Position numbers and translations under genes: made by a program
Notes under the pieces: model-generated
Seen by the model: the letters and a program-made list of their open reading frames with translations, nothing else
Databases searched by the model: none
What the model was told of the DNA's origin: nothing
Source of the DNA: Macrostomum lignano
Lineage: Eukaryota
Direction of reading: 5' to 3'
NCBI GenBank assembly: GCA_002269645.1
Contig: NIVC01001530.1
Coordinates: 209,420 to 273,419, forward strand
DNA length: 64,000 bases
Shown: one piece after another, positions 1 through 64,000 of the stretch
How positions within the stretch are numbered: position 1 is the first letter of the stretch
How the letters are laid out: each line of letters begins with the position of its first letter

Positions 1-3000
1 GTCGAGAGACATGGACTACATTTCAAAACGACGGCTGTGGCAGCTGCTGCACGAGTTCAAAATCGGCCACTCTGTGATTGTCAGCACGCTGTTTATAAAC
101 GAAGCGGAAGCTGTCGCCGACAGAATTGTGTTCTTATCAGGCGGCAGAGTTCTCTGCGCCGGGTCGCCTTTTTTCTTTAAACGCGCATTCGACTGCAGGT
201 TTATCATCCAGATTGCCAGCAAGACTGAGTTTCATGTGCCTTACATCATTCGCAAAATAACGTCAAAATTTAATTCCGTGCGAGTGCGCAGCTTTTCAAA
301 CGCTGACGTCGAATTTGAAGTATCGGTAATGGACGACAGCATCCTATCCCCTGTTACTGCCGAGATAGAGAAGTTAGCTAAACTAATCGACGAGTACGGA
401 ATTGTGCACCATTCGCTTGACGACGTTTTTTCAAAGTTGAAATCAATTCCGCCTAAAGAAGTCGATAGACACTTTGAGATGGGTACAATTGGCTACGTTG
501 CTGACGATGTTGATCGGATTAAGGCACTGATGAAGAAAAAGCCTGTAGATCCACCAGACACTCCAGGTAAGGTGAAGCGCATGCCGTCGCTTTTGCGAAC
601 TATCTTTGCGATGCTTGTGTCAAGCGTTCTCCAAACATTCCGCTCAAAAGTGAGGATTGTTACTCGCATTGCGATGCCATTATTTCTCGTTGCACTAATC
701 GCCCTGGGTGCATTTCTTGAGCGCGGTAAAAAGAACGACAATATTTCTCTGTGGGTCAATCTTAGCGATACGTCTCAAGTCGAAGAAAGTACTCGTAGAG
801 GCATCTGCATGTATCCACTATCAGAAAACGTTGCAAATCATTTTGACGCGCTAAATAAAAAAGACTGCTCGTCAATGCTCACTAGTGACGCGCTATCAGA
901 AAATGTAGTGCCAATGGAACTGTTGATAGAAAAGTATCCTCGCGGCAATCTTCAAGCGGCTCTATTGGCTCCGAAAAATCTGAAAAAATCAAAAACCTGC
1001 AAGAATTCCAAAGTAGTGTGTCCAATAATATTTGGCAATGACTTCTGTCCAGATCGAAAGCCCATTCCTACGTACACAAAGAACCATACGATATCCGTTG
1101 GCGCATACATCCCGACGTCTAACTACACACCGACGTATTTCGTGGCGACTGCGATTAAGGTCTACGGTCACTTGTTGAACGTGATGATAAAGAAAATTTA
1201 CAAAGACTCCTCGATGGATACCAAAATGTTGATAGTTGTTGAGGGAATTCAAGATATGAGAGGAACATTCTTTCAGTTTTATGGCCTATTTGTACTAGTG
1301 ACATTTATATCAGTGGTTCCGGTGATCTTCTTGGATGATGTCATGACAAAAAGAGCGGCGTGCGGCACCAACTAATGTCGATGGGTTTACCACTTTGGAG
1401 CTACTGGTTCTGCAAAATAATAGCCCACTGGATTCCTCTGATTGCACTATACCTAATCAGTATTGTTCCTCTACTTGCGCTACTATCATCCGGTTACGCC
1501 ACTTCGCTTTTTCTGTTAGCCATCATGCCGCTAACTCTGGTATTCGGACTAGTCAACAGTCTCTTAGCTGCTTACTCTGTTAGCACGCTAGTAAAAGAAG
1601 TTAGATACGTGATAATAACTTTTTATGCACTTTTCTCACTGCTAGTCGCTTTGTCCGTTGTGCTAGTTCAGTCCAATGACTTGATGGGCGAATTGTTTAT
1701 CTTCCTGTTTCCGCAGTTTGCAGCGATTGCACCGTCATTCTATGGCATGCGGTTCGCGTACTATAGCTTGTCCTACTTCTGGTCGATGGAGCAGTTGCCA
1801 GTGCCAAGCCTGCTCAACTTCTTTTTCAGCGTGCCGCATTTAAGAGACTCAATTATTGCACTGCCGGTTCACTTTATTCTATTGGTTTTGCTACTCGTGC
1901 TACTCGAAAATAGGCACAGGTGCTGCAAGAAAGGTGAAGCCGTGACGGAACCCAGAGTCTACGAGCACTGCAGGGAAACGGCCATTCGAAAGGAAATAGA
2001 AAACGTAATTAACGTGCCAAAAAGCCAGCAACATCTGATGCAAGTCAGCGTGCTCAAAGCTATTAACGCTGATGGCGCCGTGGCGCTAAGAAATCTCACC
2101 TTCGGCTTGAAGTCTGGCGAAGTTTTCGGCTTGATTGGGCCATGCGGCAGCGGCAAGACGCCGGCTATGCGTGCCATTGCTGGAGATGAAAAGCAGAAAT
2201 GCGCCGGAAATGTTGACATTCAGGTTAACGACAAGTGGTTGCCAAGCGTAACAGCAGCCCACCAGGGCTACATTGGCTACTGCCCGAGGACTGATCCACT
2301 TTATCACAGGTTGAGCGTTGGCGAAAATCTAAACTTCTACGCCAGGGTAATTGGTGTGTCGGCTGGCAGGGTGCAGCAGTTGGAGAAGGAGCTCTTCCAG
2401 GAGCAGGAATTAATCACGCGGGTCGAGCAAGCCAATGCGGGCTTGAAGAGGCGTCTCACTCTGGCAATTGCGCAGCTGGCCGACCCACCGCTGATGGCCA
2501 TCGACGAAATTTCTTCCGGAATCGACCACGACGGTAGACAGTTGCTATGGAACAACATCAAGTCCATGGTTAGCAAAAGGCGAGGCATAGTGCTCGCGAC
2601 GCAATGCGTAGAAGAGGCGGAGTTCCTTTGCGACCGGATGTGCATTATGAACCACGGGTTAATGATTGCTCTCAGCTCGGTGAACGACTTAATACTAAGG
2701 TAAATGAAAAGCGACACTTTTTTCACACTTTGAAAGATATACCGGTAAACTTAGCAAGCAAAAATTGAGTACGACTTTGAAATTTGAAAACAATCTTATC
2801 AACAAGTTCTTATGGGTTATGCTAATTTCTCTGACCGCCGAGGACGTCCTATTTTCATACAAAGTATTTCGGGTTTTGCACTTTAAAGCTATTGCTGTGT
2901 TAAAAGTTTACAAAGCTCAGTGTCCCCCTCAACAACCCACCTGCAGGTACAAGACGATGTACTTCTTAGAGATGCAAATCGCCAGTAACACTAAGGAGAC

Positions 3001-3295
3001 CCACGAAGCGCTGCAACGCCGCAAAGACCAGCTGGCCGCCATCGTGCTGGACAAATTTTACGGAGCAATCCTGATCGAGCAATGGACCGCCAGAATGCAA
3101 TTCGCTCTGCCGATTCAAAGTATTGGCTGTCTGTCAAACACCCTTGACTGGCTGTACTCCAGCAAGTGCAAGCTCAACATACATTACTTTACGCTGCACT
3201 ACGCCACCATCGACCAGGTCATGAAGGCTATTGTGGTGCACTCGGGGTATCAGATGATTAAGAGTCTGGAGAGTCAGACCGAGGTGTCTGTATAA
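1..3295 (+). CDS. ABCA-family transporter paralogue 1, 5'-truncated by the window (end of NBD1, TMD2, NBD2, last exon)
   Basis: ORFs 11..1375 and 1360..2703 join across a 1-nt frameshift in an A-run near 1348. NBD2 Walker A GPCGSGKT and Walker B MAIDE. GT-AG intron 2700-2946; last exon 2947-3295 (R|YKTMYFLEMQ...). Colinear with the 4812-11541 paralogue. Confidence 0.85.
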
Positions 3296-4811
3296 AGTAT
3301 CGCTGCTACTGCAGAAAGGTCACATTTTTATTTAAGACAAGACAAACAAAAGAATTTTGTTCATAACATTTTGGTTTGTGAAGGCAAATGCCGCCGCTGT
3401 GAATCGCTCGTACGCGCACACCCAATGAATATTAGTAGCCGCAATACGAAATACTGTATTCATTATCCCGATTTCAAGCGCTAAAGCCTAATTATTCACA
3501 AGCCTGACCAAATTGCACCTTTTAGAATGAGGATGCAATCCCATTTCAGTATCCGTGTATTTCCTTTTTTCTTTTATATCCAAATGTCTTGACTAATATT
3601 GCATCTAGAGAAATACAATGAATTGAATTCGCAAATATGCATTTGTAAATCACTTTGCCGACGCAAAATTTCGGCACAAGTAAAAACTCTGCAAGCATTT
3701 GATGGAACCGACATGTACTTTGTCATAAAATGCTTATGCTCGACAATGCAGCTAAAGACCAGCGTCGCAAAGAATATATTTCTGACTGTGAGATTTCTGT
3801 AGCTTGACAATTTTTTGCGACGATAAAGCTGCTTTTTTAGTCCAACTCAAAATAATCATACAACCCTACGCCTCAAACTAAATTTTGTTAATTTTTGCGC
3901 CGATTTTAGCAAGCAAATAAGAAATATATTTAGCTACGGCTTGTAGTTAATATTTGAAAAAGGACTTCCTATTCGATACCATTTTAGAATTTTTGTGAGC
4001 TAATAACAACTGACTGTGAGCAAGAAGTTGAATTAATATTCGGTAATAATCAAAACACTGCAAAATTTTACAAGCCAATTGAGCCAAGGGAAAATGAAAC
4101 TATGGGAAATTGACTTCATTATCCGTGGCCCAAAAAGGGCTGTGGACCAAAAAAATCGAAAACCAATCTTTTCCACGGCTATTTGCCTTTGCTTTGATTC
4201 GTTTCACTGAAATCAAAGTGTTATGTCAATTTTTTTTAACGTGCACTCTGCTTGCAGACGTTGTTTCAGCAAATACAATAAGGATTTACTATGAAAAGGA
4301 TTAAAGAAAGATTCCTAGATCGGATCCTCCACTCCTCCTTTTCGACCATAGGCAATGGAAAGCAAGTCTTCAATGGTTTGATCTTCCACTAAGATTTAAA
4401 CTGCTATTGCTCCTTGGCTCGATCGGCTTGGTTTGGTTTATGGATGAATGGTTTTATTCATCCATGGTTTGGTCTCGTTTAAAATATGAAACGTATCTCT
4501 TCATCCGTGTAATTCAAGCACTCAGATATTGTTACAGTTTAACCATGGACACAGAAAATTAAATGCTCAAAATGCATGCCTTCTCCCTTAATAAATTTAA
4601 TTAGTGTCTTTAAGTAGTGTCGTTTTAGTTCGCAATGCTATGTTAAGAAACTCTTTGTTTCTCTTCTCTCTGGTCTGCTAAGTCTGTCAGGAAGATTGTC
4701 TATGGCCAGAAAGACGCTTTGCTTTTTAGGTAGAAACTGAAAAATAGAGGAAATTGTGTCAGAAAAATATTGAGCATTGAGCAGAGATTACTTGAAATAT
4801 TTCGTTGAGTC

Positions 4812-7800
4812 ATGACGATTGGACGGCAATACGTGCGCCTGTGCGTCGTTCTGTTGAAACTGAAAAGCTGGAAATTTCTTTTCATGTCTGTCGTGATAGC
4901 AGCTCTGGCGTCGAATGTTTTTCTATACCGATCAGCTCACTCGCTGATCGTTCGCCTGGGCGAGAAGAGTTTCCATGAGATAGGCGCGAAAGAGTTTCAA
5001 AGAGACAGCTTGGTGCTTAGCGACACGAGTGCGTACGGAAGACAGATGGGGATCGTGTCGGATTATGTGTCCAAAACTGGCGCCGCTGGTAGCTTCGAAC
5101 CAAACATTTGGGACTGCAAATCTGCTGAGCATTGCCAAGACGTATATTTGCAGCTGATTACTGGACGCGTTGCAGGCAAGATAGCTCATTATGTCGACTA
5201 TCAATCGGAAGTAGACAACCAGGCTAAACTATATTGTCAGCTGTCTATAGGAGAGGAACTCTACTGCCCGTATATGGCCTACTTGGTCAGCATTTCTCAG
5301 GCGGAGAAGCAGGAAAAGAACTTTTTCTACAACGAAACCAACGTATTCAAGCTGCTAGATTCTATACCGTTTTATAAGAAAAATGTTTCCAGCGGACGGG
5401 ACACAATCTGCGCGAGAGCATCGGACTTTATTGACACATTTCCCACGACTCTAATCATTCAGATGATTCTGATTATCATTACCTTGATATTTTACATATT
5501 CGTGAGCACAGTTACTTGCATCTACGAGCTGAAAAAGAAAGGCTATCTGCAGTTGATGTTTCGCAAGGGTCTATCAGTAGTTGCTTACTGGACGGCTATC
5601 TGGACAATAACACTGCTAGAAATGATCGTATTTGCGGCCGTCCTATCCATGTCCCACTATTTCCAGTGCCCTGGATTCTATCTTCACCCGAAGCTAACCC
5701 AACTGTTTGAACTGGCATTGGCTCACTTCTGTTGCGTCGCGTCCCTGGTTCTGATGCCCACAGTTCTGACACGCCGGGCTGATGTGGCCGGAGTCTTTGT
5801 AAGCCTGCTGTGCTTGGTCATCGTGGCAATGATGGTAGTCAATAGATACGTTTTCAAATATAACAAAAGCTACGATATGTACCGCTACGTGATGCTGGCT
5901 GTGCCAACCGGACACTTGACTGAACAGATATTGTCGGTTCTTCTCGGCGATTTCATGGAAAAGAGTAACGAATTTGTTTGGATAGTCCTGCCAGTTAGCG
6001 CGGGAATGTCAATATTAGTGACAGCCATCACCATGTACCTGGACTGCGTACTCAAATCAGGAAACGGACTGCGGTTGTCGTTCTTGTACCCTTTTTGTCC
6101 GAAGTTCTGCTGCATATCAGATTCGAATTTAATAATTTTTTCTGAGCTGCCGGAAAATATGATGGTTGAGCCCGTGTCTTCGATTACCCGACCGAACGTG
6201 TGCGTCAGGGAGCTAAAGAAAATATTCTCGACCGGGTGTTGCCGGGGAAAGAAAACCCGAGCTTTGAATAATCTGTCAGGCAAGTGATATATATACTGCG
6301 GTATCAGTCTCAGGAATAAGTTTAAAAGCTTGTTTAAACAAATAGCTTATTCCCGACTATTCAATTTCAGTTAACTTTTATAGGAACCAGATAACAGCAA
6401 TCATTGGGCACAACGGATCCGGCAAGTCGACTCTGATGCAGATTCTCTCTGGCGAGCGCGAAGCCACATCCGGCCTGGTAACTGTCGACAGAGTCCCGGT
6501 TACGGATTCACTGGCTCGCTATCACATCTGCAGTTCCATTGGCTACTGTCCGCAATCTGATGCTCTAGTCGACGGGATGACGGTTGCTGACACTGTCAAA
6601 CTCGCAGTCATGAGCACGGGCCAAAGCTGGTCGATGGCTGAAATTCAGGTGCGTCACATTCTATCCACGCTGGGCATTGAGAGCAAGCTTAGCGAGCCGA
6701 CTGAAAGTTTATCGGCGGGCGATAAGCGAAAAGTTTCAATCGCAATGGCTATAGTTGGCAGTCCAAGCGTCATTCTATTGGACGATCCATCGAGAGGCAT
6801 GGACTACATTTCGAAAAGAAGTTTGTGGCATCTCCTGCACGAGCTGAAGACCGACCGTTCAATAATAGTGAGTACCCAATTCATTAACGAAGCGGAGGCT
6901 GCAGCCGATAGAATGGTATTTTTAGCCTGCGGTAGAGTGATATGCGCTGGATCGGCGTTCTTTTTTAAGCGAGCATTCGACTGCAGGTTTATTATCCAGA
7001 TAGCCTGCAAAACCGAATACCACATACCGTTCTTCATTGAGACTCTCACAACCAAGTTTGAATGCACTCGAGTTCGCAGTCTGGGCAACACTGACTTGGA
7101 GCTCGAGGTTCCAATATCGGAGGACAAAATTCTGCCAGATTTAATTCGGGAAATTGAGAAGTTTCCAGGCTTAATAGACGAATTCGGGATAGCCAACTAT
7201 CGTCTGGATGATGTGTTCTGTCAATTTAAGAAATCTCGAAGCTGAGGATATTGAATACCACTTTCAGCAGGGCACCGTAGGCTATGTTGCTGAGGACAAC
7301 GACAGAATCCGGGCGATAAAAAACAGAACCAGTTTCCCACTACCAGTCGGCAATGTGGCAGTAAAAAAGTCATCGTGCTCTTGGATTCGGACGATAGGAA
7401 AATTGATAGAAGTTCACATCAAACTAATATGTCGCAGTAAAGCTCGACTGTTTATGAGGCTAATTGTGCCGATTGCGTCACTGCTATTAGTCGCTGGTGC
7501 CGTTGTGTTTGAGAAGTCTGAAGAAGTTGATAAAATTCAAATAAGCTACAATCTTAGCAACACAACTGCATTTGAACGGAACAAAGGCATCTGCATGCAC
7601 TTTTACTCGATATTTTTAACAGATGTCCATTGGGATGTCCTTAGTCAGGGTGAATGCGGCTACTTTATAACTGGTATGAAGAAGACCGATCGAGAAGTGA
7701 AAGGTCTAGTCCTTGATCCAGTGTTTTTTGGAAAGAGCTTAGCAGAACTGCTAGAAATTTATTTGCCTTACATCCGAAAACAGTGCCAAAAAATGAGCGG

Positions 7801-10800
7801 GCCATGTCCGATTGCTTATTCAACTGATTGGTGCCCTGATACTGATGTGTCAAAAAGCCACAAAGTACACGTCGGAGCCTACGTGAACAGCGATAATTAC
7901 ACTGCAGATAGCGTTGCTATGACAGCAATTGAAGTGTTTAGAAACATGATATCCCAAATCACGCTGCAAATTTTTGATGGCAAACATTCGGTTAAGCCGG
8001 AATTCGACACTGTAGGCTTCCTGAACGTCGAGGCAATATTTTTTAGGCTCTACAGCCTATTTGCTCAATCGGTATTGCTTGCAGTCCTGCCCATGATGTT
8101 TCTTAGCGACATACTCCAGGACATGAAATATGGTATTCGAGTTCAACTATTAACAATGGGTGTGTCTCGATTGAAGTACTGGTTTTGCAATATCGTCAGT
8201 CACTGGTTGCAGTTTGCCGTAATCTATTCGATCAGTATAACACTTCAAGTGTGCATCATAGCATCAGCGTACAATACAATGCACTATTTAGCCATTATTC
8301 TGCCGGTGACGCTGTTATTTGGTATAATGAACAATCTACTATGCGTCTACCTTTTGGCCATCGTGATGGGCCATGCTAGATATGTCGCCATTGCAACCTA
8401 TGCCTTTGTCAGCTTGATGATATCTTTGTCCTTACTGTTCGTGCAATTTCACAATTTAGCTGGTCGAATATTAGTGTTTCTGTGTCCGCAGTTTGCAACA
8501 GCTGCGCTAGCGTTTTATGGCATCAGGTTTATGTACTACAGCGGTGCCTATTATGAAATTTTCGGAGATAGCAGACTACCAAGTCTGATGGACTTTATAG
8601 CATCGAGGCACGTAATGTATAGTCTAATGGCCATAGTGCTGCATTTTGTGCTGCTAGTGATAATAATGATACTAATTGACAAGCGACACAGGTTGTACGC
8701 TACGTGCAGACAGGGCGGAATCTACTCAGCTGCAACAAAAGCTTACGCCAGCACTCTGGAAGTCTCTATATTGAATGAACTGAACAGCCTCAATGAGAAT
8801 CCGTTTGCATCGGAAAACATTCTGGAGGCCATGGACCTGCGAGTGGTCAAACCAGATCGCAGTGTCGTACTGAAGAATTTATCTGTGGGAGTGAAATCTG
8901 GCGAAGTATTCGGCCTGGTTGGCCCGTGCGGCTCGGGCACGAATTCGGCAATCCGAGCAATTGTCGGAATCGAGACCAATGCCTGCGCTGGACAGGTTGA
9001 CTTGCAGATCGATGACAAGTGGATTCCAAACGTTGTAGCAGCCAGGCGTGGTATCATCGGCTTTTGCCCCGCCTCAAATCCTCTCTACCAGAGACTGACC
9101 ATTCACGAGAATCTGATATTTTACGCGCAAATTAACGGCGTACCAGCCGGCAGAGTGCGCCAACTGGTCCTAGAGTTCTCTCTGGCCTCAGAGCTGGGCA
9201 CGATTGTTAAACGAGCCACAAAGGGTGTTAAACGACGACTTACTCTGGCAATTGCACTGTTAGCCGCTCCGGAATTTGTTGCGATTGAGAACCCCTCTGA
9301 TGGAGTTGATCCATCTAGCAGACAAATAATGAGGCGTATCATTAGGTCGCAGGTGACCGAGCGGCGATCAATTTTCATTGCGAGTCACCAGATGGAAGAA
9401 TGCGAGACTCTGTGCGACCGAATCTGCATTATGAACCATGGACTAATGGTGACTCTGAACAGAATTGAACAGCTCTTAGACAGGTGAGCCTGCTTGAAAC
9501 TGATGCTTTAGTTTTTAAATAGCTAAGTTGGGTTGTAAAATTTTGGCTAGTAAAAAATTGTTTCAAAGGTTGGGGACAGAAAATAGTTGCGACAATGAGC
9601 TCAAGACACTATCTATTAGTCAAACTTGTAAGGATTAGGTTTTCAATACAACAGCTAGAATGCATTTGATGCAGAAATAGATTGATTTTAATAAAAAAGA
9701 CTAGCTATAGAGACCCCTGATGAGTGCGTTCTCTGGTATAATGTCTCCTATAAAGAGCTCATTAAATCAAATAGTTTTTACACCAAGTCTCTCATCTTAA
9801 TCGAGGTAGTTCCGTTTGTAGAATTTTTTATAAGGATACATTAGAGACAAAAACATTTGTTTCAATTATTAATCTTTGGCAGTACTTTTCGATAATTAAA
9901 TTTATTAAACACTTGATGGTTCGGTAGTATTTATCGTGCTACGAGTATGTCCCATTCACTTCAAGTCACCTTTCTCACCTCCTCCATTCTGATTTGTGAC
10001 GTTGTCATATCCTATCATTGCAAGTCATTCACTCTCAGGTTTACTGAGGGAATTGCTGAGATGTCAAGGCTTACTGAGGGAATTGCTGAGATGTCAAGGC
10101 TTACTGAGGGAATTGCTGAGATGTCAAGGCTTACTGAGGGAATTGCTGAGATGTCAAGGCTTACTGAGGGAATTGCTGAGATGTCAAGGCTTACTGAGGG
10201 AATTGCTGAGATGTCAAGGCTTACTGAGGGAATTGCTGAGATGTCAAGGCTTACTGAGGGAATTGCTGAGATGTCAAGGCTTACGGGGGAATTGCTGAGA
10301 TGTCAAGGCTTACTGAGGGAATTGCTGAGATGTCAAGGCTTACTGAGGGAATTGCTGAGATGTCAAGGCTTACGGGAGCATTGCTGAGATGCCAAGGCTT
10401 ACGTGAGAATTGCTGAGATGCCAAGGCTTACGGGAGAATTGCTGAGATCTCAAGGTTGGGAAGTCAGAAGCTACATGTATAGTTTATTTTTTAAAAATCA
10501 TTCCATGCTTTGTTGCCTCCCCAACGGGGGTGCTGATTGCTAGTCTTTCACAAATCCTTTATCCGCCCATGAAAATCGCTAACGCAGATACAAGCGCCTC
10601 TACCTGCTAGAAATGCAGCTGGATGATTCTAGAAACTCTGAGTCAGCCGGAGATGGGATGGAGTACAGGAAAGCGCACGCTGCCCGCCTCGTGTGCGATC
10701 GGTTTCCTGGCACCATCACCATCGAGTGGTTCACCTCGTTGCTGCAGTTTGCCGTGCCAATTATCAGTATGGACCGTCTGTCCAGTGGTGTGATTGGAAA

Positions 10801-11541
10801 GTTTGCCAAATTTCGCGCCGACTGAAAATTTTCGCGCCATGCCAATAATATTCTACTGACAGCCAAATAAGTCAATTGATGACACTTTTGAAGATGCGTC
10901 TGGCTACCAATTAGCATGTCTCTTAAGTCACAGCCGTGTCCCCCCTGAACTTCTTGTTGGCGATGTCTGCAGGCAGACGACTGCTCGTGCTGGTGATTGA
11001 CGACGTTGACAGCAGCTCAGCAGCCTTGCGCTTTAAGACGAGCTCAGCTAGCTTCTCTGCCTCCTTCTGTTTCTTCTTCTGCACATTCTGCTGCTGACGC
11101 CTGAGATTGAACTCAGTTTGTTAGATTAATATCCTAAGCTATGACATTCTTGTATTTCATACTGTCTGACAAGAGAATAAGTGTAAAAAGCAGAAAATAA
11201 GAATGCAATTTTCGCGCCCATGGTTCCACAAAATTTCGCGCCAGACCCCCAGGATTCGCGCATTCGCGCCATTTTCGCGCCTGGCGCGAATTTGCGCCTG
11301 AATCACACCACTGCGTCTGTCGGACGCACTTGACTGGCTAGTTCGACGCAAAAACCGTCTTGGTATTCGGTACTTCACGCTGCACTATGCCAGCATCGAT
11401 CAGACAATGAAGGTCATCATAATTGCCAACGATACTGAAGACGTTACTGCGGAGACGCCGGTCAAGATGCACGTACCAACTGTGACTAATGACGAAATGA
11501 AATCGCAAAGAAGCTCTAGAGGATTTAGAATTTCGGTGTAG
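4812..11541 (+). CDS. ABCA-family full transporter paralogue 2 (TMD-NBD-TMD-NBD); last exon interrupted by a hAT element
   Basis: Exon 4812-6279; GC-AG intron 6280-6370; exon 6371-9483 (Walker A GHNGSGKST, LSAG signature, 1-nt frameshift near 7225); intron 9484-10587; last exon 10588-11541 (RYKRLYLLEMQ...) split by an insertion at 10783-11313. Confidence 0.85.
10042..10457 (+). repeat. 30-bp minisatellite (TTACTGAGGGAATTGCTGAGATGTCAAGGC)n, about 14 copies, in an ABCA intron
   Basis: Direct reading. Followed by hairpin CTCCCCAACGGGGG and CTAG at 10540-10543, a Helitron-like 3' end. Confidence 0.9.
10783..11313. mobile_element. Non-autonomous hAT-type DNA transposon (531 bp)
   Basis: 13-bp TIR CAGTGGTGTGATT / AATCACACCACTG; 8-bp TSD CGTCTGTC at 10775-10782 and 11314-11321; subterminal TTTCGCGCC repeats. 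Removing it restores the ABCA reading frame. Confidence 0.9.
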
Positions 11542-12667
11542 GTTTTTAATTTGCTTTTTCAGCGACTGCGTGCGTAGAGAGAAACTTTTTAGCAACAACA
11601 GCAACAAGTTATCCTTTTCTCTGGATTTTTTAGTATTTAAATTTGTATGTTGAATAAGATCACAATAAGTATTAGTAGAATTGTAGAATATTCATTAGCC
11701 GATAAATAAACTGACGTGTAGCTATAGTTTCTTTTAAATAGTTAATTATTAGCGTTTTCAGTATTTTATTCCCTGGGCCAGAAGCTAAAAGTACAATCAT
11801 GACGAAGTCACTTAGTTAATCCGTTTAAATCCAGTTAAAACAGACCACACATTAAGGAGCAAAAAGCAGCGGAAATTTCCAAGTCGAGATTCAACTGGAA
11901 GTTCCCAAATATTTAGAAGCTGGTTCTAGAGAAAATGTGACCTATCAGAAACCGGCGTCGTCATTTGAGTTGGATGTGTCTTTGTTTACAGGATTTTTTC
12001 CCTCGCCAAGAACAATTTGAATGCTGTTGTGCACGAGTGGTCTTGCACCGATGAGCAACCTTGCATCGGTCAGGTGGGCCGGCATTGCACTTTTATCGTT
12101 CGGCCCGTGTACTTTCGCAAACCCCCTCCCAGTCGTCTGCCCTACCCCCAGCTGCACCGACCTTCCAATTCTTTCTACTACAGTTACATGTACCTGCACC
12201 TTAACCTGTTTGACGCCCTCTCTGCTCTAATACCCTCTTTTTGTCTAGTACCCTGGTTTTGTGTTTTCCTAGCTGTTCTTAATCATAACAGCCAAATATT
12301 ACCTAATTAGCCCTACCGCAGGGTTTTTGAGTGCATGCATAAATAAAAAAGGTAGTTTTCATTGATCCAGGTCAAATTCAATCAATGATTATGTAATTAA
12401 AAATGATTTCTCCTACTCGTATCTCCGTAGTGTATTTTTTCCCAGGAAATCGGCCTTCAAAAAAACGACACGATCTTTTAGTTTTACCTCCTGTTTTACT
12501 ACTGTGGTCCTTGATGTAGCTCTAAGCAGCTGAGCGATAAATTACCAAAATGAATTTTCAATCGTATACTGCAAGCACAAGTTTAGTAATGGAAGAGACT
12601 GACTGACTGGTAGACTTTTTAGTATGCAGCAGAGTTGAACTATGGCCGTAATGCCGTTGTTCAACAA

Positions 12668-13075
12668 CAACAACAAAAGACGTCGTCAGTCAGTCAGCAG
12701 ACAACGTTACAGAGCGCGTTTCAAGGCCTGGGTGCGAATGTAGGCCGCGCCGCCGGCAGTGTCCGGGGCGCCGGAATCAGCCAGTGCAGCAGGCAGTCGA
12801 CGAAACGCCGAGTGCGCGCCTGTCCGCCGCCGGTAGGGTGCCTGCGGCTTCAGCAGCAGCACCTCCTGCACCGGCTGCACTGACAAGGCAGTACGACTCT
12901 CGGATGATACGGCCTGCCAGCTGGAGTCGCCGACGGCGCAACAATTCGCTGGGACGGGACAGGCCGGTGCGGCGATAGAGTGCCGCATTGGTGACTCGCT
13001 CGTAGCCGATCTTGAATCCGTCAGCGTCCAGGTCTTGGCGTTGTACAACAGGACGCTCTCGATCACCGCCTGGAA
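12668..13075 (-). mobile_element. 5'-truncated RTE-like non-LTR retrotransposon fragment
   Basis: Motifs ESVLLYNAKTWTLT and RVTNAALYRRT...RRRRLQLAG resemble RTE-clade ORF C-termini. (TTG)n tail; 13-bp direct repeat CGTTGTTCAACAA at 12655-12667 and 13076-13088. Confidence 0.7.
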
Positions 13076-13803
13076 CGTTGTTCAACAAAGCTGCATAACT
13101 AAAGTCTTTTCCCAGCACAGATGCCATTGTTCACACTTATTTCACGCCAATGCAATGATATGGAGGGTTGGACAGATACTAAAGGTGGAAATGTAATCAC
13201 GTGGGGAACATAATGTAAAGTTACATTGGGGAGCAGCTGTGGAATAATGACCACAACTAGTTGCCATTGTCTTAGGGAAATAATGAAATAGAATAAAAAT
13301 TTTGTTTTTGGATAGCTACATCAAGATAAACTCTGAAAAATACTGTACCACATTTTTATCTGCCAGTTTTCATCGGTCCGAGAAAATTCTGAACCAACTG
13401 TAAATTGATTTGATCAATATTTGACCCGCGGAGCTACTGGCGGCACGGTAATGTGAACCGTGTTGAAACAAATTATAGCAGAACTAGAACAGTTTTACTT
13501 CAAGTATACAGAATTACAACGTTACTTTATCTGGATTATTTGTAGACTGCAACTTTACTGTCATTTTCTTGTATAGTCAAAACAATAATTATTCTAATAA
13601 GTTGCTGGACTAAGATAGCTCTGAAAATTATGAAATTACGAGCCCGTACGTTGGACCAGTTACGGAGAATATACAAATAATTTGTTGGAGTCGTATGCAG
13701 AATTACACACCAATTGGTTAAACAAACTACAGTCTCTGTGCATTTTTTTACTGCGAGTGGCGACTAAAAGTGAAATATTTACTTTACGTTAAACATTTAT
13801 AAG

Positions 13804-16800
13804 TTATACATCGTAAAACTCTGGCAGTTCAACCAGTGGCGAAGCCTCCAAGCCTCTTTCTGGCTGCTTTCTGAACTGCTTCTCGTGAGTCTCGAAAACG
13901 TACTCAAGCAGCTGGTCATCTGAGGCCGGATAGAACAGCAGGTCGGAGATGACGGTTGTGAGTTTGGACTTCAGCTGCAGCAGCCAGTTGATGGACTCGA
14001 TTGCCGGTTCCACGCTCTGCTCGGGCAAAGCAATCTTCATCCAGGACACTGTCTGATCCAGGACGTTGGTTTCGTAGAATCGCGCCAAAATTCTACGAAG
14101 TATATCGACTTTAGTGTCCTCGTGCGTCGAGATGCCTTTGGCTGACAGCTCGATCTCCAGAATGTAGAGACTCAAACTGAATTTGAAATCGGGTTACGGG
14201 TTTTGAAGTACATGTATTAAGCTAATCATTGGGAAATAACGGATAAAAAGATTAATTGAAAATGAAACAATCAATCAAGAGGTTGGGCGTCAACTGAAGC
14301 ACGGGAGCGGAGCACCATAAAGGTCGGTATCATTTAATCAATGTCAGAGTTTGCAGACACGCACATCTTCCGCTTGCTTGGAAATCTGATAAAATGATGA
14401 TAACAATAATAATAATAACGGATTACACCTGCCAAAAATCGCTGGCATCCATTTGACAGCTGTTTAAACTGAAGCAAAGTGTTGAGGAAGTTAAGTGTCT
14501 TCCTCAAATACACAAATTGTTCCAATGGGATCAGGAATCGAACTCACGACCTTAAAGTCGTGAGTCCGATGGTTTCACCACAAGGCTTACAACCCTCTAT
14601 GCTAACAACCCCTGATAAAAAAATTTAGGGAATACAGGCTTGATTTATTTTTGTTCAAGTAATCAGGTTGATAGATTTTTTTACTCGTATGCATTTTACT
14701 TGTGTGAATCTAATATCGCTAACCAACTAATAATGCTTTTATAAACCCGATTGTTTTTGCCAGTTCGTGAATTGGGGGTCTCCCACCAAACCGGAATTCG
14801 GCCTGAGGGACGGGTTTTAGCAGACTGTTAAAAATCTCGGGTAAACTGGTATCTCCTATAGTGTTTACCTGTCGTTAATAAAGTTTAACCTAGTCGACGA
14901 GAAACGCCGAGAAACCCAATGTACCGTACATACATGTACATGTACGTTCGGTTTGATCCATGCTTCGGGCGCTCTATTCTAGATCTTTTAGTTTCTTAAG
15001 TATTTCCCATTTTGAATTTAATTACCGCTACGTGGGTATAACTATAGACAAAACACTTCAGATAGAGATACAACCAAAATCTTTTTACGCACCTTTCCCG
15101 GATATCACTCATTGTATCAACGCACATTAGCCCGCCCTGGTTAATCAGTCCAACCAACGATGGCGCCTGCGCTGCTACATTCAAATCGTGCGACGTTGTT
15201 ATCAAGGTCATATTTTCCGTGCCGTTCTGTAAAATTGATCGCATGATGTTCATATCTTTAGGAGAGGTAACACCAGTAGAAACATCATCAGCTATGAACA
15301 GGATAGTCTCGTTCTTCATCAGAGCAATCACTAAGCCCAATCGCCTTTTCTGACCAACCGACAGTTGACTAACAAGCTTGTTCTTGCATTGGACCAGGCG
15401 AAAATCTTCCAGCAGCTGGGCCAATCGTTCGAAAGACACGCCGAGCAAGTTAGAGTAGAACAGAGCATGTTCAACAACTGTGGCAAGTTTGAACAGAGGG
15501 CTGCGATGCGGCGAGTAGGCCACAGCCTGCTTGAATTTTACTGCTCGACCGGACACCCAGCGGCCCGAAGCGCCGCTACGAACCCGACACTCGCCACTGC
15601 TTGGAGTCAGCCGACCGGCAATCGCCGACACCACGGTTGACAAACCGGATCCTGTTGACCCAACGAAAGTCAGCACTTTGCCTGATTTAACGTCCAAGTT
15701 TACATCGTGAACCGCGCAGATACTGGGACTAAAATATTTAGTCAGTTGCTGAACCTCCACTACAGAGTTCCCCTGCTGGCTGTTGAAGTTTCTAGGGTAG
15801 TCTGCATTCATAGTATTGTGATAACCACTGGTAGCATTCTGCATTATTGACACATTGTTTTTCGCATTAGCACCGGTACTTTTATAGCAAAGATTCTTTT
15901 TGATAAGTGGCATAAGCAAAATTACGGCTGTGAGTGTTGCGAAGTGGAGGGGAATAACTATTAGGCACGCAAGAATGTGCCGCTCCGTGTAGGCAGCCAA
16001 TCTAAACCGCGAACTATCAGCGCCATCGTTAATAAAGTTGAAAAACTCTAATGAGTAACGATACACTTTGGTGCTATAGTATGAAAGCATTCCTGTGGCA
16101 AAAGGTGGCAGAGCAACTATCATGGACAGGCTTAGCGGAAATACCGATGGCAAAATTATGGAAAAACTGCTTATCAGTATCGATACTATTAGATAGGCAG
16201 TTGGAAGTAGTCTTCTTAAAACACTCGGTATTATGAGACTGAGAAGATAGACCAGTAGTAGATTATTCATCAAACCGAAGGTGACTGTCAGAAAACACAC
16301 CAGCCATTGATATTTAGAACCGTATACTACAGGATTAATGACCATTCGTACTATGATAGCTAGACAGTACACTGGAGCGTATTGCAGCCAGAGCATGAGC
16401 AGCTGGCCAATGAAATATCTTGCTGGACTGACTCCCACAGAGACTAGAAATGAGGGCCACTTCACGGATCTTTGCTGTAGTAAATCATTAATATAGTAAG
16501 CTGGCAGAACGCAGACGATAAACAGCTGAGATGTCTGACCTAGCAGAGGCAGCGCCACGCTGCGATAGTCATTCACGATTAGAATGTGAAAGTTTGCGGT
16601 CGTTTTCACTGCTGGCATGAAATATTTCATAGCTGATAAAGACGCGATGAAGGCTGATGCGGTAGAGAAGTCCGGATGACTATTGACCCGTAAGATCCGA
16701 TAACCAGCTGCCGATCGTAATTCAAGCTAGTTCTGCTCCACGAGTTCGCGTACGCAACTGGGCAAGGCAGCTCGTTTTGTTTGACTGCAGTGCAATGCTT

Positions 16801-19800
16801 GTGAATTTGTTTTAATACAGCCGGCGTCTGAAGGTAACTGTACAGTTGCGTGTTCCACTGCTTTGGAATGACTATGTAGTTGTTCCCGGCGATGACAGAT
16901 CCTGTAAGCAACATGCCGCACCTGTACTGATCAATCTTGTACTTTGACGGCACATCGTTGTCGTAAATGCAGACGCCTCTGGTGAATTTCTTAACTGGCA
17001 GATTGGAGATATTTCGCGAAACTTTAAGTTTCGTTAGCCATGCTTTCTCTATAAGGAGAGGCGCAGCGAAAAAGCCGAGTAAAAATATTGGCACAAAGAT
17101 ACACTGACAAAATATTCGACAGCAACTTCGGCGATGAAGCAGACAGCTGAAGCGACAAATTCCTCGGACAGCTCCGAAAAAAGTAGTTTCCGAGTTTTTG
17201 GGAATTCTTCTTCTTTGAGATAATTCGCTATCGAAATGATCGCCGCTGTTTTTAAACAGATCGTCTGCCTCGATGTTCTTGGAGTGGATGCCAGACGAAC
17301 TTCTGTTTTGACGACCATTTAGAAATAGACTGTCAATCTTCCCAGTATTCACTCTTCTGAGCCGGTTGTACAGTTCAGTCAAAGTCAGTCGCTTCAGAGA
17401 AATCTTTTCAACGTCTTGTTCTATACTTTTGAAGGCTTTTATTACTTTCATCGTCAGGTTGTCATCGCTGCCTGTCAGGCGACTATCGAAGTGCGCCGAA
17501 AGCAGCTCCTTCTCGAGTGTTAACTGAATTTGACCATTCAATACTGACGACAATTGGGAACGAAGTTTCTCAAGCGCGCTCTCGCCCCGGCTGGGATCTC
17601 GAAGGCGCGCCTGGACGATAAGCTCAAAGTTGGCGGCCAGCCGCATATACATGTACTGGGACGAGCCGGCGCTAGCGATATTCTGACCACTCGGTGACGA
17701 TAATAGTATCAAACGATTGGCCCGCCGTTCCATCTCGTTAATCTCATCGGGCGAATGAGCCGCTACGCCAACAACTATGCAACGCTGTTGGATTCGGTGC
17801 TCCTCGAGCAGGCGCCACAGTCTCTGTCGCGATGCTGGGTCAAGGTGGCGAGTTGGCTCGAACAGCACAACCAATTTTGGATTGCCTAGTAGTGCGCAGG
17901 CGATGCTGAGACTGCGGGCTTGACCGGTGCTTAAACTGGAAACCCGACGAGGTAGAATGTCAACGAGTCGCAGCAGAGCAAGAGTTGGGTGAATGTCCCG
18001 CTCGCACTTGATCCAACTCATGCCTCTGCTTACGAGCGCCATCTGGAGGGTGTGCAGGACTGTCAGGTTGTTGCACAGAGCATCTTCCGCTGGGCACACG
18101 CTGACTCGGGTCTGCGATAACGGCCTGTTTCGGCTGTTGGCAGCTACTCTGCCGTCAATCCAGAGGCTGCCGCTCGTGACAGGCTGGGCACCTGTCATCA
18201 CTCCTAGAAATTCGTTCACCTTGCTGGCGTCGTCGGCGATTACCGCCGTGATTTGATTGTCGTACAGGTCAACTGTGAAGAATAAATAAAAAATTGCTGT
18301 GTAAAGTTTATTGAGCATGCTGGTGCATGGTAAGCGATAGAGATTATATAACGTAAGGTAATAATGTAGGATTGCTCAGGGAACTGTGACTTAGTGTGCA
18401 GAATTGCCTTAGCACGTACGAACTATCGACTGCAGTATACGAGCGTAGAATGATACCTAATGAACTGCGTCAAGAATTGCGCTACCAAATTGTGAGTTAG
18501 TTTGACACTTCTGAAGTTTCATGAATACAGGAACGGCAATAAAGACTTACCAGAAAATTGTCCAGTCTGCGCTTCATTATGATCGGCATCGTTCGTCAGC
18601 GGCTTGCAAGACACTTTAGCATATCTGACTATGATATCATTGTTCTCAAGAAACTCAATGCCAGGTTGCTGTTTGAACATGTCTGGCAGGTCGAAACCTG
18701 GCGCCGCCGTGCAGACCCGTAAAATAGGGGAATAACGCAGCGCATTGCCCGTGGTCAGAACGTAGTCCAGAAAGAGCGTCAGTAAGATATTTACAGCAGA
18801 AAACAATACATTAATTAGAACACCTGTCGCATGAAATTTATTCTCGATCTTAGGATTCACTTGGCCAACCAGATTGGCTTGCAGCTGTTCGGCAAAGTTG
18901 CCGCACGGCAACAGAAGCAGACCCATTTGTAGCTGCTTTAAGCCGACGAATTCCAGTGATTCTTGAGCCAGTCGGTTACTAATTATGAGCACTCCAACTG
19001 CGATTACGTAGGTTATCGTACCCTTACAGATTGCGTAGTAGTTGTTAGTTAGAACAGTTAAAAGTAGCATGAATGACGCTGCGCAGTACAGGAAAGACCC
19101 TGTTTGCACTGCAATAAGGTACACGCGCTCCGGAGAGTAGAAACCGGGACACTGAATGTAGAACGACAGCGTCATGCAGATAGATAGTAGAAGCACCTCT
19201 GCACTTGTCCAGAGCCACACAGAGGCCCAGTAAGACGCTGGCGATAGGCCCTTGCGAATCATCAGCTGCAGAAAGCCGCAGCTTTTGAGCTTCACGATGC
19301 AAGAAATTGTGGTTAATAAGAAGTAGAAGCAGAAAATTGTCATTACTAGGATTGACAGAAAGCAAAGTAGTTTAGGCAAATAAAAGAAGTAGTTTCTATC
19401 TGCTTGACAAAAATTTTTAGACGTTGATTCCTCGCTAATATCGCTGGCATCCGAGGTCAGATGAAACATGCTGTAGTTCTGAAACCAGTCTGTAGCGTCT
19501 TCAGTGGCGCTGGAGTAGAAGAAAATGCTGCCAAAGAACGAGCAGTAAAGTTCGCTGGCGTAAGTAGCCGGACAAACAAGAGCTTTTCTGTCGTAATCAA
19601 TAAAAAATTTCTGCCGCTTTTCATTGTTGTGCATCATGTTTGAATAAAGATTTGATACGCACGAGTCCCAATTCGCACACTTCCAATGGGCCTGATTCTC
19701 TTTCAGATTTGAATCCATGCTCTTCAGCATGCTCAGCGTAAAACTCAGCGTCGTAGAAGATAATTGATCCGTGTAAATTATACTTGGCTGAGCTTGACTA

Positions 19801-19988
19801 ATCTTGTAACCGGTTATTCCCGTCAGCCTACCTTTGCCGCGCGCATGTAACCAACCGCTAATAAGCAAGTGGTTCCATTGGATGCTAAACAGAGTTAGGA
19901 GCAGCAGTGGCAGAAACAGCACCAGATTCCAGGACTTCAGCGCTAGTTGAGTGCGTAAGAGAAACAGGGATTGGCTCACGGTGCCCAT
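13804..19988 (-). CDS. ABCA-family full transporter paralogue 3 with degenerate nucleotide-binding motifs
   Basis: Exon 19988-18551; intron 18550-18273; exon 18272-15093 (ORFs 16627..18318 and 14996..16630, frameshift near 16690); intron 15092-14177; last exon 14176-13804. Same intron positions and phases as paralogue 2. Confidence 0.8.
14395..14590 (-). mobile_element. tRNA-derived SINE-like element in an ABCA intron
   Basis: Minus strand reads AGCCTTGTGGT...GGTCGTGAGTTCGATTCC (A/B-box-like), then GAGGAAGACACTTAAC and a (TTA)n tail. Confidence 0.5.
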
Positions 19989-20135
19989 GGCGGATGGCTA
20001 TGGCTAAACTGGAATTTTTCTAGCTACATTTAGTGTACTTAGGGTCAAATTATAATCAACAAATGCCATTTATATACTTGGGATCATAGACATGCATTTT
20101 TCTGAAGGTTCCTCACTCAATCCAATTGAAAGCAT

Positions 20136-20437
20136 GGAGGAAAGAATAGAATGGAGTGCTAATCTCAGCCAGTTATTTTTGTCTCGCTCGATTTTCACTT
20201 TTAGCATCCCTTCACCCCCGTTCCTTCCTATTGGCTCGTGACTGTCATAGACAAAGTCTTTTTCGTCTCGTTTTCGTTTTCGTTCCCCTCTGAAAGGTCT
20301 GTCCCAGAATAGTACGAGCTCGCATCAAATATGCTTTCAGCCAATAGGAAGGAACGGGGGGAAAGGATGCTAAAAGTGAAGATCGAGCTAGACAAAATAA
20401 CTGGCTCAGATTAGCACTATATTCTATTCTTTCCTCC
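20136..20437. mobile_element. Fold-back MITE-like element, arms about 105 bp
   Basis: GGAGGAAAGAATAGAAT...CCTATTGGCT (20136-20238) is the imperfect reverse complement of about 20338-20437. No clear TSD. Confidence 0.6.
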
Positions 20438-20639
20438 GATCCATGATTGAAACGACTTGTCACAAAGTACGACGTGAAGTAGCATTTTAAAGATTTCTGT
20501 CAGTGTGGCACATCGAAAAAAATTACACAACTTGCTAAATTATATTTTAATCTGCTATAAATGCGAACGAATTAAATTCACGGTAATTTGACACTATTGA
20601 AAGATTGCGTGAAAGATCGATTCTTTTGCATAGATATTG

Positions 20640-21110
20640 TTTAAGAACGACATGTACAGGTCTACGCAACCCTAAAGTCAGCAGCAGATGCCACCAGAGC
20701 AGATCGCCGACACGCGGTGGCCCGCAGGTTGTCGCTGACGATCAACACCGTCAAGCCAGCCGCAGCAGTCGTCGGGTTGATGCGGCCGCAGTCTGACTGC
20801 TCTGCCGCCACCGCCACTGCCATCGCCACCGCCACCGCGGGGAATTCTTAGCGCTGTCTGGGCCGCCGGCACGTCGAGGCAAAGCAGTCGCAGCTTTGGC
20901 GGCAGTCTATCGTTGCTAAGCAACCATTGGCGAAGCTCTCTACCCGAGATGTCGCAAGCATTAGCTGACAAGGTCAAACAGTTGAGACCCTGCGACAGTC
21001 GCTGTGCCGTCTCTGACAGCATGCGAAGATCGGAAGCTGCGACAAAGCGACATGCAATCGAAAGGATGCGAAGCTCGCTGGATTTGCCTGCGGATGAAAG
21101 CGGGTAAAAT
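20640..21110 (-). other. Possible LRR-like coding fragment related to the adjacent F-box/LRR gene
   Basis: ORF 20678..21022 has LxxLxL patterns (LNCLTLS, LRLLCLD) in GC-rich coding-like DNA. Gene structure unresolved. Confidence 0.35.
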
Positions 21111-21785
21111 TATTGACGTACACGTATGTATCGATTCTTACTACTCATAATCGATTCTTACTACTCATAGCTCTGATGGTTCAGGTGCTGCTGCTGACGC
21201 TGCAGGCACCCTACCAACAGGGCGCGAACTCAGCGCTTTTCGACTGATTGCTGGCTGACGCGGTGCAAGCTTTCGGGCCAATGTTTTCTTTCGCACAAGG
21301 CCCTAAAGCGCGCCCTGTGATACTCCTTGCAGCATCATTCTCATGACCATCATCAGTATTAGCAGTGGCGTAATTATCATTTTTTAGCAATTTGACGATC
21401 ATTATTCACATTTTTAATGCAGAACAATCCATTACTACAAACAATGCATTGTCTGTAGGATCGTCAAACAGAAAAACAATGCAAAGAATCAGCGGTCGCA
21501 GCACGTGACAACGATTTGTGTCTATGGCTCGCGCCTACCGGCGCTCGCAAGACAATCGTTGTCACGCACTGGGACCGCTGATTATTTATCCATTGTGATG
21601 ACCTACAGTGAAGCTGTGTTGAGTTGTGTGAGAGGGGTTGATGGAAGCGCAGGGGAAGGGATGTTCATATTGTCGCGAGCGACGCGTCACCCATTGCTTG
21701 CTTGTTCCTTCCTTTCTCCCCCCTTTTCCTTTGCGTACATGTATAAGAGATCCTCGAGGGACTTTGTTGCTTGCGTACGGTGCTT

Positions 21786-22282
21786 GCTGAGATGTCAAGG
21801 CCTACTTGCTGGATTGTTGAGATGTCAAGGCCTACTTGCTGGATTGTTGAGATGTCAAGGCCTACTTGCTGGATTGTTGAGATGTCAAGGCCTACTTGCT
21901 GGATTGCTGAGATGTCAAGGCCTACTTGCTGGATTGCTGAGATGTCAAGGCCTACTTGCTGGATTGTTGAGATGTCAAGGCCTACTTGCTGGATTGTTGA
22001 GATGTCAAGGCCTACTTGCTGGATTGTTGAGATGTCAAGGCCTACTTGCTGGATTGTTGAGATGTCAAGGCCTACTTGCTGGATTGTTGAGATGTCAAGG
22101 CCTACTTGCTGGATTGTTGAGATGTCAAGGCCTACTTGCTGGATTGTTGAGATGTCAAGGCCTACTTGCTGGATTGTTGAGATGTCAAGGCCTACTTGCT
22201 GGATTGTTGAGATGTCAAGGCCTACTTGCTGGATTGTTGAGATGTCAAGGCCTACTTGCTGGATTGTTGAGATGTCAAGACT
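21786..22282 (+). repeat. 30-bp minisatellite (CTACTTGCTGGATTGTTGAGATGTCAAGGC)n, about 16 copies
   Basis: Direct reading. Shares the TGAGATGTCAAGGC core and the downstream GAAGCTACATG...CTCCCC-hairpin tail with the 10042 array. Confidence 0.9.
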
Positions 22283-22438
22283 AAGGTGAGAAGCTACATG
22301 AAGTTTATTCAAAACGTTTTATTCCATTCTTTGTTGGCTCCCCGACGGTGGGCGCTAATGGAAGCGACAGGCTCTTTACTACATGTATACTAGTAGTATG
22401 CATAAGTATGAGTAGTAAAATACGCATCCTCTTCAAAA

Positions 22439-24380
22439 CTAACCGGCCTCAAGGTCCGCAAGCGCCGACGATGGCGGCAGCAACCAGTCGCCAGCCCGCA
22501 GGTCCAGCAGGCTCGCCAGCGACAGTCGCAACGATCGAAGCCCGCTGGGCAGACGACGAATACATCGACGGGTATGCAGGCCGCCGCCGCCGCCAGAAGA
22601 CGCAGTCATGTCCAACAGCAGATGGCGAACATTCGGCACCAGAGCTGTCAAATCCAACGAAACCAGCTGATAATCTTTATCGGCATCAGACGACTGCAGT
22701 TGAAGACGCTGCAGTTCAGACAGTTGAATATTCGAATTGGCGAGTCTGGCAAAGTCTACGAAACCAACAGTCAGGTCGCGCAGACAGGTTGGCCAGGACA
22801 ACGGAAACAATGATGAAGTTAGACAGAAATTTTTCTCATTCGAAGAGTCCATTGAACGTAGAAGTACTAAAGTCTCAGTCTGGGCTAGTTGCCTACCAAC
22901 GTTTTCATCGGTTGATGTTTTCTTAATTGCGGCGTCCAAGCTTGTAACAACAGCTCCAGTGAACGGATCGCGCAGAACCTCAGCTGCATCAGCGACGCCA
23001 ATGCCGCTGCTAGTGTGACGATAAAGTATAAAAGCTGCGGGACAGCACAAATTAATATGAAGTTAGCCAAGTTTTGAAGTTCCACATCCATCATGCAAGG
23101 ATGTGACGATGCATTGGTCATCAAATCTCTAATGTTCCACGACACAGTATATGCTTATACATTGACTAAGTGCGTGCATATAAGTCAGGGCAGATCTAGC
23201 ATACAAGAACGACTTAAGAAAACAGGAGTCCTATATTCGCAAATCTTGTATTGCATTCATTAATTAAGGATGTGTCTTATCCCTGGCTATCCATATAGCC
23301 TTCTTTTCATTGCTTCTCAAGCTCTTCAGGCTAACGAAAAACACTAAAATAAAGCTTGGAAAAGCGCTATCGCTCGCCCTTAGATTTGTTTTAAATCAGA
23401 ACCGGAAGAAATGAAGCTCTGCTTTTTTGTTGAGTCGCAGTTTTTACTTTTCATACACGTGTATCTACTTTCTGACCTTTGTGGGTAACACTCGTGGTGT
23501 TTTTTTCGTAGCTAAATACTCGGTTTTAAGAGGTCTTCTCTCAAACAAGCCTATTACTAGAGGCTGCTTTATTATTATTACCATTCTCCAGTCGGCGGCA
23601 GTGCTCCAATCCAGCCCGATCACTGGCCAGACGAGCCAAGGACTCCGAAGTTTCAGTTGGAGGCGCCGGCGTCACCGCCAGGTATCGCAGTCCGCTGGCA
23701 ACCAATCGGAATTGAGCTCGGATCGCCAGCTCGCCAAGCAGCAAGCGCAGCAGCAAACCGGAGTGGACTGGGCCAACCATTTGCTGCCGGCTGTTCCCCT
23801 GCTGCCGCGACCCTTGACGACTGAATGAGGCCAGATGCAGCTCGAGGCAGTCCAGTTTGGGCGCGTGGACGCCAATCTGATCAGACAAAGAGTGCGAATC
23901 GAATCTGAATGACACCGAGCTCAGATACAACTGCAGGTGAGTGAGCTCGGGCAGTTGAGCTTTTGGCTGGCAGTTGCACCAGTCTGACAGGCTATGCAGT
24001 CGGATGCGCAGCTCTCGGAGACTGGGAACTTGGGCAAGCAGCCAGGACAGCCGGGCGGAACCAGGCTCGAGCTCGAGGCAGGCGAGGCGGAGAACTGATA
24101 GGCTGAAAATTGGCCGATGAAGGAGGCAGCGCAGCAGCTGCCATTGAGTGACATCGGGCCGGTGCAACAGCTCCATGCAACGAAGCTGATACCGCCAACT
24201 GACCAGTCTGAGTAACTTCTGAAGCTGGGCAAGCTGCATCAAGCTACAGCTCAAACCAAATGTGAGTTGATTTACTGGGAGGCCAGTGGCTGCTGGTACT
24301 GCCAAGCAGAAGCTGAACAAGTCACTGGCTGGTAAATACTGCATCAACTGCTGCAGTAGCTCTGGTGGGAGGCATTCCAT
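22439..24380 (-). CDS. F-box / leucine-rich-repeat protein (at least 2 exons, boundaries uncertain)
   Basis: N-terminal F-box-like LPPELLQQLMQYLPASDLFSFCL; LRR-like units PSLRELRI, PELTHLQL, PKLDCLEL, PNVRHLLL in ORFs 23541..24380 and 22439..23050. Confidence 0.65.
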
Positions 24381-24991
24381 TTCAAAGCTGGATACTTAAT
24401 ACCTGGAAAGCCTCACTGAAATGAAAGTTTTGTACAATCATATAAATTTATGCATGCATATTTGTGTTATTGATAACTCTATCTAATTGAACAAAATCAT
24501 CAATTAGTAAATGATTTTTTTAAAGTTAAGATAACTCCTTTACATAATGGTTTATTAACCTTGCTTGAAATATATATTTCTTAATTAAATTATCTGTAAT
24601 ATAAAGTTATAATTATGCATTAACTTTAATAAATTGTGATTTTTGTAAATTGGATTTAAAGAGTATTGAACACTGGAAATGAATTAGGTACAGTTTAAAA
24701 AACTATAATTAATAAAAAAATCTAGGCCAAATCCAAAGAGGAAAAATTATTCAAATAAAATTATAAAAAATCTAATCCTAACCAAAAAAAATAAAGTCTC
24801 ATAATACTTCCAATGGTAGCTAGTCATAAACTTAAGTTATAAAATATAAGTCATAAACTAGGTTAAAATAAAATTCAAAATGGATTTTTAGAAATATCTT
24901 TTTTATGAAATTAAATTAAATTATTAAATTAAATTCAGATTTTTATTAATTCAAGTTTACAGTTGTTTTTGTTGTTTTATAAGTATAAATA

Positions 24992-26943
24992 TCTCTACCT
25001 ATAAAAATCTCTACATATAAAAATCAAAACTCTGTGTGTCTGTGTGTGTGTGTGTGTCTGTGTGTGGACAATTTTGATCGCTATGGACTCCCAAACCGCT
25101 CAACCAAATGACACCAAACTTTACACCCACCCTAAACTTACTACGGAGAATGTCTTAGGCTACCTTTTAATTTCCTAAATTTGAGTCTTCCAACCTAAAA
25201 GTACAAAAAACTGCTCAAAATGCGCGATTTTTTCACTTAATCCTCCATAGCGCCGCTCCACTTCTACCGATTCTCTTCAAATTTGACACAGATAATCTTT
25301 AACTATTTTGGCACAATTGTGTAAAATTTCGAGTCTCAAAGTCAATCCTGAGCGGTGCTGTGCACTTTTAAAGTTAGGCTGTTTTTTTTCAGCGTAGCAA
25401 CCACCCCAACCTCCGCCCGCCTGCCTCTCTTTCCCGATCCCGATCTGGGCCCAGATGTGTAAAAAGGTTTCAAAATTGACTAACTTTCAGCTGCCATAAG
25501 TTTGCTCCACGTAAAGCGATTGACTTCAAACTTGACACAATTCTTCATTGACTCATTCTCTATCTAAATGTAAAGTTTCAACTCTGTAACTCAACCGAAA
25601 AAGAAACTGTAAGCATGTGAAGTTTGTCTGCTTTTTCTGTTGTTTGTGCCACTCACTCACTCATTCCCCAGAGCCAGACGAAGGGTCAGGCGATAGGACT
25701 GAATGTACATACAAATGTACAGTGTTTTGGAATAACTTTATTTATAGCCTTCTCTGCACCCCGAGAGTGGAGAGGCTACGTTTAGCCATAACAGTTTAGT
25801 GAGAAATTCTAACCATTGCCCTCCTCTCTGTATTGGCAAACTCTGCAGCAGTTTAACAGTGGATGGCAATTGGCAAATCGAGGGAATCCAGCATGGTTTG
25901 TAAAAGCGAAAGATTTATGAAAAGGCGATGCGATGCAATGAAATACAACCCTAATAAATTAGGCACACCATGGAAATTTTAAGTTTCTCTTAAAAGTACT
26001 TTAAAATTTAAATGGCCTCCTAAGAAATGCGTATTTCCTTGGTTGTTAGACTGATGCAAACTGCAGTAGAGCTGAAGATACACAAATTCCTTTCAGGGCT
26101 GCGAATTGGCAAGAAAGATGACGTGATCAAAGCATGAGAACAACCATGTCAGTGGCCAGATAAAGAATCCAGCTTATGGCTGAGGGGCAGATGAAAGTGG
26201 AAAGAAGGAATAGACGATTCGAAGAGAGAAGAAGCGAAAGAGGGGATAAAAGAAAATATAAAAGATAATAGGAGAGATGAGGGGGTGAGGACGATGAGAG
26301 AAAGGGGGAGAAGAGGGGAGAGAGGAAAAGCGAGAGGAGAGAGTAGAGATGAGAGCAGAGAGCTGCAGATGAGAGGAGACAGCAGAGAGGAGAGCAGAGA
26401 GTTGACACAAAAAAGCTTGCGGCGCGAAAAAAAATCGTAGGCGCGAAAAAAATGGGCACTCCTCACTCCCACCACTGGGGAAGAGAGAAGAGATAAAGAT
26501 ACATCTCTACATCTCCAAGGTTGTAGAGATGAGAGAGGTGGAAGGAGAGATGAGAAATGAGAGATGAGAGATAAAGGAGAGAGGAGACTCGAGAGAGAGA
26601 GAAGAGAGGGAGAGAGAGTATAGAAAAGGGAAGAGAAGAGAAAAAAGTAAGGAGAAAGGAAAGTGAGGAGTCAAAAGAGGGGAAAGAAAAGAGTACAGAG
26701 GAGAGAGGTGAGAGAACATATAAGACTGAGATGCCAGATTAAAGAGGGGGATGAGAGAGCAGAGACGAGAGTGAACAGATGAAAGATGGGAGAGTAGAGA
26801 GAACAGAGAAGAGATAAGAGATTACGGAGACGAGAGGAGAGAAGAGAGACAAATGTAGAGAAGTGAGTGAGGAGAGAGGAGAGGAAAGAGGAGAATGGAG
26901 AGGGGAGAGAGTAGAGAGAGGAGGAGAGATAAGAGAGAAAGAC

Positions 26944-27015
<72 letters not shown>

Positions 27016-27600
27016 AGAGAGAAATTAGAAGAGATAAGAGAGAAAAGATAAAAGAAAAGAAAGGAAAGATGAAAGAGCAAAGGCGAGAGAGAAAAAAGAG
27101 GTGAGGGAAGAGACGAGAGAAGAGGGGAGAGAGGAGAGAGGAAAGAAGAGATGAGAGGAGAGAGAGAGAGGAACGAGTAGAGAGGAGAGATGAGAGAGTA
27201 GAGGAGACAGTTAAGAGAAGAGAGAAAAGAATAGAGAGGAGAAGGAAGAGACGAGAGAAGAGGGGGGAGAGGAGAGAGGAGAGGAGAGAGAAAAGAAGAG
27301 GGAAGAGATGAGATAAGAGAAATGAAAGAAAAGAGAGATGAGGGAAGATACGAGATAAGATGGGAGAGGAGAGAGGAGAGGAGAGAGAAAACGAAAGAGT
27401 AGAGAGGAGAGAGGAGAGGAGAGAGAAAAGAAGAGACATGAGATGAGATAAGAGAGATGAAAGAGAAGAGAGATGAAAGAGAAGAGAGATGAGGGAAGAT
27501 ACGAGAGAAGAGGGGAGAGATGAGAGAGGAGAGACGAGGGACGAGAGAGAAGAGAGGAAACAGAAGAGACGATAGAAATTTTAAAGGATCCAAGGGACGT
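24992..27600 (+). mobile_element. Probable non-autonomous Helitron-like element with a long polypurine (GA-rich) body
   Basis: A|TCTCTACCTATAAAAATC head, TG microsatellite, CCAAACCGCTCAACC, and CCCAACCTCCGCCCGC shared with the 1.9-kb repeat. GA-rich tract about 26190-27575 with pure (GA)n at about 26949-27014. 3' end not identified. Confidence 0.4.
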
Positions 27601-30600
27601 AGGGAGAGGCAGGGAGAGGCCAGAGTTTGCCCATACATGTTTTAGAGTCAGACAGACATTGCCTGACATTCTGCGCAGTACCCCAGACAACAATATCAAT
27701 GTTTGCCTCAAATCCTAATTTTACACGAATGTGCTTCATTTTATGTCTACCTCTATCCTACTAACTATTAACAAGTTTTTGTTTGTGTATGGCCTTAGAT
27801 TTCAGAATACATGCAAAAGTAGTTCCGGGGATTGGAATTCCCCGGGTTCAAAATCCGCGGGTTTCAACAGCTTGTCTCTCCTTCTTCTCTTCTTCTCTCT
27901 TCCTAATACTAAAACCGACGCGATGTTTGTCTGTCTGTCTGTCTGTCTGTATGTTGCAAGTGAACTCCTACAATTCTGGTAAGTCAGCGTCGAAACTTAT
28001 ATGGGAAAACTGCAAATTTTCCGGAGCAGGCTTTAGGCTATTTTAATTTTTAATTTTCACATTTTAACATCCCTAAAAAAGCATAAATCTGCTTTTTTAA
28101 CCCCCAATAACCTTCTTTGGCCACTCTGCCTGGGGCTGCAGCCAGTTTGTAAAAATAGCCACCCCAACCTCCGCCCGCGGGCCGCTGTGTATTGAGGGGT
28201 GGTGGGTGCGCGTGTTCTGGGTTCAATGCAAATAAACCCCCCCGCGTATTGGGGGGTTGAATTAAATTTAATGCTTCCCCAGAACGGGGGTTGGGCTTGG
28301 GCTGAGTGTACATAGCAGTTGTACAGTGTAAATAGATAGACTGTGTCGAGATTCATTTGGTTTTATTATTGGCAGCCCTGTGTATTAGTTTGGCAGTGAA
28401 ATTCAATGAATAAACTTGCGAGCTTCTCTAGCAAGCAGTCGGGAAATCGGTAAATTTCAAACGCTAACTGTTCCTCGAGTTTTAAACTTTGAGAGGAGAG
28501 ACTTATATTGCTGGAAAGATCTTGCAGCGCTGAGTTCGGGATATAAGTTGTATGCTTTAAATATGAAAAGAGAAAGCACCGCATTTAAAAAACTATTTCC
28601 ATACTTTTAACTTTCTGCAAAAATTGTACTCAGTTTTGCGAGACGTAATAGATAAAGTTGGGCGTATTGGAAGGGGGTCTGCCGCTGCGTATTGGAGGGT
28701 TGATTTAGATTGCGCAACCGTTTATTTAACTTTAAATAAGACTGATACTGTCTGACTGAGAAATGGTTTGCGCAATTAATTGATTCAATTAATTCAACAC
28801 GCAGCTCTATGCAGCTCTAACCCTAACCCTAACCAATGAATTCTGAGAGTTAAGTTCTTTTTGACAGAGAAAATTTCGATTGAGTCCAGTTTCACGGAGT
28901 ATTCTGATGGTTTTCGGTTTCACGGAGAGGATTTCTTTTTCGTGGAGAGAATCTAGATGTATTTCTGTTTTACGGAGACGATTTTGATGGATGTCAGTTT
29001 CACTCAGAGGATTTCCATGGAGCCCAGTTTCACGGAGAGGATTTCTGTTTCGCGGATTGGATTTCGAAAGGAGTCCAGTTTCACGGAGAGGGTTTCTGTT
29101 TCGCGGAGAGGATTTCTGTTTCGCGGAGAGGATTTCTGTTTCGCGGAGAGGATTTCTGTTTCACGAAGGGATTTTTATGGATTTGGTATCTTCAGTCAGT
29201 CAGTAAAGAGGGTAAAGAGAAGAGTGAAAAGAGAAGAGAGAAGAGATTATAGAAAAGAGAGTAGAGATGAGAGAGGACAGATTAGACATGACAGATGGGA
29301 GAGAAGAGGGGAGTAAGGCGGGAACGAAGAGGGAGAGAGAAGAAAAGAGGAGAGAGGAGATGAGAGGGAAGATATGAGATAGCAGAGGGAGACAGGAGAG
29401 ATGAGAGGAGAGAGAAGAGAGGAGCTGAGAGTAGAGGAGAAAGAAATAGTGAGATGAGGCATGAGGGATGAGAGATGAGAGAGGAGAGAAGAGAGGAGAG
29501 AGGAGAAAACAGGGGATAAAGGAGACAGGAGAGAAAGACGAAAGACGAGGGAGAAGAGATAAATAAGGTGGTAGAGATGAGAGACGTGAGAGGAGAGAAA
29601 AGAGAAGAGAGGAGACAGAAGAATCTGAGTCTGGACAATGGCAGTCAGTTTTTGCGAACAGGGAAAACAAGATATGGTATTTGAAAGGCTTTACAGAGGA
29701 TTTGGAGATGATTTGGAAGATGGGATTCAAGTCATGGAATTTCAGCTGATGGATTTCAGGGAATGGAATTCCGGTGATGGGAGTTCTTCCCCTTTCTCCT
29801 CCATCGGAGGAGTTGGCCTCGTTAATACTAAAAGTGGTGCGTTGTTTGTGTATGTATGTTGTAAGTGAACTCCTACAATACTGCCAAGTCAGCGTCGAAA
29901 CTTATATGGGAAAACTGCAAATTTTCCGGAGCAGGCTTTAGGCTATTTTAATTTTTAATTTTCACATTTTAACATCCCTAAAAAAGCAGAAAACTGCTTT
30001 TTTAACCCCCAATAACCTTCTTTGGCCACTCTGCCTGGGGCTGCAGCCAGTTTGTAAAAATAGCCACCCAACCTCCGCCCGCGGGCCGCTGTGTATTGAG
30101 GGGTGGTGGGTGCGAGTGGAAATAAAACCCCCCGCGTGTGGGGGGGGGGGGTTCAGTTAAATTTAATGCTTCCCCCAGAACGGGGGTAGGGCTTGGGCTG
30201 AGTGTACATAGCAGTTGTACAGTGTAAATAGATAGACTGTGTCGAGATTCATTTGGTTTTATTATTGGCAGCCCTGTGTATTAGTTTGGCAGTGAAATTC
30301 AATGAATAAACTTGCGAGCTTCTCTAGCAAGCAGTCGGGAAATTGGTAAATTTCAAACGCTAACTGTTCCTCGAGTTTTAAACTTTGAGAGGAGAGACTT
30401 ATATTGCTGGAAAGATCTTGCAACGCTGAGTTCGGGAATATAAGTTGTATGCTTTAAATATAAAAAGAAAAAGCACAGCATTTAAAAAACTATTTCCATA
30501 CTTTTAACTTTCTGCAAAAACTGTAATCAGTTTTGCGAGACGTAATAGATAAAGTTGGGCGTATTGGAAGGGGGTCTGCCGCTGCGTATTGGAGGGTTGA

Positions 30601-31354
30601 TTTAGATTGCGCAACCGTTTATTTAACTTTAAATAAGACTGATACTGTCTGACTGAGAAATGGTTTGCGCAATTAATTGATTCAATTAATTCAACACGCA
30701 GCTCTGTGCAGCTCTAACCCTAACCCTAACCAATCCTATATACTAAAAATGAGTTGTCTGTATGTGGGTATGTGGGTATGCGATAGATTTCAGAAAAATT
30801 GGCTCAACCGATTTTCTTCAAACTTGCACCATTCGATCAGAAATTTTCCTGGGACGGTACATGCATCTTGGCTAAGAAATTGCTCAATGTTAAAGGGATT
30901 AAATATTCGAAAAACATGCTTTTTTGCAGAGGTCAAGCAGCTCTTTCGACCTGAAATGCATTGTAAGAATGCTAGAGAAAAAACTGACTGACTGAATTCC
31001 GATTGTGATAAAGATTGCATCACAACAAGTTGAAAACAGTGCCGAAGAAATGCACACACGACTTGATTAAAATTGCGTAACCAATATTGCTAACTTGAAC
31101 TGAGACTGATACTGGCTGACTGAGAAATTGATTATGTCATAACTTTTTACTCCAATTGACTTGCTGTAAGAATTGAATTATAAGGGCCACAATTCATGTT
31201 CTCCAATTGAAAAGAGATAGCCAAGATGCGAACAGACTGGACTGCTAATGTAGCGACCTGGGTTCGAATCTTAGTAGTGCAAAAAAGATTTTTTTTATTA
31301 AAACACCTAAAAAACACAAAACTACTAAACATAAAAGAAGCGCAATGTGAAACA

Positions 31355-34300
31355 TAGAAGAGCCACCATGTCGAACATTAAAGAGCCCACATGTCAAACA
31401 TAAAAGAGCCACCATGTCAAACCTAAACGAGCCACCATGTCTAATATTTAAGAGGCACCATGTAAAACATATAAGTGACTTTATGTCAAACATAAAAGAG
31501 CCACCATTTCGAACATTAAACAGCCACCATTTCGAAAATTAAAGAGCCACCATGTCGAACATTAAAGAGCCACTATTTCGAACATTAAAGAGCCACCATT
31601 TCGAACATTAAAGAGCCACCATGTCGACCATAAAAGAGCCACTATTTCGAACATCAAAGAGCCATCATGTCAAACATAAAAGAGCCAACATGTCAAACAT
31701 AAAAGAGCCAACATGTCAAACATAAAGAGCCACCATGTCAAACATTTAAGAGCCACCATGTCAAACATATATGTGACTTTGTGTCAAACATTAAAGAGCC
31801 ACCATTTCGAACATTAAAGAGCCACTATTTCGAACATTAAAGAGCCACCATGTCAAACATGAAAGAGCTACCATTTCAAACATTAAAGAGCCACCATGTC
31901 AAACATTCAAAAGCCACATTGTCAAACATTAAAGAGCCATTATGTCGTACATTAAAGAGCCACCATTTCGAACATTAAAGAGCCACCATGTCGAACATAA
32001 AAGAGCCACTATTTTGAACATTAAAAAGCCACCATTTCGAACATTAAAGAGCCACCATTTCGAACATAAAAGAGCCACCATGTCAATCATTAAAGAGCCA
32101 CCATGTCAAACATAAAGAGCCACCATTTTGAATATTAAAGAGCCACTATGTCAAACATTTAGGAGCCACTTTGTCGAACATTAAAGAGCCACCATGTCAA
32201 ACATAAAAGAGCCAACATGTCAGACATTAAAAAAGCCACCGTACAGATATAAAAGAGTTACCATGTAGAACAAAAAAGAGCCACCATTTCGAACAAAAAA
32301 GAGCCACCATGTCAAACATAAAAGAGCCACCATGTCAAACATAAAAGAGCCAACATGTCAAACATAAAGAGCCACCATATCAAAAATTTAGGAGCCACCA
32401 TGTCAAACATATATGTGACTTTATGTCAAACATTAAAGAGCCACAATTTCGAACATAACAGAGCTACGATGTCAAACATTAAAGAGCCACCATGTCGAAC
32501 TTTAAAGAGCCACCATGTCGAACATTAAAGAGCCACCATGTCAAACATTAAAGAGCCACCATGTCGAAAATTAAAGAGCCACCATGTCTAACATTAAAAG
32601 TCACCATGTTAAACATTAAAGAGCCACCATATCAAGCATAAAAGAGCCACCATGTCAAACCTAAAAGAGCCACCATGTCGAAAATTTAAGAGCCAAAATG
32701 TAGAATATAAAAGAGCCACCATGTCAACCATATAAGTGACTTTATGTCAAATATTTAAGAGCCACCATGTTAAACCTAAAAGAGTCACCATGTTAAACCT
32801 AAAAGAGCCACCATGTTAAACCTAAAAGAGCCACCATGTCGAACACTTAAGAGCCACAATGTAAAATATTAAAGAGCCACCATTTCGAACATATAAGTGA
32901 CTTTATGTCAAACATTAAAGAGCCACCATGTCGAACATTAAAGAGCCACCATGTAAAACAAAAGAGCCACCATTTCGAACATTAAAGAGCCACCATGTCT
33001 AACATTAAAAGTTACCATGTTAAACATTAAAGAGCCACCATATCAAGCATAAAAGAGCCACCATGTCAAACCTAAAAGAGCCACCATGTCGAAAATTTAA
33101 GAGCCAAAATGTAGAATATAAAAGAGCCACCATGTCAACCATATAAGTGACTTTATGTCAAATATTTAAGAGCCACCATGTTAAACCTAAAAGAGCCACC
33201 ATGTTAAACCTAAAAGAGTCACCATGTTAAACCTAAAAGAGCCACCATGTCGAACACTTAAGAGCCACAATGTAAAATATTAAAGAGCCACCATTTCGAA
33301 CATATAAGTGACTTTATGTCAAACATTAAAGAGCCACCATGTCAAACATAGAAATGCCACCAAGTAAAATATAAAAGAGCTACCATATCAAACATAAAAT
33401 AGCCATCATGTCAAACATAAAAGAGTCATCATGTGAAACATATACGTGACTCAATGTCAAACATTAAAGAGCCACCATGTCAAACATAAATGAGACACCA
33501 TATGTCGAACATTAAAGAGCCACCATGTCAAACATTAAAGAGCCACCATGTCAAACATTAAAGAGCCACCATGTTAAACAATAAAGAGCCACCATGTCGA
33601 ACATTAAAGAGCCACTATGTCAAACATTTAGGAGCCACCATGTCAAACATTAAAGAGCCACCATGTCGAACATAAAAGAGCCACCATGTCGAACATAAAA
33701 GAGCCACCATGTCAAGCATAAAAGAGCCACCATGTCGAACATAAAATTTACACAATTTCAAACGTGAAAGTAAGCGAATTTTAAAGGAGCCACTATAATG
33801 CTAAGGAAATTGTCGCACTAGCTACTTATTGTCTGGTAGATGCTTGCTATTTGGGGATGCTTGCTATCTGAGGGATGCTTTCTATCTGGGGGATGCTTGC
33901 TATCTGGGGGATGCTTGCTATCTTGGGATGCTTGCTATCTGGGGGATGCTTGCTATCTGGGGGATGCTTGCTATCTGGGGGATGCTTGCTATCTGGGGGA
34001 TGCTTGCTATCTGGGGGATGCTTGCTATCTTGGGGATGCTTGCTATCTGAGGGATGCTTGCTATCTGGGGGATGCTTGCTATCTGGGGGATGCTTGCTAT
34101 CTGAGGGATGCTTGCTATCTGAGGGATGCTTGCTATCTGGGGGATGCTTGCTATCTGGGGGATGGTTGCTATCTAGGGGATGCTTGCTATCTGGGGGATG
34201 CTTGCTATCTGGGGGATGCTTGCTATCCGGGGGTTGCTTGCAATCTGGAGGATGCTTGCTATCTGGGGAATGCTTGCTGTCTTGGGATGATTTCTTTTTG

Positions 34301-37300
34301 CATTTCACTTCCTTTGAGTATTTTGTCTGTTTTCTTTGTGAAGGCTTTTTTGGCTATCTTTTTGTTACTTGTAGAGAACAGAGGTTCTATACAGACGTCC
34401 CCCAACGGGGGGCGAAGATTCAATTCTGATAAAGATTGCATCACAACAAGTTGAAAACAGTGCCGAAGAAATGCACACACAACTTGATTGAAATTGCGTA
34501 ACAATATTGCTAACTTGAACTGAGACTGATACTGGCTGACTGAGAAATTGATTATGTCATAACTTTCTACTCTAATTGACTTGCTGTAAGAATTGAATTA
34601 TAAGGGCCACAATTCATGTTCTCCAATTAACAAGAGATAGCGTAGATGCGAATAGACTGGACTGCTAATGCAGCGACCTGGGTTCGAATCTTAGTAGTGC
34701 AAAAAGATTTTTTTATTCTAAAACCTTAAAAACACAAAATGCTAAACACAAAAAAGCACAAAGTCAAACATTAAAGAGCCACAAGGTCGAATATTAAAGA
34801 GCCACCATGTCGAACATTATAGAGCCACCATGTCGAACATTAAAGAGCCACCATATCGAACATTAAAGAGCCATCATGTCTAACATTAAAGAGCCACCAT
34901 GTCTAACATTAAAGAGCCACCATGTCGAACATTAAAGAGCCACCATGTCAAATATTAAAGAGCCACCATGTCCAACATATATGTGACTTTATGTCAAACA
35001 TTAAAGGGCCATCATTTCAAACATAAAAGGAACACCATGTCAAATATTAAAGAGGCATCATGTCGAACATTAAAAAGCCACCATGTCAAACATTAAAGAG
35101 CCACCATGTCGAACATTAAAGAGCCACCATGTCAAACATAAAAGGACCACCATGTCAAATATTAAAGAGGCACCATGTCGAACATTAAAGAGCCACCATG
35201 TCGAACATAAAAGAGCCACAATGTCAAACATTAAAGAGCCACCATGTCGAAAATTAAAGAGCCACCATGTCCAACATATATGTGACTCCATGTCAAACAT
35301 TGAAGAGCCATCATGTCAAACATAAAAGAGCCACCATGTCAAACATAAAAGGACCACCATGTCAAATATTAAAGAGGCACCATGTCGAACATTAAAAAGC
35401 CACCATGTCGAACATTAAAGAGCCACTATGTCAAACATATATGTGACTTCATGTCAAGCAGTAAAGAGCCACCATGTCAAGCATAAAAGAGCCACCATGT
35501 CGAACATAAAAGAAGCACCATGTCGAACATAAAAGAGCCACCATGTCGAACATTTAAGAGCCACAATGTCAAACATTAAAGAGCCACCATGTCGAAAATT
35601 AAAGAGCCACCATGTCCAACATATATGTGACTCCATGTCAAACATTGAAGAGCCATCATGTCAAACATAAAAGAGCCACCATGTCAAACATAAAAGGACC
35701 ACCATGTCAAATATTAAAGAGGCACCATGTCGAACATTAAAAAGCCACCATGTCGAACATTAAAGAGCCACCATGTCGAACATTAAAGAGCCACCATGTC
35801 AAACATTAAAGAGCCACCATGTCAAATATTAAAGAGCCACCATTTCAAACATTAAAGAGCCATCATTACAGACATTAAGGTGCCACCAGGTCAAACATTA
35901 AAGAGCCATCACGTCAAACATAAAAGGACCACCATGTCCAACATCAAAGAGCCATCATGCCAAACATTAAAGTGCCACCATGTCGAAAATAAAAAAGCTA
36001 CCATGTAGAACATTAAAGGGCCATCATGCCAAACATAAAGGAGCCACCATGTCAAAAATTAAAGAGCCACCATGTCAAACATAAAAGGACCACCATGTCA
36101 AACATTAAAGAGACACCATGTCGAACATTAAAGAGCCACCATGTCAAACATAAGAAACAATTTCAAACGTAAAAGTAAGCGTCATGTCAATTTTTAAGGA
36201 GCCACTATAGAGCTAAGGAAATTGTTGCACTAGCTACTTATTGTCTGGTGGATGCTTACTATTTGGGGATGCTTGCTATCTGGGGGATGCTTGCTATCTG
36301 GGAGGGGGGATGCTTCCTATCTGGGGGATGCTTGCTATTTGGGGGATGCTTGCTATCTGGGGGATGCTTGCTATTTGGGGGATGCTTGCTATCTGGGGGA
36401 TGCTTGCTATCTGGGGGATGTTTGCTATCTGGGAGGGGGGATGCTTCCTATCTGGGGGATGCTTGCTATTTGGGGGATGCTTGCTATCTGGGGGATGCTT
36501 GCTATTTGGGGGATGCTTGCTATCTGGGGGATGCTTGCTATCTGGGGGATGCTTGCTATCTGGGGGATGCTTGCTATTTGGGGGATGCTTGCTATTTGGG
36601 GGATGCTTGCTATCTGGGGAATGCTTGCTATCTGGGGGATGCTTGCTATCTGGGGGACGCTTGCTATCTGGGGGATGCTTGCTATCTGGGGGATGCTTGC
36701 TATCTGGGGGATGCTTGCTATTTGAGGGATGCTTGCAATCTGGGGGATGCTTGCTGTCTTGGGATGATTTCTTTTTGCATTACACTTTATTTGAGCAGTT
36801 TTTTGTGTTGTCTTTGTGAAGGCTTTATTTGGCTGTCTTTTTGTTACTTGTAGAGAACAGATATTCTATCCAGATGTCCCCCAACGGGGGGCGAAGATTG
36901 CTAGTCCTATATACTAAAAATGAGTTGTCTGTATGTATGTATGTATATGGGTATGCGATTGATTTCAGAAAAAACGGCTCAACCGATTTTCTTCAAACTT
37001 GCATCATTCGATCAGAAATTTTCCTGGCACAGTACATGCATCTTGGCTAAGAAATTGCTCAATGTTAAAGGGATTAAATATTCGAAAAACACGCTTTTTT
37101 GCAAAGGTCAAGCAAAATTTTCGACTTGAAATGCATTGTAAGAATGCTAGAGAAAAAACTGACTGACTGAATTTCAATTCTGATAAAGATTGCATCACAA
37201 CAAGTTGAAAACAGTGCCGAAGAAATGCACACACGACTTGATTGAAATTGCGTAACCATATTGCTAACTCGAAGTGAGACTGATACTGGCTGACTGAGAA

Positions 37301-40300
37301 ATTGATTATGTCATAACTTTTTACTCCAATTGACTTGCTGTAAGAATTGAATTATAAGGGCCACAATTCATGTTCTCCAATTGAAAAGAGATAGCCCTGA
37401 TGCGAACAGACTGGAATGCTAATGTAGCGACCTGGGTTCGAGTCTTAGAAGCGCAAAATAATTTTTTTATTAAAACACCTTAAAAACTAAAAAACTGCTA
37501 AACATAAAAAAAGCGCAATAGAAGAGCCACCATGTCAAACCTAAAGGAGCCACCATGTCGAACATTAAAGAACCACCATGTCGAACATAAAAGAGCCACC
37601 ATATCAAACATAAAAGAGTCACCATGTTAAAAATTAAAGAGCCACCATGTCGAACATTAAAGAGCCACCATGTCGAACATAGAAGAGCCACCATGTCAAA
37701 CATTAAAGAGCCACCATTTCAAACCTAAAGGAGCCACCATGTCGAAAATTAAAGAGCCACCATGTCGAACATAAAAGAGCCACCATATCAAACATAAAAG
37801 AGTTACCATGTCAAACATTAAAGAGCCACATTGTCAAGCATTAAAGACCCACCATTTCAAACCTAAAATAGTTACCATGTCAAACATTCAATAGCCACCA
37901 TGTCAAACATTAAAGAGCCACCATGTCGAACATAAAAGAGCCACCATATTAAACATAAAAGAGTTACCATGTCAAACATTAAAGAGCCACCATGTCGAAC
38001 ATTAAAGAGCCACCATGTCAAACATTAAAGAGCCACATTGTCAAGCATTAAAGACCCACCATTTCAAACCTAAAAGAGCCACCATGTCAAACATTAAAGA
38101 GCCACCATGTCGAACATTAAAGAGCCACCTTGTCAAATATTAAAGAGCCACCATTTCAAACCTAAAGAAGCCACCATGTCGAACATACAAGAGCCACCAT
38201 GTCGAACATAGAAAAGCCACCATGTCAAACATTAAAGAGTCACCATGTCAAACATTAAAGAGCCACCGTTTCAAACCTAAAAGAGCCACCATGTTAAAAA
38301 TTAAAGAGCCACCATGTCAAACATAAAACAGACACCATTAAGAACATTAAAGAGCCACCATGTCAAATATAAAACAGCCACCATTTCGAAAATTAAGGAG
38401 CCACCATTTCAAAAATTTAAGAGCCGCTATGTTAAACATTAAAGGGCCACCTTGTCAAATATTAAAGAGCCACCATTTCAAACCTAAAAGAGCGACCCTG
38501 TCGAACATACAAGAGCCACCATGTCGAACATAAAAGAGCCACCATGTCGAACATACAAGAGCCACCATGTCGAACATAGAAAAGCCACCATGTCGAACAT
38601 AGAAAAGCCACCATGTTAAACATTAAAGAGCCAATATTTCAAACCTAAAGGAGCCACCATGTCGAACATAAAAGAGTCACCATGTTAAAAATTAAAGAGC
38701 CACCATGTCGAACATTAAAGAGCCACCATTTCAAACATTAAAGAGCCACCATGTCAAACATTAAAGAGCCACCGGTTCAAACCTAAAATAGCCACCATGT
38801 CGAACATTAAAGAGCCACCATGTCAAACATAAAACAGACACCATGTCAAACATTAAAGAGCCACCATGTCAAACATTAAAGAGCCACCGGTTCAAACCTA
38901 AAAGAGCCACCATGTCGAACATTAAAAAGCCACCATGTCAAACATTAAAGAGCCACATTGTCAAACATTAAAAAGCCACCATTTCAAACCTAAAAGAGCC
39001 ACCATGTCAAACATTAAAGAGCCACCATGTCAAACATTAAAGAGCCACCTTGTCAAATATTAAAGAGCCACCATTTCAAACCTAAAGAAGCCACCATGTC
39101 GAACATACAAGAGCCACCATGTCGAACATTAAAGAGCCACCATATCAAACATAAAAGAGTTACCATGTCAAACATTAAAGAGCCACCATGTCAAACATTA
39201 AAGAGCCACCATGTCGAACATAAAAGAGCCACCATATCAAACATAAAAGAGTTACCATGTCAAACATTAAAGAGCCACCATGTCGAACATTAAAGAGCCA
39301 CCATGTCAAACATTAAAGAGCCACCTTGTCAAATATTAAAGAGCCACCATTTCAAACCTAAAAGAGCCACCATGTCGAACATTAAAGAGCCACCTTGTCA
39401 AATATTAAAGAGCCACCATTTCAAACCTAAAGAAGCCACCATGTCGAACATACAAGAGCCACCATGTCGAACATAAAAGAGCCACCATATCAAACATAGA
39501 AGAGTTACCATGTTAAAAATTAAAGAGCCACCATGTCGAACATAAAAGAGCAACCATGTCAAACATAAAACAGACACCATTAAGAACATTAAAGAGCCAC
39601 CATGTCGAACATTAAAGAGCCACCATGTCAAATATAAAACAGCCACCATTTCGAAAATTTAAGAGCCGCCATGTTAAACATTAAAGGGCCACCTTGTCAA
39701 ATATTAAAGAGCCACCATTTCAAACCTAAAAGAGCGACCCTGTCGAACATACAAGAGCCACAATGTCGAACATAAAAGAGCAGCTATGTAGAACATAAAA
39801 GAGCCACCATGTCAAACATAAAAAAGCCACCATGTCAAACATAAAAGAGCCAACATGAAGAACATTAAAGAGCCACCATGTCGACCATTAAAAGAGCCAC
39901 CATGTCGAACATACAAGAGCCACCATGTCGAACATAGAAAAGCCACCATGTCGAACATAGAAAAGCCACCATGTTAAACATTAAAGAGCCAATATTTCAA
40001 ACCTTAAGGAGCCACCATGTCGAACATAAAAGAGTCACCATGTTAAAAATTAAAGAGCCACCATGTCGAACATTAAAGAGCCACCATGTCGAACATTAAA
40101 GAGCCACCATGTCAAACATAAAACAGACACCATGTCAAACATTAAAGAGCCACCGGTTCAAACCTAAAAGAGCCACCATGTCGAACATTAAAGAGCCACC
40201 TTGTCAAATATTAAAGAGCCACCATTTCAAACCTAAAGGAGCCACCATGTCGAACATTAAAAAGCCACCATGTCGAACATTAAAAAGCCAACATGTCAAA

Positions 40301-41135
40301 CATAAAAGAGCCACCATGTCAAACCTAAAAAAGCCACCATGTCAAACATAGAAGAGCCACCATGTCAAACATAATAGAGCCACCATGTCAAACATTAAAG
40401 AGCCACCATGTCAAACATAGAAGAGCCACTATGTCAAACATAAAAGAGCCACCATGTCGAACATAAAAGAGTCACCATGTTAAAAATTAAAGAGCCACCA
40501 TGTCGAACATTAAAGAGCCACCATGTCGAACATTAAAGAGCCACCATGTCGAACATTAAAGAGCCACCATATCAAACATAAAAGAGTTACCATGTCAAAC
40601 ATTAAAGAGCCACCATGTCGAACATTAAAGAGCCACCATATCAAACATAAAACAGACACCATGTCAAACATTAAAGAGCCACCATGTCGAACATTAAAGA
40701 GCCACCATGTCAAACATAAAAAAGCCACCATTTCGAAAATTAAGGAGCCACCATTTCGAAAATTAAAGAGCCGCCATGTTAACCATTAAAGGGCCACCAT
40801 GTCAAACATTAAAGAGCCACCATGTCGAACATAAAAGAGCCACCATGTCGAACATTAAAGAGCCACCATGTCAAACATTAAAGAGCCACCGGTTCAAACC
40901 TAAAAGAGCCACCATGTCGAACATTAAAAAGCCACCGTGTCGAACATAAAAAAGTCAACATGTCAAACATAAAAGAGCCACCATGTCAAACCTAAAAAAG
41001 CCACCATGTCAAACATAGAAGAGCCACCATGTCGAACATAAAAGAGCCACTATGTCAAACATAAAAGAGCCACCATGTCAAACATAGAAGAGCCACTATG
41101 TCAAACATAAAAGAGCCACCATGTCAAACATTCAA
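31355..41135 (+). repeat. 23-bp satellite (ATTAAAGAGCCACCATGTCGAAC)n in three blocks: ~31355-33745, ~34760-36150, ~37520-41135
   Basis: Direct reading; pseudo-ORFs repeat every 23 aa (three units). Confidence 0.95.
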
Positions 41136-41815
41136 GATATCCAATTTCAAATGTAAAGGTATAAAGCGCCATGCCAATTTAAAGGAGCCACTATAAAGCT
41201 AAGGAAATTGTCGCTCTAGCTACTTATTGTCTGGTGGATGGTTGCTATTTGGGGATGCTATCTATCTTGGGGATGCTTGCTATTTGGAGGATGCTTGCTT
41301 TCTGGGGGATGCTTGCTATCTGGGGAATGCTTGCTATCTGGGGAATGCTTGCTATCTGGGGGATGCTTGCTATCTGGGGGATGTTTGCTATCTGGGGGAT
41401 GCTTGCTATCTGGTGGATGCTTGCTATCTGAGGGATGCTTGCTATCTGAGTGATGCTTGCTATCTGGGGGATGCTTGCTATCCGGGGTATGCTTGCTATC
41501 TGAGGGATGCTTGCTATCTTGGGGTATGCTTGCTATCTGAGGGATGCTTGCTATCTTGGGGATGCTTGCTATCTGGGGGATGCTTGCTATCTGCGGAATG
41601 CTTGCTATCTGGGGAATGCTTGCTATCTGGGGGATGTTTGCTATCTGGGGGATGCTTGCTATCTGGGGGATGCTTGCTATCTGGGGGATGCTTGCTATCT
41701 GGAGGATGCTTGCTATCTTGGGGATGCTTGCTATCTGGGAAATGCTTGCTATCTGGGAGAATGCTTGCTATCTGGAGGATGCTTGCTATCTGGGGGATGC
41801 TTGTGGTCTTGGGAA
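33840..41815 (+). repeat. 18-bp minisatellite (GGGGATGCTTGCTATCTG)n in three blocks: ~33840-34290, ~36250-36770, ~41240-41815
   Basis: Direct reading; GDACYL hexapeptide pseudo-ORFs. Confidence 0.95.
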
Positions 41816-44800
41816 GATTTCTTATTGCAATTCACTTCATTTGAGCAGTTTGTCTGTTGTCTTTGTGAAGGATTTTTTGGCTGTCTTTTTGTTACTTGTA
41901 GAAAACAGAGATTCTATCCAGATGTCCCCCATCGGGGGGCGAAGATTGCTAGTGAATTCTGAAAGTTAAGTTCTTTTTGACAGAGAAAATTTCGATTGAG
42001 TCCAGTTTCACGGAGTATTCTGATGGTTTTCGGTTTCACGGAGAGGATTTCTTTTTCGTGGAGAGAATCTAGATGTATTTCTGTTTTACGGAGACGATTT
42101 TGATGGATGTCAGTTTCACTCAGAGGATTTCCATGGAGCCCAGTTTCACGGAGGGGATTTCTGTTTCGCGGATTGGATTTCAAAAGGAGTCCAGTTTCAC
42201 GGAGAGGGTTTCTGTTTCGCGGAGAGGATTTCTGTTTCGCGGAGAGGATTTCTGTTTCGCGGAGAGGATTTCTGTTTCACGGAGGGATTTTGATGGATTT
42301 GGTATCTTCAGTCAGTCAGTAAAGAGAGTAAAGAGAAGAGTGAAAAGAGAAGAGAGAAGAGATGAGAGAGGACAGATTAGACATGACAGATGGGAGAGAA
42401 GAGGGGAGTAACGCGGGAACGAAGAGGGAGAGAGAAGAAAAGAGGAGAGAGGAGATGAGAGGGAAGATATGAGATAGCAGAGGGAGACAGGAGAGATGAG
42501 AGGAGAGAGAAGAGAGGAGCTGAGAGTAGAGGAGAAAGAAATAGTGAGATGAGGCATGAGGGATGAGAGATGAGAGAGGAGAGAAGAGAGGAGAGAGGAG
42601 AAAACAGGGGATAAAGGAGACAGGAGAGAAAGACGAAAGACGAGGGAGAAGAGATAAATAAGGTGGTAGAGATGAGAGACGTGAGAGGAGAGAAAAGAGA
42701 AGAGAGGAGACAGAAGAATCTGAGTCTGGACAATGGCAGTCAGTTTTTGCGAACAGGGAAAACAAGATATGGTATTTGAAAGGCTTTACAGAGGATTTGG
42801 AGATGATTTGGAAGATGGGATTCAAGTCATGGAATTTCAGCTAATGGATTTCAGGGAATGGAATTCCGGTGATGGGAGTTCTTCCCCTTTCTCCTCCAGA
42901 GGAGGAGTTGGCCTCGTCCTTATACTAAAAGTGGTGCGTTGTTTGTGTGTATGTATGTTGTAAGTGAACTCCTACAATTCTGGCAAGTCAGCGTCGAAAC
43001 TTATATGGGAAAACTGCAAATTTTCCGGATCAGGCTTTAGGCTATTTTAATTTTTAATTTTCACATTTTAACATCCCTAAAAAAGCAGAAAACTGCTTTT
43101 TTAACCCCCAATAACCTTCTTTGGCTACTCTGCCTGGGGCTGAAGCCAGTTTGTAAAAATAGCCACCCCAACCTCCGCCCGCGGGCCGGTGTGTATTGAG
43201 GGGTGGTGGGTGCGCGTGTTCTGGGTTCAATGCAAATAAAACCCCCCGCGTGTTGGGGGGTTCAGTTAAATTTAATGCTTCCCCCAGAACGGGGGGTTGG
43301 GCTTGGGCTGTTTGTACATAGCAGTTGTACAGTGTAAACAGATAGATAGGACTGTGTCGAGATTCATTTGGTTTTATTATTGGCGCCTTTTTTCTCCATA
43401 GGCAGCCCTGTGTATTAGTTTGGCAGTGAAATTCAATGAATTGCGAGCTTCTCTAGCAAGCAGTCGGGAAATCGGTAAATTTCAAACGCTAACTGTTCCT
43501 CGAGTTTTAAACTTTGAGAGGAGAGACTTATATTGCTGGAAAGATCTTGCAACGCTGAGTTCGGGAATATAAGTTGTATGCTTTAAATATGAAAAGAAAA
43601 AGCACAGCATTTAAAAAACTATTTCCATACTTTTAACTTTCTGCAAAAACTGTAATCAGTTTTGCGAGACGTAATAGATAAAGTTGGGCGTATTGGAAGG
43701 GGGTCTGCCGCTGCGTATTGGAGGGTTGATTTAGATTGCGCAACCGTTTATTTAACTTTAAATAAGACTGATACTGTCTGACTGAGAAATGGTTTGCGCA
43801 ATTAATTGATTCAATTAATTCAACACGCAGCTCTGTGCAGCTCTAACCCTAACCCTAACCAATGAATTCTGAAAGTTAAGTTCTTTTTGACAGAGAAAAT
43901 TTCGATTGAGTCCAGTTTCACGGAGTATTCTGATGGTTTTCGGTTTCACGGAGAGGATTTCTTTTTCGTGGAGAGAATCTAGATGTATTTCTGTTTTACG
44001 GAGACGATTTTGATGGATGTCAGTTTCACTCAGAGGATTTCCATGGAGCCCAGTTTCACGGAGGGGATTTCTGTTTCGCGGATTGGATTTCAAAAGGAGT
44101 CCAGTTTCACGGAGAGGGTTTCTGTTTCGCGGAGAGGATTTCTGTTTCGCGGAGAGGATTTCTGTTTCGCGGAGAGGATTTCTGTTTCACGGAGGGATTT
44201 TGATGGATTTGGTATCTTCAGTCAGTCAGTAAAGAGAGTAAAGAGAAGAGTGAAAAGAGAAGAGAGAAGAGATGAGAGAGGACAGATTAGACATGACAGA
44301 TGGGAGAGAAGAGGGGAGTAACGCGGGAACGAAGAGGGAGAGAGAAGAAAAGAGGAGAGAGGAGATGAGAGGGAAGATATGAGATAGCAGAGGGAGACAG
44401 GAGAGATGAGAGGAGAGAGAAGAGAGGAGCTGAGAGTAGAGGAGAAAGAAATAGTGAGATGAGGCATGAGGGATGAGAGATGAGAGAGGAGAGAAGAGAG
44501 GAGAGAGGAGAAAACAGGGGATAAAGGAGACAGGAGAGAAAGACGAAAGACGAGGGAGAAGAGATAAATAAGGTGGTAGAGATGAGAGACGTGAGAGGAG
44601 AGAAAAGAGAAGAGAGGAGACAGAAGAATCTGAGTCTGGACAATGGCAGTCAGTTTTTGCGAACAGGGAAAACAAGATATGGTATTTGAAAGGCTTTACA
44701 GAGGATTTGGAGATGATTTGGAAGATGGGATTCAAGTCATGGAATTTCAGCTAATGGATTTCAGGGAATGGAATTCCGGTGATGGGAGTTCTTCCCCTTT

Positions 44801-45018
44801 CTCCTCCAGAGGAGGAGTTGGCCTCGTCCTTATACTAAAAGTGGTGCGTTGTTTGTGTGTATGTATGTTGTAAGTGAACTCCTACAATTCTGGCAAGTCA
44901 GCGTCGAAACTTATATGGGAAAACTGCAAATTTTCCGGATCAGGCTTTAGGCTATTTTAATTTTTAATTTTCACATTTTAACATCCCTAAAAAAGCAGAA
45001 AACTGCTTTTTTAACCCC

Positions 45019-45304
45019 AGTAGTATATAAAAAGACGCTTCTAGACCCAGAGCACTTTTTTAATGACCGTTTTAAGGGTCTAGAGGGGGGACACGGGGGG
45101 TAAATAAAAAAACACATCTAAACACCCTTAACACATCTAATCACCCATAATCACCCCTAACAATAAAAATCATTCCCAAAACTTCCAAACACTCCCCAAC
45201 ACTCCCCTCGCGTCCCCCCTCTTAAGACCTTACAAACGGCCATTAAAATAAGGTCTGATCTAGAAGCGTCTTTTTCTATACTACTACTCTATAACCCCTT
45301 GCCC
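45019..45304 (+). repeat. Left terminal inverted repeat (286 bp)
   Basis: Reverse complement of 62444-62729 with about 4 mismatches by eye. Confidence 0.95.
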
Positions 45305-45323
45305 TCTTTTTCTGTTACTAAAA

Positions 45324-45638
45324 ATGACCCGAGTTTACACCTTTTCTGTTAGTGATACTTTTGAGACTGTTGCTAAAAATGCAGAGATAATAAAACAACA
45401 TATTTTGAATGGAATAATTGATGAAGTTTATTTAAAATATGACGACAAGCACGACCTAAAACTTTATCCATTAGAGCTAGATGAGATGTATGATTTAGAA
45501 CAAGAGGGTGAGTTAATATTTCAACTTGGAGATTATTTAAATTCGGATGATTGGGAGGTTAGATCAACAGATTCCGAATCAACAAATAGTTCATATGAAA
45601 CCAGCGATTCAGAGAATGAAAGTGAAATTTTTATTTGA
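45324..45638 (+). CDS. Polinton hypothetical protein with acidic C-terminus
   Basis: 104-aa ORF with the AAAAATG start context shared by other element genes. Confidence 0.6.
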   Translation: MTRVYTFSVSDTFETVAKNAEIIKQHILNGIIDEVYLKYDDKHDLKLYPLELDEMYDLEQEGELIFQLGDYLNSDDWEVRSTDSESTNSSYETSDSENESEIFI

Positions 45639-45654
45639 AAAAAATATTTAAAAA

Positions 45655-45879
45655 ATGAATTATTATTCTATAACAGAAACGACTTTTATTATGAAAAATA
45701 TATATAAAAAAATGAAGGTAAACTATTCCTATATCGGAAATGTTCCAATTAATGAACTTAATGAAAATTTAAGTCTAATCACTGTTGAACAAATGTCAAT
45801 AATAATATTAGTAACAATTATTGTAATAATATTGTTTTTGTTTGTTATAAAAAATTTACTACCATGTTGTCTTAAGTAA
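45655..45879 (+). CDS. Small membrane protein (one TM helix)
   Basis: 74 aa; hydrophobic IIILVTIIVIILFLFVI; AAAAATG start. Confidence 0.55.
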   Translation: MNYYSITETTFIMKNIYKKMKVNYSYIGNVPINELNENLSLITVEQMSIIILVTIIVIILFLFVIKNLLPCCLK

Positions 45880-45889
45880 CTGATCGAAC

Positions 45890-46794
45890 TTAGTTTGCAG
45901 ATAATATCTGATTCTCATAAAACGAACCCAATATTTCTTCACCGTCCTTATCAGCAATTATATAGGTTGTAGGATTGGTATTTAAAACTTTACTGATAGT
46001 AAATTTCTCACTTATCTTCCAATATCCTTTTCTTCCTTTTTCAAACTTATCTTTCCATTTATAGATATAAACAGAATCACCAACCTTAAAAGATTTCTTT
46101 TTATTTTTTTCAAATTTTCCAAAAGTAACCCTAACATTTTCAGGATTGTTATAAGCTTGTTGAGGAGTCATCTTTATAGCTGAATGATATGAATTGTTAT
46201 AATCTTTCACTACGTCTGGTAATATTTTTACCCATTTTTGGTTACCATTAAGACTAAACTGAAACCATAATTTCTTACCTAAAGTTCTATTAAATCTTTC
46301 TATTAATGCGTTTTTACTCTCTCCATAAATAGAATAAATTTTATTAATATACTCCCCATTCGCGTCTTTTTTCCTTTCTTGTCCTTTTTCAAAATGATAT
46401 AATTTATACATATGAGGATTGTAAAATTCTTTTCCTTCGTCAACACACAAACGTTCGCTTTTTTCTCCAAGACTTCTAAAAGCAGCAGCAACATCCTCTC
46501 CTTTTTTGGATTTCAAAGGAACAGCCCACGCGTATCGAGTAAAACCATCTAATATGGTTAAGATATATTTATATCCTCTTTCGTTCGGCATCGACATTAA
46601 ATCAGCATACCAAATTTCATTCTTTTTGAAGTTCATGATTTTTCTATAAAATTTAGGTTTTCGATATTCTTTATGAAGAACCTTAGCCTTATCATAACTT
46701 AGCCCACTACCACTTAATAACAAACATTCGACACAATTATTACCATGTTGGTTGTAATTAATTCCTAAACCAAATTTAACTTTAGATTGTAGAA
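45890..46794 (-). CDS. Retroviral-like (rve) DDE integrase, probably the C-terminal part of a PLA2-integrase fusion
   Basis: WYADLM, ILTILDGFTRYAWAVPLKSK, CVDEGKEF, LIERFNRTL (D-D-E); SH3-like tail FKVGDSV. Frame is open up to the A-run at 46795-46800 with no ATG before the N-terminal LHKEYRKPK motif. Confidence 0.95.
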
Positions 46795-47495
46795 TTTTTT
46801 AACCATCCACCTAGTTAATCTTTGCCCTACCGATAATCCCTGCAAGTTATCTAATCCTTGAATCATTTTTTGATCGGCTTCATGTTTTAATCTTAATGCT
46901 TCCTCGGGCGGGTTCTTGTCAGCATCTCTATATGCTAAGTCGTGATAGTATGCTAACCAATCAATCCCATTTATTGGAATTGAATCAGATTTTGGGGTGT
47001 CATCAGGATTTAATCTCAAATCTAAGCGAGTCCCCGGCAGTTTACCCTCAATCTTTCGAAAGAGGCTGGAGCACACCTTAAGCGGTTAAATTACCGCCCA
47101 TCTCCGTCTGCTCTCTGAACCTTCTCCTTATATTTAAAATACTTAGGAGCTTGGCTGCGCATTGCCACCGTGTCTTCAAGCTTGTTACCATCGAACCATA
47201 GGTTCGCGTGCAAAGCACGATTGGGAAGAGGAGTTACCTCTGTTCCTTCAAAAGATTTCTCAATTGAAGTGGTACTTGAAGCTGTATGATGGGTTTCACG
47301 CAATTTGGAGATGTCGCCACAAATAGTGACTAGCAAGGACATTGCCTTCCTCACTCAGGCCGCGGGTTAACCTGTGAAGTTCATTGATGGTAGGTGTAGT
47401 TCCCCTGTATATTTACCAGTAGTAAAGATTGGTGGTAAGCTCGTTAATCCTTTTTGTAAGTCTAAAAATCCTCCTTCAAACACTATTTGGTTCAT
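46765..47495 (-). CDS. Parvovirus-type phospholipase A2 domain protein, 2 exons (47495-47370 and 47037-46765 or beyond)
   Basis: Spliced translation MNQIVFEGGF...ELHLPSMNFTG|PGTRLDLRL...IDWLAYYHDLAY...KHEADQKM restores the GPG Ca-loop and HD catalytic dyad. Confidence 0.88.
47038..47369 (-). ncRNA. Group I self-splicing intron (IC1-like), 332 nt, no intron-encoded ORF
   Basis: Exon ends in U (CAGGU) pairing with IGS GCCUG; intron ends in G. P AAAUUGCGUGAAA, Q AAUGCGCAGC, R GUUCAGAGAGCA, S AAGGUGUGCUCC. P3 CAUCUCC/GGAGAUG; P7 GAGCA/UGCUC; P5a CUUCAAG/CUUGAAG with A-rich bulge; P6a CUCCU/AGGAG; P8 GCGGU/ACCGC. Confidence 0.9.
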
Positions 47496-48044
47496 TTTTA
47501 ATAGCCTTAAAAATACATGAAAGCACCAATTGTTTCGCAAATTCTTCAATTGTTGGTTGTTTAACTTTTTTATAGTTATTATCTACGCTAGTTAAGTATC
47601 TTTTATTTCTCCAATTTTCAGACTTTTTAATCTGATCATCGTCTTTGTAACTAAATGAAGAAGCGGGATGAAATGATCAATATCTAACTTTCCAGTATAA
47701 TCTTTTGATACATAATAATTTCTTGTGAAATTTAACCAATCAAAAAAGAATTCTTTTGTGCAACCAAGATATGAGATATAGTCCTTGTCATTAAAATTTT
47801 TCAACGCCCAATTTATTCTATTTCTAATTAAAACAATATGTTTGTAATTATCATCAGTGTGATACTTATTTTTTCTATATTCATTCCATTTATCTTTATT
47901 GTTTTTTATCCAAATAGCAGATGAGGTATTATGACAAGATCGACAATCATTTCTAAATTTTTTTGAATCATTTCTCCAAAAATAAAATTCTTTCGTCATC
48001 GGTTTTTCTTGTTTACACTTAGTACAAATCTTATTAGTTTCCAT
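47476..48044 (-). CDS. HNH-family endonuclease with N-terminal zinc finger (1-nt frameshift near 47660)
   Basis: CTKC...CRSC; YLGCTKEFF..W; LDIDHFIPL. Adding one T extends the frame to SSFSYKDDDQIKKSENWRNKRYLTSVDNNYKK..., completing an HNH/HNN-like fold, with the stop at 47476. Confidence 0.7.
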
Positions 48045-48071
48045 TTTATAAAAAATAAATTTAACAATTAA

Positions 48072-48737
48072 TTAAACACCAGTATGTCCAGCAGCTTTCG
48101 CAGCAGCTAAAACAAGTTTTCGTGGTGTTTTAAATCCATCACCAACAGCTGGTTTGTTATTTATAGAATTAACAATCCTTTTATACAAGCTGGTATTTTT
48201 AACAGCTCCTCCTAACTCATCATAAAAAATTCTAGCACTTATTAATTCATCCCTAGTATATAAATCAGGGTTAAACTTTACCCTAGGGTTCATAACAATA
48301 TTATATGCTCCACCCAATTCTCTATATAGTTCATTTCGATTTTTATCAACTCCACCAATTCGATAATTATTATTACCTAAATCTGTCGCAGCAATACTAG
48401 CTGGTACTCTTGGATATTGTTCCCGATCGCCCCGCTCTGCACGTCTAATCTCTGCAATTCTCAATTGTGCTTGATCAACATCATAAGCAGGCGGCTCATC
48501 CAAAATTTCATCCTCTTTTGGCTCAGTATTTTTAGCAATTTTTTCCAGAAGATCTTTATCTGTTTTTTCTAGTTCACTAATTTTCCCAGTAATAGGATTA
48601 ACAAAAGGAGCAGCAAATCTTTCACCCGCTAATTGTATTCCTAACTTTCTTTTTTGTAAATTTCTAACAAAATCAGAATATCTTTGCTTCTCTTTATAAA
48701 TCGCTAACTCTCCATCAACGTCCATAAATTGACTCAT
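48072..48737 (-). CDS. Polinton hypothetical, probably a virion core protein
   Basis: 221 aa; AAAAATG start; PITGKISEL segment; VGDGF protease-site-like motif. Confidence 0.6.
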   Translation of the reverse strand: MSQFMDVDGELAIYKEKQRYSDFVRNLQKRKLGIQLAGERFAAPFVNPITGKISELEKTDKDLLEKIAKNTEPKEDEILDEPPAYDVDQAQLRIAEIRRAERGDREQYPRVPASIAATDLGNNNYRIGGVDKNRNELYRELGGAYNIVMNPRVKFNPDLYTRDELISARIFYDELGGAVKNTSLYKRIVNSINNKPAVGDGFKTPRKLVLAAAKAAGHTGV

Positions 48738-48771
48738 TTTTTAACATAAAAAACTTTTTTAACTTAAAAAA

Positions 48772-50244
48772 ATGGCTGAAACAAAAACTATGTGGAGTGA
48801 TAAATTTCATTTCAAAAAGCACCGACAGTATATTAATGAGGTCAGAGCAAGAGATTTAAATTATACCCTACCAACAAGTGATAATTCAAATAACTTTACT
48901 ACTGGAACGGTAACTTTTGACATCGGCGCAACCAACACTATATTGGATATGAAAAATGCGTTTTTCCGCGTTAGATGGTTGTATACTAGAAATGATGGAA
49001 CTGCTCTTGCAGCCGGAGATATCGCAGATCGATCCAGAATAATAATAGAAAATGATTGGTTTTATAAATGTTTTTCCCAAGCTCAACTAACTGTTAATGG
49101 TGCTGAGGTTGAGACATCATCAAACCCCGCAGAGATTAATGGAGTTTTGAAACATTTAAATTATACTTATTTATCAAAACAAGTTGGTGATAATGTTGGG
49201 TGGATGCCGGATAAAGGTAACGGGCAAGCAGTAGTTTTCCCTAATGTACAAAACGCAGCCGGTGCAGATACTGCAGCGCTAATTGTTTACCTTAATACAA
49301 ACATAGTTCCAGTTGTAACCACTATGACTAATACAAAAGATATTAATACTGGTTTTATAGATCGTCAGAATAAATTCCCAGTCGCGGTTTTAACCACAGC
49401 AACAGCATATGAGCAGGACTTTTCAATCTTTCCACTATTTGGGTTTTTCTCACCAAATCGGGTATGGAAAGGATTAAAATTTGGGATACAGTTGCAAATA
49501 TCTGGTGGATATCAGCCTAGGATACTTTATGGAACCTCAATTTCAACCGATATAGCAGTTCGTATAGATTCAATTCAATTAGTCGTACCAACTATTGAGG
49601 TAACAGCCCCACTTTTAAAACACATCGATAATCAGTTAACGCATGATCAGGAAATATTTTATTTGAATCGTCGACATTTTATGCGAACCATTAATAATAA
49701 CCAGGATTCATTCCAGTGGCAAATACTGACATCAAAACGTCGGGTGAGATATATTTTTGTTTGGTTTAAGATAACAAATAGAAGGAGTAAAAGAGCAAAT
49801 GGGGATTTATATTGGCTTCAATCCGGTGCCATAGCAGAACAAGCAGCCACCGCAACAGACAATGCGGCTGCAGCTATTAACGAGTTTAATGTTCAGAATA
49901 TCCGCCTGCAGGTTGATGATCAATATTATCCGGTTAAAGACCCCCTAAATTTAAATATAGCAAATAATAATGTTAATGATTTTATAAAATATTATCAAGA
50001 TTATGCTAAAAATGAAGCGTATGCCGTCCCTCAGTACACACCCACAGAGTTTCTAAACATTCATCCAGTGGTTGTTTATGATCTAACGGCACAGAAAGAA
50101 AACGTAGCCAATATTGGACTTAATTATATGTTAGAGATTAATAAAACCGGTAATCAGGCACTTGACGCCCACGTATTGTTTCTAGAGGAATATATGTCAA
50201 TTGCTAAAGCTGATGGCACGATTGTTCGGGACGCACCATTGTAA
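48772..50244 (+). CDS. MCP: Major capsid protein (double jelly-roll)
   Basis: Intact 490-aa beta-rich ORF; FYKCFSQAQLTVNG..VE motif; IRLQVDDQYYP; lies beside ATPase, penton and protease genes. Confidence 0.85.
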   Translation: MAETKTMWSDKFHFKKHRQYINEVRARDLNYTLPTSDNSNNFTTGTVTFDIGATNTILDMKNAFFRVRWLYTRNDGTALAAGDIADRSRIIIENDWFYKCFSQAQLTVNGAEVETSSNPAEINGVLKHLNYTYLSKQVGDNVGWMPDKGNGQAVVFPNVQNAAGADTAALIVYLNTNIVPVVTTMTNTKDINTGFIDRQNKFPVAVLTTATAYEQDFSIFPLFGFFSPNRVWKGLKFGIQLQISGGYQPRILYGTSISTDIAVRIDSIQLVVPTIEVTAPLLKHIDNQLTHDQEIFYLNRRHFMRTINNNQDSFQWQILTSKRRVRYIFVWFKITNRRSKRANGDLYWLQSGAIAEQAATATDNAAAAINEFNVQNIRLQVDDQYYPVKDPLNLNIANNNVNDFIKYYQDYAKNEAYAVPQYTPTEFLNIHPVVVYDLTAQKENVANIGLNYMLEINKTGNQALDAHVLFLEEYMSIAKADGTIVRDAPL

Positions 50245-50328
50245 AATGAGTGCAGTGCAAAGCACGTCGCACCACTTTAGTGTCGCAGGTCTCCGACCGT
50301 CGCGCCTATTTAAATTATTTCTTTAAAA

Positions 50329-51142
50329 ATGGTAAAGGCAAAACACAATAAAATATTTCCAAATGATCCTTTTCTTTGTTTAGTAATCGGAGGATCAGGT
50401 AAAGGAAAAACACACTTTGTTTACGATTTATTAACAACAGATGGAATGTTAGACTATAATAATTTAATAATTTATACTAATAAACCTAGAATAAAATATT
50501 ATGAATTTCTTAAACATGGATTAAAAAACAAATTAAAAAAAGATGTCTTGTTTAGAATGTTAAGAGCATATGAGCAATATGAGGATGATGACGAACCGCG
50601 ATTTAATCTAGCAGACATTGAGGATTTATGTAAAACAATGGCACAACAGCCAGAAAACATCACCGATCGCCCCGAAGGGTCGCGGACTTCGTCCGATCGC
50701 GCCCCAACTGTTAGAGTATCAACCCGATTAGCCTATGATCAAATTCCAAAAATGATAAAACACTAATTATTTTGATGATTGTATTAATGACGGTGATCAA
50801 GAATTGCAAAAGGAAATTTTTGTTAGTGGTAGAGGAGATGGAATTGGAGCTTTTTATCTTACTCAATCCTTTAGAGAATTAGAATCGATTATAAAAAAGA
50901 ATGCTAGCTGTTGTGTAATGTTTGATTTAGATAACTATGATCTACAAAATATTCACGCTAGATTTAATCCCGGATTGGATGCAAAACCATTTAAAAGTAT
51001 GTGTAAAAAAATTTGGGATGATAGCCAATACAAACATATTTATATCAATCCGAGGTTAGAAAGGAAACATAGAATTTTAACAAATTTGATAAAAGAAGAT
51101 AATGAGGAAGAGAGACATAGCACGCGGACTTCGTCCGATTAA
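50329..51142 (+). CDS. A32/FtsK-like DNA packaging ATPase (frameshifted near 50750-50775)
   Basis: Walker A IGGSGKGKT; Walker B LIIFDD recoverable after two homopolymer corrections; SGRG and YLTQS motifs. Confidence 0.88.
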
Positions 51143-51157
51143 TTTCCCACTATAAAA

Positions 51158-51941
51158 ATGACTACAAATTTAAATACTATAAAACAATTGGTAGATCGAA
51201 CTAATTCAAAATTTAGTACAACATTACAGTTTATAATGACAACCAGCGAGCAACGGATTCAATTGCGCGATCCATTACAACTTGATCAAAGCCTAAGTTA
51301 TCAAATAGGTTTAATTCTATTTTCGGTTTTCAACATGCCTCAATTAATTAATGCAACAAATAATCAATTTAGATATTCTAAAGATTCCGGAGCCAATTGG
51401 ACAACATTTAGCGTTAACCCAGGAGCGTATAGCTATACTGATTTGAATGCTTATATAGAAGGAGAATTAACAACTAATGGTGATTGGGTAGCAGGAGCAA
51501 TTGTTATAGGTGTTGATTTACCGTCTGGCAGATTCACACTATCACTAGGATCCGGATATCAGGTTGATTTCACAATTGCAAATTCACTCAGAACCATACT
51601 TGGATTTAATTCCCGAATAGTTACCACATCAAGCACCGGTGATACAGTGGAAATATTGAGGGTGGAGTAATACAATTAATATAACAACCGACATATCAAA
51701 CGGCGGTTATATAACAGATAATAATGGAGTTTTGGTTCAACGTGGAATTATTTATTCAATCCCATTTCTTGCTGTTCCAATTGGAGAGAAAATGATTGTT
51801 GCACCTCAAACCCCAATATATTACCCATTAAATCAATATAATGTTCAATCAATTTATATTAGGATTGTAGATGAAAGCGATAGATTAATAAGTTTTGGTG
51901 GGCAGTCAATAACAATAATTTTACGTATAAAACAGGTTTGA
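51158..51941 (+). CDS. Minor capsid protein (penton), frameshift near 51655
   Basis: ORFs 51158..51670 and 51732..51941; C-terminal IYIRIVDESDRLISFGGQSITIILRIKQ resembles Polinton pentons. Confidence 0.75.
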
Positions 51942-52164
51942 TCGAACCTTTGGTTCGCGGACTTTGTCCGTTTCCTATAGTAAAAATGGGTAATAATAAT
52001 AATTTACTAAAAAAACAATCAGAAAAAGTTAAAAAAAGCTGAAGATAATTACGAACTAGAACTAGCAAAATTAAGGCAGTTACAAGCTGATAAAATAAGA
52101 AAGGAATTGTTAAAACCCACACCTACGAAACTAACTAAAACCAAGAGTTTTTCAGGAACATAAA

Positions 52165-52630
52165 ATGACCATGACGTGGGATGATTTTAAACAAAGATAT
52201 GGAACGGACACAACAAGCAATATCGAATTAACAAATTGGGCGAGGCAGTTAAAAATAAAACCATTCAGATGTGTTATGCGAGATGAGATCAAAGACTTAC
52301 CAAATATGGATCTTTCATTGTTAATATTGAAACAACAAAAGAAAATGGTGTTCATTGGTCGGCAGTTTATTCAAACCTAAACTTGTTTATTTTTTTGATT
52401 CATACGCGCTTCCTCCGTTACAGGAAATAAAAGACAAATTTAATCATACTAAAAATCGTTTATGTGGAGATCATCACGAACAATTTCAAACCTTTGATAA
52501 AAGTTATTGCGGGCAAGCGGCGTTGTATTTTTTATATAAAATTAATAACTCGAAGGAAACCCCCGAAGTATTTAAGAATATCATGCAAAGCATGCGACCC
52601 TACGGGGCGATTTTAGACTCTATAAAATAG
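52165..52630 (+). CDS. Adenain-like cysteine protease (frameshifted)
   Basis: GVHW (alternate frame near 52350), YFFDSYA, FQTFDKSYCG: His-Asp-Gln-Cys catalytic order. Confidence 0.85.
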
Positions 52631-52640
52631 ACAGTAAAAA

Positions 52641-54620
52641 ATGTTATTTTCTGGAACACCCTCATGGAACGGAACAACAAGTAGTGGTGGTGGTGGCACA
52701 TCTGGTGGAATAAGTGTTACATTTGGAGATAATCGATATATTAATGAGGGATGAAGGTTATAAAAAAAGTGAAGTTGATACTAAACTAAATTTAAAAAGA
52801 AATGTTGCAGATTCCTATACTAAAACTCAAATCGATGATTCACTAAATCTGAAACGGAACGTAGCCGATTCCTATACCAAAACCGAAGTTGATAATTCAT
52901 TAAATTTAAAACGCAATACAGCCGATTCTTATACCAAAACCGAAGTTGATAATTCATTAAATTTGAAACGGAACGTAGCCGATTCTTATACCAAAACCGA
53001 AGTTGATAATGGATTAAATTTAAAAAGAGATGTAACTGATTCTTATTCTCGAACTGATTCTGATTCACGTTATGTTCAAACCACCGCAACCGGAAACCTA
53101 GATATGAGCAACAACCGAATTATAAATGTTTCAATTACAACTAGTGATTCAGTGGTTGATAAGAACTATGTCGATAATCAAGTTGCCACTCGTAGTGGTA
53201 ATATTAATATGAATAATTTTAAATTAACAAATTTATTATTTGGAACAGAGAACGCAGACTCGATAACTCTAGGCCAAGTAAACGAGCGAGCTAATGCAAC
53301 CGACGCCGATATTTTTACCACGCCGCTTACATCAAATACTTCAAATCCTGATGTTGTTCTTACAGCATCTGAAAATGGCAACACAGCTTTTCGAGTTGGA
53401 GATGGAAGCCTTGCGACACAATGGTCACCAAATACCGGAACCACAACCAATATGGAAATTCAATTTGAATTTTTAGGTTATAATAGAAGAATATTTGAAT
53501 TAAGAATTACAGGCAGTGAAACAATTGAGATACCCTCGGGGTGGTCGGTTCGCGCAAAAAATGTTGCTACCGATTCATGGACGACATTAACTACGTCGGG
53601 ATCACCAGTTCAAGCAACATCATTTGCTCTATCTAATTTAACGACTAATTTTTGGAAATATTATAGCGTATTCTTCCCAACTGGTGGTACCGGTACACAA
53701 CCTATCGAGGTTCGTCAAATACAATTATTTGAACACCGTGTTGAAATTCAAGATCTTAATTGGCCAACTCAAATACTTTCTGCAGTTCCGCGAGCGTACG
53801 TAGATCAGCTAGCTACTCCAACATCAAATGGTAGAATGTCTGGAAGCGATAAAAATAAATTGGATGGAATACCTGCTATTGATGCGGCCTTGTTCGAACC
53901 AGTAATTTGCAATTGGTCTGGATATCAAAATCCAACAACCGCCGGAGATATATATCCAGTCGGTTCTTTAATTGGTGACGCTTCTTATATCGATTATCAA
54001 AACGGCGCTAGAATTACTCGTGAAACTCTGGAGTAAGTGGTGCTTTACAATTCAATTTCACACATTTTCAAAATATATCTGCGTCTTTCTTTTTCCGAGT
54101 TGCTAATTCTACAGGAGATGGTGCAGATGCGGTTTGGTTTTATGCATACTGTCACCAACGTCCAACATCGGAATTTGGAACTGGATTATCAACCGACGCC
54201 GGATGATAGTTTTGCTAGTGAGTGGATGATAGGTTTGGAGTTGTTTGGAGTAATAAAAAATCAGACGGATCAAGCCGCGATGTTAATACTGCGCGATCAA
54301 ACTGTAGCCTATGCTAATATTGATAACGGCATTGGCATTTATTTGAAGTTAATATTTTAAATCAAAGGGTTTGGTACCGATTACAGTCATACAATGTTGC
54401 TGGTGATTCTTTTACCCTCATTGGACAGAACGTTTTCACATATGATAGTGGAACTTGGGGAACTTTAGATAAATCTGGAACCCTTATGGGTTTTGGTGCT
54501 CGAACTGGTGGAGCGGATGCTGCACATTTTATTCGTGGTGCAGTTGTATGTGGTAGTACGTCGTTTGGTTATGTTTTTCCCTCTACTGCTTATTTGGAAA
54601 AACCTCCTACTCAAATATAA
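52641..54620 (+). CDS. Fibre/spike-like protein: repeat shaft, discoidin-like domain, L-type lectin-like domain (several frameshifts)
   Basis: About 5 copies of KRNVADSYTKTEVDNSLNL; AFRVGDGSLATQW...IQFEF; across frameshifts GDGADAVWF and GFGARTGGA..AHFI, ending at TAA 54620. Confidence 0.65.
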
Positions 54621-54651
54621 AATATTTATATATAAAATATTTCTATATAAA

Positions 54652-54951
54652 ATGGCTTTTAGTAGAACTCCATCGATGCGGCAAAATAATGTTATTATTC
54701 CTATTCCTAAACAAGAATCAAATATAAAAACATTCAAATCTCATACCAAATTTTTATTTAGTACTGTAAATGTTCAGGATAATAAGAAGCTTCAAGAATT
54801 AATTAAGTTATTAAAAAATCATATTATACTTCAAGAGTTTTGGAAAATAGGATTTAAATGGGAGAAAAAAGAAAGAATAACTCCAATACAATACCTATTG
54901 AGCTCGGGACAAATCCCAAAGAGCGCGGGGAATTCATTTTGGTGCTATTAA
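54652..54951 (+). CDS. Hypothetical protein (99 aa from ATG 54652)
   Basis: TAAAATG start context inside ORF 54493..54951. Confidence 0.5.
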   Translation: MAFSRTPSMRQNNVIIPIPKQESNIKTFKSHTKFLFSTVNVQDNKKLQELIKLLKNHIILQEFWKIGFKWEKKERITPIQYLLSSGQIPKSAGNSFWCY

Positions 54952-54963
54952 AAATAGACGAGA

Positions 54964-55602
54964 ATGTCGGTATCTGAAGCAGATAAATGGGAACGCGACC
55001 GGTTCAACCAACGTAAAGGTCAGATGTTAAGTAATGTTGATCGTATTAACTATGATTATGATTTATATGCTAAAAAAGTAAGAAGAGTTTCAAACCATAT
55101 AAGAAATATGGACTTTTTCAATATTGGATTTGGAAGCTTATCAATGTTATGTGTAATCGTTTTAGGTATTTTACAATCTATTCCAACTCTTAATTTATCT
55201 CAATTATTTTTAGGTATTTCAATTGGCTCAATATCAGGTTTTGAATTGATCAGGAACTTATCAATACTTTTAGCAATTAAATTATATCTTAAAAAAAGAA
55301 AGGAAAAATATAAATCTTTAAGAGATGTTGCAAAACAATATAAAAATCAATTATATTTATATGTGCAAAAAATATTGGATGACGGAGAGATAACGATTCA
55401 TGAATTATCAACCGCGGTTGAATTATATGAAAAATATTTAAAAGATAGAAATAGAATTTTAGATGTTGAAACTTTTACCGATATGGAATTAAAAGAGTTG
55501 AGACTCGATAAACCCAAAGCTCCACCGATAGAAACATTAGGCATTTACGAACCTGAAACTATTGCTACTGGGGCACAAAGCCCGCGGTCAGGAAGTGCGT
55601 AG
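54964..55602 (+). CDS. Two-TM membrane protein with helical C-terminal domain
   Basis: 212 aa; two adjacent hydrophobic helices followed by a Lys-rich helix and KILDDGEIT. Confidence 0.65.
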   Translation: MSVSEADKWERDRFNQRKGQMLSNVDRINYDYDLYAKKVRRVSNHIRNMDFFNIGFGSLSMLCVIVLGILQSIPTLNLSQLFLGISIGSISGFELIRNLSILLAIKLYLKKRKEKYKSLRDVAKQYKNQLYLYVQKILDDGEITIHELSTAVELYEKYLKDRNRILDVETFTDMELKELRLDKPKAPPIETLGIYEPETIATGAQSPRSGSA

Positions 55603-55636
55603 AACTTCAGGTTGTTTAGTTTTTCTAATGCATATG

Positions 55637-56098
55637 TTATATATTCTTCCCAAAGTGGTAACTCTCTTCTGATCTAGGTTTAAATTTTTTATCAATACAT
55701 AAAAATTCCAATGACTTTTTCAATAACATTTCGTTAGGTATGTTACCTATCCTTATAAACTTTGTATTCTCTCGAATAAGAAAATTGAAATAATATCCAA
55801 CTAAAATTAAAATCCTTTCAGAGTCTTTCGAACTTAATCCCTTTCCTTTATTTAAATGGAAAAAGTTATTATATAAATAAACATTATTTCCGGGAATTAA
55901 AATTGGATCAGAAATGTCTCTTGTAAGATTTCTTAAAATTGTGTTTTTAAAATAGTAATATGAGTTTTCAATCTTTTTTGTTTTTTCAAATTGATATATT
56001 TTAGAACATGAATAACACATATGATATATATCTCCGTTTGCTGTTTGCCCTCTGTGCATAGTCACATTACATTTATTACAAACATAAATGTCTTTCAT
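55637..56098 (-). CDS. Zinc-ribbon hypothetical protein
   Basis: CNKC...CYSC; AAAAATG start. Confidence 0.55.
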   Translation of the reverse strand: MKDIYVCNKCNVTMHRGQTANGDIYHMCYSCSKIYQFEKTKKIENSYYYFKNTILRNLTRDISDPILIPGNNVYLYNNFFHLNKGKGLSSKDSERILILVGYYFNFLIRENTKFIRIGNIPNEMLLKKSLEFLCIDKKFKPRSEESYHFGKNI

Positions 56099-56124
56099 TT
56101 TTTTGTTATTTTTTTAGATTAAAA

Positions 56125-56457
56125 ATGGAGAGCTGGTTCAAAACCGATTCTAATGTGATTAATTATCTCACACCCAATATGTTGGAGAATAAAGAATATA
56201 ATATTATATGTTTGAGACAGGTTAAATTTATTGGGCTTCAATCAATATTTTTACAATTAGATGGGCAAAAAATTTTATGTCTAAGCGGAGATGATGTTAA
56301 AAATTTTCCTGTTTTAGTTATTAATAAACCTAAAGCGTTTGTTATGAAATACTGCAACGAGGGTGGATTGCAATTTAAACTAAAACAAACAAATAATAAA
56401 AAGAGTGATAGGACTGTAAAATTGGCGGCTGTTTGGGAGGATGACGACGAAGACTAA
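56125..56457 (+). CDS. Small protein, possible OB-fold ssDNA-binding protein
   Basis: 110 aa, beta-strand pattern, acidic tail WEDDDED, near pPolB. The fold assignment is inference. Confidence 0.45.
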   Translation: MESWFKTDSNVINYLTPNMLENKEYNIICLRQVKFIGLQSIFLQLDGQKILCLSGDDVKNFPVLVINKPKAFVMKYCNEGGLQFKLKQTNNKKSDRTVKLAAVWEDDDED

Positions 56458-56472
56458 ATTTTTTATAAGAAA

Positions 56473-56832
56473 ATGGATACGATAAAAATCCTTATCACTA
56501 AAGAGCGTGAACTTAATGATATTAATAAAAAAATAAATATAATTATATCTCAGAAATATCATGAGTATGGGGACGATATGTTTCCCATCCGATATGAGAT
56601 AGATAAAAGAAAACGTTTTTTAAGACAAGATATTGTTTATGCTGAAATAGTAATTGAAATTGAAATAGATAGATTGGTTAGAAAAATAAAAAAACTTAGG
56701 AAAAAAATAAAGGATTGTTTAAGTTACCCTGCCGACTGTGAGGATAATTGGTGCTCAATAATATATGAAATTGAAGTTAATGATTTGCTCAAACAATTAC
56801 ATGCTTTAGTTTTTTACAGACCCGATAAGTAA
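56473..56832 (+). CDS. Hypothetical coiled-coil protein
   Basis: 119-aa ORF, AAAATG start, convergent with pPolB. Confidence 0.5.
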   Translation: MDTIKILITKERELNDINKKINIIISQKYHEYGDDMFPIRYEIDKRKRFLRQDIVYAEIVIEIEIDRLVRKIKKLRKKIKDCLSYPADCEDNWCSIIYEIEVNDLLKQLHALVFYRPDK

Positions 56833-59800
56833 TTTTTCTGTTAATCTCTTCCAGTTATTCAAGACTTTTTCCTTATTTAATTTTTTAAGTTCTTTTGGAA
56901 ATGTTGAATAATAATTATCTATATCTTTTTCATATTCTAGAAATGTATTATATTCACAATCACATTCGGATTCACAATCACAATCGTAATAATAATTATT
57001 TATTGCCGCTTTGTATTCATTATATTTACTTATTATATCTTCTTTTTGTTTTTTATCTTTTATCATATTTTTTATCTCTTCTTTTAAACCATATGGATAT
57101 GTTTTAATTTTATCATCTAAATATCTTTTATCATCAAATGGACTTAATGTTTTTTTATCTGTCTCGATGACAAACATCTGATGCTTATCTGAATTTAATC
57201 GATATTGTGGAGCATGATAATTTTCAATTGTATTAAGGTAATCTAAAAGTACGTTTTTATAATCATCAAATGTTATCTTTTTTACTGCTGCTCTTGATAC
57301 CCCTTTTATTTTTTTTACCTCTCCCTCCTGTCCTAAAACCTTAAATGCATAGCATTTTGATCTTATTGCTATAAACTCGGTTATGATTTTGCTATTTAAT
57401 TCATCTTTCATTTTAAGTACAACTTTTTTATTTTGATCTGATTTTAAAGGATGGTTATCCGGATAGTCGGAGGTATCCAATGTATCCTTAATTTTTTCCA
57501 TATCTTTATAGACATCGAACCTTTGGTTCGCGGACTCCGTCCGGTCATCTGTTTCAACCTTAAATACCAAACTGTCGGTGTCTGCATATATTGGATAGTT
57601 ATCTGGCCATGTTTTATTTATAACATCATAATAGTATTCATACATTACTAGCTTTGCAAATCTAAAACAACCATTCCAATAAATATTGGTTTAAGAAATT
57701 TTGTTGTTTTATTTCTCATATGAATACCCATAAAGTTATCATCAAATTTTATAAAGTCTTTAAAGTTAGGTTTTGAGAAATATTTCTTTGCTTTATCAAT
57801 ATCCTTTTCTAAATGGAATTGGGTTCTATCTCTAATATTTTCAACCGTTTTTCCATAAAAAGCATTATTCATTAATTTCCAATAATCTTTCTCAAAATTT
57901 GTTTTTGACATCTGTCTCTGATTTGAATTAAAGTCAATATATTTAGCTAACCAATCTTCCTCAATAAACGATATTGTTCGATGTACTTTAGACACTTTTA
58001 ATCCCTGCTTTTCATAAAATTGTAGAAGCTTATAATGCACTACATAGTTTTTCTTATCATGTAAATTTAATATTAATTTTTTTGTTGCTAGATGTTTTGC
58101 ATTATCTACTTTAAGATAATCTTTTTGTGTTTGTGATAAATCATCTTCATTAACTGAACAATGCTCTGGAGCTAAAGGATATTTATATGTTTTTGCTTTT
58201 GCTTCCCGAGTATATTGCAAATCCACTTCTACGATACAGCCCCTTCCTTCGGGAATATTTTTGTAATAATCGGGGTCATCTTCCCATTGGAAATCAGCTA
58301 TTGGTAATTTTTGTTTCATACAACCACCGTATAAATTGTTTGCATCTAGATATAATACATATGATGATTTTTCTTTTTTATTATAATTTGGTAGATATTT
58401 ATTATTTACTTTAGTATATCTATCTCCTAGTACACCCGAGAATCCACCGCGAATTCCTCTCTCAATCATTAACAACATATCATGATCAGTTAGTAAATCA
58501 ATCTTAACATCTGTATGTTTCAAACCACAAGCCCATGTTAATCCCGGTGCACTGAAACAATATGCGGGATCAATTTTAAAATTCTCATATGTATGATTCC
58601 TAAAGTTTTCAAATGCATCAGCTAATAGGAGAACATCTGCTTTAAGATATAGATTATGATAATCTTTAAATGTTTTACAATTAAAGTATTTCCATACTTT
58701 TTGAGCGTGTTCATAATCCGATTCACTTATGTTTGTTTGTGATAATGTTGAATAAAACTTTTCAATTGGGGGTAATTCGGTATGAAAAAATACGTCTTCA
58801 GATGTTACATATTCATATGGATAGATGCCCTTACGAGTTAATAGCATTAGTTCTTCCTCGGATAGTTTTTCTTTTTGAAACGATTCAATAGTATTGGAAA
58901 GTTTTTCTTTACTATTTCTAAATCCCATGGTTTTGGAACTAATGATGAAACAACATTTGCTAAAGATGTTGATAAGAATCTCAAGGAATCTAGAAAAACT
59001 AGATGGGAGTATTTCTTACCATATGTTATTGATATGTAATTTTCTGATGTTTTAGGTAATATATTTATTTCATATTCATCCTTTCCTAAATGAAGCAATT
59101 CTCGAACTAAGAAATGAAAATCATATCCGGAACCATTATGAAAAAATACTGGTATTTCCTTACATCCTTTTCCTTCTTTTGCATTACATGATCTACATGC
59201 TGCCCCTCGATAATTTCCTGTTAGATGACAATGTTCTCGTATCTTATTATTCTTACTTAAATGTCTTTTGCACATAAAACAATTTGTTGCATTTTTATAA
59301 TTGTCTCTATCCTTATTTGTCATATTAATATTTTTTGATAATTTATCATATTGATTTTGAATATATTCAAATACATTTACTAATGATTCTGCCATGTGCT
59401 TAGCTGCATCATTACCGTGGTAAGTAATCATCCTTGATTTAAATATATGATCAGCTACAGAGTGTACATATATACAATAACTATTCGGAAACTGTTGTGC
59501 CAATTTTTTTGTGCATTCACCGTCATCAGATACCGTCTGTGATTCTTTTAAGGGAACATTTGTTGCTTCAAAATCAGCATATATTACTATTGGTTTTTTA
59601 ACTGCCATATAATGTTGTTGGAACTTTAGGGTTGCATCTTCAGATGCTGGCATTATAGCATTAGTAAATTTGTGATCTAAACAAAATCGTTGGTGGTTTT
59701 TAAGAGCTGTTTCATCCTTTTTAAATGTAAAACAATTTCTACATAGTGGATATCTATTTCTATTTTCTCTTAAAAAAGAACTAATATCTTTTATGTATAT

Positions 59801-60767
59801 ATAATGTGTTTCATTTTCGCGCTGCATGTACAAAAGATCGATTTGATCTGGTGCTGTTATATCAGTTGCTGGCTTAACAAGATAACACCTTTTCTTATAC
59901 CATTCTGGATCGGTTAAAATTTCTTCTAGATCTTTTGGTTCTTCAATTGTAAACACATTAATATTTAAACCATTCATTTTTTCAATCTTATATATATCAT
60001 CTATTGCTACTGGGTATGATATGTTTTTCATTATTATTTCATCCTCATATTGTCTATAATTATATATTTTATTAATGTGTGATTCTACTTGATTGTGATA
60101 TTTATGAATTAATAAACACCATAATAAACATTTATTATCTTTATTGTCTGGATTTATAATCATAGGTGATTTAAATTTGAGCTTCATATGTGATCGTCCT
60201 TTAAGAATTTCTATGGTGCAATCTTTACTATTGCTGAATTACAGGATACAAATATAAACCCAGATCCGTTTTCTGTCATCTTATCTATCCATTCATCAAA
60301 CTCAGCTTCTATTTGATCGAATTGATTGTTGTAATTTCCCATTGATAATAATGTTTTATATGATTCTTGTGAAAAGTTATTTATTACTTCAATTTCTGAA
60401 TTTGCATTAAGAATATTTGGTTTTTTAAATTCTGTTTCAACTTCTATTTTATACTTAATTGGCTGTCGTTTGTTATTTGGCCTTATAGTATAATTGTTTA
60501 ATATGTCTTTAATTTATCTTTCATTTGTTTAAAATATTCTTTATAATTTGTATTTATATCTATATCTATATATATTACTTCAGCTCCATTTTGTCCTTGT
60601 GGTTGGGGGTTATTAATATCATTTAATTGTCTTTCTAAACGTATCTCATTTTCTGCCCTAATTCTTGCTTCTATTTCAGCCCTATCGGCAATTCGTTGTG
60701 CATCGATTTGAGCTATTAATTGCGCTCTAAGTTCAGGGTTGTCGATTTGAGCTAAAATTGCTTCCAT
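56806..60767 (-). CDS. pPolB: Protein-primed family B DNA polymerase with endonuclease VII-like insertion (split by several 1-nt indels)
   Basis: IYADFE; FFHNGSGYDFH; FLDSLRF; RKGIYPYEY; YLDANNLYG; KLMNNAFYGK; YADTDS; KCYA..K.KGV; CFMC...REHCHLTGNYRGAACRSCN. Confidence 0.95.
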
Positions 60768-60850
60768 TTTATAGAATAAAATTTATATAATGTTTGAATT
60801 ATTGATTTTTTAATTTTGTGTTTTTGGTGTCCAGACCCTCCCCCAGGAGC

Positions 60851-61834
60851 CTATTCGAGATCTGCTTTTGGTAATAGCAATCCATTGCCCATAACGTTTG
60901 AATTTAAGAAAATTCCTGAACCTGCTTTTGGTCGCATTTCGAGATATAATCCGCTTCCGTCGTGTTTTTCAATGATATTAAAATCTTTTCCTAATTTATT
61001 AAAAATTTCTGAACAGCTGGTCTAAAATTGGATCCAATATTGTCAAAAAATCCTTTAGCTTTCTCACCCGTTTTTTCTAAAGTTTGACCAAATTCATGTA
61101 GTTTATCTGCGACAACTCCACTTCCTTGGGTTGTTCCTTTTAGTACCAAACCATTCCGTGATTTGTTCCTTGCAAGAGTAAACCTTTTCCGGCTGCTAAC
61201 CTAGCTTCTGCATTTCTTTTTTGCTCTGCTGTTGCTGAACTACTATTAATGGTATCAATAAGTTTCTGTTTGAATTGTGCGTCCTGCGTTATTTGCTGTC
61301 TTTGAAATTCGGCCTCTCTTTTAGCTTTTTCGTCCGCAGCTTTTTTGTCATTTACTGCTTTTGCAATTCCAGCTGCTCCGCCAGCAACTCCTCCAGCTGC
61401 TCCAATTCCTGCAAAAATTATTGGGAGCAAAGCTGCAAGGGGCAAGATTCCCCCTGTTTCGCTCTTAACTCTCCTAGCTGTTTTACATTATCATGAATTC
61501 TTTTTCCGGCTAAACCGACTGCTCCAGCTGCGCCAAGTCCTAAAAGAAGCGGTAGAATGGGTAGTAATCCGCCGTCCTTTTTAGTGTGAGTCTCCATTAA
61601 AAATTTCACATCGGAGTCTGTCAACCTATAATTTCTGCCGCGATTCTTAAAGGATATTGGCCTTCCTTCTTGTGCATATTTTGCTGCGAGTTTAAATGTA
61701 TCGATGTCGTAGTCAAACTTTTTACCTAATCGATCCAATCTTTTTAACATTGTGTGGCTATGTTTATTATCATCTAGATCTAAAGTATCTACAATTTCTC
61801 CTATAAAATATAAGCGGTCGTTATCTGTGTCCAT
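60851..61834 (-). CDS. Probable core/cement polyprotein with many GxG/GG protease sites (2 frameshifts)
   Basis: ORFs 61418..61834 and 61140..61445 plus a downstream frame join after +1 corrections; DGGLL, TGGIL, GKGL, GNGL, GSGV, GSGL, GSGI, GNGL. Confidence 0.6.
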
Positions 61835-61844
61835 TTTTATATTG

Positions 61845-62241
61845 TTAAAATTTCTTTAATCCTTTTCCACCTTTAATAGTATTTAACATTTTATTAAAAT
61901 CCTGAATATCTTTATTACTTATTGGTGCGCTTTTCGTGGGGGTTTCTGTTGGTTGTGCGGCTTGTGCCAGCTTTAAATCTTTTATTGCATTTATTTGTGA
62001 GAGGGTGTCGTTAAAATCTCTCAATTTCTTTAGTTCTTCTGCCGCTCTAGCTGCTTCAATTCCTCCTTTTACAGCATTTGTTATAGAGCCTGCTGCAGAG
62101 CCAGCTTGCCCTATAAGCCCCATATTGTCTTTAACAAAATTTGCTGCTGTTCCAACCACATCAAAAGCCCCTCACCTCGGTATTCAACTGGGTCTCCTAC
62201 CTGCATTCATTCAGATTTTGCATATGTGTAACGTGTGTCAT
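61845..62241 (-). CDS. Probable virion core protein
   Basis: ORF 61845..62159 extends upstream through RGEGLFD after correction to AAAAAATG at 62241; C-terminal KGGKGL. Confidence 0.55.
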
Positions 62242-62443
62242 TTTTTGTTCTATTTTTAGTAACAGAAAAAGATTGTCTGCATTCCATTTAGACCAGATTT
62301 TAGACCAAATTTTTGAAAACGAAAACCAAAACGATAGTCTAGTTTTGTTTGGTCTAAAATCTGGTCTAAATGGAATGTTGGGTGGGTAGGTGAGCTGACT
62401 ATAAATAGCTTCTATTCTTTCCGACCCTTCGCGCCTGCGGCGC

Positions 62444-62729
62444 GGGCAAGGGGTTATAGAGTAGTAGTATAGAAAAAGACGCTTCTAGATCAGACCTTAT
62501 TTTAATGACCGTTTTTATGGTCTTAAGAGGGGGGACGCGAGGGGAGTGTTGGGGAGTGTTTGGAAGTGTTGGGAATGATTTTTATTGTTAGGGGTGATTA
62601 TGGGTGATTAGATGTGTTAAGGGTGTTTAGATGTGTTTTTTTATTTACCCCCCGTGTCCCCCCTCTAGACCCTTAAAACGGTCATTAAAAAAGTGCTCTG
62701 GGTCTAGAAGCGTCTTTTTATATACTACT
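62444..62729 (-). repeat. Right terminal inverted repeat (286 bp)
   Basis: Ends TATATACTACT; matches the left TIR. Confidence 0.95.
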
Positions 62730-64000
62730 AACCCCCAATAACCTTCTTTGGCTACTCTGCCTGGGGCTGAAGCCAGTTTGTAAAAATAGCCACCCCAACC
62801 TCCGCCCGCGGGCCGGTGTGTATTGAGGGGTGGTGGGTGCGCGTGTTCTGGGTTCAATGCAAATAAAACCCCCCGCGTGTTGGGGGGTTCAGTTAAATTT
62901 AATGCTTCCCCCAGAACGGGGGGTTGGGCTTGGGCTGTTTGTACATAGCAGTTGTACAGTGTAAACAGATAGATAGGACTGTGTCGAGATTCATTTGGTT
63001 TTATTATTGGCGCCTTTTTTCTCCATAGGCAGCCCTGTGTATTAGTTTGGCAGTGAAATTCAATGAATTGCGAGCTTCTCTAGCAAGCAGTCGGGAAATC
63101 GGTAAATTTCAAACGCTAACTGTTCCTCGAGTTTTAAACTTTGAGAGGAGAGACTTATATTGCTGGAAAGATCTTGCAACGCTGAGTTCGGGAATATAAG
63201 TTGTATGCTTTAAATATGAAAAGAAAAAGCACAGCATTTAAAAAAACTATTTCCATACTTTTAACTTTCTGCAAAAACTGTAATCAGTTTTGCGAGACGT
63301 AATAGATAAAGTTGGGCGTATTGGAAGGGGTCTGCCGCTGCGTATTGGAGGGTTGATTTAGATTGCGCAACCGTTTATTTAACTTTAAATAAGACTGATA
63401 CTGTCTGACTGAGAAATGGTTTGCGCAATTAATTGATTCAATTAATTCAACACGCAGCTCTGTGCAGCTCTAACCCTAACCCTAACCAATGAATTCTGAA
63501 AGTTAAGTTCTTTTTGACAGAGAAAATTTCGATTGAGTCGCAGTTTTCACGGAGTATTCTGATGGTTTTCGGTTTCACGGAGAGGATTTCTTTTCGTGGA
63601 GAGAATCTAGATGTATTTCTGTTTTACGGAGACGATTTTGATGGATGTCAGTTTCACATCAGAGGATTTCCATGGAGCCCAGTTTCACGGAGGGGATTTC
63701 TGTTTCGCGGATTGGATTTCAAAAGGAGTCCAGTTTCACGGAGAGGGTTTCTGTTTCGCGGAGAGGATTTCTGTTTCGCGGAGAGGATTTCGTTTCGCAG
63801 AAGGATTTCTGTTTCACGGAGGGATTTTGATGGATTTGGTATCTTCAGTCAGTCAGTAAAGAGAGTAAAGAGAAGAGTGAAAAGAGAAGAGAGAAGAGAT
63901 GAGAGAGGACAGATTAGACATGACATGATGGGAGAGAAGAGGGGAGTAACGCGGGAACGAAGAGGGAGAGAGAAGAAAAGAGAGAGAGAGGAGATGAGAG

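Follow-up and report, generated by a model that had tools for sequence, protein, structure and literature searches.

Group I introns have already been published for Polinton-like viruses of protists. Those of Rhodomonas, Paulinella and Desmodesmus match the Rfam family RF00028 and are reported as confined to a few protist groups (PMC12220804). Like the intron described here, they belong to RF00028, measure ~300-380 nt and lie inside endogenous elements. They differ in that the gene they interrupt is short and lies upstream of that for the capsid, and that no nuclease is annotated (PMC12220804), whereas here the host is an animal, the interrupted gene encodes a PLA2-integrase fusion, and the intron goes together with a restriction-type nuclease, a void of the word GGNCC and alleles that end in A (omega-A). 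Since the protist cases are already known, the novelty of our locus lies in the animal host, the intron-encoded restriction-type nuclease, the GGNCC void, the alleles ending in A and the occurrence of a second type of intron at this site.

Nuclear group I introns are described from the rDNA of microbial eukaryotes, in a survey that keeps GenBank-annotated boundaries only (PMC11835236). Animal group I introns are described from the mitochondria of non-bilaterians, namely sponges, placozoans and cnidarians (PMC9240083). The latter are organellar, whereas the Polinton intron is nuclear, present in high copy number and carried by a virus-like element. In the available portions of recent work on related elements, introns are mentioned only when nucleases are discussed (nematode Polinton preprint, PMC11296320, bioRxiv 2026.10.13.758929). 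In the open-access literature we came across neither a group I intron in an animal Polinton nor a homing enzyme of the Eco47II family, nor any case of site avoidance that is completed by an intron.

The IC1 introns of the Tetrahymena type, of chloroviruses and of other giant viruses have P2.1, a P5abc extension with an A-rich bulge and a GAAA loop, and a receptor in P6a/b. All these features are also found in the Polinton intron, which differs in its lack of P9.1 and P9.2, in its altered P7, and in its location in a protein gene of an animal element integrated in the nucleus. Viral contigs share the intron core motif, with best matches of 61-77% over parts.

A restriction-enzyme fold in a group I intron, as found here, is known from PD-(D/E)XK homing endonucleases (I-Ssp6803I and the EDxHD enzyme I-Bth0305I). 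The site of I-Ssp6803I is given as 17 bp in a passage of PMC3424549, whereas genome composition points to a 5-bp site for the Polinton nuclease; the same passage lists Eco47II as a type II restriction family and mentions no homing role. Eco47II, EcoO109I and AvaII share family or fold with the Polinton nuclease, and their targets have the GGNCC core that we predict for it. Chlorovirus restriction-modification provides an example of a eukaryotic virus that encodes a short-site cutter, as proposed here. In the portions of the sources cited, all these systems are paired with methyltransferases (PMC10305163, PMC7019647), whereas at our locus site loss and the intron appear to be protective, and the scanned ORFs contained no methylase.

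Finally, in collaborative homing an intron that has no ORF is accompanied by a free-standing nuclease (Bonocora and Shub 2009; Zeng 2009; both after PMC11296320). The likeness here is that 12 of 42 loci with a short intron have the nuclease gene immediately before exon 1. The differences are that both states occur in one genome, and that a nuclease tree suggests departure from the intron, the opposite of the proposed route (inner node 91/75).

Identification and RNA Anatomy of the Intron

The window, that is the whole stretch of 64,000 nucleotides that was analyzed, contains a group I intron that is inserted in phase 0 and bounded by U|...G (Table 1). The Rfam covariance model RF00028 matched it over the full model (47047-47358) with 58.7 bits, against a gathering score of 50 (E 2.4e-14 when 601 nt were searched and 7.2e-13 for 17.8 kb). 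A gathering scan of the whole window with fast filters gave 0 matches, and the intron surfaced solely under laxer filters. The intron strand has a minimum free energy z-score of -3.34, and 0 of 100 shuffles folded as well.

P1 consists of 5 bp, with a terminal U-G pair at the 5' splice site, and is invariant in all 31 aligned alleles. The window intron also has a 7-bp P3, P4, P5, P6, P6a, P8, P9 and P9.0, as well as P5a with an A-rich bulge, P5b with a GAAA loop, and P5c. P7 reads GAGCA/UGCUC in the window copy, and the guanosine-site G-C pair is kept. Three sequence states of P7 occur among the alleles, every one of them fully paired, and the guanosine-site pair is intact in 66 of 68 loci, the two exceptions being degenerate long copies. 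The initial annotation had called a group I intron from the letters of the window, and the covariance model bears this out; its boundaries, the guide-exon pairing with an end U-G wobble, the altered P7 with its G-C site, the 7-bp P3 and the anatomy drawn from P1 to P9.0 were likewise correct. Its assignment to subgroup IC1 holds for the core only. IC1 introns are defined by P2.1, by P5abc with an A-rich bulge and a GAAA loop, and by P9.1 and P9.2 extensions. In the window copy, P2.1 and such a P5abc are present, but just 8 nt separate P9 from the 3' splice site, with omega-G at the end after P9.0, and P9.1 and P9.2 are absent. We therefore refer to the intron as IC1-like and not as a clean IC1 intron.

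For a comparative analysis, 31 alleles (21 short, 9 long and 1 metagenomic) picked from 68 genome loci with both ends called were aligned, and 69 base pairs, all drawn from the window copy, were mapped. Pairing was found in 2117 of 2139 cells (99.0%), a value that is inflated because the structure was drawn from one of the aligned sequences. Double changes, which are unaffected by this choice, occurred in 20 pairs, and in 10 pairs when the metagenomic allele was left out. Six controls with slid partners gave 39-51% pairing and 2-4 pairs with double changes. Compensatory changes between lineages within the genome affect P2, P3, P4, P5a, P5b, P5c and P7; alternative P2 sequences, for example, preserve the stem in 5 of the 21 aligned short alleles. 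Long alleles score 72-91 bits with RF00028. We regard it as virtually certain that this is a genuine group I intron.

Table 1. Features of the Polinton and its intron, with positions in the window.
Feature	Positions	Strand	Evidence
6-bp target-site duplication (45013-45018) and left terminal inverted repeat	45013..45304	+	
Whole Polinton, 17,711 bp, zero GGNCC	45019..62729	.	0 vs 20.3 expected; most depleted of 256 XXNYY motifs
Integrase (rve) part of PLA2-integrase gene	45890..46636	-	PF00665 E 4e-8; fused to PLA2 in P0004 and P0038
Exon 2, PLA2 part, Pro onward, with His-Asp motif; frameshift near 46,790 in window copy	46765..47037	-	ORFs
Group I intron, short ORF-less allele, 332 nt, omega-G at 47038	47038..47369	-	RF00028 58.7 bits; pair counts
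P7 (47115-47109 with 47073-47068), guanosine-site G-C; encloses P3 3' strand and P8	47068..47115	-	Three paired states
P5abc extension: A-rich bulge, GAAA-capped P5b, P5c, two optional hairpins (30 nt; missing in 301-303 nt alleles)	47174..47281	-	
P2 and P2.1; P2.1 loop is the site of the Eco47II-like ORF in long alleles	47316..47355	-	Allele alignment
P1: last five exon bases 47374-47370 with internal guide 47360-47356, U-G at 5' splice site	47356..47374	-	Invariant 31/31
Exon 1 of PLA2-integrase gene, 42 codons, ends in Gly codon	47370..47495	-	pN/pS 0.29 (short family), 0.21 (long family), last 24 codons
Candidate HNH-like ORF in slot upstream of exon 1, frameshift near 47,665	47592..48044	-	No Pfam match; nearest family-bearing Atlas clusters HNH 0.87-0.89
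Major capsid protein and packaging ATPase (N-terminal part)	48772..50766	+	Capsid 24% to DJR-like protein in L300, E 5e-25; ATPase PF04665 E 0.006, below cut-off
Presumed protein-primed DNA polymerase B (PolB), three frames in window copy	56806..60187	-	Polymerase motifs
Right terminal inverted repeat and 6-bp target-site duplication (62730-62735)	62444..62735	-	

The PLA2-Integrase Gene and Its Polinton

The intron lies at a Gly|Pro boundary in the PLA2 calcium-binding loop, with exon 1 ending in F-T-G and exon 2 beginning with P-G-T, exactly where the initial annotation had placed it. The gene had been taken for a stand-alone PLA2 gene, a view that we abandon: it is a PLA2-integrase fusion. 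Where the gene is intact, exon 2 has an open frame of 382-408 codons that covers the rest of the PLA2-like domain and the integrase, and P0038 is a natural full-length PLA2-integrase protein that is intron-less. Removal of the intron restores the frame at the junction, as claimed; a separate frameshift of the window copy further into exon 2 runs counter to the claim. The window copy is also frameshifted in the ORF upstream of exon 1 and in PolB, and its host gene is broken. The likeness of the upstream ORF to HNH proteins should be seen as a lead only.

The carrier had been described as a virus-like Polinton in an animal genome, and this description was confirmed. It has terminal inverted repeats of 286 nt, a 6-bp target-site duplication, an integrase, a capsid (identified via L300), a weak ATPase and PolB by motifs, and some Wnt genes reside on contigs shared with intron copies. 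The PolB assignment is our presumption from polymerase motifs, and a scan of the ORFs of the window element gave no Pfam match for PolB. In other copies, many PolB frames are open, with 1250-1330 aa and 95-99% identity, and the Polinton family is therefore young. A search of viral contigs for close relatives of the Polinton identified none with PolB or integrase; it returned one weak non-Polinton match and one distant control.

Allele States

A DNA search with the intron returned 203 candidates, of which 40 were scored, with 88-100% identity. The pattern of the 3' end had 119 matches (control 0), and the genome contains more than 100 intron copies. The insertion site is found in five states. 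In the first, introns are long (836-895 nt) and contain an ORF of 228 aa that starts in the P2.1 loop, is closed by a 9-bp stem and reads on into the intron core. In the second, introns are short (301-333 nt) and a free-standing ORF for a 67%-identical nuclease lies just before exon 1, as in the 12 of 42 loci already mentioned. In the third, which comprises the remaining 30 of 42 loci and includes the window copy, introns are short and the upstream slot is occupied by the HNH-like ORF. A second intron type occupies the same insertion site in 22 places. Intron-minus alleles, which the initial annotation had suggested looking for, occur alongside the intron copies (25 matches, control 1). All 25 have C, never T, at the wobble position, and they persist in the genome. 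The first state was also found at the same site in the metagenomic contig L095, with a canonical P7 and 80.6 bits.

In a tree of 50 nuclease proteins with midpoint root, the free-standing clade is nested among rows that are intron-encoded or intron-tailed (enclosing clade of 13 rows 97/86, inner node 91/75). This placement suggests that the nuclease escaped from the intron and became free-standing. At more distant nuclease loci (27-39%), no intron match was obtained in 79 of 80 metagenomic and 10 of 10 viral cases.

An Eco47II-Like Nuclease

The ORF of the long alleles matched PF09553 (RE_Eco47II) with E 4.6e-7 and 30.1 bits, against a cut-off of 25.9; the free-standing and L095 nucleases fell under the cut-off (E 4e-4 and 2e-3). 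The nuclease is located inside the intron in the long alleles and in L095 and is absent from the window allele. Of the catalytic residues of this PD-(D/E)XK nuclease, the E-L-K motif (E-x-K) is invariant and the aspartate near-invariant. For three pairs, dN/dS was 0.11-0.23. The structure model (pLDDT 77.5) has a conserved domain of ~160 aa with no extra DNA-binding module, and a C-terminal tail that represents read-through of the intron core (pLDDT <50).

In a VIA comparison the top match was EcoO109I (Z 9.9, rmsd 3.9, 168 aligned), the sole row at Z of at least 8, and AvaII (Z 6.1, rmsd 5.0, 137 aligned) was found among unrelated helical rows. Foldseek listed a DdmD chain first (TM 0.32), followed by EcoO109I and AvaII (E 1.4e-4 and 7.2e-4), and BFVD gave a single match (E 4e-4) with poor superposition. 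Identity to solved enzymes is just 12-15%, and no solved sequence homologue of the nuclease was found. EcoO109I cuts RG^GNCCY and AvaII cuts G^GWCC, as stated in a passage of PMC7337904, and a homologue of Eco47II is predicted, in a passage that adds 'without certainty', to cut GGNCC (PMC10305163). Judging from family and fold, the Polinton nuclease probably also cuts GGNCC. No methyltransferase was found among the scanned ORFs of the window element and of L300, neither of which is a whole nuclease-bearing element.

Absence of GGNCC from the Polinton

Because Gly-Pro always encodes GGNCC, this word was counted across the element. The Polinton has 0 sites, against 20.3 expected from dinucleotides, 11.8 from a third-order Markov model and 8.5 from shuffles of codon order, among which zero was reached in 0 of 1000. 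With the proteins held fixed in a synonymous shuffle, 3.4 sites are expected and 2.5% of the shuffles have zero, so that the void is modest by this measure. GGNCC is the most depleted of 256 gapped motifs and the sole zero among 16 interrupted palindromes. The Gly-Pro dipeptide is missing as well (0 versus 5.8 expected over 4001 residues). The nearest GGNCC sites (43183 and 62810) are both outside the Polinton. CCNGG is also low (7 versus 20.3), GGCC is also under-represented, and the satellite flank is partly low.

Similar counts were made at other loci. Over the 68 intron loci, which are non-independent, 7 sites were found versus 220 expected, and two Polinton families with capsids that are 24% identical are both without GGNCC. 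In host DNA (1-24 kb) the count was 33 versus ~39 expected. One Polinton control from outside, an unrelated distant Polinton-like contig with no intron and no nuclease match, had 10 sites versus 17, the uninterrupted Gly-Pro site included. Distant viral and metagenomic nuclease loci (48 of at least 5 kb) had 309 versus 450 and thus no specific void, compared with 240 versus 356 for 80 control loci.

Intron-less relatives of both families have kept the insertion site. In L298 (1.25 kb) it is the only GGNCC, and in L299 and L300 (6.1 kb together) it is the only one within genes, with one more upstream of the genes. As any Gly-Pro pair spells GGNCC, it is the last remaining site of the element that the intron interrupts, the one retained by these relatives.

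Proposed Mechanism and Alternative Explanations

We propose that a mobile group I intron resides at the Gly|Pro boundary of the Polinton PLA2-integrase gene and that the window intron is a form of it without the nuclease. The intron would leave the transcript by the usual two transesterifications, perhaps aided by protein, so that the PLA2-integrase fusion can be made. The intron-encoded nuclease would cut the five-base word GGNCC like its relatives, and self-cleavage would have selected for the loss of all other GGNCC words in the 18-kb genome. As Gly-Pro always encodes GGNCC, the site in the calcium loop could be hidden in DNA only by an intron whose presence is repaired through RNA splicing. 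Because the genome is purged, an intron-less relative would be cut at about one place, and repair off an intron-bearing copy would spread the intron. Homing specificity would then come from a purged small genome rather than from a long recognition site. The window allele would depend on a nuclease from other copies or from the upstream slot.

We lean slightly towards this model in its entirety (mobile intron, GGNCC nuclease, purge, hidden last site and homing), and a number of observations speak against it. A five-base cutter would harm the chromosomes of the host; the homing nucleases known so far escape toxicity through long sites, which a passage of PMC3943268 describes as a hallmark. It is our guess, by analogy with chlorovirus enzymes, that the nuclease might be confined to productive replication and hence tolerated by the host. 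Intron-less alleles, all of those found having C at the wobble position, persist in the genome, and the void is modest with proteins fixed, is accompanied by low CCNGG and a low satellite flank, and is set against one outside control. Distant viral Eco47II-like loci do not have a specific void, and the identity to solved enzymes is low. The omega-A majority with unchanged P7, and the lack of an exon joint in run contigs of uncertain type, also count against the model and are treated below.

Alternatively, the nuclease could primarily be a weapon, aimed at host chromatin, a helper giant virus or competing elements, with purge and intron acting as methylation-free self-immunity and homing as a side effect. 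Chlorovirus restriction enzymes are thought to degrade host chromatin (a passage of PMC7019647), the free-standing nuclease of 12 of 42 short-intron loci is under purifying selection, both Polinton families lack GGNCC, and no methylase family was matched among scanned element ORFs, all of which would agree with such a role. The nuclease appears, however, to have been ancestrally within the intron at its own target word, as judged from the 13-row clade, and the HNH-like gene that fills the upstream slot in 30 of 42 short loci indicates that the free-standing nuclease is dispensable. We consider a weapon as the primary function unlikely, though the probability is not negligible. Splicing, GGNCC cutting and purge are steps that this explanation shares with the homing model; the two differ in what selection maintains.

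An ordinary homing intron with a long-site nuclease is a rather improbable alternative. The void would in this case be due to an outside nuclease, to methylation-driven mutation or to amino-acid composition. PD-(D/E)XK homing enzymes do recognise long sites, such as the 17 bp reported for I-Ssp6803I in the passage quoted above (PMC3424549), and both the low CCNGG and GGCC counts and the marginal result of the synonymous shuffle could be accommodated. Less easily explained are the rank of GGNCC, sole zero of 16 interrupted palindromes and first of 256 motifs, its identity with the word independently predicted from Pfam family and fold, and a nuclease domain of ~160 aa without an additional module for DNA binding.

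To return to the homing model, it would probably represent a new logic of homing and immunity, and would suggest a novel means by which a selfish intron spreads and at the same time protects its carrier. Should the nuclease cut GGNCC, homing specificity and self-immunity would be achieved without a long site or methylation, and a motif void together with an intron in Gly-Pro would be a simple signature for finding more cases. The broadest statement, which we put forward tentatively and with slightly less than even confidence, is that an animal Polinton may have a methylation-free restriction system, in which a GGNCC cutter has had all its targets erased and the Gly-Pro target is hidden by a ribozyme that is spliced from animal mRNA and mostly has a terminal A. 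A frequent cutter would in this way become a homing enzyme with a single site, and it might also serve as a weapon against DNA of the host or of rival viruses.

Splicing and Omega-A Alleles

Among the 100 matches listed of the 119 for the 3' end, 60 of 78 short alleles end in A and 18 in G, 21 of 21 long alleles end in G, and one match is unrelated. The splice site of omega-A alleles is fixed by P9.0 and the reading frame. A natural omega-A group I intron is Cbu.L1917 in the 23S gene of Coxiella burnetii. The terminal A is shared with this intron. The Polinton introns differ in forming a multi-copy family within a protein gene, where omega-A is the most frequent allele and omega-G sisters are at hand for comparison. 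An assembly error was rejected, as the A is present in 4 of 4 independent runs. Compensation by an altered guanosine site was also rejected, because the 32 omega-A and 10 omega-G short loci compared have the same P7. With P7 unchanged, omega-A should slow the second splicing step. If omega-A alleles used a cryptic in-frame 3' site located 9 nt upstream, P9 would be broken, and such use is not favored.

In exon 2, no in-frame ATG occurs before codon 58, which is itself one, and the frame is closed within the intron by a stop 16 codons ahead of the junction. For codons 1-55 of exon 2, pN/pS was 0.05, and among omega-A alleles 21 variable codons had synonymous changes only, versus 3 with amino acid changes. 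Purifying selection on exon 1 and on these codons extends to 11 distinct omega-A alleles. Some of the synonymous-biased variation could come from recombination with alleles that lack the intron or end in omega-G. Covariation, together with purifying selection on codons that are translatable only after splicing, supports activity of the ribozyme, if only indirectly, and we think it very probable that the intron is spliced in this lineage.

The exon-exon joint 47037/47370 was not found, and both splice sites were crossed unspliced, in contigs of three presumed-RNA runs (X1, X2, X3) and of X18, a run of unknown kind; contigs drop rare forms, the runs may contain DNA, and the exons of the long family are probably too divergent to be represented. 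The one joint seen, 47034-47416 in X18 only, is not the splice junction. Spliceosomal removal was also considered and rejected: there is a GT 2 nt before the 5' splice site, but inspection by eye detected no frame-restoring AG in the last 16 in-frame intron codons.

It is improbable that splicing is rare or absent in the animal and the intron therefore a relic, with the integrase made from an internal start and the omega-A alleles as dead passengers. The result for the contigs of the four runs of uncertain type, the omega-A majority and the broken window copy would fit such a relic. The ATG at codon 58 would offer an internal start, and the environmental gene calls P0036 and P0037 begin inside the 3' end of the intron. 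Loss of splicing is difficult to reconcile with purifying selection on exon 1 and exon 2 codons 1-55, omega-A alleles included, with compensatory helix changes between lineages, and with the preservation of an exon-2 frame of at least 380 codons in 27 of 32 omega-A loci.

The locus belongs to a high-copy family within a protein gene in animal chromosomes, which opens the function of group I ribozymes in animal nuclei and in mRNA to testing. A single genome supplies natural sisters ending in G or in A, three variants of P7, and states with the nuclease inside the intron, outside it or missing.

The Animal Host

Searches of the genome (764 Mb) for Wnt genes gave 86 matches of 92 candidates (best E 1.7e-47), and contigs C952, C506 and C67 bear both intron copies and Wnt exons. 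The host is therefore an animal. Searches for mir-124 (no match) and Chitin_bind_4 (no candidates) were run without a positive control. For SSU rRNA, 13 matches of 1812-1813 nt were scored, with near-equal scores. Host rDNA was also considered as the source of the intron and rejected for the SSU gene, which is without insertion.

A contaminating protist, fungus or alga as the source of the element is highly improbable: such organisms, like giant viruses, typically have introns of the IC1-like kind, and the core motif occurs in at least 122 viral contigs, but terminal inverted repeats and target-site duplication tie the element to its contig, Wnt exons share contigs with the intron, and the SSU rRNA matches are near-equal. 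The stretch is also present in 20 of 24 listed runs, which come from 7 studies and have one organism label throughout; none of the runs that contain it is recorded as RNA.

Occurrence in other samples and Polinton families

The same intron, at the same site and with the same nuclease and gene fusion, was found in a metagenomic contig of 1297 nt (L095), in which P7 is canonical. In the nuclease protein tree, 11 environmental homologues have protein tails that read into an intron core. The system is therefore present in other samples. Two distant Polinton families (locus L025 compared with the window element; L299 and L300, intron-less relatives), whose capsids are 24% and whose integrases are 62% identical, have their intron site in common and also the GGNCC void, the lack of GGNCC sites in the elements.

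In the viral contigs L219, L233/L234 and L214, 2 or 3 related group I introns lie inside 3 kb.

Alleles and introns at the insertion site

The Gly codon at the insertion site ends in C in all intron-less alleles found in the genome (25/25), whereas it ends in T at every intron-bearing locus read. Alleles ending in C may be partly resistant, or T alleles may have been lost through conversion.

A group I intron of a second type was identified at this Gly codon (locus L297) and found at 22 places in the genome, with an identical 3' end in 21 of them. It has P2, P2.1 and much of P5abc in common with the short family, but its core differs and its P1 is changed with compensation. The RF00028 score for L297 (42.9 bits, E-value 6.5e-9) lies under the cut-off, and exon 2 behind introns of this type starts with residues other than Pro-Gly, so that the 3' splice site can be placed only tentatively. 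The second type looks like a recombinant between two intron lineages.

Among the long alleles (L036-L047), optional hairpins of 15-45 nt have come and gone at several sites on the periphery of the intron, namely in P5, P6b and P2.1.

The slot directly upstream of exon 1

At the short loci, the slot contains either an HNH-like gene (30/42) or an Eco47II-like gene (12/42), and the two were never found together in one slot (0/42). At locus L066, the HNH-like reading frame continues into exon 1.

Locations of the features described in this part
Feature	Location	Remarks
Environmental occurrence	L095; P0005-P0011, P0013, P0017, P0019, P0036, P0037, P0039	
Second intron type	L297 (G000:C904:36100-36800)	
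Slot upstream of exon 1	window 47592-48044; L003-L078	
PolB N-terminal frame	window 58847-60187	endonuclease VII-like domain, PF02945, E-value 4.8e-7
Inverted repeat	window 62280-62377	perfect, 30 bp; 38-nt spacer
ABCA-type transporter gene cluster	window 11-9487, 14996-19988	intron-poor
23-bp satellite	window about 31200-44600, past 63600	about 300 overlapping matches

Other features of the element and the host DNA

The inverted repeat lies just internal to the right terminal repeat of the element, and the microRNA matches there were far under the cut-off. The transporter genes lie in host DNA, and the large satellite flanks the element.

Follow-up and report, generated by a model that had tools for sequence, protein, structure and literature searches.

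A candidate GGNCC-cutting, Eco47II-like nuclease as mobility partner of a group I intron in the PLA2-integrase gene of Macrostomum lignano Polintons

A Polinton of Macrostomum lignano carries a group I intron in its PLA2 gene, and the mobility partner of this intron is probably a PD-(D/E)XK nuclease related to Eco47II and EcoO109I that would cut GGNCC or a site with a GGNCC core. This reading is built on the family and fold of the nuclease, its occurrence in two positions (free-standing upstream of PLA2 and within the intron), the purge of GGNCC from both Polinton families concerned and the splitting of a Gly-Pro GGNCC by the intron. The preliminary description of the locus had proposed a two-part homing system made of the intron and the free-standing HNH nuclease gene next to it; a free-standing nuclease beside an ORF-less intron does fit the locus, but the evidence favours the Eco47II-like protein as the nuclease involved. 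More tentatively, and with some doubt about the picture as a whole, this protein may be a mobile GGNCC-cutting weapon that operates without modification. Its site would have been purged to the point that even Gly-Pro is avoided, the one site forced by protein sequence would be masked by a self-splicing intron, and the same enzyme would serve as homing endonuclease, would have moved between intron and slot and would now be in the course of displacement by HNH; group I introns, many of them perhaps splicing with a terminal A, would then reside in a protein-coding gene of an animal nuclear genome.

The Polinton and its interrupted PLA2-integrase gene

The window (the whole stretch of 64,000 nucleotides that was analysed) contains the following features.

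45019..62729, no strand assigned: whole Polinton, 17,711 bp (17.7-kb), without any GGNCC
45019..45304, no strand assigned: left terminal inverted repeat, 286 nt, beginning AGTAGT
45890..47037, minus strand: PLA2 exon 2, continuing as the rve integrase; the window copy has a frame break near 46,800
47038..47369, minus strand: group I intron of type A without an ORF, 332 nt long, located between the codons for Gly and Pro and splitting GGNCC
47370..47495, minus strand: PLA2 exon 1, 42 codons, the last being the Gly of the calcium-loop Gly-Pro; gives the 5' strand of P1
47476..48044, minus strand: zinc-finger and HNH nuclease gene in the swappable slot, start at 48044
48072..48737, minus strand: conserved 221-aa ORF, upstream limit of the swappable slot
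62444..62729, no strand assigned: right terminal inverted repeat

A 6-bp target duplication flanks the element outside both terminal inverted repeats, and Pfam matches were obtained for the rve integrase and, weakly, for the A32 packaging ATPase, a combination that identifies the element as a Polinton/Maverick. The capsid, penton and pPolB ORFs were labelled from the gene layout and from resemblance, the capsid and pPolB labels having no Pfam match behind them. Frames are broken in several genes of the window copy, so that the protein work drew on natural copies of the same genome in which the frames are open. The genome gave 86 Wnt matches, some of them on contigs (C506, C952) that also carry intron-bearing copies, which indicates that the host of the introns is an animal. 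An ORF of the polymerase region (window 58847-60187 and L183:6070-9897) contains an Endonuclease_7 (HNH-type) insertion, of a kind already described in the pPolB2 that Polintons of nematodes and oomycetes carry.

PLA2 exon 2 and the integrase form a single open frame in 87 of 136 copies, and an intron-less ORF of a sister Polinton family (family 2, the window element belonging to family 1) matches both PF08398 and PF00665. The in-frame fusion of PLA2 to an rve integrase was seen in these two families (window 45890-47495; L182:7350-8705) and on a metagenome contig, L184.

The window intron matches RF00028 with 58.7 bits (gathering score 50), and its boundaries, 47369-47038, were fixed by comparison with intron-less alleles. 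In 12 chosen copies of this type (type A), 98% of the helix cells are paired and six pairs are changed on both sides; P1 and P7 are conserved, with compensatory changes in P2, P3 and P9. Type A is a group I intron, and joining of the exons by self-splicing is predicted from its sequence. Contigs of four sequencing runs presumed to be RNA contained no exon-exon joint at the intron, a result that does not bear on splicing. As the preliminary description had it, the intron holds no endonuclease gene: the ORF list of the 332-nt intron contains no nuclease. An 83-codon open frame crosses the ribozyme core (window 47091-47342, minus strand) and resembles the C-terminal tails of intron-borne nuclease ORFs; it may be what is left of an intronic ORF since lost.

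The last base of the intron is G in the window copy and in L154 and L184, and A in 84 of 116 type-A copies (for example L004, L029 and L053). The terminal A casts doubt on the splicing of those 84 copies. Their P7 G-site is unchanged; they may be omega-A introns of natural origin or alleles with impaired splicing.

A second, different group I intron (type B) occupies the same 5' site in 24 loci, including L040, L087-L092, L103 and L120-L123. Its helices were drawn by complementarity only, it gave no Rfam match, and by its motifs it is presumably IE-like. In-frame exon 2 begins with Ala-Gly-Leu in the type-B copies, so that Gly-Pro is lost even after splicing. It should be noted that a scan with intron motifs returned five loci, none with an Rfam match, and that a junction pattern modelled on the window allele returned no match because the intron-less alleles differ upstream.

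The Eco47II-like nuclease and the GGNCC word

In 37 family-1 copies the slot upstream of PLA2 holds an Eco47II-like gene encoding 167 aa. Pfam RE_Eco47II (PF09553) matched all 13 aligned members of this protein group, the intronic ORF scoring above the Pfam cut-off and the free-standing alleles below it, and the Atlas cluster neighbours of the protein are Eco47II and EcoO109I. The structural model (pLDDT 89) found its best fold in EcoO109I (Z 9.8, 162 residues aligned, rmsd 3.5), AvaII ranking lower. Profile and PD-(D/E)XK fold thus both place the protein in the PF09553 family, and an extra DNA-binding domain was not seen in the 167-aa model. The frame is open in 26 of the 37 free-standing copies, and dN/dS among the family-1 alleles is 0.19-0.27.

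In family 2, an ORF 61-66% identical to the slot protein lies inside loop P2.1 of an intron at the same PLA2 site (read in L154). At least 28 family-2 copies probably contain this intronic nuclease, this being the number of full-length ORFs among 41 matches (best 40 of 276 candidates scored), and these 28 largely coincide with 28 Rfam intron matches. Intron-less family-2 junctions numbered 19 among 66 pattern matches, with one further variant. The Eco47II-like nuclease was not found in cis with an intact site: no free-standing Eco47II-like gene lies beside an intron-less junction (0/37, a count not significant alone), and the nuclease is absent within 3-4 kb at all eight intron-less family-2 loci that were read. 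The composite form, with the nuclease inside the intron, exists. The last bases of exon 1 differ between intron-bearing and intron-less family-2 alleles, as co-conversion or P1 pairing would require.

The same composite arrangement was found on the metagenome contig L184, where the nuclease lies inside an intron at the same site of a PLA2-integrase of 35% identity. Of 24 environmental homologs, 13 continue into the core of an intron, another 8 are fragmentary and the other 3 stop earlier; no relative of the gene was detected in the viral contigs searched. The intronic state in these 13 homologs, in family 2 and in L184 suggests that it is probably older than the free-standing one, the tree of the nuclease being unrooted with an unresolved base and the direction of movement being read by parsimony only.

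The element ORFs scanned and the contigs with nuclease matches yielded no C5 methylase, and 12 matches to PF00145 are all on contigs absent from the nuclease match list. The linked cognate methyltransferase of a type II restriction-modification system was therefore not found.

EcoO109I recognises RGGNCCY and AvaII GGWCC, and the codons of Gly-Pro always spell GGNCC. This word was present at all 11 intron-less junctions read, and GGNCC at the intron insertion site is the predicted target of the Eco47II-like nuclease, going by its family. Homologs of Eco47II have been assigned GGNCC 'without certainty' (PMC10305163), and Sau96I has been used for this site (PMC9465063).

The abundance of GGNCC was compared with the counts expected from dinucleotide shuffles. 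The window element has none against 19.9 expected, and five other family-1 elements have 2, 2, 0, 0 and 0 against 20-23; both elements with two sites have one of them at the PLA2 junction. Two family-2 elements have 2 against 13 and 2 against 15. By contrast, the third Polinton, which is the sole control element, has 20 against 26, and the host stretches have 33 against 41, 16 against 13, 20 against 19 and 10 against 20. Repeat-rich host stretches gave 11 against 34 and 5 against 15, and host DNA is mildly short of GGNCC in some of the tests. (Six loci taken as additional control Polintons turned out to be host DNA.) GGNCC was the most depleted of the 256 abNcd words in the three family-1 and family-2 elements ranked, and not in the controls. 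Intron-bearing loci, which are related copies, contained no site in 96,698 and in 252,928 bases.

The depletion reaches the proteins, since Gly-Pro occurs 0-1 times per element as against 2-13 occurrences of Pro-Gly in the larger stretches. It is also seen with the proteins held fixed and synonymous codons shuffled, GGNCC then numbering 0 against 3.7, 0 against 5.3, 1 against 6.9 and 1 against 6.2, as compared with 11 against 11.8 in the control element and a milder deficit, 20 against 31, in host ORFs. The control belongs to a third Polinton family (L174-L175, G000:C273), which has a stand-alone, intron-less PLA2 and appears to be inserted in or beside a family-2 copy.

Under the mechanism that we favour, the nuclease would cut, during co-replication, any element that still carries GGNCC. 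In intron-less siblings the cut would fall at the PLA2 junction, and repair with the carrier as template would bring in intron and nuclease by homing and co-conversion; unrelated rival DNA with many GGNCC sites would be destroyed. Carriers would be protected without a methylase, none being needed because the removable sites are gone and the site that the protein sequence imposes is split by a ribozyme, which would restore the mRNA. The near fixation of the intron in family 1 would make the nuclease dispensable in cis, and the HNH gene, now in about three quarters of the family-1 copies, could take over the slot. The GGNCC-rich host nucleus would not survive a cutter that needs 5 bp alone, and it has to be assumed that expression is limited, that there is a cytoplasmic or lytic stage, or that the true site is longer.

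A longer site is central to the main alternative, in which the Eco47II-like protein is a long-site homing endonuclease and the purge of GGNCC was imposed from outside, for example by the restriction system of a helper giant virus or of a rival element. Host toxicity would then pose no problem, and precedents exist for both halves of the argument, in the long sites of known PD-(D/E)XK homing enzymes (I-Ssp6803I, 17 bp; PMC3424549) and in the restriction-modification systems of giant viruses (PMC7253447). Intron-less family-2 copies without the nuclease are GGNCC-depleted as well, as an outside enzyme would predict, but no such depletion is seen in the third Polinton, which shares their host. 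The explanation moreover needs a coincidence between the outside enzyme, the family site of the nuclease and the insertion site, and a protein of 167 aa without an extra DNA-binding domain speaks against a long site. We therefore consider it unlikely.

The HNH gene and the occupancy of the slot

The preliminary description placed the stop of the zinc-finger and HNH gene across the PLA2 ATG, about 110 nt from the intron, and this geometry was confirmed: the two genes share 20 nt, between the stop (47476-47478) and the PLA2 ATG (47495), and 106 nt separate the stop from the 5' splice site (47370|47369). The Eco47II-like gene usually has its stop there too, however, which makes the overlap with the start of PLA2 a property of the slot and not one specific to HNH.

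The frame of the window copy is broken near 47,660, leaving a 150-aa ORF, whereas natural copies elsewhere in the genome have an open ORF of 189 aa (range of open ORFs 189-206 aa); the frame is open in 69 of the 101 HNH loci fetched. The ORF bears a CxxC...CxxC zinc finger, and an alignment of 43 relatives shows no variation at H124, N147, N156 and K159. PHROG profiles of endonuclease VII/HNH match the protein with E 1e-5 to 1e-11; Pfam HNH gave no match in the natural alleles scanned and weak matches in 3 of the 43 relatives. In the AlphaFold model (pLDDT 92.8), strands 120-124 and 148-152 are followed by a helix at 153-159, and alignment and model together give the beta-beta-alpha module with a catalytic His and two Asn. 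The HNH fold expected of the 189-aa protein is supported by the invariant H-N-N motif and by the PHROG matches, and less so by the fold comparisons, in which the nearest structures are HNH domains but the matches are weak (no Foldseek E <= 0.001; Z <= 5.6).

A profile search returned 16,747 relatives of the HNH protein, a word-index search returned no homolog, and the sole notable match of the PDB sequence searches was a weak one to the Hpy99I zinc finger. HNH domains in Polintons are already known (bioRxiv 2023.08.22.554363). The gene is under purifying selection (dN/dS 0.23-0.64), and its alleles are mosaic, identity averaging 62% over the N-terminal half and 80% over the core.

To relate slot and intron, 157 loci were fetched, namely those behind all 132 HNH matches and PLA2 loci from the best 150 of 479 candidates. 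Four loci whose stretch had HNH but lacked PLA2 were excluded, and L026, which has two units, entered the count once; the copies are related, some are probably assembly duplicates, and the counts are not independent. Among the 101 family-1 copies with HNH in the slot, 82 have intron A (two of them seen at the 5' end only), 16 have intron B and 3 are intron-less. The 37 copies with the Eco47II-like gene comprise 30 with intron A, 7 with intron B and none without an intron. Two copies, both intron-bearing, have a non-nuclease ORF in the slot, and the occupant is unclear in three. The difference in intron-less copies (3/101 against 0/37) is not significant (Fisher p = 0.56), the intron being near fixation in family 1. 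The third slot ORF is no nuclease but a paralog of part of the upstream gene; it encodes a 153-155-aa paralog of a variant domain of that gene and is followed by an HNH remnant (L117:1516-1980, L119, L067, L083).

Contrary to the expected co-occurrence, HNH was found with intron A, with intron B and with no intron, and the intron is also present in 39 copies without HNH. Two of the intron-less copies (L055 and L067) carry an open HNH ORF with intact motif in cis with an intact PLA2 junction, and one of these two ORFs shares 88% identity with the window type. Close to the junction, the intron-less carriers show base differences. HNH and Eco47II-like carriers share exon-plus-intron sequence of up to 99.8% identity, for both intron types, and no flanking column in the aligned family-1 copies is linked to the type of slot. 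These near-identical backgrounds indicate that the slot reassorts independently of the intron. Neither the HNH matches nor the loci read placed HNH inside the intron or in family 2. With three different occupants next to the intron, open HNH genes beside intact junctions and free reassortment, the linkage expected of an HNH-intron pair is lacking; largely, HNH is present regardless of the intron.

These results bear on the proposal that HNH is a collaborative homing endonuclease, cutting intron-less PLA2 and spreading with the intron, the three intron-less carriers being resistant or silent. The intron does accompany HNH in 98 of 101 copies, but it is near fixation whatever the slot contains. 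The motif is intact and under purifying selection, yet two such open ORFs, one of them 88% identical to the window type, stand in cis with intact junctions. The variation of the intron-less carriers near the junction would suit resistance, and the end of the ORF does lie 106 nt from the insertion site, but slot and intron reassort freely and HNH was seen neither inside the intron nor in family 2. Since the proposal also leaves the purge of GGNCC unexplained, we hold it to be quite unlikely. A housekeeping function in packaging or genome processing, the place beside the intron being incidental, is very improbable: a packaging role has been proposed for an HNH gene adjoining the ATPase in a PLV (PMC12220804) and the HNH family is very large, but the gene is missing from 39 family-1 copies, was not seen in family 2, and has mosaic alleles as competing selfish nucleases do.

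The mosaicism and dispensability of the HNH alleles fit an independent, competing selfish nuclease. HNH is probably a free-standing homing gene with another target that competes with the Eco47II-like gene for the slot; it may also play a secondary part at the insertion site of the intron.

Comparison with known mobile introns and restriction systems

In the collaborative homing of phages, a free-standing endonuclease cooperates with a group I intron that lacks an ORF (Zeng 2009, Bonocora and Shub 2009, via PMC3984707 and PMC11296320). The present system resembles it in the nuclease beside an ORF-less intron, in an insertion site that coincides with the predicted target and in a composite intron at the same site. 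It differs in belonging to a eukaryotic virus in an animal genome and in a nuclease from a type II restriction family whose 5-bp core site is purged from the whole element. It also differs in the presence of both states of the nuclease in one host; most relatives are intronic and the free-standing form may be derived, which is the reverse of the proposed path. The two states at one site make the pathway to mobile introns, and its direction, directly testable.

The Eco47II-like protein shares Pfam family and fold with Eco47II/Sau96I (GGNCC) and EcoO109I, and its likely role, the exclusion of rival DNA, with the restriction-modification systems of chloroviruses and marseilleviruses (PMC7253447). 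The differences are that the search found no cognate methylase, that avoidance of the site and the intron appear to provide the protection, and that the gene is carried by an intron and is much shorter. A restriction-fold nuclease encoded in a group I intron recalls I-Ssp6803I and I-Bth0305I, but these belong to other families, occur in bacteria and phages and have long sites, and the available text notes no purge of sites (PMC3424549).

Group I introns have been reported in Polinton-like viruses of the protists Paulinella, Desmodesmus and Rhodomonas (PMC12220804). Those introns likewise match RF00028, measure about 300-380 nt and lie inside integrated Polinton-type viruses, but they come from a few protist groups and the available text names no endonuclease or PLA2 site for them, whereas here the host is an animal and a candidate partner nuclease is present. 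The element itself is comparable to the Adintoviruses and Polintons with PLA2X (PMC8502044), animal Polintons with a parvovirus-like PLA2, an integrase, an ATPase and terminal repeats, and differs from them in a PLA2 fused to the integrase and split by a predicted self-splicing intron; the words 'HNH' and 'endonuclease' are absent from the main text of that paper. No description of this nuclease-intron system was found in the literature searched, a scope outside which most subscription papers and the repeat databases fell (see also PMC8395846; 10.64898/2026.10.13.758929).

A 2013 review describes nuclear group I introns as confined to the rDNA of microbial eukaryotes (PMC3679873), as against well over 100 copies here in a protein-coding viral gene of an animal genome. 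If the enzyme does cut GGNCC, the system would exemplify self-protection from a restriction enzyme without methylation and would imply that animal Polintons meet and recombine as co-replicating viruses; it would further make available for study a restriction-type nuclease of very small size, along with naturally occurring ribozyme variants of the omega-A kind.

Some minor features of the elements and their surroundings were also recorded. CCNGG is about two-fold depleted in family 1 and not in family 2, possibly a trace of another nuclease. One family-1 copy is interrupted inside its Eco47II-like gene by three tandem RING-like cysteine-rich ORFs (L190:2056-4191). The window Polinton is adjoined by about 20 kb of strongly skewed tandem repeats (window 24000-45000), and window 1-24400 holds a host cluster of ABCA-type transporter genes, whose exons are long, together with an F-box gene.
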